A stretch of 58,319 nt of DNA from Pseudomonadota bacterium (GTDB lineage Bacteria > Pseudomonadota > Gammaproteobacteria > Steroidobacterales > Steroidobacteraceae): contig JAFEDP010000001.1 of NCBI GenBank assembly GCA_018241545.1, positions 1 to 58,319 on the forward strand, read 5' to 3'. The notes under the pieces are model-generated. The model was not told the DNA's origin and searched no databases. It saw only the letters and a list, made by a program, of their open reading frames with translations. Positions 1 to 58,319 of the stretch are shown here, one piece after another. Position numbers and translations under genes: made by a program. How positions within the stretch are numbered: position 1 is the first letter of the stretch; each line of letters opens with the position of its first letter.

Positions 1-876
1 TTCCGCCTGGTGACCGCGCGCGGCGACGTGCTCGACTGCAGCCCGACGAGCCACGCGGACGTGTTCGCTGCGGCCCGCGTTGGGCTCGGTGCATTCGGCG
101 TCATCACCCGGGTCACGCTGCGCAATCGCGCGCTGACGCGGGTACGCAAACGCGTGTATGTGCAGCCGCTCGAGGAGGTCGCGGCCGCGTGGCCCGAGCT
201 GCAGGCTGCGCATGACAAGGTCGAGTTCTTCGCGTTTCCCTTCACTGGACTCGCAGCGGTCATCACGACCAACCCGACCCAGGCGCCGCTTCAGCCTCGC
301 GGCGTGGATCAGGACGCGGATACGCTGATGAGCCTGAAGCGGCTGCGCGATCTGCTCGGCCCGGTTCCGTGGCTGCGGCGCCGCGTCACCGCAGCACTCA
401 TGGCCGACCTGCCGCCGGAGGAGTCGGTCGACGACAGCTGGAAGCTGCTTTCGAACGAACGCCCGGTGCGGTTCAACGAGCTGGAGTTCCACCTGCCCCG
501 TGAGACCCAGATGGCGGCGATGCGCGAAGTGATGCGCGTGATCGAGCGCGGGCACCCGGACGTATTCTTCCCGCTCGAGATACGCACGATCGCCGCCGAT
601 GACGCGTGGCTATCGCCGTTCTACGGCCGCGATTCGGGATCGATTGCAGTACACGCCTACTACAAGGATGACTACCAGCGTCTGTTCGCGGCCGTGGAGC
701 CCGTGCTGCGCCGCCACGGTGGCCGGCCTCACTGGGGCAAGTTGCACTCGCTCGACGGACGCGACTTCGCGGCGCTCTATCCCCGCTTTCGCGAGGCCGG
801 CGAACTGCGGGCCGCACTTGATCCGGACGGGCGCCTGCTCAACGACCACCTGACGCGCATCTTCGCTCATGGCTAG
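1..876 (+). CDS. FAD-linked sugar-1,4-lactone oxidase family protein, C-terminal part (5' end lies outside the window)
   Basis: Frame 1 is open from base 1 (track ORF 10..876). C-terminal ALO-type region with GRPHWGKLH motif, as in D-arabinono-/L-gulono-1,4-lactone oxidases. TAG stop at 874-876. Confidence 0.65.
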   Translation, partial: FRLVTARGDVLDCSPTSHADVFAAARVGLGAFGVITRVTLRNRALTRVRKRVYVQPLEEVAAAWPELQAAHDKVEFFAFPFTGLAAVITTNPTQAPLQPRGVDQDADTLMSLKRLRDLLGPVPWLRRRVTAALMADLPPEESVDDSWKLLSNERPVRFNELEFHLPRETQMAAMREVMRVIERGHPDVFFPLEIRTIAADDAWLSPFYGRDSGSIAVHAYYKDDYQRLFAAVEPVLRRHGGRPHWGKLHSLDGRDFAALYPRFREAGELRAALDPDGRLLNDHLTRIFAHG

Positions 877-2158
877 GGACGAGGAGCGGCCACGACGCTG
901 GTCCCGCCGGCGCCTGCTAGCGGGCGCCGCAGCGGTGGCTACGGTCACCGCGGTGGCTGCGGTGCGCCGCGGCGACCGTGGCGGACGTCACTCCGACTAC
1001 TTCCTTGCTTTGTCACGGGCGTTGCGGGAGGCGGGCATTGCGCGGCCGACGCTGGTCATCGATCGCGCTCGTCTGCAGGCAAATGTTGACGCGCTGCGCC
1101 GGACGTTGGCCGGATCGAAGCTGACGACCCGCGTCGTCGTGAAGTCCCTGCCTGCCCGATCGCTGCTCGAGGAAATCGCGAACCGGATCGGAACCAACCG
1201 GTTCATGGTCTTCAACGGACCGATGATCCTTGAGATGGTGCGCTGGCGCCCGGAGTCGGACCTGCTGCTCGGCAAGCCGCTGTCGGCACTGGAGGTTGCC
1301 GACGTCCAGCGGCAGCTCGCGTCCGTCGCAGGTGCCGAACCAGGGCCGCAATGGCTGGTAGACACCGCGGACCGCATCCGCCAGTACGCCGCCATTGCGC
1401 GTGAATCCGGGCGGCGGATGCGCGTCAATGTCGAGATCGACGTCGGCCTGCATCGGGGCGGATTCCACGGGAATGACGAACTCGCCGCCGCACTGGACCT
1501 GATTAAGGGGTCGGCAGACCTGCAGTTTGCGGGATTGATGGGCTACGACCCGCACGTGCCGCGGGCGCTGAGCCCGTCACGTGCCTACGACGACGTCGTC
1601 CGTCGCTACACGGCAGCGGTGGAGATCGTCCGGGCGCGCTTTGGGTCCGACGTCAGCCAGCTGACGTTTAACACGGCCGGCAGCCCGACCTACGCCCTAC
1701 ACGTACGCGATCCGGTCGCGACGGAAGTGGCGGTCGGCTCTGCTTTCGTCAAGCCGCACGACTTTGATATCGGCACGTTGGAACACCATGTACCTGCCGC
1801 CTTCATCGCCACGCCCGTGCTCAAGGAGATGCCGCGAACCCAGATCCCGGGCCTCGAAGCACTGGGCGGCGTGATGACCTTCCTGGATGCGAACTCGGAG
1901 CGTGCCTTCTTCATCCACGGCGGCCACTGGCTGGCCGTACCCGAGTCCCCGCCCGGCCTGGAGTTCAATCCGCTTTTCGGCCGCTCCAGCAACCAGGAGA
2001 TGCTCAACGGGTCGCGGTCCGTCGCACTCGCGGCAGACGACTATGTCTTCTTCCGCCCCACACAGTCTGAGTCCCTGTTCCTGCAGTTCGGAGATCTCGC
2101 CGTATACGAGGGCAGTCGGATCACGGAGCGCTGGCCGACGTTCCCGGCTTCTGCCTGA
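869..2158 (+). CDS. Type III (alanine-racemase fold) PLP-dependent enzyme, DSD1/D-threonine-aldolase-like, with N-terminal Arg-rich plus hydrophobic segment
   Basis: 429 aa ORF. N-terminus is RRWSRRRLLAGAAAVATVTAVAAV. VVVKSLP is a candidate PLP lysine; GLMGYDPH block present. ATG overlaps the upstream stop by 8 nt (ATGGCTAG), implying co-translation with the lactone oxidase gene. Confidence 0.55.
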   Translation: MARDEERPRRWSRRRLLAGAAAVATVTAVAAVRRGDRGGRHSDYFLALSRALREAGIARPTLVIDRARLQANVDALRRTLAGSKLTTRVVVKSLPARSLLEEIANRIGTNRFMVFNGPMILEMVRWRPESDLLLGKPLSALEVADVQRQLASVAGAEPGPQWLVDTADRIRQYAAIARESGRRMRVNVEIDVGLHRGGFHGNDELAAALDLIKGSADLQFAGLMGYDPHVPRALSPSRAYDDVVRRYTAAVEIVRARFGSDVSQLTFNTAGSPTYALHVRDPVATEVAVGSAFVKPHDFDIGTLEHHVPAAFIATPVLKEMPRTQIPGLEALGGVMTFLDANSERAFFIHGGHWLAVPESPPGLEFNPLFGRSSNQEMLNGSRSVALAADDYVFFRPTQSESLFLQFGDLAVYEGSRITERWPTFPASA

Positions 2159-2651
2159 GGCGCAATGCGTGCACCGGGGGCCGTGCAGGATCGGCCCGCT
2201 CGCAGCACCGGGCCTCGCGCCGACCCACGGCGCGCGATTGGGCGAGTCGCGTCATCCTCGTGCCACCTGAGGCATCGGCGTCGGGCTCAGCGGTCACAGC
2301 AAGTCCTCGACTCACACGTACCGGTTTTCCTACAAACGCTCGGCTTGCCGGCGTCGCGGCCGCGAAGCCGAGCGACGTAAATCATTGGCGCCGACGTAGG
2401 GCCCCGTCGAACGTCGCCCGCGACGTCACCTATCAGCCCGGCGCTCGGCGGGAGGATTGCCACGGGGCAGACGTCTTGCGTCCCGATAACCGGCGACTGG
2501 CGGCCGCCCACCCGCGAGGCGACCCGCCCACGCGGCGTGCCGCTAACGCGTTCGTCGCCTCGCTACCGCGCGCCCGTCCAGCGCAGTGCGTTCTAGGGAC
2601 GGGTAGCGCGCGTATGATCGCGCCGCGGCGTGGCATCCTTGTCGCGCTAGA

Positions 2652-4841
2652 ATGACCACTCCAGCGCCGGGCGCACAGGGGACCATGCGGCAGAGCCACG
2701 TAGTGCGAATCAGCCGGCGCGGGTTGTTCGTGGTTGTGCCCGCCCTATCGGCCGCCACCCTGCTTGCATTGTCTGGGACCGCCGGCGCAGAGGCCCCGTC
2801 AACCGCCGGCGCGACTTCGGTCGAGGACGTCGTGGTCAGTGCCACCCGGAACCGTGAACGCCGCTTCGATGTGCCGGTCTCGGTGGATCGTGTGGACGGA
2901 CGCGCCATCCGCGACGGCCAGCTGGGCGTGAATCTGTCGGAGTCCCTGGCGGCGGTGCCGGGTGTATCCATCGAGAATCGCCAGAACTACGCGCAGGACC
3001 TGCAGATCTCCATACGCGGCTTCGGGGCGCGATCCAGCTTCGGCGTCCGTGGCGTGCGCCTCTACGCCGACGGCATACCGGCCACGATGCCGGACGGGCA
3101 AGGCCAGTTCTCGCACTTTGATCTAGGGTCGGCCGACCGGATCGAGGTCGTTCGCGGTCCATTCTCGGCCCTGTATGGCAATTCGTCCGGTGGCGTCATC
3201 TCGATCTTCACCGCCGACCCCGTCGTCGGGATCGCCGGCACGGCCAGCGCGTCGGTAGGCAGTCTCGGCACGCAGCGACTGGCGCTGCTGGTGTCTGGCG
3301 GAGACTCCAGCTCCGGCTTCGTCGCCGATGCGGCGCATTTCGAGACGAGTGGCTACCGTGACCACAGCCGGGCCGAGCGCAACACCGCGAATGCCAAGCT
3401 GCGCTTGGCGTGGGGCGAGAACACCACGCTGACGCTGATCGGCAACGCGATCGAGACCCCGGAAGTTCAGGATCCGCTGGGCCTGACGCGCAGCCAGGCC
3501 GCCGCCAACCCCGAGCAGGCCGGCACGAACGCACTGCTGTACAACACCCGCAAGCAACTCGAGCAGGAGCAGGCGGGCGCGACGCTCGCGACCACGCTGA
3601 GTGCCACGGACGAGGTCACGGCGACGGTATATGCCGGACGCCGATTGACGACGCAGTTCCAAGCGATCCTGCGCACCGTGGAAGCCAACCCGTTGCATCC
3701 GGGCGGCGTCATTGATCTTGGCCGCGAATACCACGGCGCCGATGTGCACCTGGCGGATCGACGGCAGATCGGTGACCACCCGTTCGTACTCACGCTCGGC
3801 GCGACCTACGAGGGACTCGACGAGATCCGGCACGGGTTCCTCAATTATGACGGCACGCAACTCGGAGTGATCGGTGCGCTGCGCCGCGATGAGCGCAACC
3901 GGGTCGGTGGCGTCGACGAATACGCCCAGGCGGAGTACGACCCCGGTGCGCGCTGGCACCTGATCGCGGGGCTACGCCACAGCGACATCGACGTGAGCTC
4001 GCGGGACAAGACCGGCGTGAGCCCGCCCACGAACATCCGCTATACCGCGACCAACCCGGTCGCGGGTGTCACGCTGCGAATGACGCCGTATCTCAACGCC
4101 TACGGTTCCTATGGCCGTGGTTTCGAGACGCCGACGCTGAACGACCTCGCCTATCGTTCGACGGACGGTTCGCTGCCGGGACTGAACACCGCGCTTCGCC
4201 CCGCGACCAGCGACAACTACGAGGCCGGGCTCAAGCTGGCCGCGTCCAGGCTGACCGTGAATGCAGCGGCGTTCTATATCTCCACGCGGCACGAGCTCGC
4301 CGTGCAGCAGAACGCCGGCGGTCGGCAGGTTTTCGAGAACATCGATCAGACCGAGCGGCGCGGCGCGGAGGTCGCGCTCGACGGACGCCTGTCCGCTGGT
4401 CTCGAGGTGCACGTGGCCTACACCTACATGCGGGCGGTCACGGCCGCGCCCTATACGTCGTGTACGGGCATTCCGTGCGTCCCGGTGGTGGTTCCTGCCG
4501 GCAACCGCCTGCCCGCGGTGCCGGCGAACGCGCTGTATGCGGGCCTTAGCTGGCGCGCACCGCGCCTCGGGTTCGTGGCGGCCGCCGAAACCGTCGGCCG
4601 CGCCAAGATCTACGTGGACGACCGCAATAGCGACGCGGCTGGCGCATTCTGGACGACCAGCGCGCGCGCCGGCTTCACCCAGGCCGGGAGCTCGTGGACG
4701 GTCAGCGAGACGCTGAGGATCGACAACGTGTTCGGGCGCCGCTACGTCGACTCGGTGATCGTCAACGAGTCCAACGGGCGGTTCTTCGAGCCCGATCCCG
4801 GCCGGGTGGCCTACCTGCTGCTGACCGCGAGCTATCGCTAG
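2652..4841 (+). CDS. TonB-dependent outer-membrane receptor
   Basis: 729 aa with a hydrophobic signal-like N-terminus. Plug motifs VEDVVVSATRNRE and DRIEVVRGPFSALYGNSSGG, followed by a long beta-barrel region. Alternative start ATG at 2685 (MRQSHVV). Confidence 0.85.
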   Translation: MTTPAPGAQGTMRQSHVVRISRRGLFVVVPALSAATLLALSGTAGAEAPSTAGATSVEDVVVSATRNRERRFDVPVSVDRVDGRAIRDGQLGVNLSESLAAVPGVSIENRQNYAQDLQISIRGFGARSSFGVRGVRLYADGIPATMPDGQGQFSHFDLGSADRIEVVRGPFSALYGNSSGGVISIFTADPVVGIAGTASASVGSLGTQRLALLVSGGDSSSGFVADAAHFETSGYRDHSRAERNTANAKLRLAWGENTTLTLIGNAIETPEVQDPLGLTRSQAAANPEQAGTNALLYNTRKQLEQEQAGATLATTLSATDEVTATVYAGRRLTTQFQAILRTVEANPLHPGGVIDLGREYHGADVHLADRRQIGDHPFVLTLGATYEGLDEIRHGFLNYDGTQLGVIGALRRDERNRVGGVDEYAQAEYDPGARWHLIAGLRHSDIDVSSRDKTGVSPPTNIRYTATNPVAGVTLRMTPYLNAYGSYGRGFETPTLNDLAYRSTDGSLPGLNTALRPATSDNYEAGLKLAASRLTVNAAAFYISTRHELAVQQNAGGRQVFENIDQTERRGAEVALDGRLSAGLEVHVAYTYMRAVTAAPYTSCTGIPCVPVVVPAGNRLPAVPANALYAGLSWRAPRLGFVAAAETVGRAKIYVDDRNSDAAGAFWTTSARAGFTQAGSSWTVSETLRIDNVFGRRYVDSVIVNESNGRFFEPDPGRVAYLLLTASYR

Positions 4842-4937
4842 CACCGCCTGCCATCCGGTGACCACGGGCACCGGTGCTAGACTGCCCATCGCCGAAGGCA
4901 CTCGGCTCGTCGACACTCGCCAGGGGCATGGCCGGCC

Positions 4938-5966
4938 ATGATCACGGTCTACACGGATACACATCTTCTGCGCGCTGCAAAGACCGAGCTCCACGGCGGG
5001 CTGCTCGTTCCGCCGCACGAGTGCCCGGAACGCGCGGCCTACGTGCTGTCCCGCGTGCGCGAAGTCGGGTTGGGCGAGGTCATCGGCCCTCGCTCCTTCG
5101 GCCTCGATCCGGTGCTGCGCGTGCACGATGCGGATTTCCTGGAATTCCTTTCTACCGCCGCGCGCGACTGGGCGGAGGCCGGAAATCGCGGCGAGGCCAT
5201 CCCTGATTGCTGGCCGGCGCGGCGCATGGTGCAGCGGCGCCCGACGAGCGTCACCGGCAAGCTCGGTTACTACGCCATGGCCGGCGAAACATCGATCACA
5301 CCCGGCACCTGGGAGGCAGCCCGTGCCGCTGCGGACGTCGCGCTCACTGCGGCGGACCAGCTGCTACGCGGCGCACGTAGCGCCTTCGGACTGTGTCGTC
5401 CTCCGGGGCACCATGCCGCACGGGACCTCTACGGCGGGTACTGCTTCCTCAACAATGCGGCGATCGCTGCGCAGTACCTTCGCGACCAGGGCGCCGCGCG
5501 GGTGGCCGTCCTGGACGTCGACTTCCACCACGGCAATGGAACCCAGGACATCTTCTATGACCGCGGTGACGTATTGTTCGTCTCCCTGCACGGCGACCCG
5601 GCTGAGGCCTTCCCGTACTTCTCGGGTTACGCCGACGAGACGGGCCAGGGCGTCGGCGAAGGCTTCAATCTGAACCTGCCGCTGCCCCGGGCCACCGGCT
5701 TCGACGGCTGGCGTGCAGCCCTCGTCACCGGACTCGCCGCCATTCGCTCATTCGGTGCGGATGCGCTGGTCGTGTCCCTAGGCGTCGACACTTTCGCGAA
5801 TGATCCAATCAGCTTCTTTCGGCTTCAGTCCGACGACTTCTCAAGCTACGGCGCGCTGATTGCCGGCTGCGCAGTGCCGACCCTGTTCGTGCTCGAAGGC
5901 GGCTATGCAGTCGCCGAGGTCGGCGTCAACGTCGTCAACGTATTGACTGGATTCGAACAGGCCTGA
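4938..5966 (+). CDS. Histone deacetylase-family amidohydrolase (acetylpolyamine/acetoin-utilisation type)
   Basis: 342 aa with RPPGHHA and VLDVDFHHGNGTQDIFY zinc-site motifs characteristic of the HDAC/AcuC/AphA superfamily. Confidence 0.85.
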   Translation: MITVYTDTHLLRAAKTELHGGLLVPPHECPERAAYVLSRVREVGLGEVIGPRSFGLDPVLRVHDADFLEFLSTAARDWAEAGNRGEAIPDCWPARRMVQRRPTSVTGKLGYYAMAGETSITPGTWEAARAAADVALTAADQLLRGARSAFGLCRPPGHHAARDLYGGYCFLNNAAIAAQYLRDQGAARVAVLDVDFHHGNGTQDIFYDRGDVLFVSLHGDPAEAFPYFSGYADETGQGVGEGFNLNLPLPRATGFDGWRAALVTGLAAIRSFGADALVVSLGVDTFANDPISFFRLQSDDFSSYGALIAGCAVPTLFVLEGGYAVAEVGVNVVNVLTGFEQA

Positions 5967-6056
5967 AGCGCCGCTTCACGGAGGCCCAACGCAGCACACT
6001 GCGCCCGGTGCGCGGCATACTCTCCGGATCCGAACCCGGAAGCTCGACACGAGCAG

Positions 6057-6932
6057 ATGGACGTACCGAGGCCCAGCATGTCCAGTGGCGTCCCGGCGGC
6101 AGCGACCGCGCCGCCTGGATGGCCGGCATCGCTCGAGCTCGGGTTCGCGGTGCGGGGCCGGCGCACCGTTCTGGTGCACGAGCGGCACGCGGGCCCGATG
6201 CTGGTGCAGAAGATCCTGCACCCGGAACCGGACGGTCCTTGCCACGCGATCTTGCTGCACCCGCCCGCCGGAATCGCGGGCGGCGATACACTGGATCTGG
6301 TCGTCGACGCGCATGCGGGCGCCCGCGTGCTGTTGACGACGCCGGGGGCAACCCGCTGGTACCGGTCTAACGGGCGCGACGCCACGTCCGAGGCGCGGAT
6401 CGCGGTTGGACCGGGAGCCGTGGTCGAGTATCTGCCGCGGGAGGCGATTGTGTTCAACGGAGCGCGCGTGCGCTCGCGACTGGACGTGGACCTCGCACCG
6501 GGCGCGGCAACGATCGGTTGGGACTGCTGGTGCCTCGGCAGGATCGCCGCCGGAGAATCCTATGGGAGCGGTGAGCTGGATCTCAGCGTGCAGGTTCGTT
6601 GCGGCGGGCACTTGCGCTGGCTGGAGCGCGGCTTGCTCGGTGGAGCGTCGCCGCTGCTCGAGAGCGCCGCCGGACTCGATGGCCAGCCTGTGTTCGGCAC
6701 GTTCTGGGCGGCGGGCCGACAGCCAGCGCCTACGCTCATCGAGCGCTGTCGCGCACTGCCGGGCCCGGACCAAGGCAGGGCTGCATTGACGCAGCTGCCG
6801 GAGCTCCTTCTGGCACGCTATCTCGGCCGATCCACCGAGGCCGCATTCGCGTGGTTCACGGCGCTGTGGTCGGAGCTGAGGCCCACGTACGCCGCTGCTA
6901 CGGCCGTGGCACCGCGGATCTGGTCGGTCTGA
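6057..6932 (+). CDS. ureD: Urease accessory protein UreD
   Basis: 291 aa directly upstream of ureA. UreD-like blocks ([22 protein letters not shown]). Position matches the ureDABCEFG order. Confidence 0.85.
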
Positions 6933-6946
6933 GCGAGGAACGGGCG

Positions 6947-7249
6947 ATGGAGCTGACACCGCGCGAGAAGGACAAGTTGCTGCTATTCACCGCGGCCCTG
7001 GTCGCCGAGCGTCGGCGCGCGCGCGGCTTGCGCCTGAACTACCCCGAGGCAGTGGCGCTGATCAGCGCCGCGATTCTCGAGGGCGCACGCGACGGTCGCA
7101 CCGTCGCGGAGCTGATGAGCTTCGGCAAGACGGTGCTCGCGCGCGACGACGTGATGGACGGCGTCCCGGAGATGATCCCGGAAATCCAGGTCGAGGCAAC
7201 ATTCCCCGACGGCACGAAGCTCGTGACCGTGCACCAACCGATCGTGTAG
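6947..7249 (+). CDS. ureA: Urease gamma subunit
   Basis: 100 aa starting [39 protein letters not shown], the canonical UreA N-terminus. ATG at 6947 lies inside track ORF 6599..7249, whose upstream part is a spurious extension. Confidence 0.95.
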
Positions 7250-7258
7250 GAGCACAGC

Positions 7259-7567
7259 ATGCAGCCAGGTGAGATCGACATCCGACCCGGCACCATCGAG
7301 CTCAATGCCGGCCGCGCCACGCTCATGCTGCGCGTCGAGAACACCGGCGACCGCCCGATACAGGTCGGGTCCCACTACCACTTCTGCGAGACCAACGAGG
7401 CGCTGCGCTTCGACCGGGCGGCGACCCGCGGCTACCGCCTAGACATCCCGGCGGGCACCGCCGTCCGCTTCGAGCCCGGCCAGAGCCGCACCGTGCAGCT
7501 GGTCGCGATCGATGGCGCCCGACGCATCTTCGGCTTCCGTGGCCTCACCCAGGGGCCAGTCCGATGA
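7259..7567 (+). CDS. ureB: Urease beta subunit
   Basis: 102 aa containing MQPGEI...[19 protein letters not shown], the canonical UreB motif. Confidence 0.95.
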
Positions 7568-9267
7568 GCGTGCGCATCGACCGGCGCGCCTACGCCGAGA
7601 TGTACGGCCCTACGACGGGCGACCGGATCCGCCTCGCGGACACGCAGCTCTGGATCGAGGTGGAGCGCGACCTGAGCATCCCGGGTGAGGAGGTGAAGTT
7701 CGGTGGCGGAAAGGTGATCCGCGACGGCATGGGCCAGAGTCAGCTGCAAGCTGCATCGGTGGCGGATACCGTGATCACCAACGCCGTCATCGTCGACCAC
7801 TGGGGCATCGTGAAGGCCGACGTCGGCCTCAAGGATGGCCGGATTTGGCGCATCGGCAAGGCCGGCAATCCCGACGTGCAGCCGGGCGTGGACATCCCGA
7901 TTGGAGCCGGCACCGAGATTATCGCCGGCGAGGGCCGTCTGCTCACGGCCGGAGCCATCGATTCTCACATCCACTTCATCTGCCCGCAGCAGGTCGACGA
8001 CGCGCTCGCGGCCGGCGTCACGACGCTGCTCGGTGGTGGTACCGGCCCGGCCGCCGGCACTGCAGCGACGACGTGCACACCGGGCGTTTGGCACCTGCAG
8101 CGCATGCTGCAGGCCGCCGAGGCCCTACCGGTCAACGTGGGCTTCTTTGGCAAAGGTAATGCGAGTGAGGCCGAGCCGCTGCGCGAACAGGTGCGCGCAG
8201 GCGCCGCCGGACTGAAGCTTCACGAGGACTGGGGAACGACGCCGCAGGCTATCGACACCTGTCTGAGGGTCGCCGACGAGTTCGACATCCAGGTCGCGAT
8301 TCACACCGACACGCTGAACGAATCCGGCTTCGTGGAGACGACGCTCGCGGCGATCGGCGATCGGACGATCCACACGTTCCACACCGAAGGCGCGGGCGGT
8401 GGCCACGCACCTGACATCATTCGCGCTGCAGGCCGGCCGAACATCCTGCCGAGTTCGACCAATCCTACGCGTCCGTATACGGTGAATACGGTCGACGAGC
8501 ACCTCGACATGCTGATGGTCTGCCACCACCTCGATCCGGCGATCGCGGAGGACGTGGCCTTCGCCGAGTCGCGGATCCGCCGCGAAACTATCGCGGCGGA
8601 GGACGTGCTGCACGACCTCGGCGTCTTCTCGATGATGTCCTCTGATTCGCAGGCGATGGGCCGCGTGGGGGAAGTCGTGCTCCGCACCTGGCAGACGGCC
8701 CACAAGATGCGGGTCCAGCGCGGGTCGTTGGCCGGCGATCCGGCCAATGCCGACAACGCGCGCATCAAGCGATACATCGCCAAGTACACGGTCAATCCCG
8801 CGATCACCCACGGCATTTCGCACCTGGTCGGCTCCATCGAACCCGGCAAGCTCGCCGACCTCGTCTTGTGGTCACCCGTGTTCTTCGGCGTCAAGCCGAA
8901 CCTCGTCATCAAGGGGGGCATGATCGCGCTGGCCCCGATGGGCGACCCGAACGCGTCGATCCCAACCCCGCAGCCGGTGCACTACCGGCCGATGTTCGCC
9001 GGCATGGGCAGGGCCATTTCGACGTCGGTGACGTTCGTGTCGCAGGCAGCGCTCGACGGGCCATCCCTCGGCCGGCTCGGGCTCGCCAAGCCGCTGGTTG
9101 CGGTCAGAGGCACCCGCGCGCTACGCAAGCACGACATGATCCACAATGGCCGGACGCCGGTGCTGGAGGTTGACCCTGAGACGTACGAGGTGCGCGCCGA
9201 CGGCGAACTGCTGACATGCGAGCCGGCGCGCGAGTTGCCGATGGCGCAGCGTTACTTCCTGTTCTGA
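7564..9267 (+). CDS. ureC: Urease alpha (catalytic) subunit
   Basis: 567 aa. Nickel-site motifs [29 protein letters not shown] and MVCHHLD. ATGA overlap with the ureB stop. Confidence 0.97.
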
Positions 9268-9274
9268 GGAGACG

Positions 9275-9778
9275 ATGGATACGCCGAGCGCTCCCCTGCG
9301 GATCGAGGCGCGCGCCGAGCCCGGCGCGACCGCGGCGGACTGGGTTCGTCTCGGCTTCGCGGAGCGATGCCGGTCCCGACTGGTCGCGCGCCTTGACGGC
9401 GGCGCTGAGGTGGCTATCGCCCTGCCGCGCGGCGCTCCGCTGCGGCACGGCGACCGGCTGGTGACGACCGACGGGCGCATCATCGAAGTCGTTGCGGTGC
9501 CAGAGCCGTTGCTGCACGTCGAGTCATCCGATCCTCGGCTGCTGGCGCGGGCTGCCTATCACCTCGGCAACCGGCACGTCGCCGTGGAGGTTGGGAATCA
9601 CGCGCTGCGGGTGCTCGCCGACGCAGTCATAGAACGCCTGCTCCGCGGGCTCGGCCTCGAACCGCAGCGCCTCGACGCGCCCTTCGAGCCCGAGCACGGC
9701 GCTTACGGCGAGGCGCATCGGCACGACGGCGATACTGCGCGGATCGCGCCCGTGATCCACGAGTTCCGGGCGCGCTGA
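9275..9778 (+). CDS. ureE: Urease accessory protein UreE
   Basis: 167 aa in the UreE position with the AYHLGNRHV motif. No long His tail. Confidence 0.85.
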   Translation: MDTPSAPLRIEARAEPGATAADWVRLGFAERCRSRLVARLDGGAEVAIALPRGAPLRHGDRLVTTDGRIIEVVAVPEPLLHVESSDPRLLARAAYHLGNRHVAVEVGNHALRVLADAVIERLLRGLGLEPQRLDAPFEPEHGAYGEAHRHDGDTARIAPVIHEFRAR

Positions 9779-10429
9779 CCATGGCGCTGCTGCCCGCACT
9801 GCTGCAGCTGGTCAGCCCTGCCCTGCCCGTGGGCTCGTACAGCTATTCACAGGGCCTCGAATGGGCGGTGGGCGCCGGCATCATCCGCGACGAGGCCAGC
9901 GCCGGCGAGTGGATCGGCACCGTGCTCGAGCACGGCGTGGCGGCGTGCGATGCAACGGTGGTCGCTGAGCTGATGCGCGCCTGGGCTGATGACCGGGAGG
10001 TCGATGTGGCGCGCATCAATGAATTCTTCGTCGCCAGCCGCGAGTCGCGCGAACTGCACGCCGAGACCCTGCAGATGGGGCGCTCGATGCTCGACGTGCT
10101 CCGAGATGTGGACGACTTGCCGCCGCCGACGTGGCGACTGCTCGTGCGGCTGCGCGATGGTGATGGCGTGGCGTATCCGACGGCCTGGACCGCCGCCGCC
10201 GCGAGCCGGCGAATCGCCGTCCCGGACGCCGTCACCGGCTACCTGTGGGCATGGCTGGAGAATGCAGTCCTCGCCGCGATCAAGTGTGTGCCACTCGGGC
10301 AACGGGCGGGCCAGCGGCTGCTGTCCCGGTTCGGTGAGCGAATCCCGGCGCTCGCCGCCGCGGCAGGCGTCCGCCAGCTGGACGAGTGCCGCAACCTCCT
10401 GCCGGGGCTTTCACTCGCATCGATGCAAC

Positions 10430-11083
<654 letters not shown>

Positions 11084-11093
11084 GTCTGGACGG

Positions 11094-11663
11094 ATGACGC
11101 ACTCCACCACATCCGAGCGGTCCCCCGACACGGCCGGCCAGCGTCCGCCACGCGCACGCGGATTGCGACTGATGCTAGCCGCCGGATCTCTGGCAGCGGC
11201 CATCGCCGCTGCCGACTCCGGGCCGGAGCGGCCGCCGGATCTCGAACTCGTGCGGCGCGCCCGGGCAGTGCTGCTCGATATCCTTGCCTTCGGGAGTCTC
11301 AACGCGCAGGTCGTCAGGCTCTGCCACGAGCCGGTGGCCGGCGCGTACGGCGACTGGCGGGACGAGTTCCGCGCAGACCTGGACCGCGCCCACGCGCTCC
11401 ACAGACTGTTGTTACGTCGGATCCCGTCGGAATCCCCTCCGGCCATCGACGAGTCGCTGAATCCGTTCCGCGAAGCGCACGGCCAGGTACTCGATGCTCG
11501 CTGCCTGCGCCACAGCACGTTGCTGATCCAGCGCGAATCACCGCTTCGCCAGGCGTACGCCACGCGGTTCGCGTTCCTGCGCGACCACGAACCTGAGCTG
11601 AAGCACCTACTGGCCGACGACGCGCTCTGGCAGGAATGGAAGGAAGCGGGCGTGAAGCCCTGA
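11094..11663 (+). CDS. Hypothetical protein, co-oriented 10 nt downstream of ureG
   Basis: 189 aa ORF. From about residue 50 onward it has a balanced amino-acid composition and G/C-dominated third codon positions, unlike shadow ORFs. I recognise no motif. A start at ATG 11172 is also possible. Confidence 0.5.
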   Translation: MTHSTTSERSPDTAGQRPPRARGLRLMLAAGSLAAAIAAADSGPERPPDLELVRRARAVLLDILAFGSLNAQVVRLCHEPVAGAYGDWRDEFRADLDRAHALHRLLLRRIPSESPPAIDESLNPFREAHGQVLDARCLRHSTLLIQRESPLRQAYATRFAFLRDHEPELKHLLADDALWQEWKEAGVKP

Positions 11664-12073
11664 TGGCCGGTCGACGCCCGACCAAGGGACGGCGGTCCGG
11701 GCCGCCGCGCGCGGCTTTGCGGCGACGACGATCGCGGCGACGCCCGACACGAGCGGCGGATGCGCGCCGCGTGGAGCGTGCGGCGGGCGCCACTCAATCG
11801 CGGTGATCTCGCGTTAGAACTGCCGCCACGCATTCTCAGTCAGGGTCGCGAATCCAGCATGGCCGCAACTCGTCGCTGGTATCCGAGGCCGAGCGGGTGA
11901 TCCGGATCCCGGTCGCGGCCTCCAGATCGCTCCGGACCGGCGCGGCGTCCTCCGGTCGAGCATAGGCGTTGGGGCAGCGATTGGCGCCACGACGACGGAC
12001 TTTCGACCCGCGTGCCTGTTCATCGATGTACGGCTGTCGCGCGCCGTCGGGACGCCGGCGTACCGGGACGCGG

Positions 12074-12970
<897 letters not shown>

Positions 12971-13303
12971 GCGCCGTCTACTCCGTTCACACCGATCCAG
13001 CATCCGTCGGCCGCAGCCAATCCGCGCGACCGCGTCCCGCGCCGATAGCGCCCGCAGCGGAACCGCGGCCGTCCCCGGGCCCGACCGCCGGCACCTGACC
13101 GGGGCGACGACCCCGCCGCCGAAGATATAGAAGTTCGCGCGTGAACGGCAGCCTCCCGCGCCAACGCCGCAGGACCGGTTGGCCGCGCCGGTCGGGACCC
13201 GCACATGGCGCGGGCCCCGCACGTCGGAGGCGCATCCCACGGTGCGCGGCATTCGGGCACCACCCCTGCGCCCGGCGCCGCCGGACCCGTGCCCGCTTGA
13301 CGA

Positions 13304-13966
13304 CTACGGCCGCCTCGTCACGCGGCGCCGCGGCAGAGCCGGACCGAGAAAGTGCATCAGGAAGCCGGTCGCGGCGAGCTTGGCCAGACGTACGTACGCG
13401 GGCGTCAGCCGCCCATACTCCAGCATCGATGCCGTAAATGCGGTGTCGACGATTTCGGTGGCGACGTAGGCGACCCGTTCCTTGTCAGCGAACCTTGGCA
13501 CGATGAACAGTTCCTCGGCCAGGCGCAGCGCGAATCCCGCCCGGGCACGATCGGCGTCCCGATCCATCCGCTTGATCTGGTGCGGGGTCTCGCCGCCGAT
13601 CGCAAGTTTCGCGCCGACCGGGTGCAGGCGGTGATGACGGGCGGCGCGATCGATGAGGCACTCGACGATCGCCTGCCAGGTGCGCTGGTCGCGCGGCCGC
13701 AGTGGCCGCATCAGAGTCGCGTCCATCGTCACGCGGTGCTGTTCCAGCAGCGCCCGGTAGATGGATTCCATGTCCGGGTAGAAGTGCTGCGCAGAGCTGG
13801 ACGGGACGCCCGCTCGGGAGCAGACGGCGGCGAATGTCACGCGCGACAGGGCGTGCTCGGCGACCAGGGAACGAGCGGCCGCCAGCAGGGCCTCGCGACG
13901 TCGATCGCCGCGGCGCTGGGTGCGGCGCACCAACGGTTCGGCCTTCTGAATCCTGACTCGGGTCAT
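13304..13966 (-). CDS. TetR-family transcriptional regulator
   Basis: Start MTRVRIQKAEP at 13966, inside track ORF 13304..14257. N-terminal HTH FAAVCSRAGVPSSSAQHFYPDMESIY. Divergent from the receptor operon. Confidence 0.85.
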   Translation of the reverse strand: MTRVRIQKAEPLVRRTQRRGDRRREALLAAARSLVAEHALSRVTFAAVCSRAGVPSSSAQHFYPDMESIYRALLEQHRVTMDATLMRPLRPRDQRTWQAIVECLIDRAARHHRLHPVGAKLAIGGETPHQIKRMDRDADRARAGFALRLAEELFIVPRFADKERVAYVATEIVDTAFTASMLEYGRLTPAYVRLAKLAATGFLMHFLGPALPRRRVTRRP

Positions 13967-14164
13967 CGGAGCCCCTGGGTGGCACCAAGAGTCTAGCGAT
14001 GCCTGCAAGGGCTGCAAATCGGCGTGCGACGGCGGGCGGCGCGACCGGCCTGCCCGCGTCGGAAACTCGGTAGTTACCGGGTCTTTGATGACAATCCCAC
14101 GGCGCCTAGGTATAACTGCGGGCAATGCGCCGTGCAATCTCTGCCACGGCGCTGCCGCAAAAGA

Positions 14165-14172
14165 GGGGGGGG
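14165..14172. repeat. Homopolymeric G8 tract in the TetR/receptor intergenic region
   Basis: Read directly: aagaGGGGGGGGc, 58 nt upstream of the receptor ATG at 14230. Confidence 0.9.
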
Positions 14173-14229
14173 CGGCCCGCGCGACGCGGGGGACCCCGAC
14201 AGTCTGGCCGTGAGACGGGCAGCTACCGC

Positions 14230-16725
14230 ATGCCCGCACAGGGGGGTCTCTTGGCACTTCGCAAGCTCATCGTTTCGCTCGCCGCCAGCGGCGCGTGCCT
14301 GTCTTCGGGCGCCCTGCTGGCACAGTCGGCGCCGTCCGCATCCGCCGGCGCCGAGACAATCGGCGAAGTCGTCGTGACCGCGCAGCGGCGGGAACAGAAG
14401 CTGCAGGACGTGCCGATCGCGGTGCAGGTTGTGTCGAGCGAACTGGTTCAGCTCCATGCCTCCGACAACATGGCGGACATGCAGAAGTGGGTACCGGGCC
14501 TCGTGGTCTCCGGCGACAGCCCCACCCAGCCGCACTATCAGCTGCGGGGCATTGGCGCGAGCGACTTTGGCGTCGGTACCGATCCGGCGGTCGGCGTCTA
14601 CGTCGACGGCGTCTACGCGGCGCGGTCCGGCGCGTCCTTCCTGCAGTTCAACGACATCGATCGCATCGAGGTGCTGAAGGGGCCACAGGGCACGCTGCTC
14701 GGACGCAGCAGCGCTGCCGGCGCGATCTCCATCGTCACCCGCAAGCCCAGCGACGTGCTCGAGGGAAGCCTCGACCTGCGGTACGGGAGCGAGGGCAAGC
14801 AGCGCTACGAGGGCATGCTGAACGTGCCGCTGGCGGAGGGAATGGCGCTGCGCCTGAATGCGGTTAGCAACAAGTCCGACGGCTTCCTGACGGACGCAGC
14901 GACCGGTCAGCAGCTGGATCCGGAGAAGAACTGGGCCGGTCGTGCGGCGTTCCGGTGGGACATCAACGCGGACACACGACTGATGCTCGCCTGGAACCAC
15001 GACGCGGTGAACCAGCTCGCGCGCGTTGCGATCGGCCTGATCCCCGCCCCGCCCGGCGGCTTCACGGCGGCCTCGCCGGCCCCGTTCCCGCCCGACCCGA
15101 CGGGCGCGAGCTTTCTGAACCCGATCACGGCGCCGATCTACAACGACGAGGTCGGCAACAACGAGTCGCGCCGGCTCGACGACTTCGTGCTGACGTTCGA
15201 GAGGCACTTCGGGGACGTAGTGTTCCTTTCGACGACCGACTGGCGTCAGTTCCGTACCAACAACCGCGAATCCGAGACCGGTACCGACGGATACGCGACC
15301 TACTTCGACACCGACAACATCGAGCACAACGCCGCCTGGTACCAGGAGTTCAAGCTCTCGGGCCAGACCCGGATCGCCGATTGGGTCGCGGGAGTCAGCT
15401 ATTCCTACGAGCACGCGCAGCAGGCGAGTGACACGCACACCTATACGGACGGCATCGACACCCTGTTCACGAACCTCTGTCTCGCCGGGCCGCCCACCTG
15501 CTCCGCAGTCTACGGCCCGCTGACCGCGGGCCTCGCGGAGGCTGGCGTGCCCATCAGCCTGCTGGGCTTGCCCTGGCGCGAGGTCATGTACGACGACGGT
15601 CGATTCAGGTCGCTGGGCGTCTTCGCCGACGTCATCTGGCACCTGGCTGACAAGGTCAACCTGACGACCGGCCTGCGCTACTCCCGCGACACGAAGGACT
15701 TCGCCTGGCTCGCGCCGGTTCGCGAGGCTCCGCAGCTCGACGCGTATTCGGCCATCATCAACGCCAACCCGGACCTGGCCGCGGCCGGCATCGCGGTGCC
15801 GTACATCCCGAATCTGGTCTTCTCGTATCCGGGAATTCAGGGCACGCCGTACTCGACGTCCGGCTCGTGGAGCGACGTCAGCCCGCGCGTGGTGCTCGAC
15901 TACAAGCCGGACCCGTCGGTGATGCTCTACGCGTCCGTCGCCAAGGGGTTTACCCCCGGTGGCTACGACAGCGTGCAGATCAACGGCAAGTACGACAAGG
16001 AAGACGTCTGGAACTACGAGCTCGGCTTCAAGTCGTCGGTCGCTGGTTCGAGGCTGTTCGTGGACGGGGCGCTGTACTACTACTCCTACAAGAACAAGCA
16101 GTCGCTGGTTCTGACCTCGGTCAGCGGCTCGTCCATCCCGCAGTACACGGTGTCCGTCAGCGACCAGAAGGCCTACGGCGCCGACCTCGACATGCGCTGG
16201 CAGCCGGTCACGCCGCTCACGCTCGGGCTGAGCGTTGCGTATATCGACTCCACCTACACGCGCTTCGAGTCGCCCGCGCTGCTGCAGGAGGCGGCCTTCA
16301 TGAATCCGGCGCCGGCGGACCCCCTGGCGTTCGCGAACCTCGCTGGCCAGCCGACGGGCGAACCGAACTGGTCGTTCGCCGCCTCCGCCGACTACGTCTG
16401 GCACCTGTCGGACGGCGCCTCCGTCAACGCCTTCCTGTCTCACAGCTACCGGGGCGCCACGCGCTGCAACGGCGAATCGCAGGTCACCCGCGTCTGCCTG
16501 CCGCAGGCGTCATTCCCGCTAGGCGTCGCCCAGAACCAGACCGACGCGCGCCTGGGCTGGCGCAGCGCCACCGGCAAGCTGGGATTGTCTATCTACGCGA
16601 CCAATCTCTTCGACAAGCGCTACGTGACGGGTATCAATAGCATCACGGCGTCCACGTTCGGTACGCCCATCGCGTCGGTCAACGCGCCGAGGCGTTACGG
16701 CTTCGACGTGCATGTCGCATTCTGA
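14230..16725 (+). CDS. TonB-dependent outer-membrane receptor
   Basis: ATG at 14230 gives signal peptide MPAQGGLLALRKLIVSLAASGACLSSGALLAQS. Plug motifs GEVVVTAQRREQKLQDVP and IDRIEVLKGPQGTLLGRSSAAGAI. Ends with a C-terminal aromatic residue (HVAF). Confidence 0.9.
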   Translation: MPAQGGLLALRKLIVSLAASGACLSSGALLAQSAPSASAGAETIGEVVVTAQRREQKLQDVPIAVQVVSSELVQLHASDNMADMQKWVPGLVVSGDSPTQPHYQLRGIGASDFGVGTDPAVGVYVDGVYAARSGASFLQFNDIDRIEVLKGPQGTLLGRSSAAGAISIVTRKPSDVLEGSLDLRYGSEGKQRYEGMLNVPLAEGMALRLNAVSNKSDGFLTDAATGQQLDPEKNWAGRAAFRWDINADTRLMLAWNHDAVNQLARVAIGLIPAPPGGFTAASPAPFPPDPTGASFLNPITAPIYNDEVGNNESRRLDDFVLTFERHFGDVVFLSTTDWRQFRTNNRESETGTDGYATYFDTDNIEHNAAWYQEFKLSGQTRIADWVAGVSYSYEHAQQASDTHTYTDGIDTLFTNLCLAGPPTCSAVYGPLTAGLAEAGVPISLLGLPWREVMYDDGRFRSLGVFADVIWHLADKVNLTTGLRYSRDTKDFAWLAPVREAPQLDAYSAIINANPDLAAAGIAVPYIPNLVFSYPGIQGTPYSTSGSWSDVSPRVVLDYKPDPSVMLYASVAKGFTPGGYDSVQINGKYDKEDVWNYELGFKSSVAGSRLFVDGALYYYSYKNKQSLVLTSVSGSSIPQYTVSVSDQKAYGADLDMRWQPVTPLTLGLSVAYIDSTYTRFESPALLQEAAFMNPAPADPLAFANLAGQPTGEPNWSFAASADYVWHLSDGASVNAFLSHSYRGATRCNGESQVTRVCLPQASFPLGVAQNQTDARLGWRSATGKLGLSIYATNLFDKRYVTGINSITASTFGTPIASVNAPRRYGFDVHVAF

Positions 16726-17353
16726 GCGAGCGTACTGCCGGTTCGTCGCGGTCGCGGGCGTGGCAGCGGCGCTGCTCGCCGGTAACGGCAGGGCGGCAGC
16801 GGACGGCAGGGCGCTGTACGCGGCCTGCATCCCCTGTCACGGTGCCCGGGGCGAGGGCATCGCCAGCACCGGCGCACCCAACATCGCCGGTGGTGAGAGC
16901 TGGTACCTTCAGCGCCAGCTGCAGGAGTTCGCTGCCGGCCGACGCGGCGCGGCTGCGGGTGACACGTACGGTGCCGCGATGCGCGCCGCCTCCGGCGTCC
17001 TCAGGTCCGATGCCGATCGGCTGGCCGTCGCGACCTACGTGTCCAGCCTTCGGCGAATCCGCAGCGCCGATACGGCCCCCGCCGCCTCCAGCAACGGCCG
17101 CAACTACTACAACGCGATCTGCAGCGCTTGCCACGGCGCGAACGGGCGCGGCAACGAGAAGCTCGGTGCACCGCGCCTCGCCGGCCTGGCTACGGCCTAC
17201 GTCGCCCGGCAGCTGAATGCGTTCAAGACAGGACAGCGCGGGTCCGACCCTGCCGACCGGCTCGGGGCACAGATGCGCGCGGTCGCCGCCATGCTGCCGG
17301 ATGAGGAGACCGCGCGGGAGGTCGTGCGCTACGCCACCGGCCTTGAGCCGTGA
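16712..17353 (+). CDS. Dihaem c-type cytochrome (cytochrome c4/c553-like), periplasmic
   Basis: 213 aa with a signal-like N-terminus and two CXXCH motifs (CIPCH, CSACH), one in each repeated half. Start overlaps the receptor stop by 14 nt. Confidence 0.85.
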   Translation: MSHSERAYCRFVAVAGVAAALLAGNGRAAADGRALYAACIPCHGARGEGIASTGAPNIAGGESWYLQRQLQEFAAGRRGAAAGDTYGAAMRAASGVLRSDADRLAVATYVSSLRRIRSADTAPAASSNGRNYYNAICSACHGANGRGNEKLGAPRLAGLATAYVARQLNAFKTGQRGSDPADRLGAQMRAVAAMLPDEETAREVVRYATGLEP

Positions 17354-18504
17354 TGGCGAAGCACCACGGGCTGGCATTCGCGATCGCGCTGATGGGTGCA
17401 GCGCCGCTGGCCGCCGTCGCGGCACCGGGGTTCTCCCTCACGAACCAGTGTCCTGCCAGCTTCGAGAAGCAGGACGGTCGCTGCCGCCTGCGCACCCCGT
17501 ACGACGACTACGCCTCGCTCACCGGCGCCGGCGTGGGCGGACTCAAGACCGGGCTGCCGCCGGTTCGCGATGGCTTCACGCCGCACGAGATCGACCTTGG
17601 ACGCCTGTTGTTCTTCGACCCGGCGCTCTCGGTCAACGGGCGCGTGGCCTGCGCGACCTGCCACAGCCCCCGTCACGGCTTCGCCGACGCCCGGCCCCGC
17701 AGCCACGGGGCGCTGGGCGACGAGGTGTCGCGCAACGCGCCCAGCCTCTGGAACGTCGCCTTCCTGCGGCGGTTCTTCTGGGACGGCCGCGCCCAGTCCC
17801 TCGAGGAGCAGGTGCAGGGGCCACTGTATGGACGCCGGGAGATGGCGACCTCGCCGGCGCGGCTCGTCGCCACGCTGAATGCCATTCCGGATTACCGGCG
17901 ACTCTTCTCACAGACGTTCGCCGACGCGGCCGGAGGCATCCGCACCGAGCACGTGTACCGCGCACTGGCGGCCTTCGAGAGCTCGCTGGTATCGCTCAAC
18001 AGCCGCTATGACCTGTACGCGCACGGTATCAGCAGCGCTCTGACGCGCGAGGAGCTCGAGGGCCTCAATGTGTTCCGCTCGTTCGTCGCGCGCTGCGCCG
18101 AGTGCCATACGCCGCCGCTCTTCACCAACCAGCAGATTGCGGTCATCGGCATGCCTGATCCTGCCGGCCGACCGTTCGACGCCGGCGCCGGCGCGCTGGA
18201 CGGCGAACCGATGCGACGCGGCGGCTTCAAGGTGCCCAGCCTGCGCAACGTGGCGCTGACCGGCCCCTACGGCCATGCCGGGCAGTTTGCGACGCTGCGC
18301 GAGACCGTCGCCTTCTATACCGGCGGTCGGGGACACGCCGTCCCACGCGGCGAACACCTGCGCCTGCATTGGCACATCTGGGAGCCCAAACTCTCGGAAC
18401 AGGAACTCGACCGTCTGGTCGACTTCCTTCGATCACTAACCGACGAATCCTTCCGCCCGGAGACGCCGCGTCGCGTCCCCTCCGGGCGGCCCGTACCCGA
18501 TTGA
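17350..18504 (+). CDS. Dihaem cytochrome c peroxidase / MauG-family enzyme
   Basis: 384 aa with a signal peptide. FFDPALSVNGRVACATCHSP, NAPSLWNVAF, FWDGRAQSLEEQ, CAECHTPPLF and FKVPSLRNVALTGPYGHAG are classic CCP/MauG blocks. The ATG at 17353 forms TGATG with the upstream stop. Confidence 0.9.
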   Translation: MMAKHHGLAFAIALMGAAPLAAVAAPGFSLTNQCPASFEKQDGRCRLRTPYDDYASLTGAGVGGLKTGLPPVRDGFTPHEIDLGRLLFFDPALSVNGRVACATCHSPRHGFADARPRSHGALGDEVSRNAPSLWNVAFLRRFFWDGRAQSLEEQVQGPLYGRREMATSPARLVATLNAIPDYRRLFSQTFADAAGGIRTEHVYRALAAFESSLVSLNSRYDLYAHGISSALTREELEGLNVFRSFVARCAECHTPPLFTNQQIAVIGMPDPAGRPFDAGAGALDGEPMRRGGFKVPSLRNVALTGPYGHAGQFATLRETVAFYTGGRGHAVPRGEHLRLHWHIWEPKLSEQELDRLVDFLRSLTDESFRPETPRRVPSGRPVPD

Positions 18505-18522
18505 CGCCGCCTGGGAGCACCC

Positions 18523-20061
18523 ATGAACACCAAGGGATTCATCAGCCTGATAGTCGTCGCCGCCATCGCCGCCGCCGGCGGCTATCTCTACGCCCAGCGC
18601 GCCGCGGTGCCCGTGGCGGCGACGGCCGCGCGGTCGGCGGCCGCCGAACTCAGCAGCGCGCGCAGCCCGGCAGCCGCGGGCGCGCCCGCCTCGCTGACGG
18701 CAGGCGGCACCGGCCAGGTGATCGCGGTCAAGCCCGGCGACTCCATCCAGGCGGCGGTCGCCCGCGCCCAGCCCGGCGACACGGTGCAGGTTCTGCCGGG
18801 GACCTATCGGGAGACCGTCTACATCGACAAGGACAATGTCGCGCTCATCGGCGTCGTCCATGGCGGCGACTGGCCCACCCTCGACGGCGAGGGCAAGCGC
18901 AACGATGCGGTGCTCTACTCCGGCAATGGCATCCGCGTCGAGAACCTGCACATCGTGAACTTCAAGGGCAACGCGATCATGGGGCAGGCGGGCAACAACT
19001 TCGTGATCCGCCACAACTGGATCGCCAATGCCGGCGTCTACGGGATCTTTCCCGAGTTCGCGCAGAACGGGCTCATCGAGTACAACACCCTGACCGGCAT
19101 CGAGGATGCGGCAATCTACGTCGGGATGTCAGACAACATCCACGTCGCGCACAACGAGGTGTTCGGCAACGTGGCCGGAATCGAGATCGAGAACTCGCGC
19201 CACGCCATCGTCGAGCACAACCTCGCCTATGACAATGCCGGGGGCATACTGGCGTTCATCACGCCCGGCCTGCCGATCAAGACCACGTTCGACGTCATCA
19301 TTCGCAACAACTTCGTCGTCGCCAACAACCATCGAAATTTCGGCGCCCCGGGGTCGATCGTGTCCGGAATCCCGAGCGGCACCGGCATCATCATCATGGC
19401 CGCCGACGACGTGTTCATCGAGAACAACGTCGTGCGCGACAACAAGAACGCCGGCATCATCGTCGCCGACCACAAGTCGTTCGCGAACATCACGCCGGAT
19501 CCGGAGTCCGACCCGAATCCCGATCGCGTATCAGTGCTCTGGAACCTGTTTGCCCACAACGGCTACGAGCCAATCAAGGAGATCAAGGTGCTGATGGCGG
19601 CCGCGCTGACGACCGAGGGCCCGGACCTCGTCGCGGTGGGTGGAGGCAGCGGCAGCTGCGTGGCCGACAAAAGCGCGCTCAAGTCCCTCGGCATCGGCAG
19701 CTGGGCTTCCGGGTGCGCGCGCGCGACGACGGCGGACGTGTCGACCTATCTCCTCGAGCACCCGGCGAAGGCCCGGGTGATGAACACCGAGGACCGCGGC
19801 AAGCTGATCTACTCGTCGGTGTGCGCCGGCTGCCATGCCTACAACGTGCGCATGATCGGACCGCCGACCCAGGTGATCCAGGCCATGTATGCCGGCAACC
19901 CGCAGGGGATCGCCGACTACATTGCCAACCCGGTGAAGAAGCGCGAGGACTTCCCGGCCATGCCACCGCAGGGACACCTCAGCCCGGACCTGCGCCTGGC
20001 CGTAGCCAAGTACATGCTGGCGGTCACCCAGGGAAAGCCGCGAGCTGCGGCGACGCCGTAG
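18523..20061 (+). CDS. Right-handed parallel beta-helix repeat protein (NosD/CASH-like) with C-terminal monohaem cytochrome c domain
   Basis: 512 aa. N-terminal hydrophobic anchor ISLIVVAAIAAAGGYLY. GDSIQAAVARAQPGDTVQVLPGTYRETV, followed by repeated beta-helix turns (IRHNWIANAGVYGI, IEYNTLTGIEDAAIYV, VAHNEVFGNVAGIEIE, VEHNLAYDNAGGIL, IENNVVRDNKNAGIIV). C-terminal CAGCH haem motif. Confidence 0.8.
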   Translation: MNTKGFISLIVVAAIAAAGGYLYAQRAAVPVAATAARSAAAELSSARSPAAAGAPASLTAGGTGQVIAVKPGDSIQAAVARAQPGDTVQVLPGTYRETVYIDKDNVALIGVVHGGDWPTLDGEGKRNDAVLYSGNGIRVENLHIVNFKGNAIMGQAGNNFVIRHNWIANAGVYGIFPEFAQNGLIEYNTLTGIEDAAIYVGMSDNIHVAHNEVFGNVAGIEIENSRHAIVEHNLAYDNAGGILAFITPGLPIKTTFDVIIRNNFVVANNHRNFGAPGSIVSGIPSGTGIIIMAADDVFIENNVVRDNKNAGIIVADHKSFANITPDPESDPNPDRVSVLWNLFAHNGYEPIKEIKVLMAAALTTEGPDLVAVGGGSGSCVADKSALKSLGIGSWASGCARATTADVSTYLLEHPAKARVMNTEDRGKLIYSSVCAGCHAYNVRMIGPPTQVIQAMYAGNPQGIADYIANPVKKREDFPAMPPQGHLSPDLRLAVAKYMLAVTQGKPRAAATP

Positions 20062-20087
20062 GTCCGCGCGCGGAATCCGGAGGGGAC

Positions 20088-20110
20088 GCGCCCGTCGTCG
20101 CGACGGGCGC
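20088..20110. terminator. GC-rich hairpin between convergent genes (candidate bidirectional terminator)
   Basis: gcgcccgtcg-tcg-cgacgggcgc: a perfect 10 bp stem with a 3 nt loop in the 53 nt gap between the stop codons at 20061 (+) and 20115 (-). There is no clear U-tract, so function is inferred from position only. Confidence 0.45.
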
Positions 20111-20114
20111 CGCC

Positions 20115-21074
<960 letters not shown>

Positions 21075-21165
21075 CGGAATCCTCGAACGTCGCGTGCAGG
21101 CTCGCCGGAGCGCGCAAGGCTCGCATCGCGCTCGACCCTTGTAAAGGCGCTCCGCGCCGGCCGTT

Positions 21166-22770
21166 TCACGACGCCCGGCGCCGACGCAGCCGGCGCCAGT
21201 CCTTCAGTATCTCGCGGGCGGCATTGTGACCCGGGATGCCGGAGACGCCGCCTCCCGGATGACTGGAGGATCCGCACAAGTAGAGGCCGGCGACCGGCGT
21301 CCGGTAGTCCGCGCACCAGGGCGAGGGCCGCTGCAGAAACAGCTGGTCGAGGCTGAGCTCGCCGTGAAAGATGTGACCCTGCGGTAGTCCCACGATCTCC
21401 TCGAGATCGGGAGGAACCAGCATTTCGAGGTCCAGCACCTGACCGGAGAATCCCGGCGCCATTTCGTCGAGGACATCCAGCGCTGCTCGCGTGAAGGCCG
21501 GCTTGGCCTCAGCCCAGGTCGCGTCCTTCAGCGTATGCGGCGCGTGACCTCCGAAGGCGTTCACGACGTGCTTGCCGGCGGGAGCCAGCGAGTCGTCGAC
21601 GACGGTCGGCACGACCGGCGTCATGAACGGCCGCGCGGACGGTCGTCCGTACTTCGCGTCGTCGTACGCCCTTTCCAGGTAGTCGATGCCCGGCCCGATG
21701 TGGACGTACGTCGGATAGGCGAATCCGGTCTTGGCCGGGTCGAACGCGCGGTACCGGGGCGGGGCATCCGCCGCAATGTTCAACTTGAATGCGGTCGAGA
21801 ACGTCCGGTAGGCGTCGATATCGGCCAGCAGCTCGGGCGGCAGCGCGGCCGGGTTCAGCAGCCGCCTGAACAGCGTCTTGGCATTCGCATTGGAGGCGAC
21901 GACGGAAGCCGTGTACTCGCGCCCGTCGGCGAGCCGCACGCCGCGCGCGCAGCCACCGCTCGTCGCCACCTCCGCCACCGCGGCGTCGGTCATCACCTCG
22001 AGGCCATGGCGCGCCCCAGAGCGGGCGATCGCCGCGCTGATTGCGCCCATGCCACCGCGCACGAAGCCCCATCCTCCCGCGCCTTCGTGCTCGCCCATTA
22101 CGTGATGCATGATCACGTAGGCCGTGCCCGGCGATCGCGGGCCGGCGAACGTGCCGATCGATGCATAGTAGGCCAGCACGGACTTCACGATGTCGCTCTC
22201 GAACCAGGCGGACAGATAGTCGTAGGCGCTCTGGGCGAGCAGGTCGACCAGTCGGTGGGCACGGTCGCCGATGCGCCGGTATCGCCACAGCAGACCCGCG
22301 GTCTCGCGAAAGCTCCGCCAGTTACCACGCACCGGATTCACCGGCGTTTCGAACAGCAACTTCCGCACGATGGCCGCCGAGGCGGCCAGATCCCGCGCAA
22401 ACCGAGGGTAGGCTTCCGCGTCGTGGCGCGAGAAGCGCGCGAATTCCGCCTGGGTCTTGCGCACGTTGTCGCTGAAGACGATGTAGTCGTCGCCGCCCAG
22501 CGGACAGAAGAGGTCATTGGCGGGCAGCACCTCCAGTCCCATCGAGCGTAGCTCAAGGTCGCCGATGATCCGCGGATGCAGCAGGCTCATCACGTAGGAG
22601 AACCGTGAGGCGCGGAATCCTGGCGAGAACTCCTCTGTGACCGCGGCGCCGCCGATCAGGCCGCGCCGCTCGAGCACCAGGGTCCGCAGACCAGCCCGGG
22701 CCAGGTACGCTCCGCACACGAGGCCGTTGTGACCGGAGCCGATGATGATCGCGTCGTAGTGCGTAGCCAT
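21166..22770 (-). CDS. NAD(P)/FAD-dependent oxidoreductase, phytoene-desaturase (CrtI)-like family
   Basis: Start MATHYDAIIIGSGHNGLVCGAYLARAG (Rossmann GxGxxG) at 22770, inside track ORF 21166..23001. About 534 aa. C-terminal GSSSHPGGGVSG block typical of the family. Confidence 0.8.
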   Translation of the reverse strand: MATHYDAIIIGSGHNGLVCGAYLARAGLRTLVLERRGLIGGAAVTEEFSPGFRASRFSYVMSLLHPRIIGDLELRSMGLEVLPANDLFCPLGGDDYIVFSDNVRKTQAEFARFSRHDAEAYPRFARDLAASAAIVRKLLFETPVNPVRGNWRSFRETAGLLWRYRRIGDRAHRLVDLLAQSAYDYLSAWFESDIVKSVLAYYASIGTFAGPRSPGTAYVIMHHVMGEHEGAGGWGFVRGGMGAISAAIARSGARHGLEVMTDAAVAEVATSGGCARGVRLADGREYTASVVASNANAKTLFRRLLNPAALPPELLADIDAYRTFSTAFKLNIAADAPPRYRAFDPAKTGFAYPTYVHIGPGIDYLERAYDDAKYGRPSARPFMTPVVPTVVDDSLAPAGKHVVNAFGGHAPHTLKDATWAEAKPAFTRAALDVLDEMAPGFSGQVLDLEMLVPPDLEEIVGLPQGHIFHGELSLDQLFLQRPSPWCADYRTPVAGLYLCGSSSHPGGGVSGIPGHNAAREILKDWRRLRRRRAS

Positions 22771-23018
22771 GACCGAGCCCGAGGCCGAGTGAGCCGCTAG
22801 GTTACGCGCTCCCCATCGCGACGGCACCAGGGCACGGAGCGGGTCGGAGGGTCCGGCGAGCCCCGGCTCGCCGGCCAGCCCCGTGAGCCAGGTCACGCGG
22901 CCGGCCATCGACCGGTGGGCGATACGCCGACGCATGTCAACGGTTCGCGTCCTCGCGCGCTCCTCGCAACACACCGCTCGCGCCGCACGCGACGCACCCA
23001 AGACGAGGAACTGCCACC

Positions 23019-24956
23019 ATGAGCCACGCGCTTGTTCGCACCGCCGTGTCCATCGCCCTGCTCGCCGGAATCGCCGCCTGCGGCGGCGGTGGCGGGACCG
23101 GCAGCCAGATCGCCGGACCCCAGATGGTCACGACCCCCGTCGTCGTCAGCGACGCATCGACCGAGGACTGGGCGATGATCGGGGTAAAGGTACTCTCGAT
23201 CACGCTGGTTCCGCAGGGTGGCGGCAGCCCGGTGAGTGTCTACACGGCCGCCTCGCCGGCGCCAGTGACGAACCTCGCGGCTCTCGACAACATCGCCGAG
23301 CTGCTCGCCAGCGCCTCGATCCCTGCAGGCACCTACTCGGGTGCGACGCTGACGCTCGCCGCGAACCCCGGGGATGTCGTCCTGATCACCTCCGCAGACC
23401 CCGAGCCGGGCTTCGCGGCACCGCCGTCAACCATGATCGCGACGGACGCGATCCAGATTCAGGGGGCAACGGGAGCCAGCGGCAGCAGGACCGTGTCGAC
23501 TTCCATCCGCTTCGACTCGCCGCTGACCATCGCGACTGGTCAGACGACCCCCATCGACGTGGAGTTCGACCTCGCGCATCCGGCCTTCATCGTCGGCCAC
23601 ACGCCGCCGGGTGGTACGACGCTGTGGGCGATCAACTTCAACGGACCGGTGAGGCATCACCGGGTCGCCGACGTCATGCACCTGCTCCTGCGCCATGCCT
23701 ACGGCACGGTCAGCACCGTCGCCACCGACAATGCCAGCATCACGGTCGAGCGTGAGGTTGCGGCAGTGCCCGTCGCGACGCCCGAGACCGCAGTGGCGAC
23801 CGGCCAGACGCTGACGATTCTCGCGGACGGCACCAACGGAACACTCCTGTACGACGTCGATGCACGGACCGCGGCGACCGTCCGGGACTTCTCCGCGGTC
23901 GCGGCCACGCTGCCGGGGAAATTCGTCCGCGTGGCAGCGCGCTACCAGCAGAACGGCACCCTGGTCGCGACGCGGATCTGGACGAGCAGCCAGTTCGACG
24001 GCGTGTGGCTGAGCCCGGAAGGCCACGTGCTGCACGTCGATCCCGCGAGCGACGTGTTCGTCGTCAGCGACGAGCAGGGTCGCCCGGTCCCGCTGACCGT
24101 GGACGCGAACACCGCGTTCTTCTTCCGCACGCCGGCGTCCGCACTCGGTGATACGACCCCGATCGCGGTGGGCCCGGCCTTCCTTGCCGCGCAGCAGCTG
24201 GTGCGCGGGTTCAAGGTGCACGTCTCGGTCGTCGACCCGCTGGCCACGACGCTGGTGGCGCAGACCGTCGACATCGAGACGGCGGCCTTCGACGGACGCA
24301 TCTCGGCCGCCGACTCGACCGGGTTCACCTACACGCGCCGGTTCGCCACGCTCAGCGATGACTACAGCGTGACGCTGCCGTACATCAGCGCCTCCAGCGC
24401 CAACGGCCGGGACGCCGACGGCAATGCCATCTCGGGCTTCAAGTACTGGGAGTTCGCCTATCCGACGCAGGTGACGACAGGGACCGCGGCGATCGCTGAT
24501 TTCGTGAGCGCGACCGGCGCGAGCGTGAACTTCGGTGGCACGGTCGGTTTGATCCCGACGTACGGCGCGAGCTTTGCCCGCTGGGGCGATGCCGCCAACC
24601 CATCCGGGTGGTCGGTGCCCTGGACGGTGCTTGCGCCCGTGCCGCTGCCGCGCGGCACGGTGGTGACCGGGCTTACGGCGAACGCATTCACGATGACCGT
24701 GCCGGGCGGCACGCAGGCAGCCACCATCGACGTCAGTACGGTGGCCGGCGCCGCGACCCTGGTCTACCAGGTGGACCGCACCAACGGCATCGTGACGGTC
24801 AGCCCTCAGGACATCACGACCAGCGCCGGGCTTACCGCGCTCACGGACGGCCTGGCGGTCGGCGCACCAGTCAAGGTGTACGGCGTGCCGCAGGCGGACG
24901 GCACCCTCAGGGCCTACGTCATCACCTACTTCACCGGAACGCTGCCGTCGACTTGA
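23019..24956 (+). CDS. Large lipoprotein, N-terminal DUF4382-like domain
   Basis: 645 aa. Lipobox LLAGIAACGGGGG. N-terminal region VVVSDASTEDWAMIGVKVLSITLVPQGG...AGTYSGATLTL resembles the DUF4382 pattern (from memory). The rest is Thr/Ala/Val-rich and predicted beta-rich. Confidence 0.6.
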   Translation: MSHALVRTAVSIALLAGIAACGGGGGTGSQIAGPQMVTTPVVVSDASTEDWAMIGVKVLSITLVPQGGGSPVSVYTAASPAPVTNLAALDNIAELLASASIPAGTYSGATLTLAANPGDVVLITSADPEPGFAAPPSTMIATDAIQIQGATGASGSRTVSTSIRFDSPLTIATGQTTPIDVEFDLAHPAFIVGHTPPGGTTLWAINFNGPVRHHRVADVMHLLLRHAYGTVSTVATDNASITVEREVAAVPVATPETAVATGQTLTILADGTNGTLLYDVDARTAATVRDFSAVAATLPGKFVRVAARYQQNGTLVATRIWTSSQFDGVWLSPEGHVLHVDPASDVFVVSDEQGRPVPLTVDANTAFFFRTPASALGDTTPIAVGPAFLAAQQLVRGFKVHVSVVDPLATTLVAQTVDIETAAFDGRISAADSTGFTYTRRFATLSDDYSVTLPYISASSANGRDADGNAISGFKYWEFAYPTQVTTGTAAIADFVSATGASVNFGGTVGLIPTYGASFARWGDAANPSGWSVPWTVLAPVPLPRGTVVTGLTANAFTMTVPGGTQAATIDVSTVAGAATLVYQVDRTNGIVTVSPQDITTSAGLTALTDGLAVGAPVKVYGVPQADGTLRAYVITYFTGTLPST

Positions 24957-25083
24957 CGGTGGCATCAGCGGCGGCTGCGCGCGGGTGCGGTGCCGAGCAC
25001 CCCCGCGCGGCCGGGCCTGGCGCCGGACCGCGGCGCGCGCACGTGCGACAATCCCGTGGCCTAAACCCGCTGGGAGTAGCCGC

Positions 25084-26403
25084 GTGCATCTCCGCCTGCT
25101 GCTGTCGATTCTCTTGATCGGATTCGCCACCGCGGCGCCCGCGCCCGCGGCGGAGCCGCCGAGCCGTCCCGGCGTCGATGCGCCGGAGCTTGCCCGTCTG
25201 GGACCGCACGCCGTTGGGGTGCGCTCGCTCACGCTCGTCCACCGCGACCAGCCCGACGTGCTGGGCACCGATCCGCGTACCGGCGCCGTCCCGCGTCGCG
25301 ATCGCCGACTCGTCGTCGACCTGTGGTACCCAGCCTCGCCGCCCCCTGGTAGCCGAGCAGAGACATACGTCGCGTCGCTGCCGTCCGAGCCACCCGCTCC
25401 GCCGGCGGAGTTCTCGATCGCCGGCCTGGCGGTGCGCGACGCGCCGGCCATACCTGGCCGCCATCCGCTGGTCGTCGTCTCGCATGGCTACAGCAACGTA
25501 ACCGCCGCGCTCAGCTGGCTGACCGAGAACCTGGCGTCCAAGGGCTACGTGGTTGCGGCGATCCGCCATGACGACCCGCCGATCAGCGACCGCTCCAAGT
25601 CGCCGGCCGTCTGGCTGCGCCGGCCCATCGACATCGGCTTCGTCGCCCGCTCGCTGCAGGACTCGCTCGGCCGTGACGGCCTGGTGGATCCATCGCGAAC
25701 GGCGCTGGTGGGGTACTCGATGGGTGGCTACGGCGTGCTGACGAGTGGTGGCGCCGCGCTCGACCCGGCCGGCATGCTCGTCACGCGAATGCCGGGCGGG
25801 TTACTGGCTCCGTACGCCCGGGGTGGCGGTCAGCGAGGCGAAGTCCTGGTGGGCGGCCTGCGCGCGATCGTCGCGATTGCCCCCGCAGGTGGTGCGGCGG
25901 GTGCATGGGACGCGGCGGGCCTCGCCGAGATCTCGGCGCCGCTGCTACTGATCGCCGGCGACTGTGACCGCACGGTGGACTACGCGACCGGCGCACGGGC
26001 GTTCTTCGAGGCGGCGCGTCACGCACCGCGCTACCTGCTGACGTTCCGCAACGGCGGTCACAACCTTGGGCTCGCGCCGGTTCCAGAGGAAATGCGGCAT
26101 CGACTCTGGGACCTCGACTGGTTCGAGGATCCGGTGTGGCGCAAGGACCGAATCGTCGCAATCAACCTGCACATGATCACCGCATTCCTCGACCGCTACG
26201 TGCGCGACGACCTGAGCCGCGCCAGCTACCTCGATGGCCTCGTCCCGGATTCCGGCACTGGTCAGTGGCCTGCCGAGCGCGTGGGCGCCTGGGACGCCGT
26301 GAGTCCCGGCACCGACGGGATCACCGTATGGAAGGGATTCCAGCGACGCCACGCGGAGGGTCTCGAGCTTCGCCATGCCGAGGCCGCGCCGCGCCCAGAC
26401 TGA
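25084..26403 (+). CDS. Secreted alpha/beta hydrolase (dienelactone hydrolase / PAF-acetylhydrolase-like)
   Basis: GTG at 25084 gives signal peptide VHLRLLLSILLIGFATAAPAPA. Nucleophile elbow GYSMGGYG. The track ORF starts at ATG 24985, but that extension is Arg-rich and has no signal peptide. Confidence 0.7.
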   Translation: MHLRLLLSILLIGFATAAPAPAAEPPSRPGVDAPELARLGPHAVGVRSLTLVHRDQPDVLGTDPRTGAVPRRDRRLVVDLWYPASPPPGSRAETYVASLPSEPPAPPAEFSIAGLAVRDAPAIPGRHPLVVVSHGYSNVTAALSWLTENLASKGYVVAAIRHDDPPISDRSKSPAVWLRRPIDIGFVARSLQDSLGRDGLVDPSRTALVGYSMGGYGVLTSGGAALDPAGMLVTRMPGGLLAPYARGGGQRGEVLVGGLRAIVAIAPAGGAAGAWDAAGLAEISAPLLLIAGDCDRTVDYATGARAFFEAARHAPRYLLTFRNGGHNLGLAPVPEEMRHRLWDLDWFEDPVWRKDRIVAINLHMITAFLDRYVRDDLSRASYLDGLVPDSGTGQWPAERVGAWDAVSPGTDGITVWKGFQRRHAEGLELRHAEAAPRPD

Positions 26404-26428
26404 AACGCCTGGAGCGCCACCCGCTCGC

Positions 26429-26503
26429 TTGACAGGCCGCAGGTGGCCTCGGTAGCTTTTTCGGTCGTATATTATCGGTAATCGAATTTTACGCATCGAA
26501 TCG
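26429..26503 (+). promoter_or_regulatory. Candidate sigma70 promoter plus AT-rich operator-like segment upstream of the IclR gene
   Basis: Perfect TTGACA at 26429-26434, an 18 nt spacer, then TAGCTT at 26453-26458. This is followed by the most AT-rich stretch I noticed in the window (26455-26503), carrying ATCGAAT twice (26481-26487 and 26495-26501, 14 nt apart). Confidence 0.4.
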
Positions 26504-26521
26504 CGGGTAGCAGCACCAGCC

Positions 26522-27352
26522 ATGCCAGCCATCCGGCGCGCGCTTCGCAGCTCTTCGGTCGACGCGACTCGCGCCGACCGCGACCCGCTGTTCAACCAGT
26601 CGGTCGAGAAGGCCTTCGCGGTCCTGGCCGCCTACTCGGGCGAACGCCGCGCCCTCAATCTCGCCGAGATCTCGGCGGCGGCACGCATGACCACGAGCTC
26701 GGCCCAGCGTTGCGTGCACACGCTGGTGCGGCTCGGCTACCTGCGGCGCGACGAGCAGCTGCGGCGCTGGGTCCTGACGGCGCGTACGCTCGACCTCGGC
26801 TACCCGTATCTGGCCGGGCATCGCGTGATCGAGCAGGCGACGATGCACCTGGTCGACCTGAACCAGTCCTGCGGCGAGTCCGTGAGCCTCTCGGAACGCG
26901 ACGGTACGGACATGGTGTTCGTCGCCCGCTTCCCGAGCCACAAGCGGTTCATCATCCACATGCCGGTCGGGCGACGCCTGCCCATGTACTGCACGGCCGC
27001 TGGCCGCGCCTACCTGTCGGCACTGCCGGACGACGAGGTGCGCGAGATTCTGCGGCAATCGCCGCTGCGCGCATTCACGCCGCATACGCTGACGGACCCG
27101 TCGCGAATCCTCGACATCGTCAACGAGGCGCGCGAGCTCGGCTACGCGTGGGCGAGCCAGGAGTGCTATCGCGGCGACCTGACCATCGGCGCACCCATCC
27201 TGGGCGCGCACGGGCAACCAGTGGCTGCGGTCAACGTGTCGGGGCCGACCAGCCGCTGGACGCTGGAGGAGCTTCGCCAGCGACTGGCGCCGCTCCTGAT
27301 CGAGACTGCGCGCGCGGCCTCCGGGACCGTTGGCGCCTCGCGGCGCGGCTAG
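26522..27352 (+). CDS. IclR-family transcriptional regulator
   Basis: 276 aa. N-terminal winged HTH (LNLAEISAAARMTTSSAQRCVHTLVRLGYL). C-terminal effector domain with MYCTAAGRAYLS and AAVNVSGP blocks. Confidence 0.9.
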   Translation: MPAIRRALRSSSVDATRADRDPLFNQSVEKAFAVLAAYSGERRALNLAEISAAARMTTSSAQRCVHTLVRLGYLRRDEQLRRWVLTARTLDLGYPYLAGHRVIEQATMHLVDLNQSCGESVSLSERDGTDMVFVARFPSHKRFIIHMPVGRRLPMYCTAAGRAYLSALPDDEVREILRQSPLRAFTPHTLTDPSRILDIVNEARELGYAWASQECYRGDLTIGAPILGAHGQPVAAVNVSGPTSRWTLEELRQRLAPLLIETARAASGTVGASRRG

Positions 27353-27421
27353 CCCCGCGCCGCGCGCAAGGGTCGTCCGAGGCCCATCCGCCGCTTCGCC
27401 GCCGGGCTGCGGATGAGCGGC

Positions 27422-27664
27422 TCAGGTCGCGCCGCGGCTGCGAGTGAGCGCGTACACGGTCAGTGCCAGCCATATCCCGTTGAGGAACACCGAGGGAAAG
27501 GCGCCGTTCCACGCGCTGTTGATCATGAGCCCGAGCGATCCCGCGCCATTCAGCCACTGGTAGCTCGAGGAAGCGGCGGCAACCCGCCGCGTCGTCAGCA
27601 ATCCGTAGGCGAGGAGCACCATCACGGCGCCGACCCACCCGATACCCTCGATCATCAGCCTCAT
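27422..27664 (-). CDS. Small integral membrane protein (two to three TM helices)
   Basis: Start MRLMIEGIGWVGAVMVLLAYGLL at 27664 (the track ORF extends to 27685). Hydrophobic throughout. No functional motif recognised. Confidence 0.5.
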   Translation of the reverse strand: MRLMIEGIGWVGAVMVLLAYGLLTTRRVAAASSSYQWLNGAGSLGLMINSAWNGAFPSVFLNGIWLALTVYALTRSRGAT

Positions 27665-27868
27665 GGCACGCCAGCCTCCCCGCATCGGCCGCTGTCACCG
27701 TCGTCGCGGTGCCAGACGAATCATCTCCCGATCCACGGCCCGGCGCCCGCGGTCGACGCCCGCGGACGATTAATTTCGATTAAGGTCGGTCGGCGGCCGG
27801 CCTCCTGACGCGTTGCAGGGCTGCGGGTACCCTTTCCGTCCCGCGATCGCACGAGAGCCACGCCCGCC

Positions 27869-29440
27869 GTGACGCCGTCCGACTTGCCCCGCTGCCCGCA
27901 CCGGCGCCTCGCCGCGGCATACGCCCTCCTGGCCGCGGCGCTGCTGCTGGCAGCCTGCGCGGCGCAGCCGCCCGCCGCCACGGCGGCGCGGCCGGTCGCG
28001 CCCGACCCGGCGGCGGTCGCGTGGCTGGAACGTGTCACGTATGGCATCGACGCCGAGGCGCTGGACCAGTACCAGCGGCTGGGCGCGCACGGCTACCTCG
28101 CCGCGCAGCTGGGCGGGAAGGCGCGCTCCCTGCCCGCGGCGGTCACGGCGCAGATCGACCAGCTCGACATCAGCCATGCGGATGGCGCCGCCCTGCTCGA
28201 ATCCGCGGTTGCCGAGCGCAAGCGCATACAAGCGATCGAAGACCCGTCGGCGAAGGAGGATGCCCGCAAGGCTCTCAACGAGCGCGGCAATCACCTGGCC
28301 TACGAGGCTACCCGGCGCCAGCTGCTGCGCGCGATCTACTCGCCCGACCAGCTGCGCGAGCAGATGGTGTGGTTCTGGCTGAACCACTTCAGCGTCCATC
28401 TCTACAAGGCCAACGTGCGCTGGCTGGTGGCCGACTACGAGGAACGCGCCATCCGGCCGCACGTCTTCGGTCGCTTCCGAGACCTCGTGCTCGCGACGCT
28501 CACCCATCCGGCGATGCTCGAGTACCTCGACAACGCGCGCAACGCCGCCGGCCACATCAACGAGAACTACGCGCGCGAGCTCATGGAACTGCACACGCTG
28601 GGCGTCGACGGCGGCTACACGCAGGACGACGTGCAGTCGCTGGCGCGGATCCTGACCGGCGTCGGCATACGGGCAGAGGGGCCCGAGCCGCGACTGCGGC
28701 GCGACTGGCAGCCGCTGTACCGCCGCGCGGGCGCCTTCGAGTTCAATCCGGCGCGTCATGACTTCTCGACCAAGCGCCTGCTGGGCGAGACGGTCTCGGG
28801 GCGGGGCTTCGGCGAGGTCGAACAGGCCGTCGACCTGCTGGTGCGCCAGCCAGCCTGCGCCCGCTTCGTGGCGCGCCGCCTCGCTGTGTATTTCGTGGCC
28901 GACGAGCCCGGCGCCGCACTGGTCGACCGCCTGGCCGACACGTTTCGCCGCACCGACGGGGACATCGCGGCCGTGCTGCGCACGCTGTTCACCGCGCCCG
29001 AGTTCCGTCCTTCGCCAGGCACCAAGTTCAAGGATCCGATGCACTACGTGGTGTCCGCGATCCGCCTCGCCTACGACGGACAGGTGATCACCAACTCCCG
29101 CCCGCTGCTCAACTGGCTGCGGGCGCTGGGCGAGGTGCCGTGGGGCCGACAGACGCCGGACGGCTATCCGCTCGACGAAGCCGGCTGGGCGAGTTCCGGC
29201 CAGCTGACGCGGCGCTTCGAGATCGCGCGCGCGATCGGCAGTGGCGCAGCCACCTTGTTCGACACGGAAGATGGCACCGGGACGGGAGGCGCTGGCTTCC
29301 CGCAGCTGGCCGGCCACGTGTACTTCGACACGATCGAGCCGCGCCTCGGCACGGCGACCAGGCAGGCGCTCGCGCAGGCGCGCTCGCAGGCCGACTGGAA
29401 CACCTTTCTGCTCTCGTCACCCGAGTTCAACTACCGCTAG
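27869..29440 (+). CDS. DUF1800-family protein (lipoprotein signal)
   Basis: 523 aa with a GTG start and lipobox LLLAACAAQ. Blocks WFWLNHFSV, ENYARELMELHTLGVDGGYTQDDV and PDGYP match my recollection of DUF1800. Confidence 0.75.
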   Translation: MTPSDLPRCPHRRLAAAYALLAAALLLAACAAQPPAATAARPVAPDPAAVAWLERVTYGIDAEALDQYQRLGAHGYLAAQLGGKARSLPAAVTAQIDQLDISHADGAALLESAVAERKRIQAIEDPSAKEDARKALNERGNHLAYEATRRQLLRAIYSPDQLREQMVWFWLNHFSVHLYKANVRWLVADYEERAIRPHVFGRFRDLVLATLTHPAMLEYLDNARNAAGHINENYARELMELHTLGVDGGYTQDDVQSLARILTGVGIRAEGPEPRLRRDWQPLYRRAGAFEFNPARHDFSTKRLLGETVSGRGFGEVEQAVDLLVRQPACARFVARRLAVYFVADEPGAALVDRLADTFRRTDGDIAAVLRTLFTAPEFRPSPGTKFKDPMHYVVSAIRLAYDGQVITNSRPLLNWLRALGEVPWGRQTPDGYPLDEAGWASSGQLTRRFEIARAIGSGAATLFDTEDGTGTGGAGFPQLAGHVYFDTIEPRLGTATRQALAQARSQADWNTFLLSSPEFNYR

Positions 29441-29452
29441 CGGACCGCCGCC

Positions 29453-30640
29453 ATGAACCGCCGCCACCTCGTTGCCACGCTCGCTTCGCTGCCGGCCCTC
29501 GCGTGCGCCGGCCGCCTCTACGCCGCGGGGCGTGACTCGGCACGGTTCCTGCTGGTATTCCTCCGCGGCGGATACGACTGCGCGAGCCTGCTCGTGCCGT
29601 ACTCGAGCGACTTCTACTACGCTGCGCGGCCGCGGATCGCCATCCCGCGACCCGTACCCGGTTCCGCGTCCGGCGCGGTCGCTCTGGACGGCGCCTGGGC
29701 GCTCGCGCCCTGCGTCCGCGACACGCTCGGGGAACTGTACGCGCGCGGGCAGCTGGCATTCGTCCCGTTTGCCGGCAGCGAGGACACCTCGCGCAGCCAC
29801 TTCGAGACCCAGGACACGCTCGAGCTCGGGCAGCCGCCGTCGGGCGTCCGCGACTTCCGTTCGGGCGTCCTCGCACGATTGAGCGGCGTGCTCACGGGCG
29901 TCGCGCCGATCGCGTTCACGGATTCGCTGCCGCTCGCGTTTCGGGGCCATGCTGACATCCCCAACATTTCGCTACGCTCCGCCGGCCGTACCGCCATCGA
30001 CCCGCGCCAGGCCGCCGTCCTCGAGGGCATGTACGCCCATCACCCGCTCGGCGCGGCCGTGGCCGACGGATTCGAGCTGCGCCAGGAGGTGGCGCGCACG
30101 CTGCAGGAGGAGATGGCGGCGTCGAGCCGCGGAGCCGTGACGACGAAGGGCTTCGAGCTCGAGGCCGCGCGCATGGCGCACCTCATGCGCGAGCAGTACG
30201 GGCTCGGCTTCGTGGATGTCGGCGGCTGGGACACGCACGTCAACCAGGGTGCGACGGCCGGCACGCTCGCCACCAATCTCGACAGCCTCGGTCGCGGGCT
30301 GCGGGCGTTCGCCGATGGCATGGGTGATGAGTGGCGCAGGACCGTGGTGCTCGTCGTTTCCGAGTTCGGCCGCACGTTTCGGGAGAACGGCAACGGCGGC
30401 ACCGACCATGGGCATGGCTCGGTCTACTGGGTGCTCGGCGGCGCGGTTCGCGGCGGCCGCATCGCCGGCAGCCAGGTACCCATCGTGCCCGGCTCGCTGT
30501 TCCAGGACCGCGACTACCCGGTCCTCAACCCGTATCGCGGCGTGCTGGCGGGCCTGTTCCGCACGCTCTGGGACCTCACGCCCGCGCAACTGGAGCGCAT
30601 CCTCCCGGGCGCGCCGGCCCTGGACCTCGGGCTCGCCTGA
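29453..30640 (+). CDS. DUF1501-family protein (sulfatase/alkaline-phosphatase-like fold), Tat signal
   Basis: 395 aa. MNRRHLVATLASLPALA twin-arginine-type signal. GGWDTHVNQ and SEFGRTFRENGNGGTDHGHG blocks typical of DUF1501. Starts 12 nt after the DUF1800 gene. Confidence 0.8.
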   Translation: MNRRHLVATLASLPALACAGRLYAAGRDSARFLLVFLRGGYDCASLLVPYSSDFYYAARPRIAIPRPVPGSASGAVALDGAWALAPCVRDTLGELYARGQLAFVPFAGSEDTSRSHFETQDTLELGQPPSGVRDFRSGVLARLSGVLTGVAPIAFTDSLPLAFRGHADIPNISLRSAGRTAIDPRQAAVLEGMYAHHPLGAAVADGFELRQEVARTLQEEMAASSRGAVTTKGFELEAARMAHLMREQYGLGFVDVGGWDTHVNQGATAGTLATNLDSLGRGLRAFADGMGDEWRRTVVLVVSEFGRTFRENGNGGTDHGHGSVYWVLGGAVRGGRIAGSQVPIVPGSLFQDRDYPVLNPYRGVLAGLFRTLWDLTPAQLERILPGAPALDLGLA

Positions 30641-30712
30641 GGAGCCCGCCCTTGAAGAGCTGCCGTTGAGACGCCATCTCGACCGGGTGTTCGGGCGGGT
30701 GTGGAGTCGGCG

Positions 30713-31174
30713 ATGGATGTGGACGCGACGGGCGGACCGGTGGTGACGGCGGCGTGCCCGCAGTGCCTGCGGTCGGTGCGCGTGCCCGCGTCCCGACTCG
30801 CGGATGACCCGCGCTGCCCCGCCTGCAAGGTGTCGCTGCTGCCGGGCCAGCCCATCGACCTCGAGGACGCGGCATTCGAGCGCTTCGTCGCACGCAGCGC
30901 ACTGCCTGTTCTCGTCGACTTCTGGGCCCCGTGGTGCGGCCCGTGCCGGACATTCGCGCCGGTGCTCGAAGACGCGGCGGCAGACCTGGCGCCTGGACTG
31001 GTCGTCGCCAAGGTCAATACCGACGCTGCTCCGCACACGGCGGCACGCCTGGGGATTCGCAGCATTCCCACTCTCGCGCTGTTCCGGGGCGGGCGCGAGA
31101 TCGCCCGCCAGGCCGGATCGCTGCCAGCGAGCGCGCTGCGTCAGTGGCTGCGCCAGCAGGGCATCGCCGCCTGA
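30713..31174 (+). CDS. trxC: Thioredoxin 2 (zinc-finger thioredoxin)
   Basis: N-terminal CPQC...CPAC zinc-finger pairs followed by the WAPWCGPCR active site. ATG at 30713 (the track ORF begins at GTG 30701). Confidence 0.9.
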   Translation: MDVDATGGPVVTAACPQCLRSVRVPASRLADDPRCPACKVSLLPGQPIDLEDAAFERFVARSALPVLVDFWAPWCGPCRTFAPVLEDAAADLAPGLVVAKVNTDAAPHTAARLGIRSIPTLALFRGGREIARQAGSLPASALRQWLRQQGIAA

Positions 31175-31314
31175 GGCGCGTCGGCGGCCGATGGCCGCTG
31201 GCGGGTACCCGCCCTGCGCAGCACCGCGCCTCGACTTCGGGTTAGGATCGCGATCCCCGGGCCGCGCCCGGGCCCCAGGCCGGCGTGCAGCGCCGGCGCC
31301 GTCCCGAGGCTGGC

Positions 31315-32370
31315 ATGTCGGATCGCCTGTCGAGTCTATTGTCCACCCGCCCGTGGGTACTCGCCGACGGGGCCACGGGCACCAACCTGTTCGCGATGGG
31401 ACTCGTGTCCGGCGACGCGCCGGAGCTGTGGAACGTCGACCACCCGGAACGGATCGCGGCGCTTCACCGCGGCTTCATCGAGGCCGGCGCGGACATCGTC
31501 CTGACCAACAGCTTCGGCGGCTCGCGCTACCGGCTCAAGCTGCATCACGCCGAGGCTCGCGTGCACGAGCTGAACTCGGCGGCCGCACGGATCGCGCGCG
31601 CCGAGGCGGACGCCGCCGGCCGCACGGTCGTCGTCGCGGGCAGCATGGGTCCGACCGGCGAGATCCTCGAGCCGCTCGGACCGCTGAGCGCCGCCGATGC
31701 CGCATCGGCGTTCGCCGAACAGGCGGCCGCGCTCGCCGCAGGCGGAGCCGACGTGCTCTGGATCGAGACGATGTCGTCGCGGGAGGAGGTCGAGGCGGCG
31801 ATCCAGGGCGCGCGCGCCACGGGCCTGCCGATCGTGAGCACGCTCAGCTTCGACACCAATGGCCGGACGATGATGTCGCTGATGCCCAGCGAGCTCGCCG
31901 CGATCCACCGGGCCCACGGGCTGCTCGCCTGCGGCAGCAACTGCGGCGTCGGGCCGTCGGAGCTCGTGGCGTCGATCGTGAACCTCGCCAACGCCTCCGA
32001 TCCGTCCGCCGTGCTCGTGGCCAAATCCAACTGCGGACTGCCGCAGTACGTCGATGGCGCCATCCGCTACGACGGCACGCCCGAATTGATGGGCGCTTAC
32101 GCCTGCCTCGCCTACGACGCGGGCGCGCGGATCATCGGCGGGTGCTGCGGCACGACGCCGGCGCACCTGCGGGCGATGCGCACTGCGCTCGAAGGCCATG
32201 TCCGCGGCACGCGGCCCGACGCCGCGGTGATCGAGTCGACCCTCGGCAACCTGACCAACGGCGCGCGCGCGCAGCTGCGCGGTGATCTCGATCGCGCTTC
32301 AGGCGCCGCCGCACCGGGCGCGCGGCGATCGACCAGCCGGCGCGGCGCCGGGCGTGCGAACGACGCCTGA
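31315..32370 (+). CDS. Homocysteine S-methyltransferase family protein (betaine- or methyl-donor-dependent)
   Basis: ATG at 31315 (MSDRLSSLL). LADGATGTNLF N-terminal block and GGCCGTTPAHL zinc-site motif of the S-methyl_trans domain. Confidence 0.8.
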   Translation: MSDRLSSLLSTRPWVLADGATGTNLFAMGLVSGDAPELWNVDHPERIAALHRGFIEAGADIVLTNSFGGSRYRLKLHHAEARVHELNSAAARIARAEADAAGRTVVVAGSMGPTGEILEPLGPLSAADAASAFAEQAAALAAGGADVLWIETMSSREEVEAAIQGARATGLPIVSTLSFDTNGRTMMSLMPSELAAIHRAHGLLACGSNCGVGPSELVASIVNLANASDPSAVLVAKSNCGLPQYVDGAIRYDGTPELMGAYACLAYDAGARIIGGCCGTTPAHLRAMRTALEGHVRGTRPDAAVIESTLGNLTNGARAQLRGDLDRASGAAAPGARRSTSRRGAGRANDA

Positions 32371-32380
32371 CGTTGGCGTA

Positions 32381-33565
32381 TCAGCCGGGGCGCCCGTCGA
32401 TCCGCACCGACCACAGCATCGGCCCGTAGACGATCAGGAACAGGGCGAAGGCCGCGGTCCACAGCAGCGCGCTCACGACGATGACCGCCGGGTAGTTGCC
32501 CGCCCACCAGACCAGCCCGAACACGCGCACCACCGCGGCGCCGGCGAGCAGCAGGTAGCCGGCGGTGATCGCCGGTGACGCGACCAGCGGGCGTCCGGTG
32601 TGGCCCAGCGTCGCGCGGCTCATCACCGCGAGGATCATGGTCGCCGCGGCGCCGATCGTCAGCGCGTGCAGCCAGAACGCAGCCACGCCCGCGCCGTTCA
32701 GGATCGCCAGCGCCTTGAGGCCCAGGCCCAGCGGCAGCCACGCGTAGCCGAGGTGCAGCACCCACACGAGGGGCACTCGCAGCGTGTGCAGGGAGCGCCA
32801 CTGCAGCAGCCGAATCGCCTGCGCCAGCGCAGCCGCCAGGGCAAGCCAGCCGTTGAGCCGGCCGTCCGGAGCGAGCGCATCGGCGGCGGCGCACGCGACC
32901 ATGAGACCGACCGTCAGCGGCGTCACGCCGCGCCATGCGGCGATGGTGGCGGTGACGCCCTGAGTGCGCAGCCCGGAGCTCGTGAAGGCCGGCACGATCC
33001 GGCCGCCGATGACCGTCACGAGCACCAGCACGACGTCGATCCCGAACTTCACCGCGGACAGCGCCCGCGTCGCGTCGTGCCGGCCGAGTTCCCAGTAGAA
33101 CGCGGCGTCGGCGAGCCACAGCACGACCAGCACCAGCAGCAGCGGCGTATTGCGGTTGCGCGCACGCAGCAGCGGCACCGCCACGAACACCGCCAGCACC
33201 GGGAGAAAGGCGAGGTCCGTCGCAGCCACGACCGGCAGCGGCCACCACTGGGACGTGCCCACGGCGAGTCGCGCCAGCAGCCAGAGCCCTGCCAGCAGCA
33301 TCAGTGGCCGGCCGGCGAAGCCCCGCTCGCCGGTCCAGCTCGGCACGGCAGTCAGCAGGAACCCGGCGATCGCCGCACAGATGAAGCCGTACAGCATCTC
33401 GTGGGAATGCCACAGCGTCGGGGGCCAGCCACCGGGCAGCGGCGTCCCGAACGCGAACGCGCTCGCCCACCACGGCACGAGCACCACCGCCGCCAGTCCG
33501 GTCGCGAGGAAGAACGGGCGGAATCCGTAGGCGAACAGCGCCGCGGGGGCTGACGGGGCTGCCAT
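32381..33565 (-). CDS. nnrS: NnrS-family haem/copper membrane protein
   Basis: Start MAAPSAPAALFAYGFRPFFL at 33565, inside track ORF 32381..33871. About 394 aa, polytopic and hydrophobic, with the GFRPFFL signature. Confidence 0.85.
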   Translation of the reverse strand: MAAPSAPAALFAYGFRPFFLATGLAAVVLVPWWASAFAFGTPLPGGWPPTLWHSHEMLYGFICAAIAGFLLTAVPSWTGERGFAGRPLMLLAGLWLLARLAVGTSQWWPLPVVAATDLAFLPVLAVFVAVPLLRARNRNTPLLLVLVVLWLADAAFYWELGRHDATRALSAVKFGIDVVLVLVTVIGGRIVPAFTSSGLRTQGVTATIAAWRGVTPLTVGLMVACAAADALAPDGRLNGWLALAAALAQAIRLLQWRSLHTLRVPLVWVLHLGYAWLPLGLGLKALAILNGAGVAAFWLHALTIGAAATMILAVMSRATLGHTGRPLVASPAITAGYLLLAGAAVVRVFGLVWWAGNYPAVIVVSALLWTAAFALFLIVYGPMLWSVRIDGRPG

Positions 33566-33570
33566 GCCCG

Positions 33571-34248
33571 TCAACCGCGGCGTCGCCGCGGCGCGCCGTC
33601 GCCGATGGCGATCCAGTCCATCGGTACGTCGAACGCCTGCGGGAAGATCGTCGGCAGCGACTGCTCCGGATAGCCGATGCCGATGGCGAGCGCGCGCGGC
33701 TGGAGCGAGGCGAGCGTGCGGTCGAAGAAGCCCCCGCCGTACCCCAGGCGGTAGCACTCGGCGTCGAATCCCACGAGCGGCGCGATGGCGACGTCGGGCC
33801 GAACCACGGCGCCGTCCGCCGGATAGGGAATGCGCCAGACCCCGTACGCCAGGCGCGCACCCGGCTCCCATTCACGGAACTCCAGCGGCTGGCCCTTGGC
33901 CACGACCACCGGCACGGCGACGCGGATGCCCTGTGCGTGCAGCTCGCGCATCCACGGCCGCAGGTCGGGCTCCGCACGGATCGGAAAGTAGGTGCTGACG
34001 ATCGCAGTGTTCGGAGGCAGCACCCCGTCCAGCTCGCGCGTGATCCGTTCGGTTGCCCGTGCTCGGTACTCCGCGTCCAGCGCCATGCGCAGCGCCAGCA
34101 GCCGCTCACGCTCGGCCTTGCGCCACCGCGCCACGTCCGTGGCCTGCACCGGATCCACTGGGCGGCCTTCGGCGTCCAGCAGGTGCATGTAGCAGGCCGG
34201 CGAGCCCGGTCCGTCCGCGTCGTCGGTGGAGTCTTTGGCCACGGCCAC
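33571..34248 (-). CDS. 5-formyltetrahydrofolate cyclo-ligase
   Basis: 225 aa. C-terminal GYGGGFFDRTL motif and VAVPVV block. Its stop lies 5 nt upstream of the nnrS start. Confidence 0.8.
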   Translation of the reverse strand: MAVAKDSTDDADGPGSPACYMHLLDAEGRPVDPVQATDVARWRKAERERLLALRMALDAEYRARATERITRELDGVLPPNTAIVSTYFPIRAEPDLRPWMRELHAQGIRVAVPVVVAKGQPLEFREWEPGARLAYGVWRIPYPADGAVVRPDVAIAPLVGFDAECYRLGYGGGFFDRTLASLQPRALAIGIGYPEQSLPTIFPQAFDVPMDWIAIGDGAPRRRRG

Positions 34249-34379
34249 CCCTCGAAATGGCGCACATTCTGCGCGGCGATGCGTGCTATCGCCAGCGGCT
34301 TATGCTTAAGAGCGGGCCGGAGCGATCGGCTTGATCTGCGTCATGGCGCACCGGGCCGGCCGGTGGCAGGCGCCGACGC

Positions 34380-34937
34380 TCAGTGCACCGGGAACGTCTC
34401 GGTGCGGTAGCGCAGCGCACGCAGCTGCGTCGACCAGTACGCGCTCGGCCAGCCTGCCTTGCGCTTGAGTTGCGCGACAAAGTCCCTCGCCTGCGGCAGC
34501 TGCTTCCAGACGGACGGCAGGAACGTCGCCCGCGCAGCGCCCTCGACGAGCACGAGGCCGTCGATCCCGGGCTCGAGCGCGGCGATCAGCTCCTCCTCGC
34601 TGCGCACCTCGAGCGGCACGAGCGGCGTGAGCACGCTGATGACCACGCTCAGGCTGGCGGCCTCCGTCGCGGCGATGGGCGGGAAGCGCGGATCGTCGTA
34701 GGCGCTCGCCCACGAGTTGTGCCAGACGTCGGCCGCGAGCATGCGGTGCGCCTCGAGCGTTCCCCGGCAGCCGCGCAGTTCCGTCCCGAGCGTCAGTGTC
34801 GTGAACGTCGCTCCCAGCCGCGCGAGCGCTGCCGACCAGGAGCGCGGCGGCAGCGGCGCCGGCGCCTTGCGTGCGCCGCGCGCAATCGATTCGTGCGCCA
34901 GTTCGATCAGGCGCCGTCGCTCCCGCTCGTCAAGCAT
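34380..34937 (-). CDS. amrA: AmmeMemoRadiSam system protein A (AMMECR1 domain)
   Basis: 185 aa. GATFTTL...LRGCRGTL and DPRFPP AMMECR1 blocks. ATG overlaps the amrB stop by 8 nt (ATGCTTGA). Confidence 0.85.
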   Translation of the reverse strand: MLDERERRRLIELAHESIARGARKAPAPLPPRSWSAALARLGATFTTLTLGTELRGCRGTLEAHRMLAADVWHNSWASAYDDPRFPPIAATEAASLSVVISVLTPLVPLEVRSEEELIAALEPGIDGLVLVEGAARATFLPSVWKQLPQARDFVAQLKRKAGWPSAYWSTQLRALRYRTETFPVH

Positions 34938-35736
34938 CGTAAAAGCCGAAGGCCCCGTATCCCACGACGCGCGCGTGGTCGCCCGCCGTATCCCCGGAGC
35001 TGCACTGGTCGAGGAGCTCGACGCGCATGTGGTGCCGCCGAGCGGCCCGCAGCAGGCCGTTCACCGGCACGCTGCCGCACGCGTCGCTCCCGTCGAGCGT
35101 GGGTCGGGCGGCGAGGATTTCCGTTGCCGTCCGGGCGTCGCGCGCGCGCGCCGCTTCATAGGTGTGGTAGTGGCTGAGGTCGGAGCTCACGACGATCACG
35201 GTCTCCGGTCCGCCCCAGATCGCCTCGAGCATCGCCTCGACGTCCGTGGCGGTCGCCTCGCCCACCAGTACCGGGACGACCGGCGCGCCCGGAACGATCC
35301 GCTGCAGGAACGGCAGCTGGACCTCGAGGCTGTGCTCGCGCGCATGCGGTGCGTCAGCGACGATGACACCGCGCAGCGCGGCGAGCTGCGCGACGCCTGC
35401 CGCGTCGATCTCGGCGCGGCCGAGTGGCGTCGTGAAGGCCGTGGCCCGCGGCAGCGCGAGCCCGCGGAACCACTCGCGATGGCTCGGGCCCACGAGCACG
35501 ACCCGGCGGATTCGGGCCGCAACCGGCACCAGCGTGCGAAACGCGCGCCCGGCGACCTTACCGGAATACGGGTATCCGGCGTGCGGCACGATCAGCGCCT
35601 TCGGCGCCGGCCCGACCGGGACGGGCCCGGACAGGAGCGCGTCCAGCAGGGCGTGAAGCTCGTCCGGGTCGGCCGGGTAGAACAGTCCGGCGACCGCTGC
35701 CGGTCGGGCATCGACCCTCGTGGCGAACACGCGCAT
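34930..35736 (-). CDS. amrB: AmmeMemoRadiSam system protein B (Memo-like)
   Basis: Start MRVFATRVDARPAAVAGLFYP at 35736, inside the 594 aa track ORF 34930..36714. IVPHAGYPYSG, EHSLEVQLPFL and SSDLSHYH Memo-family metal-site blocks. Confidence 0.85.
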   Translation of the reverse strand: MRVFATRVDARPAAVAGLFYPADPDELHALLDALLSGPVPVGPAPKALIVPHAGYPYSGKVAGRAFRTLVPVAARIRRVVLVGPSHREWFRGLALPRATAFTTPLGRAEIDAAGVAQLAALRGVIVADAPHAREHSLEVQLPFLQRIVPGAPVVPVLVGEATATDVEAMLEAIWGGPETVIVVSSDLSHYHTYEAARARDARTATEILAARPTLDGSDACGSVPVNGLLRAARRHHMRVELLDQCSSGDTAGDHARVVGYGAFGFYDA

Positions 35737-35844
35737 GCATCGCACCGGATTGAAAGGACCCGAACGCTCCCCACATCCCTCCATGTGGGCCGCCCCCACC
35801 CGTGGCTGTTCGACTATATCGCCGCGCCGAGGCGCGCCAACATC

Positions 35845-36966
35845 GTGACTGAACGAACCGAGACCGCGCTGTCGACCGTAGTGGACACCCGCTACTGGCA
35901 TAGCGTCGGCGCCGGACGTGTGCAGTGCGATGCGTGTCCGCGCGCCTGCCGCCTGCACGATGGACAGCGGGGGCTGTGCTTCGTCCGCGGCGCGGAATCG
36001 GGTCGTGTGCGGCTCTACAGCTACGGTCGCTCGAGCGGATTCTGCGTCGATCCGATCGAGAAGAAGCCTCTCAACCACTTCCTGCCGGGCAGCGCCGTGC
36101 TGTCCTTCGGCACCGCCGGCTGCAACCTCGCCTGCAAGTTCTGCCAGAACTGGGACATGAGCAAGTCGCGCGAGATGGACACGCTCGCAGACAGTGCGAC
36201 GCCCGCGGAGCTCGCCGCCGCCGCGCAGCGGCTCGGCTGCGCTAGCATCGCCTACACGTATAACGATCCGACGGTGTTCCTCGAGTACGCCGTCGACGTC
36301 GCGCAGGCCGCGCACGAGCGCGGCGTCCGCAGCGTCGCCGTGACGGCCGGCTACATGCTGCCGGCGCCGCGCGCCGACTTCTTCAGCCACATGGACGCGG
36401 CGAACATCGACCTCAAGTCGTTCAGCGAGCGCTTCTACCGCGAGATCTGCGGCGCCGAGTTGCAGCCGGTCCTCGAGACTCTCGAGTACGTGCATAGCGA
36501 GACGTCCGTGTGGCTGGAGGTCACGACGCTGCTGATCCCGGGACTCAATGACTCCGATGCGGAAGTCGCAGCCCTCTGCGCCTGGGTCGCCGATCGTCTC
36601 GGCCCCGACGTGCCGCTGCACTTCACCGCCTTCCACCCGGACTGGAAGCTGCGCGACGTCCCGCCCACGCCGCTGGCAACGCTGCGGCGCGCGCGACGCA
36701 TCGGGCTCGACCACGGCTTGCGCTACGTCTACACCGGCAACGTCGTCGATCGCGAGGGCGGAAGTACCTGGTGCAGCGGATGCGGCGGCCAGCTGATCGG
36801 ACGCGATGGTTACGACATCGAGTCGTGGAACCTCGACGGCGCGGCACGCTGCCGGCGCTGCCGCACGGTCTGCGCGGGCGTCTTCGACGGTGCGCCGGGA
36901 CTGCGGGCGCCGGGACGCCGCGGTGTGAGGCTGGCCAGCGCGCGCGAGCGCGCAGGCGGTGCCTGA
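35845..36966 (+). CDS. amrS: AmmeMemoRadiSam system radical SAM enzyme
   Basis: C-terminal 373 aa of track ORF 34717..36966. CNLACKFCQNW (CX3CX2C radical SAM cluster) preceded by a CDACPRAC motif. C-terminal CSGC...CRRC zinc-ribbon-like pairs. Start GTG 35845 (alternative GTG 35785). Confidence 0.85.
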   Translation: MTERTETALSTVVDTRYWHSVGAGRVQCDACPRACRLHDGQRGLCFVRGAESGRVRLYSYGRSSGFCVDPIEKKPLNHFLPGSAVLSFGTAGCNLACKFCQNWDMSKSREMDTLADSATPAELAAAAQRLGCASIAYTYNDPTVFLEYAVDVAQAAHERGVRSVAVTAGYMLPAPRADFFSHMDAANIDLKSFSERFYREICGAELQPVLETLEYVHSETSVWLEVTTLLIPGLNDSDAEVAALCAWVADRLGPDVPLHFTAFHPDWKLRDVPPTPLATLRRARRIGLDHGLRYVYTGNVVDREGGSTWCSGCGGQLIGRDGYDIESWNLDGAARCRRCRTVCAGVFDGAPGLRAPGRRGVRLASARERAGGA

Positions 36967-36984
36967 CGCCGGCTCGGCGAGCCG

Positions 36985-37539
36985 TCAGCCGGCCTGGGGC
37001 CTCGCTAGCGCATCGATCATCTCGAGGTACTCGTGAAGGCCCGGCGCATTGAAGCCGGCGAGCTTGCCCTGGTCGTCCCAGTGGCGCAGACGCACCCCTT
37101 CCCGGAAGTGCGACTGCGCTTCGAACGCCGCCACCTCGGCCGCGGACATCGGACCGCCCTGCAACCGCAGCGTCAGCACTGATGCCGGACTCAACCGGCG
37201 CGCGTAGCTCGGGTCGGTGGCGCACAGGTAGCGCTTCGCGGCGACGTGGAGCGCGACGGGCTCGGATACCTCGGGCCCGAACCGCTGCGCGAGCCAGGCT
37301 CGACCGACGTCCTCGTGCCGGGCGTCGGCATGCCAGTCGTGGATGTCGGCGGGGACGTCGTCGAGCAGGTGGCCGATGTCGTGCAGCAGCGCCGCGATCA
37401 CGAGGCTCGCGGGCGCGCCCTCGGCGCGTGCGAAGTAGGCCGCCTGCAGCCCATGCTCGAGCATCGACACCGGCTCGCCGAAATAGGAGCCGGCGCCGCG
37501 TCGCGTATACAGGGCGGTGACCTCGCCGCTGACGGTCAT
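36985..37539 (-). CDS. HD-domain mixed-valent di-iron oxygenase, PhnZ/TmpB-like (C-P bond cleavage)
   Basis: Start MTVSGEVTALY at 37539, 184 aa. LEHGLQAA, ALLHDIGH, ARHEDVG and ALHVAAKRYL ligand-bearing blocks resemble PhnZ-type HD oxygenases. ATGA overlap with the upstream dioxygenase stop. Confidence 0.7.
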   Translation of the reverse strand: MTVSGEVTALYTRRGAGSYFGEPVSMLEHGLQAAYFARAEGAPASLVIAALLHDIGHLLDDVPADIHDWHADARHEDVGRAWLAQRFGPEVSEPVALHVAAKRYLCATDPSYARRLSPASVLTLRLQGGPMSAAEVAAFEAQSHFREGVRLRHWDDQGKLAGFNAPGLHEYLEMIDALARPQAG

Positions 37540-38678
37540 TGCGGCAGGTCCCGCCGCAGGACCGCAAGGCGGCTCAGGACGCTGTCGCGCGTCAGGTAGC
37601 ACCCCTGCAGGTGGCGCGGGAACCGGGCCGACGAGAACGCGGTCCGGCCGTGGAGCGTGCGCTGGTTGTCGAATACGACCAGATCGCCGCTGCCAAGGCG
37701 GGTGCGCACCTGGAAGCGCGGCTCGCGCAGTAGCAATGCGAAGCGGCGGTACGCTTCGTAGAACGTGCGCAGCTCTTCACCGGCCAGCGTCAGCGGCGCG
37801 ATCGAGCGGTTGTTGTAGTGCACCGCCTCGATCGCGCCGGTCGCGGACAGGCGGATCAGTGGCGTCTCCGAGTACAGCTCGGCGTCGCGCGACCGGTACA
37901 GGAACGGCACCGGTGTGCGCGCCAGGCGGTCGAACGCTTCCGGGGCCGTTGCGCGCAGGTGCTCCGCGATCGCGAACCCGTCCGCGAACAGGCTGTCACC
38001 GCCCTCTGGCGAGGCGACCAGCACGTGCAGTGCCTGGAAGCCCGGCACCGGGTTGCGGTACGGGTTGTCGGTGTGCAGGCCCAGTCCGAAGTCCGAGTAC
38101 GCCAGGTTCTCCGGCTGCGCAACGGAGCGCACGTCGAACAGCAGCCCATAGTTGGTCTCGGCGACGAAGCCCAGCAGCGCGGCTGCGTGCAGCAGCGCGC
38201 GGTCGCGCGCCGGCACCCCGTGGATGAACGCCAGCCCGTCCTGGGCCAGGCGCGTCAGCCAGTCGACGCGGGCGGCGCCGTCGTGCTCGATCTCGGCCAG
38301 CGTGCGCGCGGCGAAGAAGGTACGCGCATCGATGGCCGCGCCGTCGAGCCAGTGGCGCACCGCGAGTTCCGGGCGGCGCTCCGAGCGCGGGCGCGACTGG
38401 CCGTCGAGCCAGGCGAGGGCGAAACGGTCCTCGCGCGACTCCCCTTCCCAATTCACGACCAGCGCACCATCGTCGATCCGCACGACGCGCAGACGCGGCG
38501 TGGCCGGCACGTCGGCGATGTCGACGAGCCGCTGGCCGTTGCCGGGGTCGCGATCGCCCGGACAGTTGTCGCGGAGCCACAGGCTCGCGAATTCCGTCGC
38601 GCGGCCGTCGGACCATTGGATCCTCACGCCCTGCGCGTCCCAGGTGAACCGCGCCATCGACCCTAGCGCCTCGGCCAT
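37536..38678 (-). CDS. Fe(II)/2-oxoglutarate dioxygenase, gamma-butyrobetaine-hydroxylase-like (TmpA/PhnY-like) with N-terminal DUF971 domain
   Basis: Start MAEALGSMARFTW at 38678, inside track ORF 37536..38909. N-terminal IQWSDGRATEFASLWLRDNCP (DUF971/BBOX N-domain). TauD-fold core with GLHTDNPY (HxD facial triad) and FDNQRTLHGR. Confidence 0.75.
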   Translation of the reverse strand: MAEALGSMARFTWDAQGVRIQWSDGRATEFASLWLRDNCPGDRDPGNGQRLVDIADVPATPRLRVVRIDDGALVVNWEGESREDRFALAWLDGQSRPRSERRPELAVRHWLDGAAIDARTFFAARTLAEIEHDGAARVDWLTRLAQDGLAFIHGVPARDRALLHAAALLGFVAETNYGLLFDVRSVAQPENLAYSDFGLGLHTDNPYRNPVPGFQALHVLVASPEGGDSLFADGFAIAEHLRATAPEAFDRLARTPVPFLYRSRDAELYSETPLIRLSATGAIEAVHYNNRSIAPLTLAGEELRTFYEAYRRFALLLREPRFQVRTRLGSGDLVVFDNQRTLHGRTAFSSARFPRHLQGCYLTRDSVLSRLAVLRRDLPQ

Positions 38679-38703
38679 CGACCATTCCCCCCCTCGAACA
38701 TCG

Positions 38704-40032
38704 TCAGGCGCGACGCTGGTACCGGTAGAGCAGCAGGGCTGCGACCGCAGACGCCGCACTGACCGCTGCCAGCGCCGCAAACACGCCCTGCCAGCCGACC
38801 GCCACGGCGGCCCGGGCGACACCCGCGCCCGCCAGCACGCCGCCGAGGTAACCGATGCCGTCGATGATACCCGACGAGGTTGCTCCTCCCCGCTGCCCGC
38901 CGAAGTCAAGCGCCATCGCCCCGCCCAGATAGGAGTACGGGCCGAGCAGGCAGAACGCCACGACCCCGATCATGACCACCGCGGTCACCGGTGTGGCGCC
39001 GATGACCGGCAGCAGCGTAAGCACGACGAGCGCCAGTGCCGTCGCCGCGAGCCCGGCGAGCAGCAGCAGCGGCCTGCCGTGTCCACCGAGACGATCGCCG
39101 AGCCATCCGGTGACCAGCACCGACAGCGCGCCGACGCCCGGGAAGACCGCGCTCAGGCTCGCGGCCTGGGCCGTGCTGTAGCCGGCGGACGCCTGCAGAT
39201 AGACCGGGGTCCAGACGCTGAAGGCCTCCCGCACGATGGTGCAGCCGAAGGACAGCAGGCACACGAGGCCGAAGGCGGGGCTCGTCAGCAGCGGCCGGAA
39301 GATGCCCGCCAAGCCAGCCCGTCGGGCGCGTTCTCGGGCGTACAGGTTGCGGGGGTTGGGCAGCGCCCCGCGGTGACCGAGGTCCTCGCGGGACTCCCTC
39401 AGGAACAGCGCATTGGCGAGCAACAGCGAGCCTGCAACCGCGGCGGCGAACACGAACACGCCCCGCCAGCCGATGCCATGATCGATCAGTACGCCGATGG
39501 ACTGGCGCGCCGCCGCGTCGCCGACGAGGTAGCTGAGGCTCAGGATCCCCACGACCGTCCCGTGCGCGGAAAAGTCGAACCACTTGGAGCAGACCTTCAG
39601 CAGGCCGGCCCAGCCCGCCGACTGGGTCAGGCGGTTACCGATCCAGGCGATCGTGAACACCGGCAGGCTCGCACTGCCCGCGAACAGCAGCGTGAACGCC
39701 GTCGCGCCGCCGAGGCCGAGCAGGAAGCTGCGCCGCCCTCCCCACAGGTCACCCAGCCCCCCCAGCAGCAGCTTGCCGAGTGCGTAGGCCAGCACGCCGG
39801 CGGAATACACGGTGCCGAGGCGCACGATGGCCTGCGCAGCCGGCACGCCGTGCGATCCGAGATCCGCGACCAGCAGGGGCATCGCGGCGGAAAAGTTGGC
39901 GCGGCAGAAGTAGTACGCCGCATACCCGGCGAAGAGCAGCGCCACGGTCGACACCTGGCGCCCACGCAGCGCGCGGGCCTGCGTTCGCGCCCTCGCCTGC
40001 TCGAGCGCGTCTACCTCGTCGACCCCGCTCAC
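38704..40032 (-). CDS. MFS transporter, organophosphate/sugar-phosphate permease-like
   Basis: Candidate GTG start at 40032 (VSGVDEVD...), about 442 aa with 12 predicted hydrophobic segments. YAAYYFCRANFSAAMP resembles GlpT/UhpC-type N-termini. The track ORF extends to 40242, but that extension is Arg/Ala-rich. Confidence 0.7.
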   Translation of the reverse strand: MSGVDEVDALEQARARTQARALRGRQVSTVALLFAGYAAYYFCRANFSAAMPLLVADLGSHGVPAAQAIVRLGTVYSAGVLAYALGKLLLGGLGDLWGGRRSFLLGLGGATAFTLLFAGSASLPVFTIAWIGNRLTQSAGWAGLLKVCSKWFDFSAHGTVVGILSLSYLVGDAAARQSIGVLIDHGIGWRGVFVFAAAVAGSLLLANALFLRESREDLGHRGALPNPRNLYARERARRAGLAGIFRPLLTSPAFGLVCLLSFGCTIVREAFSVWTPVYLQASAGYSTAQAASLSAVFPGVGALSVLVTGWLGDRLGGHGRPLLLLAGLAATALALVVLTLLPVIGATPVTAVVMIGVVAFCLLGPYSYLGGAMALDFGGQRGGATSSGIIDGIGYLGGVLAGAGVARAAVAVGWQGVFAALAAVSAASAVAALLLYRYQRRA

Positions 40033-40053
40033 GGCTCCCCCTCGCGGCCCCGG

Positions 40054-40111
40054 CCGCAGCCTAGCACGCCGATCCTGCGCCAACCCCGGTGCCGGGGATG
40101 CTAGGCTGCGG
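40054..40111. promoter_or_regulatory. Nested inverted repeat in a divergent promoter region (candidate operator or leader structure)
   Basis: Perfect 13 nt arms CCGCAGCCTAGCA (40054-40066) and TGCTAGGCTGCGG (40099-40111), separated by 32 nt. The spacer contains an inner palindrome CCCCGG-TG-CCGGGG (40084-40097). Confidence 0.45.
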
Positions 40112-40129
40112 ACCCGCCGCACGCCCGGA

Positions 40130-40930
40130 GTGATGCGCACCATGACTTCCCCACCTCGGGCGCCCGTCGCTCTCGTCACCGGCGCATCGCGCGGCATCGG
40201 CGCCGCGGTGGCGGCGGCGCTGGCGGCGCGCGGGGTTCGCATCGCGCTGCACTACCGCTCGAACCACGCGGCGGCCCGGGCAACGCTGGCCTCGTTGCCC
40301 GACGCTGGGCATGTGCTGGTGCAGGCGGATCTTGCGGACGGTGCGGCCACCGCGGCCCTGTGGGACGAGGTCGCGGCGCGGCTCGGCGCCCCCGACATCG
40401 TGATCAACAACGCGGGCATCTTCGTCGACCACCCACCGCTGACCTCCAGCTACGACGACTGGCGCGAGGCGTGGCGGCTGACGCTCGCGACCAACCTCGT
40501 CGGCCCGGCCAACCTCGTTCTGCTCGCGGCGCAGTCGATGGCCGCGCGTCCGGCGGCCCGGGATGCAGCGTTCGGGCGCGGCCGGATCGTCAACGTCTCA
40601 TCGCGCGGCGCCTTTCGGGGCGAGCCGGACGCGCCCGCCTACGGGGCGAGCAAGGCGGGTCTCAACGCGCTGTCGCAGTCGCTGGCCAGGGCCGTGGCGG
40701 ACCGCGGCGTGTACGTCTTCGCCGTCGCGCCGGGTTGGGTCGGCACCGAGATGGCGACGGCGCATCTCAACGGCCCGGGCGGGGCGGCGATCCTCGCGCA
40801 GCACCCGCTCGGCCGCGTGAGCAGCGGCGAGGAGGTCGCCAACGCGATCGCCTACTGCGCGCTCGACGCGCCGGCGGCGATGACCGGGGCGATCATCGAC
40901 GTCAACGGCGCGAGCTACCTGCGAACCTGA
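40130..40930 (+). CDS. Short-chain dehydrogenase/reductase (FabG-like)
   Basis: 266 aa. TGASRGIG cofactor motif and YGASKAGLN catalytic YxxxK. Confidence 0.9.
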   Translation: MMRTMTSPPRAPVALVTGASRGIGAAVAAALAARGVRIALHYRSNHAAARATLASLPDAGHVLVQADLADGAATAALWDEVAARLGAPDIVINNAGIFVDHPPLTSSYDDWREAWRLTLATNLVGPANLVLLAAQSMAARPAARDAAFGRGRIVNVSSRGAFRGEPDAPAYGASKAGLNALSQSLARAVADRGVYVFAVAPGWVGTEMATAHLNGPGGAAILAQHPLGRVSSGEEVANAIAYCALDAPAAMTGAIIDVNGASYLRT

Positions 40931-41529
40931 TGGCGCCGACCGTCACGCGGCTATCCCGCATGCGCGACCTTCACCTGCGTTCGGCCCGGATCGGGGCCGG
41001 GATCTGGTCGCCGGACGACCTGGACCTCGCACTGGGACTGTGGGGGGACCCGCAGGTCGGGCGCTTCATTGGCGGGCCGTTCTCGCCGGCACAGGTGGCG
41101 GCGCGACTCGAACGAGAGGTCCGGCACCAGCGGACCCGTGGCATGCAGTACTGGCCGCTGTTCCTGCTGGACGACGGCGAGCACGTCGGGTGCTGCGGGG
41201 TCGCGCCGCATCACGACGACGGCCCGGTGCTGGAATTCGGGTTCCACCTGCGCCGCGCCCACTGGGGCTGCGGCTACGTGCGCGAGATCGGCCCGCTCGT
41301 GATCCGCGCGGCCTTCGACCGCCTCCGCGCAGCCGCATTGTACGCCGGGCACCACCCCGACAATCATGCATCGCGGCGGGTGCTCCAGTCGCTGGGGTTC
41401 CGCTACACGCACGACGAGTACTACCCGCCCACGGCTGTCGTCGAACCCTGCTACCGGCTCGTGCCGAGCGACGCGCCCGCCGTGCCGCCCGGGTGCGCGG
41501 ACCTCAGCCCTCGAGACGCTCGAGGGTGA
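40930..41529 (+). CDS. GNAT-family N-acetyltransferase
   Basis: ATG at 40930 forms TGATG with the SDR stop. 199 aa. LEFGFHLRRAHWGCGYVRE resembles the acetyl-CoA-binding motif A region. Lies inside track ORF 40360..41529. Confidence 0.65.
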   Translation: MAPTVTRLSRMRDLHLRSARIGAGIWSPDDLDLALGLWGDPQVGRFIGGPFSPAQVAARLEREVRHQRTRGMQYWPLFLLDDGEHVGCCGVAPHHDDGPVLEFGFHLRRAHWGCGYVREIGPLVIRAAFDRLRAAALYAGHHPDNHASRRVLQSLGFRYTHDEYYPPTAVVEPCYRLVPSDAPAVPPGCADLSPRDARG

Positions 41530-43597
41530 CGGGCGTGCCGTTCAGGGCTGCATTGCCGCTCGGCGCGTCGAGGCGCTCTGGGTCGGTCAGATCGTTGTAG
41601 CTCGCCCCGCGTACCGAGTGCGCGCGCTGCAGGCGCGCGCCGGCGCGCCCATGGCCGAAGCCATGTGGTAGGCAGACCACGCCGGGCTGCAGTGCATCGC
41701 TGGCGCGCACCTCGACCTCAATCGCGCCGGTTCGCGACCGGACCCGCGCGCGTTCCCCGTCAACGAGCCCGCGGGCTGCGAGGTCGTCCGGGTGCACGTG
41801 CAGCTCGTGCCGCGTCTTGCCCTTCACGAGACGGGGTGCGTTGTGCATCCACGAGTTGTTGCTGCGCACGTGACGGCGTCCGATCAGCGCCAGCTCGCCC
41901 GGTCGCAGCGGCGCCGCCGGCTCCGCCTCGAGGCGCGCGACCTCGTCGACCAGCAGCGGCGGCGCGCACTCGATCATCCCACTCGCCGTCTCGAGGCGGC
42001 GCAGCAGGGACGACTGCAGGGGTCCCATGTCGACGCCGTGCGGAGCCGCCTCGAGCGCCGCGAGGTCCAGCCCACTGCTGCCGCGCGCCAGCCCGGCGGC
42101 GATCAGCGTGCGCGGCTCCGGCAGCGGCGACCAGGGCTTGCCCGCTGCCTGCGCGTAGGCGTGCGCGACGCCGGCGATGATCTCCCAGTCGGCGCGCTCC
42201 GCGTCCGCGCGCGACCGCAGCGGGGCATTGAGGCGCGCGACGCGCCGCACGGCGAAGCCGTTGAAGACGGTGTCGTAGTGGTACTGCGTCAGCGGCGACG
42301 CGGGTGGCAGGATGAGGTGCGCATGTCGCGTCGTCTCGTTGACGTAGATGTCGATGGCGACGAAGAAATCGAGGGAAGCGAGGGCCGCATCGAGGGCCGC
42401 GCCCGCCGGCGTCGAGAGCACGGGGTTGCCGGCACAGGTGAACAGGGCACGGACGCGGCCCGGCCCGGGAGTCGTGATCTCTTCGGCCAGCGCCGCCACC
42501 GGCAGCTCGCCGGCGAACTCCGGCAGCGAGCGGACGCGGCTGCGCCAGCGGTCACGGTGCCCCTTCGACGTCCCCGGGCCCGTCACCGGGATGGCCGGTT
42601 CGTTCGGCAGCACCCCGCCAGGCCGGTCAAGCTGGCCGCAGTACAGATTGATGAGCTGGATGATCCACTGGCACAGGGAGCCGTAGGCCTGGGTCGACAA
42701 CCCCATGCGGCCGTAGACGCATGCGCGGGACGCGCCGTACAGCTCGCGCGCCAGCCGCTCGATCGTGCCCGCGGGCACGCCGCTGCGCGCGGCCGCCTGA
42801 GCGGCCGTCACGCCGCCGGCCCGCTCAAGCGCCGTGTCCAAGCCGTTCAACCGGCCGGCGTAGCCCGCGAGGCGCGGCGGTCCACAGGCGCGCACGGCCT
42901 CGAGCAGGCCTCGCAGGAACCAGGCGTCCGTCCCGGGCCTGATCGCCACGTGCTCGCTCGCGATGGCGGCCGTCTCGGTGCGGCGCGGATCCACGACGAC
43001 CAGGCGACCGCGGCGGACCAGCGCCTCGAGGCGCCGGGCGATGCCCGGCGCCGTCATCAGACTGCCGTTCGATGCCACGGGGTTGGCGCCCAGCATCAGC
43101 ATCCAGTCGGTGTGATCGACGTCCGGGACCGGCACGAGCAGCTGGTGGCCGTACATCGCCCACGCCACGAGCTGGTGCGGCCACTGGTCCACTGACGACG
43201 CGGAATAGACATTGCGCGTCCGGATGAGACGCAGCAGCGACGGCAGGTACGCGTGGTGCCCGAAATGATGGACGACGGGGTTGCCGAGATAGGCAGCCAC
43301 CGCATCGGCGCCGTGCTCGCGCTGGGCCGCGGCCAGGCGCTGACCCGCCTCGGCGAAGGCCTCGTCCCAGCTCACTTCCTCCCAGTCCCGCCCGTGCCGC
43401 CGCAGCGGCCGCCGCAGGCGGTCCGGATCGGCCTCCAGATCGAGAATGGCGACGCCCTTCGGGCAGAGGTGACCACGACTCAGCGGGTCCTCGGCGTCAC
43501 CGCGGATCGCCGCCAGCTGCCCATCGTCGATGCGGAACTCGAGGCCGCAGATGGCTTCGCACAGGGGGCAGGCGCGGAATCGGCGCTCGCTCGTCAT
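41504..43597 (-). CDS. Molybdopterin (MopB-family) oxidoreductase, cytoplasmic, with N-terminal Fe-S motif
   Basis: Start MTSERRFRACPLCEAICGLEF at 43597, inside the 900 aa track ORF. 697 aa. CPLCEAIC...HLCPKG cluster motif, no signal peptide, no in-frame TGA. Confidence 0.85.
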   Translation of the reverse strand: MTSERRFRACPLCEAICGLEFRIDDGQLAAIRGDAEDPLSRGHLCPKGVAILDLEADPDRLRRPLRRHGRDWEEVSWDEAFAEAGQRLAAAQREHGADAVAAYLGNPVVHHFGHHAYLPSLLRLIRTRNVYSASSVDQWPHQLVAWAMYGHQLLVPVPDVDHTDWMLMLGANPVASNGSLMTAPGIARRLEALVRRGRLVVVDPRRTETAAIASEHVAIRPGTDAWFLRGLLEAVRACGPPRLAGYAGRLNGLDTALERAGGVTAAQAAARSGVPAGTIERLARELYGASRACVYGRMGLSTQAYGSLCQWIIQLINLYCGQLDRPGGVLPNEPAIPVTGPGTSKGHRDRWRSRVRSLPEFAGELPVAALAEEITTPGPGRVRALFTCAGNPVLSTPAGAALDAALASLDFFVAIDIYVNETTRHAHLILPPASPLTQYHYDTVFNGFAVRRVARLNAPLRSRADAERADWEIIAGVAHAYAQAAGKPWSPLPEPRTLIAAGLARGSSGLDLAALEAAPHGVDMGPLQSSLLRRLETASGMIECAPPLLVDEVARLEAEPAAPLRPGELALIGRRHVRSNNSWMHNAPRLVKGKTRHELHVHPDDLAARGLVDGERARVRSRTGAIEVEVRASDALQPGVVCLPHGFGHGRAGARLQRAHSVRGASYNDLTDPERLDAPSGNAALNGTPVTLERLEG

Positions 43598-43638
43598 GCC
43601 CAACCTCCACCGCGGCGCAGGCCGGATGCCCGTCCCGC

Positions 43639-44088
43639 TCAGTAGTCGGACTCTCCCGGGGGGATTCCCGCGGCGCGCATGAACTCGGCCCGCTGGCGCT
43701 GGATATTGAGCGTCGGGGTCGCGCGCGCCGCGTGCACTTCCGCGGCCGTGTACGGCTGCGTGGCGGACGCCGCCTCGGGCGCGAACTCCCCGACGCACCA
43801 GTTCATCACGTTCGCGAGGGCGTGATCCGAGAGCTGCGAATTGGCGACGCCCGGGAAGTGCAGCAGCAGCTCGCGGCCGCCTTGCGCGCTCAGGAACCGC
43901 GGCATGGTCTCGCGCAGTGCCGGCACGCGGTGGCGCACGCCGGTGCCCGCCTGGCCGTGGCAGCCACCGCAGAAGAGCACGTAGTTCTGGCGCACGTCGC
44001 TCGACTCGGGCCGCTCGAGCGCGCGGGGCGCGCCCGCGACGCACGCCAGGACCAGCGCCGACGCACCCGCGACGGCCCGGCGTTTCAC
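43639..44088 (-). CDS. Monohaem c-type cytochrome (paralogue 2)
   Basis: GTG at 44088 in a GTGA overlap with the upstream stop. Signal or lipobox-like VKRRAVAGASALVLACVAG. CGGCH haem motif. 149 aa. Confidence 0.75.
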   Translation of the reverse strand: MKRRAVAGASALVLACVAGAPRALERPESSDVRQNYVLFCGGCHGQAGTGVRHRVPALRETMPRFLSAQGGRELLLHFPGVANSQLSDHALANVMNWCVGEFAPEAASATQPYTAAEVHAARATPTLNIQRQRAEFMRAAGIPPGESDY

Positions 44089-44579
44089 GGCGGCAGTCCG
44101 GCGACGACCGTAGCGCGATGCTCGCGCACCGCGCTGCCATCGAGCTCGTGGACACGCTCCGCGGCGATGTCCGCCGCTGCCAGCGGTGCGGTAGCCGCCG
44201 GGGCATGGCCGATATCGAACACGACGAAGTTCAGTGCCGCCGCGAGCGTCGCGTCGTCGAAGCGCCCGAAGTCCGGCATCTTGAAGTTGTAGTGCCGCTC
44301 GCCGATGACGATGTCGCCGAACATGCCGTACAGCACCGTCATCGCGAGCTGTCGCCGCCCCTCGGCAATGCCGGCGAAGCGCGCCGGATACTCGGTCAGC
44401 GGTGGGGCGAGGCCGGGCGTGCCGGCGCCGTTCGCGCGGTGGCACACGGCGCAGTTGGCCTGGAACGTGGCTGCGCCGTCAGGGTAGCGAGGTTGGTCGT
44501 CCGCCCGGGCTACGCCCGCGGCCAGCGCCCAGCCAGCCAGCAGCAGCGGCCACGCAGCCCGGCCGAACGGCCCGTTCAC
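44085..44579 (-). CDS. Monohaem c-type cytochrome (paralogue 1)
   Basis: GTG at 44579 in a GTGA overlap with the mauA stop. Signal peptide AAWPLLLAGWALAAGVARA. CAVCH haem motif. 164 aa. Confidence 0.75.
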   Translation of the reverse strand: MNGPFGRAAWPLLLAGWALAAGVARADDQPRYPDGAATFQANCAVCHRANGAGTPGLAPPLTEYPARFAGIAEGRRQLAMTVLYGMFGDIVIGERHYNFKMPDFGRFDDATLAAALNFVVFDIGHAPAATAPLAAADIAAERVHELDGSAVREHRATVVAGLPP

Positions 44580-45103
44580 TTCCCGGCGACACCCAGGACG
44601 ACCGACACCGAGCAGTGGTAGTTCGGATTGTCGTTGGCCATGCACCAATTGACGTCGTTGTTGAGCGACATCCGGTACATGGGCCGTTCGCCCTCGTTAC
44701 GGTTGCAGAAGCAGCTGCCGCAGCTCGTCTTACCGCAGCAGTCGTTGTACGACATGATGTAGTCGCGGCCGTCCGCCGGATTGTGGCAGGTGCCGATCCA
44801 GGTGATCGGCGACTGCTGCGTCCCGGGGGGGCAGCTCGAGGAGCTGCCGCCGCAGCAGCCGCACAGGAATCCGTCGATCGCGCAGTACTTCCAGTACTCG
44901 CAGGAGTTCGGGTCGGCCGCGGCCGCCGCCTTGGCGCCGGGCTCTGCCGCGAGCGCCTGCGAGCCGCGCATCACGGGCAGCAGCGGCAGCAGCGCGGCCC
45001 CCGTCAGGACGTGGCCGAAGGCGGACAGGAATCCGCGGCGCGACGTCCGCCGCGCGAGCCCGCGCGACACGCGCTCGGCCCAATGGTCAAACCGCTGCTG
45101 CAT
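44576..45103 (-). CDS. mauA: TTQ-dependent amine dehydrogenase light (small) subunit
   Basis: Start MQQRFDHW at 45103. Tat signal RRTSRRGFLSAF. Cys-rich mature part CEYWKYCAIDGFLCGCCGG...CPPGT...ITWIGTCHNP...DCCG...VNWCMAN...YHC closely parallels methylamine dehydrogenase light chains, including both cofactor tryptophans. Confidence 0.9.
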   Translation of the reverse strand: MQQRFDHWAERVSRGLARRTSRRGFLSAFGHVLTGAALLPLLPVMRGSQALAAEPGAKAAAAADPNSCEYWKYCAIDGFLCGCCGGSSSSCPPGTQQSPITWIGTCHNPADGRDYIMSYNDCCGKTSCGSCFCNRNEGERPMYRMSLNNDVNWCMANDNPNYHCSVSVVLGVAGK

Positions 45104-45105
45104 CG

Positions 45106-46251
45106 TTACGGGTTCAGGAGGTACCACGAGGACTGCCCCAGTTTGGGTTCCACGTACAGCTGCCGGCCGGTCGTCGCGTCCATGACGATCAGGTCGGAGT
45201 TCTCGGTCATCAGGAACAGCAGCGGCTTGTCATCCTGCGATACCTGGATCGCCTGGACGCCACCGTGTGCCTTGGCGTCGATCGGCCAGCGCCCGAACCG
45301 GCGATGGGTCGCGCCGTCGAACGCCCATACCTCGGTGCCGGTGACCTTGTGGCTGCCATCGCCACCGCGGTGGACCTGCAGATAGAGGCGGCCGGTCTTG
45401 CGGTGCAGCGCCAGCACCTGGCCGCCGCCCGGACGCCACTTGCCGCGTTCGGCCGCGGTCGCCGTCGACCACACCGGTGCAAACGCCGGCTCGGCGCCTG
45501 ACAGGTCGACGCCGTAGACGTCACCGAGGAACGACAGGAACACGATCCCGGAGTCGCTGAGCGCGCCCTGCACGAAGATCGGGTCCTTGTCCACGCTGAA
45601 GAACGGCGCGGACATCTTGCGCGACACCTCGTGCCCGCCGTCATCGAGCGTGACGCTCAGCAGGCGACCGGTCTCGCACAGCGACGTGACGCGGCGCGGG
45701 CCGGAAGGAATCACCAGCACGCAGCCGTCGGTGTCGACCTCGCCGACGACGGACTTCTTCGGCACGTCGACGACCGAGAACGAGGTCGCCGGCGACAGGT
45801 TGGTGATGTACACCAGCCGCTGGTCGGGGCTGAATGCGACATTGTGAAGCGGGATCGTCTGCGCATGACGGGACGGCAGGATGACCTCGCCGGTGATCGC
45901 CAGCGTCGAGTTGTCGGTGAACTCGAGAACGTCGGTGCGCGCGCCGTGGCTTCCGCGCGCGAAATACGTCGTCGCGACCGCCGTCGTCTTGCCGTCCGCC
46001 GAGAACGCCACGCCCGGCCAGAATCCCGTGTCTATCTGTCCGAGCTGGCGATGTGAATCGCCGTCGTACAGGTAGAGACGCATATCGGTCTCATTGTTGT
46101 TCGACTCGTCGAACACCCACACCCAATGGGGAGAGGCTGGCGGCAGCTTTGCGAGCGTCAGATGCTCGGCCGCGAGCGGGGGTGGCGCAGCGGCTTCCGC
46201 TACGCACGCCGTGAGGAGCGCAAGGCACGCGCCCCAGGTTGTCCGCCACAT
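45106..46251 (-). CDS. mauB: Amine dehydrogenase heavy (large) subunit, 7-bladed beta-propeller
   Basis: Start MWRTTWGACLALLTACVAEA at 46251, inside the 783 aa track ORF. Blocks ARGSHGARTDVLEF, AERGKWRPGGGQ and IQVSQDDKPLLF parallel Paracoccus MauB as I recall it. Stop lies 2 nt before mauA. Confidence 0.85.
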   Translation of the reverse strand: MWRTTWGACLALLTACVAEAAAPPPLAAEHLTLAKLPPASPHWVWVFDESNNNETDMRLYLYDGDSHRQLGQIDTGFWPGVAFSADGKTTAVATTYFARGSHGARTDVLEFTDNSTLAITGEVILPSRHAQTIPLHNVAFSPDQRLVYITNLSPATSFSVVDVPKKSVVGEVDTDGCVLVIPSGPRRVTSLCETGRLLSVTLDDGGHEVSRKMSAPFFSVDKDPIFVQGALSDSGIVFLSFLGDVYGVDLSGAEPAFAPVWSTATAAERGKWRPGGGQVLALHRKTGRLYLQVHRGGDGSHKVTGTEVWAFDGATHRRFGRWPIDAKAHGGVQAIQVSQDDKPLLFLMTENSDLIVMDATTGRQLYVEPKLGQSSWYLLNP

Positions 46252-46359
46252 CGTTGGCCCCCCCGATCGCCGTCGCCGTAGTGTGCCACAGGCACGCGTT
46301 TGATGGCACTCACCGGTCGATGGACCGGCGCCCGGTGGCACGCGATACTCGATGTCATC

Positions 46360-47631
46360 ATGCAATCGAACATCGATTCCGGCGCCGGGCGCGTGTTTTA
46401 CGGCTGGAAGGTCCTCGCAGCGCTGTTCACCGCGGGGTTCCTGGTCTACGGCGGCGGGCTGTACTGCTTCGTGCTGTTCGTGACGCCCCTGACCCAGGAG
46501 TTCCACTGGAGCCGGGCCGCCACGGGCGGCATCGTCTCGGCCTTCTGGCTCAGCGCCCCGCTGCTGATCGCCGGTGGACTCGCCATGCGGCGCTTCGGCG
46601 TGACCCGCATGCTCGCGGTCGGAATCGTGGTCGAGGCGCTGTGCGTGCTGCTCCTCACGCGCGTCACGAGCTTGCCCGAGATGATCCTGCTGCGCGCCAC
46701 GATGGGCTTCGGCAAGATCATGTTTGCCGTCACGATCCCAGTGACCATCGCGGTGTGGTTTCGCCGCCGCTTTGGATTCGCGCTCGGCATCGCCTGGGCC
46801 GGGTGGCACGTCGGCGGCATGGTGCTCGCCCCGGTGACCCAGGCCATCATCGAGCGCTACGGCTGGCGCGGCGCGTGCACGGCGCTCGGGATCTCGCTGC
46901 TCGTCTTCGCGCTCGGCCCGATCCTCTGGGTGCAGCGGATCCGCTCGCCCGCGGCGCTGGGCCTCGAACCCGACGGGGATCCGCCGCCGGCCGCCGCCTC
47001 GACTCCCGATGCGCCGGCGGCCTCGATAGCCGCGCCGGTCCCGTCCGGCACGCTGGAAGACCTGCTGAAGGCGCCGCTGTTCTGGCTGATCGCGGCCGCC
47101 ACGCTCTGCTTCTACATGACGTACGGCGGCGTCCTGGCGCATCAGGGCGCGATCGTCGAGGCGGCCGGATACTCGTCGGGACTCGCCTCGATCGTGCTCG
47201 GGTCGACGGCCGGGTTCGCTGCCGTCGGCGGGCTGGCCACCGGCTGGATGGTCGACCACTGGCGACTGGCGCGGGTGGGGCTGGCAATGCACGTGATGCT
47301 GATCGCCGGCGCGCTGTCCATGCTCAGCGTTCTGTACCTGCCTTCGCTCGCCGGCCTGTGCGCGTATGCCGCGTGCTTCGGCATCATGATCGGCGGATCC
47401 GACATCTTCTTCGTCAAGCTCATGCGCGAGCGCTTCCCGCACGTCAACATCGATCACGCCTACAGCGTGTGGTACTGCACCGAGCTCGGCACGCTGTGGC
47501 TGTCCGGGATCGTGGCCGGCTGGATCTACGACACGACCGGGAACTACGCGCGCACGCTGGTCGTGCTATCGGCCAGCGCCGGCGTCGCCACCGTGCTCAC
47601 GATGGCCGCGCTTCGCCACCGGTCGCGGTGA
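46360..47631 (+). CDS. MFS transporter (oxalate/formate-antiporter-like subfamily)
   Basis: ATG at 46360 (MQSNIDSGAGRVFYGWKVL), about 423 aa with 12 hydrophobic segments. Divergent from mauB across a 108 nt gap. Confidence 0.8.
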   Translation: MQSNIDSGAGRVFYGWKVLAALFTAGFLVYGGGLYCFVLFVTPLTQEFHWSRAATGGIVSAFWLSAPLLIAGGLAMRRFGVTRMLAVGIVVEALCVLLLTRVTSLPEMILLRATMGFGKIMFAVTIPVTIAVWFRRRFGFALGIAWAGWHVGGMVLAPVTQAIIERYGWRGACTALGISLLVFALGPILWVQRIRSPAALGLEPDGDPPPAAASTPDAPAASIAAPVPSGTLEDLLKAPLFWLIAAATLCFYMTYGGVLAHQGAIVEAAGYSSGLASIVLGSTAGFAAVGGLATGWMVDHWRLARVGLAMHVMLIAGALSMLSVLYLPSLAGLCAYAACFGIMIGGSDIFFVKLMRERFPHVNIDHAYSVWYCTELGTLWLSGIVAGWIYDTTGNYARTLVVLSASAGVATVLTMAALRHRSR

Positions 47632-48929
47632 GCACGGTGGTCACGCCGCTGGAACAGGACGCCCCGGGCTGCCTCTATCCGCTGACGGCGACGCCCGCGC
47701 TCACACTGCCGCGCCTGCGCGGCGACGTGCGCGTGGACGTGGCGGTGGTGGGCGGCGGCTACACCGGACTCTCGGCCGCGCTGCACCTCGCGGAGCGCGG
47801 CCGCCCGGTGGCGTTGCTGGAGGCCTTCGAGCCGGGCTGGGGCGCCGCCGGCCGCAACGGTGGCCAGGTCAACGCCGGGATGAAGCACGAGCCGGACGCG
47901 GTGGAACGCGCGCTCGGCCCGGTGCACGGCCCGCGCGTCGTCCAGCTGGCGGGGAGCGCCCCGCAGCTGCTGTTTGAGCTGATCGAGCGTCACGGGATCG
48001 ACTGCGAGGCCGTGCGCGCGGGGACATTGCGAGCCGTCTACCAGCCGCGCCAGCTGGCGACGCTGCGGGCCTCGGCCGGCCAGTGGCACCGTCGCGGCGT
48101 GGAGCTCGAGCTGTGGGACGCCGCTCGGCTCGCCGAGGTCACCGGTTCCCGCCGCTATGTCGGCGCGACCTTCGACCGGCGCGGCGGGGCCGTGAATCCG
48201 CTCAGCCTGGCGCGTGGCCTCGCCCAGGCGGCGCAGCGCCGCGGGGCGGCAGTCTTCGGCGAGTCCCGGGCCCTGCGCCTCGAGGCGGCTCGGCCCGGCT
48301 GGCGCATCCATACCGAGGGCGGTGCAGTCACCGCCGACGCGGTCATCATCGCCACCGACGGCTACAGCGACGGCCTGTGGCCGGGCCTACGCACGAGCAT
48401 CGTCCCGATCTACAGCTCGATCATCGCGACCGAACCGCTGCCGGCACAGTTGCGCGCATCCATACTGCCGGGCGGCCCGGTGCTGTACGAGGCCGGCAAC
48501 GTCACCGTCTACTACCGCTGCGACGCCGCGGGACGCCTGCTGATGGGGGGTCGCGGGCTGCAGCGGCGCGCGACGCAGCGCGCCGACTACGAGCACCTCG
48601 TAACCTACGCGCAGCGGCTCTGGCCGGCCCTGTCGGGAGTGCGCTGGACCCACTGGTGGAACGGCCAGTTCGCGCTGACGCCCGACTTCTACCCGCGCCT
48701 GCATGCGCCTGCGCCGGGCGTGTACGTCGGGCTGGGTTACAGCGGCCGCGGCGTGGCCCTGGGCACCGCCCTGGGGGCCGAACTCGCGGCGGCGGCGACG
48801 GGCACGCCGCTCGCTGCGCTGTCGCTGCCGGTCACGCCGATCCCGGCGCTGCGCTTTCACCGCTACTGGCGGCTCGGCGTCGCCGCCGGCGTCGCCATCG
48901 GGCGCGTGCGCGACCGTCTCGGTCGTTAG
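47628..48929 (+). CDS. FAD-dependent amine/amino-acid oxidoreductase (DAO family, PuuB/OrdL-like)
   Basis: GTG at 47628 in a GTGA overlap with the MFS stop. VAVVGGGYTGLSAALHLAERG dinucleotide fold and GAAGRNGG block. C-terminal part of the 896 aa track ORF. Confidence 0.8.
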   Translation: MSTVVTPLEQDAPGCLYPLTATPALTLPRLRGDVRVDVAVVGGGYTGLSAALHLAERGRPVALLEAFEPGWGAAGRNGGQVNAGMKHEPDAVERALGPVHGPRVVQLAGSAPQLLFELIERHGIDCEAVRAGTLRAVYQPRQLATLRASAGQWHRRGVELELWDAARLAEVTGSRRYVGATFDRRGGAVNPLSLARGLAQAAQRRGAAVFGESRALRLEAARPGWRIHTEGGAVTADAVIIATDGYSDGLWPGLRTSIVPIYSSIIATEPLPAQLRASILPGGPVLYEAGNVTVYYRCDAAGRLLMGGRGLQRRATQRADYEHLVTYAQRLWPALSGVRWTHWWNGQFALTPDFYPRLHAPAPGVYVGLGYSGRGVALGTALGAELAAAATGTPLAALSLPVTPIPALRFHRYWRLGVAAGVAIGRVRDRLGR

Positions 48930-48968
48930 GCGACCGGGGTCGCCGCCGTCCGTGGAACGGCCGGGGCG

Positions 48969-49406
48969 CTAGTGCCCGGGACGGCGGCCACGGGAGCCCT
49001 CGTAGGCGACCCAGCCGATGATGATGCCGATCCCGATGCCGAACAGGACGCGCGCAGCGGAATTCACAGCGACGCCGCTTTGCAGCGCCGCGCCGATGCC
49101 ACCCTCCGCGCGCGTCAGATCGCTGAGCTTCGCGAGCACGATGCCGGCCGCGCCGAACGCGACCAGTTCGACCCAGCGCGGCGCCCGCCGCAATGCGGCG
49201 GCGCCGCGCGCGTCGCGCCCGCCCTGCCAGCCCGAGCCGAACAGCACGCCACCCAGCACCCCCATCAACCAGCGCGGCGCGGCCAGCTGCTCGGCGATCC
49301 CCGGCAGGTCGCCCGCGGTCATGCCGACGAGGCCGAGTCCGGCCATGATCAGCCCCAGCGCGGCGATCTGCGGAAGGGGACCTTCGGAGATGGGATTGGG
49401 CTGCAA
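48969..49406 (-). CDS. Hypothetical membrane protein
   Basis: 145 aa, Gly/Ala/Leu-rich with three to four hydrophobic segments. No recognisable motif. Coding status rests on hydrophobic periodicity only. Confidence 0.45.
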   Translation of the reverse strand: MQPNPISEGPLPQIAALGLIMAGLGLVGMTAGDLPGIAEQLAAPRWLMGVLGGVLFGSGWQGGRDARGAAALRRAPRWVELVAFGAAGIVLAKLSDLTRAEGGIGAALQSGVAVNSAARVLFGIGIGIIIGWVAYEGSRGRRPGH

Positions 49407-49516
49407 GCGGCGTCCACCTAGGGTCGCGGCAAAACGATCGGCCCGCCGCGCGCTGCTAACCTACGCCGCGGCGCCACGTCCCTCAAGGGCGACGCGCGCC
49501 GGACGTGACGTCCCAC

Positions 49517-50638
49517 TCAGAAGCGGATGACCTGGCGTACGCCGTGGCCGTCCGCGAGGCGGTCGAAGCCGGCATTGATCTCGTCCAGCGTCAGCGTCGA
49601 GGTCAGCAGTCGATCGACCGGCAGCCGGCCCTGCCGGAACCAGTCGATGAACCGCGGGATGTCGCGCTCGGGATCCGCACTGCCGAGGTAGCTGCCCCGC
49701 AACGTTCGCTCCTCGGCGACCAGGCTCAGCTGCGGCACCGGCAGCACCGCCTTCGGATGAGCCAGCCCGGCGGAGACCGTCATGCCGCCGCGACGAGTGA
49801 TGCGATAGGCGAGCTCGAGCGCGGCGGTCGCGCCGGCCATCTCGAACGCGTAGTCCGCGCCCCCGCGGGTCGCCTCGCGCACCCGTTCCGCTACGTCCGG
49901 ATCGGCCGCATTCCACGCATGCGTCGCGCCGAGCGACCGCGCCAGAGCGAGCTTGTCCTCGGACAGGTCGACGGCGATGCGGATCTCAGCACCGGCCGCG
50001 CGCGCGCCGAGCAGCGCCGCGAGTCCAACGCCGCCGAGTCCGACGACGGCGACGCGCGCGCCGGGCGTCACCTGCGCCGTGTTCACGACTGCGCCGACGC
50101 CGGTGACCACCGCGCAGCCGAATAGCGCCGCGTGCTCGAACGGCAACGCGGGATCGACGCGCACCAGCGACCGGCGCGAGACGGTGGCGTGGTCGGCGAA
50201 CGCGGAGACACCGAGGTGATGGTTGAGCGTGGTTGCCGCCGCCAGGCGCCGGTGGCCGCCAAGCAGGGTGCCGGCCCCGTTGCTCGCGGCGCCCGGCTCA
50301 CACAGCGCGGGTCGCCCGTGCAGACAGGGCTCGCAGGACCGGCAACTCGGCACGAACGCCGCGACGACGTGGTCGCCCCGGCGCAGGTCGACCACGCCCT
50401 CGCCTACCGCCTCCACCGTCCCGGCGCATTCGTGTCCGAGCACCATCGGCAGCGGCCGCGGCCGGTTGCCGTCGATCACCGACAGGTCCGAGTGGCACAG
50501 GCCCGCCGCGCGCACCGCGACCAGCACCTCCCCCGGACCCGGCGGCTCCAGGTCGACCCGCTCGATGGCCAGCGGGCGCGACTGCACGTACGGGCGCGGC
50601 AAGCCGCTCGCCGACAGCACCGCGGCGCGGATCTTCAT
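49517..50638 (-). CDS. Zinc-dependent alcohol dehydrogenase (MDR family)
   Basis: Start MKIRAAVLSA at 50638, inside track ORF 49517..50968. GLCHSDLSV and GHECAGTVEAVG zinc motifs. VVGLGGVGLAA NAD fold. Confidence 0.9.
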   Translation of the reverse strand: MKIRAAVLSASGLPRPYVQSRPLAIERVDLEPPGPGEVLVAVRAAGLCHSDLSVIDGNRPRPLPMVLGHECAGTVEAVGEGVVDLRRGDHVVAAFVPSCRSCEPCLHGRPALCEPGAASNGAGTLLGGHRRLAAATTLNHHLGVSAFADHATVSRRSLVRVDPALPFEHAALFGCAVVTGVGAVVNTAQVTPGARVAVVGLGGVGLAALLGARAAGAEIRIAVDLSEDKLALARSLGATHAWNAADPDVAERVREATRGGADYAFEMAGATAALELAYRITRRGGMTVSAGLAHPKAVLPVPQLSLVAEERTLRGSYLGSADPERDIPRFIDWFRQGRLPVDRLLTSTLTLDEINAGFDRLADGHGVRQVIRF

Positions 50639-50897
50639 TCCGGGGTCTCCTTGCGACGCCTTAGTGTACGCGGTGCGGCTCATGCGGTGCTCAGGGCCGC
50701 TGCGCGACGCGGCGACGGGCGACGGAGCCAGGTCGCGACACCGCCGCGGCCGCGGCTCGGGCGCAGGCGCGCGCACGCCGTACGGCCGCAGCGCGAGCGT
50801 CCCGTCACGCCGCGACGTCGGTGCGCTGGATTGTCCCCGGCCGGCGCGCGGGCGATCATCGTGGCCCCACCTCAGGGCCGCAGCGGGAATCAACGGG

Positions 50898-53429
50898 ATG
50901 CTTCCATCGCGATTCGCCTTCGGTCTGCTGCTGGCCTGCTCCACAGTGGCTGCGGCGGCAACCGACACGCCGGGCGTGGAATCCGGCGACTGGAGGACGC
51001 GGCTCGAGTGGCAGGGCCGCTGGTCGACGGTGGAGCGAACCTCAACCGCGGGCGGAGGGTCGCGCTATCGATTCGCGGCCGGCGGCGACGGCGCGCCCGC
51101 ACGCGAACGCCTCGTCTCCGAGGCCGGTGACCAGCCGCGGCTGCGAACGGGCAGCGACCTGTTCGACGGCCTGTTCGCACTGGCGCTCGCGGAGGCGGCA
51201 AGCGACAGCGTCGACAGCATCACCGACGGCGCGTTTGCCGACGGCCGGCCCATCCCCTGCGCGTGCTTCGAAACGGGCGAGAAGTGGCGCTACGTCTGGA
51301 CGCGGGACATCTCGTACTCGGTGGACCTGGCGCTCGCCTACCTGGACCCGCCGCGCGCCACTCGCTCGCTCTTCTTCAAGGTCTCGCCGGCGCGCGCCGG
51401 CGTGGCGGCGCCGGCCGAGTTGGTCGCCGAGGACACCGGCAGTGGCGGCAGCTGGCCCGTCAGCACCGACCGCGTCGCGTGGATCCACGCCGCCACGGAT
51501 GTCCTGCGCACGCTGCCGCAGCCCGAGGCGGCCCGCACCGAGCCGCGCGTGCGGAGCGTGGCGCTGGCCGTGCTCGACCAGGATCGCGAGTACGCCTTCG
51601 ATGGGCGTGTCGGCCTGTACCGCGGCGAGACCTCGTTCCTCGACTGGCGCGAGCAGTCCTATCCCGCCTGGACACGCGACGACGCGCGTTTCGTCGCCGA
51701 GTCGTATTCCCTGTCGACCAACGTCCTCCACTACGTGGCGCTGCGGGATGCGGCGCAGCTGGAGCGTCGCGCAGGCGGCCCGCGCGCAGCGGAACTCGAT
51801 GGCGCCGCCGCCCGGCTGCGAACCGCCATCAATGCGCGCTTCTGGCGAGCCGACCGGCGCCTCTATGCCAGCGTACTCGGGCCGGATCTTGCGCCACTGC
51901 CGAGTGCCGACCTGCTCGGCCTCGCGCTCGCCGTCGTGCATGGCGTCGCCGACGCCGCCCAGGCACGCGCCATCCTCGCCCGCTACCCGGTGGCTCCTGG
52001 CGGGCCGCCGGTGATCTGGCCCGAACAACCGGGCATCCCCATCTACCACAACCGGGCCGTGTGGCCGTTCGTGACCGCCTATGCGCTGCAGGCGGCGCGC
52101 GCCGCACGCGACGTGCAGCGCATGAGCGAGTACGGCGAATCGCTGGTCCGCGGTGCAGCGCTGGCGCTCTCCAACATGGAGAACTTCGAGTTCCTGTCGC
52201 AGCGCGTGGCGGTTGACGACGGGCCGCTCAGCGGACCGGTGGTGAACTCACCGCGCCAGCTCTGGTCGGTGGCCGGATACGTCGATGCCGTCGTCGACAC
52301 GGTTTTCGGCGTGCGCGTCGACGGGCGCGGAATCGCCATTGCACCGGCGATTCCCGGTGCGCTCGCGGCACGGCTGTTCCGCCCGGGCGAGACGCTGGCG
52401 CTCGAGCGACTGCGCGTGGGGAATCTGACGCTCAACCTGACGCTGCAGCTGCCGCCGCAGTGGTCGGCGCGCGACCTGCTCGAGGCGGGGCCGGCGACGC
52501 TGGACGGCGTCGCCGTGCCCGGCCCGATCGTGTTGCCACCCGGCCCGGAGCGGGAGGTCGCGGTGCACGTCCTCCTCGAGGCCCGCCCCGGCTCCGCACG
52601 CGCACGCGAGCCGGCCGCGCCCGATCACCTCGAGGTCGCAGCGGGTCGCGGGATCGCTCTGTTCGCACCGCGCACGCCGGTCGTGACCAGTGCTTCGCGC
52701 AGTGGCGCCCGCGTCCGCCTGACGGTCGCCGGGCTCGATCCCGGTGGCCGCTGGCAGGTGTACCGGGACGGCGTGCCGCGCCCGACGCCCGCGGCCGGCG
52801 ACGTCTACATCGAACGCCTCGCCGATCCGCGGCGCACCCACTGCTACTCGGTCAGCCAGCGATCGTCGGACCACGAATCGCTGCCGAGCCCGGCCGTCTG
52901 CCTAGAGGGCGCGGCCAGCCGCCGCCTGCTGGCAGCGGCGGGGAAGGCGGACGGCGGGAGCCTCACGACCGCAACCGTCGCGGCGACTCCGGACGGCGCA
53001 GGCGGGTTCGTATTTCGCGACTGGGGCGCGCCCGCCGACCGCCTCGATGCCGCGTTCCGGGCGCCAGCCGACGGGCTGCTGCGCCTGGTGCTGCACTACG
53101 AGAACCCGAGTGGCCCGGTGAACACGGGCATCACGGCGGCCGTCAAGCGGGTCGAGGCGGTCTGCGGCACGGGTCCCGCCCAGCCGGGCACGATCGTGAT
53201 GCCGCAGCTGCCGCACGGCACGCAGGGGACCTCGACGGGATTCGTGTTCACGGCGCGGCGTGGCGACCACTGCCGGATCGCGATCGGCGACGGGTTCAAC
53301 ATGTCCTACCTCGCCCACTTCGCGCTCTACACCGGCGGGCGCGGCGGCCGGGAAGGCCCGTGGAACCGCGCCGACGTGCACGCAGCGCAGATCGATGCCA
53401 TCGACCTGCCGCTGCTGGCGCGCCGCTGA
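50898..53429 (+). CDS. Secreted multidomain (alpha/alpha)6-barrel glycoside-hydrolase-like protein (GDE_C/GH15-related) with C-terminal beta-sandwich domains
   Basis: ATG at 50898 gives signal peptide MLPSRFAFGLLLACSTVAAAA, 843 aa. WRYVWTRDISYSVDLAL and IYHNRAVWPFVTAYALQAA resemble six-hairpin glycosidase / debranching-enzyme blocks. The C-terminal 300 aa look like Ig/CBM-type modules. The track ORF start at 50223 is a spurious extension. Confidence 0.55.
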   Translation: MLPSRFAFGLLLACSTVAAAATDTPGVESGDWRTRLEWQGRWSTVERTSTAGGGSRYRFAAGGDGAPARERLVSEAGDQPRLRTGSDLFDGLFALALAEAASDSVDSITDGAFADGRPIPCACFETGEKWRYVWTRDISYSVDLALAYLDPPRATRSLFFKVSPARAGVAAPAELVAEDTGSGGSWPVSTDRVAWIHAATDVLRTLPQPEAARTEPRVRSVALAVLDQDREYAFDGRVGLYRGETSFLDWREQSYPAWTRDDARFVAESYSLSTNVLHYVALRDAAQLERRAGGPRAAELDGAAARLRTAINARFWRADRRLYASVLGPDLAPLPSADLLGLALAVVHGVADAAQARAILARYPVAPGGPPVIWPEQPGIPIYHNRAVWPFVTAYALQAARAARDVQRMSEYGESLVRGAALALSNMENFEFLSQRVAVDDGPLSGPVVNSPRQLWSVAGYVDAVVDTVFGVRVDGRGIAIAPAIPGALAARLFRPGETLALERLRVGNLTLNLTLQLPPQWSARDLLEAGPATLDGVAVPGPIVLPPGPEREVAVHVLLEARPGSARAREPAAPDHLEVAAGRGIALFAPRTPVVTSASRSGARVRLTVAGLDPGGRWQVYRDGVPRPTPAAGDVYIERLADPRRTHCYSVSQRSSDHESLPSPAVCLEGAASRRLLAAAGKADGGSLTTATVAATPDGAGGFVFRDWGAPADRLDAAFRAPADGLLRLVLHYENPSGPVNTGITAAVKRVEAVCGTGPAQPGTIVMPQLPHGTQGTSTGFVFTARRGDHCRIAIGDGFNMSYLAHFALYTGGRGGREGPWNRADVHAAQIDAIDLPLLARR

Positions 53430-53566
53430 CCGGTGCGGCGCCATGGGCGCCATCGCGTCCCCGCCGGCGACCGGGCCGGCGGCGATCAACGGACGCGTGG
53501 AAACGGTATAGGATGCGGCCCGGCCGCCCGACCGTAGCGTCGGGCATCCCGAACGGGACACCGGAC

Positions 53567-54520
53567 ATGACGCCTAGGCTGACGCAACCGCGCACTCCAC
53601 GCCGACTGGCCGGCCTGCTGCTGGCGGCATTCGCCGCAGCCGCATCCGCGACACCGGGCGCCGCGCCGCCCCTCAAGATCGGGCTCGACGAGTTCGAGCA
53701 GGCGCGCAAGGTCGCGAGCCTGCCGAACGGCATGTCGCTCGGCTACGCGGAATGGGGCAATCCCGCCGGCCGCCCCGTCGTGCTGATCCATGGCTTCACC
53801 GACAATGCGCGCGACTGGCTGCCGCTGCTACCGGAGCTCGATCCCGGATTCCGCGTGATCCTGGTCGACATCCGCGGGCACGGACGCTCCAGCCGCCCGG
53901 AATGCTGCTACGGGCGCCTCGACTTCGCGTACGACGTCAAGCTGCTGCTCGACCAGCTGCACGTCGAGCGGGCCGACATCGTCGGCCACTCGCTCGGCAG
54001 CTTCATCGCGCAGACCTTCGCCGAGTTCTGGCCTGAGCGCACGCGGCGCGTGGTGCTCGTCTCCTCCTCCGGCGGACCGCGCGCCGGCTGCACGCCACCG
54101 GGCAAGGCCGCCAAGGCGTTCGATTTTCGCAGTGCGATCGCGAAGCTGCAGGAACCCCTCGATCCCGATTCGCCGTTCATGATCGAGTGGTGGAGCTCGC
54201 CGACGCCGGTGAACGAGGAATTCATCCGGCGCCAGCGCCAGGACTCGGCGGCCATCCCGCTGCGCGTCTGGCTCGCCGTCCTCGATCAGGGCCTGGCGGG
54301 ACCGGCCCTGGCCGATACCCTGCCACGTCTCAAGGCCCCGGCGCTGCTGATCTGGGGCCTGCGCGATCCGATCTTCGTGGCCAAGGATCGCTGCTCGCTG
54401 CGCGCGGCACTGCCGCACGCGACGGTCAAGCTGTTCCCCACGCTCGGCCACAACCCGTTCTGGGAACAGCCCGAGGCGGTCGGCGCCACGATCAACGGGT
54501 TCCTGAACGAGTCGCCGTAG
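53567..54520 (+). CDS. Secreted alpha/beta hydrolase
   Basis: ATG at 53567 (MTPRLTQPRTPRRLAGLLLAAFAAAASA). HGFTDN oxyanion region, GHSLGS nucleophile elbow and C-terminal GHNPFWEQPE. Inside the 686 aa track ORF. Confidence 0.85.
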   Translation: MTPRLTQPRTPRRLAGLLLAAFAAAASATPGAAPPLKIGLDEFEQARKVASLPNGMSLGYAEWGNPAGRPVVLIHGFTDNARDWLPLLPELDPGFRVILVDIRGHGRSSRPECCYGRLDFAYDVKLLLDQLHVERADIVGHSLGSFIAQTFAEFWPERTRRVVLVSSSGGPRAGCTPPGKAAKAFDFRSAIAKLQEPLDPDSPFMIEWWSSPTPVNEEFIRRQRQDSAAIPLRVWLAVLDQGLAGPALADTLPRLKAPALLIWGLRDPIFVAKDRCSLRAALPHATVKLFPTLGHNPFWEQPEAVGATINGFLNESP

Positions 54521-54542
54521 CCCGCGCGGCCTGCCGCGTGCG

Positions 54543-54815
54543 CTAAGGCGGGCCGAAGTTCGCCGACAGATAGTCGGCGACGAGATCGATCTCCTCGTCG
54601 GTCAGCTTGGCGCCGCGGGCCAGCATCTCGTCGATCCGCGCCTCCCACTGTCGGCGCGTGAGCCGCGAGCGCAGCACGTTCTCGAGCGAATGGCACTGCG
54701 AACAGGCGCGCAGGACCACCTCGCGTCCGGGCCCGTCCGGCAGCGCCGCCGGCGACTGCGCCGCGGCGGGCAGAACCGGCCACGCGAGGCACACGGCTAC
54801 TGAGACGGCGCGCAT
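54543..54815 (-). CDS. Small periplasmic monohaem cytochrome c-like protein
   Basis: Start MRAVSVAVCLAWPVLPAAAQ at 54815 (the track ORF extends to 54836). Single CSQCH motif. Starts 31 nt downstream of the PQQ dehydrogenase stop on the same strand. Confidence 0.65.
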   Translation of the reverse strand: MRAVSVAVCLAWPVLPAAAQSPAALPDGPGREVVLRACSQCHSLENVLRSRLTRRQWEARIDEMLARGAKLTDEEIDLVADYLSANFGPP

Positions 54816-54846
54816 CAGCTCGACCAACCGCAGCACGACCGCAGGG

Positions 54847-56742
54847 TCAGAGGCGGAAGGCGAGGAGCGCCGCCCCGGGACCGGGACCGCCGACGGCGAT
54901 CACGACGTATTGCCGGCCCGCCACGCGGTATGTCATCGGCGAGCCCGCGGTGCGCTGCTCACCGGTGGAGTAGGTCCAGAGCGCGCTGCCGGTACGCGCA
55001 TCCACGGCGTGAAACGCGGCATCGCCACCGCCGACGAACACCACGCCGCCACCCGTGACCAGGGTGCCGGCGGTGCCGACGGCGCCGAGCGCCTCGGGCA
55101 GGCGAGCACCCTTGAGCGCCGCATGCCGCCGCACGGCCGCGTTGTCGCCGAAGGGCACCTGCCACAGCATCCGGCCGGCATTGAGGTCGACCGCGTCCAG
55201 GTAGGCGTACGGCGGCTTCAGGATGGGGATGCGGTGGTGGAGGAAGAGCGAGACCTCGCCGGCGTCGTTCGGGCCGTTCTCCGGCGCGTGGCCTTGTGCA
55301 TCGGTGAGGTCGGGATAGATCAGCGTCGGGTCGTCGTTGACCTTCACGTACAGAACGCCGGTCTGCGGGTCGAAGGCCCCGCCGCCCCAGTCCGCGCCGC
55401 CCAGCACGCCCGGCCGCATCAGCGTGCCGCCGACGCTCGGCGGCGTGAACAGCGGCCCGAGCCGCACGCGCCGCAGGACCGCGAGGGCCTCCTCGTGCAG
55501 CGCCGGCGTCAGGTCGGTCGCGTCGTCGAGCGAGACGCCCTGCGGCACGAGCGCCGGGAGCCCGGTCGATACGGGCTGCGTCGGCCAGGCGGCTTCGCCG
55601 GGCACGTCGCTCGCCGGCACCGGCCGCTCCTCGATCGGATACAGCGGTGCGCCCGTGACCCGGTCGAAGACGAATACGAATCCCTGCTTGGTGAGCTGCA
55701 CGACGGCGTCGACGCGGTGCCCGTGGAGCGTGAGGCGCGCCAGCAGCGGCGGCGCCGGCATGTCGTAGTCCCACAGGCCATGGTGCACGAGCTGGTAGTG
55801 CCAGCGGCGCACGCCGGTCGCCGCGTCGAGGCAGACCAGCGAGTCGGCGAACAGGTTGGCGCCCGGCCGGTTGGCGCCGTAGTAGTCGTTGCTCGGGGTG
55901 CTGACCGGCAGGTACAGCAGGCCGCGCCGCTCATCGAGGGTCATCGGCGCCCATACGTTGGTGTGACCGGTGAAGTGGTTCGAGCCGCCGGCCCACGTGT
56001 CCGCGCCGAGCTCGCCATCGCGCGGCACGGTGTGGAAGCTCCACACGCGCCGCCCGGTCCGCGCGTCGTAGGCCCGCACGTCGCCCGGCGGGTCCTGCCT
56101 GTAGATCAGCTTGTCCGCCACACCGTTGCCGACGATCACGAGATCGCGGTACACGATCGGTGGCGAGGTGTTGGTGTAGTGGCGCGGGTTCACCGGCCAT
56201 GCCAGCCCCTCCAGCAGGTCGACCTCCCCGCCATTGCCGAACTCGGGCACCGGCCGACCGGTCGCGGCATCCAGCTCGATCAGCCGGTGCCGCGAGTTCA
56301 TCAGCACGCGCAGCGCGCCCGTGCGGCGGTCACGCCACACGGCCACGCCACGATGCACGAAGCCCGTGCCGTTGGGGACCTGACCCTCGCGGTACGCGCC
56401 GGGGTCGTAGGACCAGCGTTCGCGGCCGGTGTCGGCGTCGAGCGCCACCACCCGGTTGTACGGGGTCGAGAGGTACATGACGCCGTCGACGACGACGGGC
56501 GTCGCCTCGAACGCACCGGGCGCCGTGCCGAACTCGGCGAGCGGCAGCTCGCCGGTCTCCCAGCGCCACGCGAGTTGCAGGCGCGCGACGTTGCCGCGGT
56601 GGATCTCGGCGAGCGCGGAGTAGCGCGCGCCCCCCGCGTCGCCGCCATACTGAGGCCAGTCCTGGTCGGGCGGGCTGCCGGCCGCCAGAGCTGCGCCGGC
56701 GATGGGCCCGACGAGGGCGACGAGGATGATCCGACCTATCAT
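54847..56742 (-). CDS. PQQ-dependent dehydrogenase (glucose/quinate/sugar dehydrogenase family), periplasmic
   Basis: Start MIGRIILVALVGPIAGAALA at 56742, inside the 723 aa track ORF. DWPQYGGDAGGARYS N-terminal signature and repeated W-docking propeller blades. 631 aa. Confidence 0.85.
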   Translation of the reverse strand: MIGRIILVALVGPIAGAALAAGSPPDQDWPQYGGDAGGARYSALAEIHRGNVARLQLAWRWETGELPLAEFGTAPGAFEATPVVVDGVMYLSTPYNRVVALDADTGRERWSYDPGAYREGQVPNGTGFVHRGVAVWRDRRTGALRVLMNSRHRLIELDAATGRPVPEFGNGGEVDLLEGLAWPVNPRHYTNTSPPIVYRDLVIVGNGVADKLIYRQDPPGDVRAYDARTGRRVWSFHTVPRDGELGADTWAGGSNHFTGHTNVWAPMTLDERRGLLYLPVSTPSNDYYGANRPGANLFADSLVCLDAATGVRRWHYQLVHHGLWDYDMPAPPLLARLTLHGHRVDAVVQLTKQGFVFVFDRVTGAPLYPIEERPVPASDVPGEAAWPTQPVSTGLPALVPQGVSLDDATDLTPALHEEALAVLRRVRLGPLFTPPSVGGTLMRPGVLGGADWGGGAFDPQTGVLYVKVNDDPTLIYPDLTDAQGHAPENGPNDAGEVSLFLHHRIPILKPPYAYLDAVDLNAGRMLWQVPFGDNAAVRRHAALKGARLPEALGAVGTAGTLVTGGGVVFVGGGDAAFHAVDARTGSALWTYSTGEQRTAGSPMTYRVAGRQYVVIAVGGPGPGAALLAFRL

Positions 56743-56881
56743 GGACTGCCTCCGAGCGGACCGGCCTGCTCCGGTGCTTGCCGGTTCGGGCACGAAGTGT
56801 GGACGCGACCCTGCCGGTCGCGCAACGTGGACCCGGGGTTCCATTGCGTCGCGAGGGCCCGGTGTGCGATCAAGTGCGACC

Positions 56882-58319
56882 ATGAACCTCACGACGTCCC
56901 GGCGACCGGAGCCCGTCCTGCGCGCGCGGGGCGCCACTGATGCGGCCCGAACCGGCGCAGCGGCCCTGACGCTGCTGGCGCTGTTCGGCGGGTGGCCGGC
57001 GATCGGCGCAGCCGCCACGGTCGTTCATCCGGCCGCGTGGCCGCGTGCGCACAGCCCTAGCTTCATCGACGCGGCCGCCGAGAAGCGGATCTCGGAGCTG
57101 CTCGCGGCGATGAGCGACGAGGAGAAGGTCGGCCAGGTGATCCAGACCGACATCGGCGCGATCGAGCCAGCCGAGTTGCGCCGCTACCCGCTCGGCTCGG
57201 TCCTGGCGGGCGCCGATTCGGGGCCGCACGGCGACGACCGGGCCGCGCCCGCTTCGTGGGCCGCGCTCGCGCGTGAATTCCGGGACGTTTCGACGGAAGT
57301 GCGGCCGGGACACGTGCCGGTGCCGATCATTTTCGGCATCGATGCCGTACACGGCCACAACAACGTCGTCGGCGCGGTGCTCTTCCCGCACAACATCGGG
57401 CTCGGTGCGACGCGCGACCCGGACCTCATCCGACGCATCGGTGCGGCGACAGCGCAGCAGGTGGCTGCCACCGGGATCGACTGGACGTTCGCGCCGACGG
57501 TCGCGGTGCCGCAGGACGTGCGCTGGGGCCGCAGCTACGAGGGCTTCTCCGAGGACCCGCGGATCGTGCGACTGTGCGCCGCCGCCTACGTCGAGGGACT
57601 GCAGGGCGCCCCGGGGGCGACGCGGCTGCTTCAGGCCGGGCACATCGCGGCTACGGCCAAGCACTTCCTGGCCGACGGCGGCACGCAATTCGGCATCGAC
57701 ACGGGCGATGCCCAGGTTCCGGAGGCTGAACTCATCCGCGTGCACGCACCCGGCTACGCAGCCGCGATCGACGCGGGCGTGCTCACCGTGATGGCGTCGT
57801 TCTCCAGCTGGCAGGGCGCCAAGATGCACGGCAACCGGGCGCTGCTCACCGACGTCCTTAAGCAGCGGATGGGCTTCGACGGCTTCGTGATCGGAGACTG
57901 GAACGGCCACGCGCAGGTGCCCGGCTGTGCCAAGCGCCATTGCGCCGCCGCGTTCAATGCCGGCGTCGACATGTTCATGGCCGCCTCAGGCTGGCGCGGT
58001 CTGTTCGCGAACACGCTGCGTGCGGTCCGGTCGGGCGAAATCCCAGCGGCGCGGCTGGACGACGCGGTGCGCCGGATACTGCGCGTCAAAGTCCGCCTCG
58101 GCCTGTTCGACTCCGACCGTCCCTACGCCGGCCGCTTCGATCTGCTCGCACCGGTCGAGACGCACGCGCTCGCGCGCGAGGCCGTTCGCAAGTCGCTGGT
58201 GCTGCTCAAGAACGACGGCGTCCTGCCCGTCCGGGCCTCATCCCGCGTTCTGATAGCCGGGCCTGCCGCACACGACCTGAGAGTGCAGACCGGCGGCTGG
58301 ACCGTCTCCTGGCAGGGGG
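56882..58319 (+). CDS. Glycoside hydrolase family 3 beta-glucosidase (BglX-like), 3' end outside the window
   Basis: Not in the ORF track because it has no stop within the window. My manual translation from ATG 56882 gives MNLTTSRRPEP...EKVGQVIQTD...IIFGIDAVHGHNNV...FPHNIGLGATRD...DWTFAPTVAVPQDVRWGRSYEGFSEDP, which are classic GH3 N-domain blocks. The antisense track ORF 56870..57940 is its shadow. Confidence 0.85.
   Translation, partial: MNLTTSRRPEPVLRARGATDAARTGAAALTLLALFGGWPAIGAAATVVHPAAWPRAHSPSFIDAAAEKRISELLAAMSDEEKVGQVIQTDIGAIEPAELRRYPLGSVLAGADSGPHGDDRAAPASWAALAREFRDVSTEVRPGHVPVPIIFGIDAVHGHNNVVGAVLFPHNIGLGATRDPDLIRRIGAATAQQVAATGIDWTFAPTVAVPQDVRWGRSYEGFSEDPRIVRLCAAAYVEGLQGAPGATRLLQAGHIAATAKHFLADGGTQFGIDTGDAQVPEAELIRVHAPGYAAAIDAGVLTVMASFSSWQGAKMHGNRALLTDVLKQRMGFDGFVIGDWNGHAQVPGCAKRHCAAAFNAGVDMFMAASGWRGLFANTLRAVRSGEIPAARLDDAVRRILRVKVRLGLFDSDRPYAGRFDLLAPVETHALAREAVRKSLVLLKNDGVLPVRASSRVLIAGPAAHDLRVQTGGWTVSWQG

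Follow-up and report, generated by a model that had tools for sequence, protein, structure and literature searches.

An aromatic amine dehydrogenase-type gene cluster with adjoining subunit genes in a Steroidobacteraceae genome

Relationship to described TTQ amine dehydrogenases

The best match for both subunits of the dehydrogenase considered here is the aromatic amine dehydrogenase (AADH) encoded by the aauBEDA cluster of Alcaligenes faecalis (PDB 2AGL, 2AGY and others), which has the identical 14-cysteine pattern, both TTQ tryptophans and the DVNWCMAN motif. In contrast to the A. faecalis cluster, aauE and aauD (mauE and mauD) are found neither between the subunit genes here nor elsewhere in the window, which is the whole 58,319-nucleotide (58-kb) stretch of DNA that was analysed. 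In the A. faecalis cluster, mauG and any cupredoxin gene are reportedly missing, and aauA is said to be followed by the gene for a small monohaem cytochrome c. Burkholderia, Caballeronia, and Cupriavidus have uncharacterised clusters of the form B-E-D-A-cyt c-cyt c(-aldehyde dehydrogenase), such as that on plasmid p1 of C. pinatubonensis HN-2, with light chains 64-67% identical to the one in the window. In these clusters the order of the two cytochromes is also the same, again with 4-nt overlaps, and identity is 43% for c1 (to the first cytochrome of the Cupriavidus cluster) and 36% for c2, but mauE and mauD lie between the subunit genes, and an aldehyde dehydrogenase gene is downstream where this locus has a MopB gene. 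The mauFBEDACJGMN cluster of Paracoccus denitrificans encodes a methylamine dehydrogenase (MADH) of the same two-subunit TTQ family, with light and heavy chains 40% and 30% identical to those here and with the catalytic Asp/Tyr and both Trp residues conserved. It has mauF, mauE, mauD, amicyanin, mauJ, mauG, mauM, and mauN and no c1 or c2, whereas this locus shows the reverse.

The gene order proposed in the original prediction, with heavy and light subunits followed by two cytochromes c and a MopB oxidoreductase and with gaps of 2 and 41 nt, is borne out by the sequence (Table 1). Direct reading of the junctions gives TAA-CG-ATG between the heavy and light genes, the predicted GTGA overlaps between the light-chain stop codon and the cyt1 start and between the cyt1 stop codon and the cyt2 start, and a GGAGG ahead of the MopB ATG in the 41-nt gap. 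All five genes are under purifying selection when compared with relatives (dN/dS 0.04-0.38; light chain 0.04-0.17, heavy chain 0.20-0.30). The MFS transporter gene occupies the same place beside the operon in the closest relatives (loci L001, L011, L019, L100, and L103). The FAD-dependent oxidoreductase, for which L-pipecolate oxidase is the top NCBIfam match (313 bits vs a cutoff of 600), has a homologue in most loci with adjoining B and A genes, located upstream of the heavy-chain gene and divergent from it, and it is the neighbour most widely kept among these adjacent heavy-light clusters.

Table 1. Positions of the operon, its divergent neighbours and the di-haem gene within the window.
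Feature	Position	Strand	Description
Heavy (alpha) subunit, AADH-type TTQ amine dehydrogenase	45106..46251	-	381 aa, N-terminal signal peptide; PF06433
Light (beta) subunit	44576..45103	-	175 aa, twin-arginine leader; PF02975
Cytochrome c1 (cyt1)	44085..44579	-	164 aa, monohaem class I, CAVCH; PF00034
Cytochrome c2 (cyt2)	43639..44088	-	149 aa, monohaem, CGGCH
MopB (bis-MGD) oxidoreductase, uncharacterised family	41504..43597	-	697 aa, cytoplasmic
MFS transporter, divergently transcribed	46300..47631	+	PF07690
FAD-dependent (DAO family) oxidoreductase	47610..48929, start approximate	+	PF01266 E 5.8e-68
CCP/MauG-family di-haem gene	17350-18504	+	PF03150 E 2e-51; outside operon

The predicted family assignment of both subunits agrees with their Pfam matches, with the heavy chain matching its family at E 2e-42 over residues 44-374 and the light chain at E 3.6e-53. 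AADH and MADH heavy chains are the leading PDB matches of the heavy subunit, with the A. faecalis AADH large subunit best at 167 bits and MADH at 137 bits; for the light chain, the AADH small subunit scores 181.7 bits and MADH 124 bits. With the A. faecalis enzyme outscoring MADH for each subunit, the sequences place the locus among the TTQ-type dehydrogenases of the aromatic-amine (AADH, aau) lineage, apart from the methylamine (mau) lineage. The two NCBIfam equivalog models for MADH fall below their cutoffs, and the heavy chain is divergent (TTQ_MADH_Hv, 156 bits vs a cutoff of 454). The 14 cysteines of the light chain correspond position for position to those of the A. faecalis small subunit, and 10 of them are invariant in the whole-family alignment. 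The twin-arginine motif R22-R23 is likewise invariant, as are the TTQ tryptophans W102 and W153, which are unchanged in all 13 aligned sequences (P. denitrificans MauA among them) and line up with the AADH Trp positions, and so all three predicted hallmarks of this chain (Tat motif, cysteines and cofactor tryptophans) are present. The MADH light-subunit active site comprises Asp32, Asp76, Tyr119, and Thr122 in its usual numbering. The alignment shows no variation at the catalytic residues D77, D121, and Y162, and the MADH Thr position is Ser165 in light chains of this clade, a conservative change.

mauE and mauD in related genomes

Searches of the window by tblastn with Paracoccus and Cupriavidus references gave no match for mauE, mauD, or amicyanin, and profile HMMs built from 49 MauE and 55 MauD sequences reached a best E of 0.26 (6 bits), compared with 218-398 bits for positive controls. 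The comparison covered 80 species-level genomes with related light chains (AADH-type loci). Heavy and light genes adjoin in 42 of the 80 loci, while 38 have mauE and/or mauD between them, the arrangement of canonical mau and aau clusters from which this locus departs. In a neighbor-joining tree the loci of adjacent type fall essentially into a single large clade of Steroidobacteraceae-like MAGs; the arrangement persists in at least 40 species, and the layout is common to dozens of related uncultured bacteria. Among the adjacent-type loci, 11 have mauE/mauD displaced nearby or in a neighboring second cluster, and for 31 the genes were not found within the fetched flank.

In the closest relatives, whose light chains are 89-93% identical, mauE-mauD share a contig with the operon at a distance of ~32 to 48 kb, in line with the first of two alternatives in the original prediction, that maturation factors are supplied in trans. 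Contig JANYAE010000052.1 carries a complete B-E-D-A-c2 cluster (L094) at 36975-57583 and, at 85422-105943 and ~48 kb from mauE-mauD, the 93%-identical relative of the window's BA-c1-c2 genes. On a contig of 1.32 Mb, a mauE-mauD pair (L101) stands alone with its CGC and CPVC motifs intact and a dN/dS of 0.23-0.40, ~32 kb from a 91%-identical B-A-c1-c2-MopB cluster (L103). The contig with the MauD sequence P0127 is 1,274,942 bp long, as is the contig of L001. By synteny, a mauE-mauD pair in the present genome would fall past the end of the window, and we infer its presence there from the relatives only.

We favor, with a probability of about 75%, a reading of these sequences in which the product of the locus is a functional, periplasmic TTQ-dependent dehydrogenase for primary amines, of the AADH lineage, with mauE and mauD in trans and MopB as a neighbor. 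What the sequences show directly is the family assignment, the conserved residues, the purifying selection, how gene orders are distributed and the trans mauE/mauD genes of relatives. In this model, the heavy and light subunits would be exported, and the light-subunit disulfides would be formed by MauE/MauD encoded elsewhere, possibly with the general Dsb system as backup. TTQ would be completed by a factor encoded beside no AADH-type cluster. The enzyme would presumably oxidize a primary amine to an aldehyde and ammonia, and electrons would probably pass to the co-translated small cytochromes c, of which c1 would be an ordinary His/Met electron carrier.

The lack of mauE and mauD from the window and from the flanks of the 31 adjacent-type loci also suits an alternative, in which the locus represents a self-sufficient, distinct subclass matured by general Dsb proteins alone, with the downstream molybdoenzyme handling the aldehyde or another product. 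MauE is described as a DsbB-like general disulfide oxidase (bioRxiv 10.64898/2026.03.05.709764), in keeping with the role given to it above, and its functional interchangeability with DsbB favors this alternative. However, purifying selection still maintains mauE/mauD in the closest genomes, one of which has lost the second dehydrogenase, and the behavior of the MopB gene bears on the remainder of the proposal.

The downstream MopB gene

MopB comprises Molybdop_Fe4S4, Molybdopterin, and Molydop_binding domains (Pfam), and its Fe-S motif begins at residue 10, which leaves no space for a signal peptide and agrees with the predicted signal-less protein. All NCBIfam equivalogs score far below cutoff (Fdh-alpha, 185 bits vs 666; NasC, 149 bits vs 1100), and Asp-Gln occupies the site where R. 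capsulatus-type formate dehydrogenase has Cys-His (Mo-ligand Cys/Sec, then His). Membership of the formate dehydrogenase/nitrate reductase branch was rejected on these two grounds.

No terminator-like site occurs in the 41-nt gap, and therefore MopB may be co-transcribed with the operon here. Its gene occupies the place of the aldehyde dehydrogenase in Burkholderiaceae clusters and follows c2 again in at least four related genomes, as a self-sufficient subclass would have it. Yet it follows c2 only in L001/L014, L002, L100, and L103, all near relatives (light-chain identity of 89% or more), and is not downstream in 78/80 surveyed loci; in L011 it is displaced, with an opposite-strand gene between it and c2. 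Elsewhere the gene after c2 varies, and may encode an aldehyde dehydrogenase, amidohydrolase, PQQ dehydrogenase, multicopper oxidase, or TonB-dependent receptor. Homologues of MopB with 43-51% identity stand by themselves in replicons of Deinococcus and of Gram-positive Streptomyces, and no amine dehydrogenase gene is annotated in the 5-kb flanks examined. MopB is also cytoplasmic while the aldehyde is formed in the periplasm, and aldehyde oxidation is not known among MopB enzymes. The coupled Mo-dependent step envisaged originally thus fares poorly against this limited and interrupted distribution; MopB is probably a lineage-specific neighbor with no functional role in the amine dehydrogenase system, and we consider a self-sufficient subclass unlikely.

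Completion of TTQ and the two small cytochromes

Neither the mauG nor the amicyanin gene of the canonical mau cluster is present in this operon. A MauG-like or amicyanin-like gene was found within 10 kb of none of the 80 AADH-type loci, and their absence is therefore a family trait; the premise that mauG and a cupredoxin gene are part of characterized aau clusters finds no support in this group. The claim that the operon lacks mauE, mauD, mauG, and a cupredoxin stands for the operon itself, but the window does contain a CCP/MauG-family gene 27 kb away in a different operon. Its di-haem product could in principle serve this dehydrogenase as a MauG acting in trans and complete its TTQ, as it has the CCP_MauG fold, is 32% identical to P. 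denitrificans MauG and has a Tyr aligned with Tyr294, a haem ligand in MauG. However, it resembles ordinary peroxidases (148 bits) and MbnH (137 bits) more than MauG (only 89.6 bits), has Phe at the position of the MauG hole-hopping residue Trp199, and belongs to a separate operon that also encodes a TonB-dependent receptor, a di-haem cytochrome, and a beta-helix/cytochrome fusion protein. None of the 80 related clusters has a similar gene within 10 kb, and we regard this role as very unlikely. That the locus is a decaying duplicate of a standard cluster elsewhere, stripped of accessory genes and becoming a pseudogene, is extremely improbable even though relatives carry a second, complete B-E-D-A-c2 cluster, because the two clusters are old paralogues (light chains 55-57% and heavy chains 39-40% identical), every ORF is intact and translationally coupled, catalytic and cofactor residues are invariant, the dN/dS values are low, the adjacent arrangement has been kept across species, and L101/L103 lost the complete cluster and kept the B-A-c1-c2-MopB type.

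Cytochrome c1 is recognized by Pfam (E 1.4e-8), and its Met101 ligand is kept in 54/55 homologues. In c2, the Met-Pro position of c1 reads Phe/Val-Pro and no distal Met or His ligand is conserved; this loss of the axial Met is compatible with a ligand-accessible haem. The CxxCH motif is kept in 78/79 c2 homologues and its His in 79/79. No Pfam or NCBIfam family matches c2 at threshold, and its AlphaFold model (pLDDT 81.5) has Thermus cytochrome c552 as its top fold match (TM 0.6-0.67). The two proteins are 27% identical by BLASTP (E 7e-8), a weak but significant similarity that upholds their proposed paralogy. Cupriavidus, Chimaeribacter, P. aeruginosa, Paracoccus SMMA_5, and Haematobacter have annotated clusters of the order B-E-D-A-cyt c-cyt c, and c2 lies 3′ of the light-chain gene in 78/80 loci and c1 in 53/80. 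The cytochrome pair is a general trait of AADH-type clusters and is not peculiar to this window. It lends no support to the suggestion of a distinct subclass with a cytochrome-based electron exit, since clusters that hold mauE/mauD between their heavy and light genes have the pair too, among them those of Burkholderia, Cupriavidus, Paracoccus sp. SMMA_5, and a P. aeruginosa plasmid.

The locus is a new organizational variant of an already known enzyme family and, as such, a fairly ordinary find. In every cluster examined, c2 occurs only where MauG is missing and MauG only where c2 is missing. Because c2 follows nearly every AADH-type light-chain gene and mauG is never there, c2 is a speculative candidate, and one we think quite unlikely to be correct, for the heme enzyme that completes TTQ in AADH-type dehydrogenases as a minimal replacement for the di-haem MauG. 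If so, c2 would go beyond mere electron acceptance and would perform the second oxygenation and the Trp-Trp crosslink.

Composition and lineage of the amine dehydrogenase operon

The minus-strand operon in the window consists of heavy- and light-chain genes and two cytochrome c genes (c1 and c2), and is followed by a gene for a MopB protein. The domains of the encoded proteins and the gene junctions, read directly from the sequence, agree with the original prediction: the heavy- and light-chain genes are separated by a 2-nt gap (TAA-CG-ATG), GTGA overlaps occur at the light chain/c1 and c1/c2 junctions, and a 41-nt spacer containing GGAGG lies upstream of the MopB ATG. The predicted 14 cysteines of the light chain are present, and its twin-arginine leader, W102 and W153 (the tryptophans that form the TTQ cofactor), D77, D121, and Y162 are invariant in an alignment reaching P. 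denitrificans MauA. The exact light-chain sequence is not on record, and homologues 89-98% identical were used in its place. The two cytochromes are, as proposed, paralogues, though distant ones (27% identity, E 7e-8). A scan of 41000-46700 found no promoter-like sites; its only two terminator-like hits are weak and on the opposite strand to the operon, with none in the 41-nt gap before MopB. The scan is uninformative in this 70% G+C DNA.

Comparison with solved structures places the operon in the aromatic amine dehydrogenase (AADH/aau) lineage rather than the methylamine dehydrogenase (MADH/mau) lineage. The light chain scores 181.7 bits against the A. faecalis AADH small subunit, with which it shares the 14-cysteine pattern and the DVNWCMAN motif, and 124 bits against MADH, while the heavy chain scores 167 bits against AADH and 137 against MADH. 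Both NCBIfam MADH equivalog models fall under their cutoffs (180.8 versus 196.85, and 156 versus 454). Transcribed divergently beside the operon are a conserved DAO-family flavoenzyme gene and an MFS transporter gene, the latter conserved in the closest relatives.

By these sequence criteria the operon is a real and intact AADH-type TTQ amine dehydrogenase operon. A close relative does have a second full cluster, as a decayed duplicate would require, but dN/dS values of 0.04-0.38 for the window operon, computed against three or four relatives, together with residue conservation, rule out decay. A light-chain gene fragment on a Sphaerotilus sulfidivorans plasmid (L010, 7971-8276; about half the gene, 67% identical) precedes two cytochrome c genes, and the annotation shows neither a heavy chain nor MauE or MauD. 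Unlike the window operon, this seems to be an AADH-type cluster in true decay.

Gene calls in the flanks were crude, GC3-based, and include some spurious antisense ORFs; they served only as a guide for Pfam submissions. At 34930-36966, the genuine genes are overlapped by long antisense ORFs, a common feature of 70% G+C DNA. The HD-domain and dioxygenase pair (36985-38669) resembles the PhnY/PhnZ or TmpA/TmpB systems for oxidative C-P bond cleavage of aminophosphonates. The urease and the PQQ- and Zn-dependent alcohol dehydrogenases of the window may process aldehyde or alcohol products further downstream.

Features of the window, with dN/dS for the genes of the amine dehydrogenase operon and for MopB
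Feature	Coordinates	Strand	Description	dN/dS
Urease genes	7564-11083	+	alpha subunit, UreG-like	
TonB-dependent receptor operon	14125-20061	+	receptor, di-haem cytochrome, CCP/MauG enzyme, beta-helix protein	
Di-haem cytochrome c	16712-17353	+	in 14125-20061 operon	
CCP/MauG-family di-haem enzyme	17350-18504	+	in 14125-20061 operon	
Beta-helix/NosD-like protein	18523-20061	+	C-terminal cytochrome c domain; in 14125-20061 operon	
AmmeMemoRadiSam trio	34930-36966	-/+	Memo-like and AMMECR1 on -, radical SAM enzyme on +, divergent	
HD-domain protein	36985-37602	-		
GBBH-like/TauD-family dioxygenase	37536-38669	-		
MFS transporter	38704-40242	-		
MopB protein	41504-43597	-	697 aa; Molybdop_Fe4S4, Molybdopterin, Molydop_binding domains; 41-nt spacer after c2	0.19-0.20
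c2	43639-44088	-		0.17-0.38
c1	44085-44579	-		0.15-0.26
Light chain	44576-45103	-	175 aa; PF02975, E 3.6e-53	0.04-0.17
Heavy chain	45106-46251	-	381 aa; methylamine-dehydrogenase heavy-chain family PF06433, E 2e-42	0.20-0.30
Zn-dependent alcohol dehydrogenase	49517-50560		just past DAO gene	
PQQ-dependent alcohol dehydrogenase	54847-57024	-		

Gene order in related loci and the MopB neighbour

Reference proteins were mapped onto 80 species-level genomic loci with light chains 56-93% identical to that of the window. The heavy- and light-chain genes are adjacent in 42 of these loci, mostly from Steroidobacteraceae-like and unclassified proteobacterial MAGs, and are separated by mauE and/or mauD in 38, including Burkholderia, Caballeronia, Paraburkholderia, and more distant lineages. 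In a neighbour-joining tree the light chains of the adjacent type fall, a few independent cases apart, into what is essentially one large clade. The gene order of the window operon is one that many uncultured bacteria of a large clade share. A c2 homologue follows the light-chain gene in 78/80 loci (c1 is present in 53/80), and in none of the 80 does a gene resembling MauG or amicyanin lie within 10 kb. Therefore, the cytochrome tail and the absence of mauG and a cupredoxin, which had been taken as peculiar to the window, do not distinguish it; the stripped-down features are mostly family traits. The sensitivity of the MauG query was adequate because the same query detected the window's CCP-family gene (E 4e-31). 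Annotated plasmid records from Cupriavidus, Chimaeribacter, P. aeruginosa, Paracoccus sp. SMMA_5, and Haematobacter show the order heavy-MauE-MauD-light-cytochrome c-cytochrome c; in Chimaeribacter the sixth gene of this order is labelled 'hypothetical protein'.

The proposed five-gene order does recur elsewhere, but its reach is narrow: MopB follows c2 only in the window and in loci L001/L014, L002, L103, and L100 (light chain 98% identical, contig cut inside the MopB gene), all with light chains at least 89% identical. Other loci have at this position an aldehyde dehydrogenase (Burkholderiaceae), amidohydrolase, PQQ dehydrogenase, or multicopper oxidase gene, or a convergent TonB-dependent receptor gene. 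In the related locus L011 an opposite-strand acetyl-CoA hydrolase/transferase gene sits between c2 and MopB, so that MopB there must have its own promoter, and full-length MopB homologues (43-51% identical) stand alone on replicons of Deinococcus and Streptomyces. This synteny rules out MopB as a conserved operon member and speaks against the suggested coupled Mo-dependent step. The idea that MopB is a formate dehydrogenase or a nitrate reductase able to handle a C1 product was likewise rejected, with Asp-Gln at the Mo-ligand Cys/Sec-His position and every equivalog score far under its cutoff. Co-transcription of MopB in the window's lineage is possible given the 41-nt gap, with no terminator-like site, but these comparisons lend no support to a mechanistic tie with amine oxidation and indicate an incidental neighbour rather than a component of the dehydrogenase system. 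The link to molybdenum chemistry, the source of the apparent excitement, does not stand.

Disulfide helper genes away from the operon in close relatives

As predicted, the operon lacks mauE, mauD, and a cupredoxin gene: tblastn with two references each for MauE, MauD, and amicyanin gave no match in the 58-kb window, and profile HMMs trained on 49 MauE and 55 MauD sequences reached no better than E 0.26 there, with positive controls at 218-398 bits. Among the 42 adjacent-type loci, 11 have mauE-mauD nearby, either upstream of the heavy-chain gene (9 loci, mostly divergent) or in an adjoining second cluster (2 loci). In two GTDB MAG loci (L084 and L090), a heavy-light pair without mauE/mauD lies directly beside a complete heavy-MauE-MauD-light-c2 cluster, apparently an independent case of one helper set serving two dehydrogenases.

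When the closest relatives were searched with the MauD of L012, a related locus, matches landed on contigs bearing near-identical operons. Contig JANYAE010000052.1 (GCA_025355105.1) has a complete heavy-MauE-MauD-light-c2 cluster at 36975-57583 (L094) and, ~48 kb away at 85422-105943 (L011), a heavy-light-c1-c2 cluster with a light chain 93% identical to the window's. The two clusters are old paralogues, with light chains 55-57% and heavy chains 39-40% identical. In the SZAS-85 MAG, the MauD homologue P0127 is on a 1,274,942-bp contig, and the five-gene locus L001 is also on a 1,274,942-bp contig. The 1.32-Mb contig_19645 has the five-gene order at 167363-183887 (L103, light chain 91% identical) and, ~32 kb away, a stand-alone mauE-mauD pair (L101, 135409-148017) with no heavy- or light-chain gene beside it. 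The L101 pair sits at the position that corresponds by synteny to the complete cluster of L094; its CGC (MauE) and CPVC (MauD) motifs are intact, and its dN/dS is 0.23-0.40. Phenylacetate-pathway-like genes (PaaZ-like, enoyl-CoA hydratase, AMP-ligase) flank L101 on one side and MgtE/Nramp on the other; L094 has at this site a full P450-MFS / heavy-MauE-MauD-light-c2 / monooxygenase-DUF2783-MBL-hydrolase cluster.

This arrangement indicates that the L101 lineage lost the dehydrogenase and kept the helpers, which is the best available evidence that the helpers serve the remaining enzyme in trans. One of the two alternatives originally offered, maturation factors in trans, is borne out for mauE/mauD in all three close relatives examined, suggesting the same for the window operon, although the window itself holds none. 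Synteny with L094 and L101/L103, if it extends to the window's genome, would put the pair ~30-50 kb from the operon on the heavy-chain side and ~20-35 kb beyond the right end of the window, which therefore cannot show it. MauE is a DsbB-like general disulfide oxidase according to a 2026 preprint (bioRxiv 10.64898/2026.03.05.709764), an activity that makes plausible either service to the TTQ enzyme from afar or partial backup by DsbB.

TTQ completion and cytochrome c2

The CCP/MauG-family gene in the window is unlikely to be a linked MauG. Its product has a Tyr aligned with the MauG haem ligand Tyr294, but it has Phe at Trp199, scores higher against peroxidases and MbnH than against MauG, and is encoded in a separate operon. 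The MbnH match (PDB 6E1C) is nearly as good as the peroxidase matches, and the operon looks like a MauG/MbnH-style protein-modifying system.

The true mau clusters of P. denitrificans and Indioceanicola differ from the window operon in having mauF, mauJ, a MauG or cytochrome c peroxidase gene, and mauM/mauN (napG/napH-like), and in lacking c2; the P. denitrificans cluster additionally has amicyanin. The A. faecalis aau cluster, as described by Chistoserdov in 2001, reportedly lacks mauG and has, following aauA, a gene for a small monohaem cytochrome. In every cluster examined, c2 is found solely where mauG is absent, and mauG solely where c2 is absent.

Cytochrome c2 scores under the threshold of every Pfam and NCBIfam family. 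Its AlphaFold model (pLDDT 81.5) has a class I cytochrome fold, best matched by Thermus c552 (TM 0.6-0.67), and its CxxCH motif is conserved. Where c1 has an axial Met-Pro (Met in 54/55 homologues), the window's c2 has Phe-Pro and 74/79 c2 homologues have Val, with no other conserved Met or His among the 79. More likely is the plain reading, in which c2 takes the place of amicyanin as electron acceptor. As a putatively ligand-accessible haem protein in constant company with a MauG-less TTQ enzyme, c2 is nevertheless a reasonable candidate for taking part in maturation.

The clade that contains the window operon is large, mostly uncultured, and gammaproteobacterial, and its genes carry the label 'methylamine dehydrogenase' though they are of the aromatic-amine lineage. 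Annotators should take a heavy-light pair that lacks mauE/mauD as the norm here, not as a broken cluster. The relatives suggest that MauE/MauD can serve a TTQ enzyme at a distance, and retention of the helpers fits the proposal that MauE is a general DsbB-like oxidase. For TTQ formation in AADH-type enzymes without a linked MauG, the survey points to the Met-less c2 as a concrete candidate.
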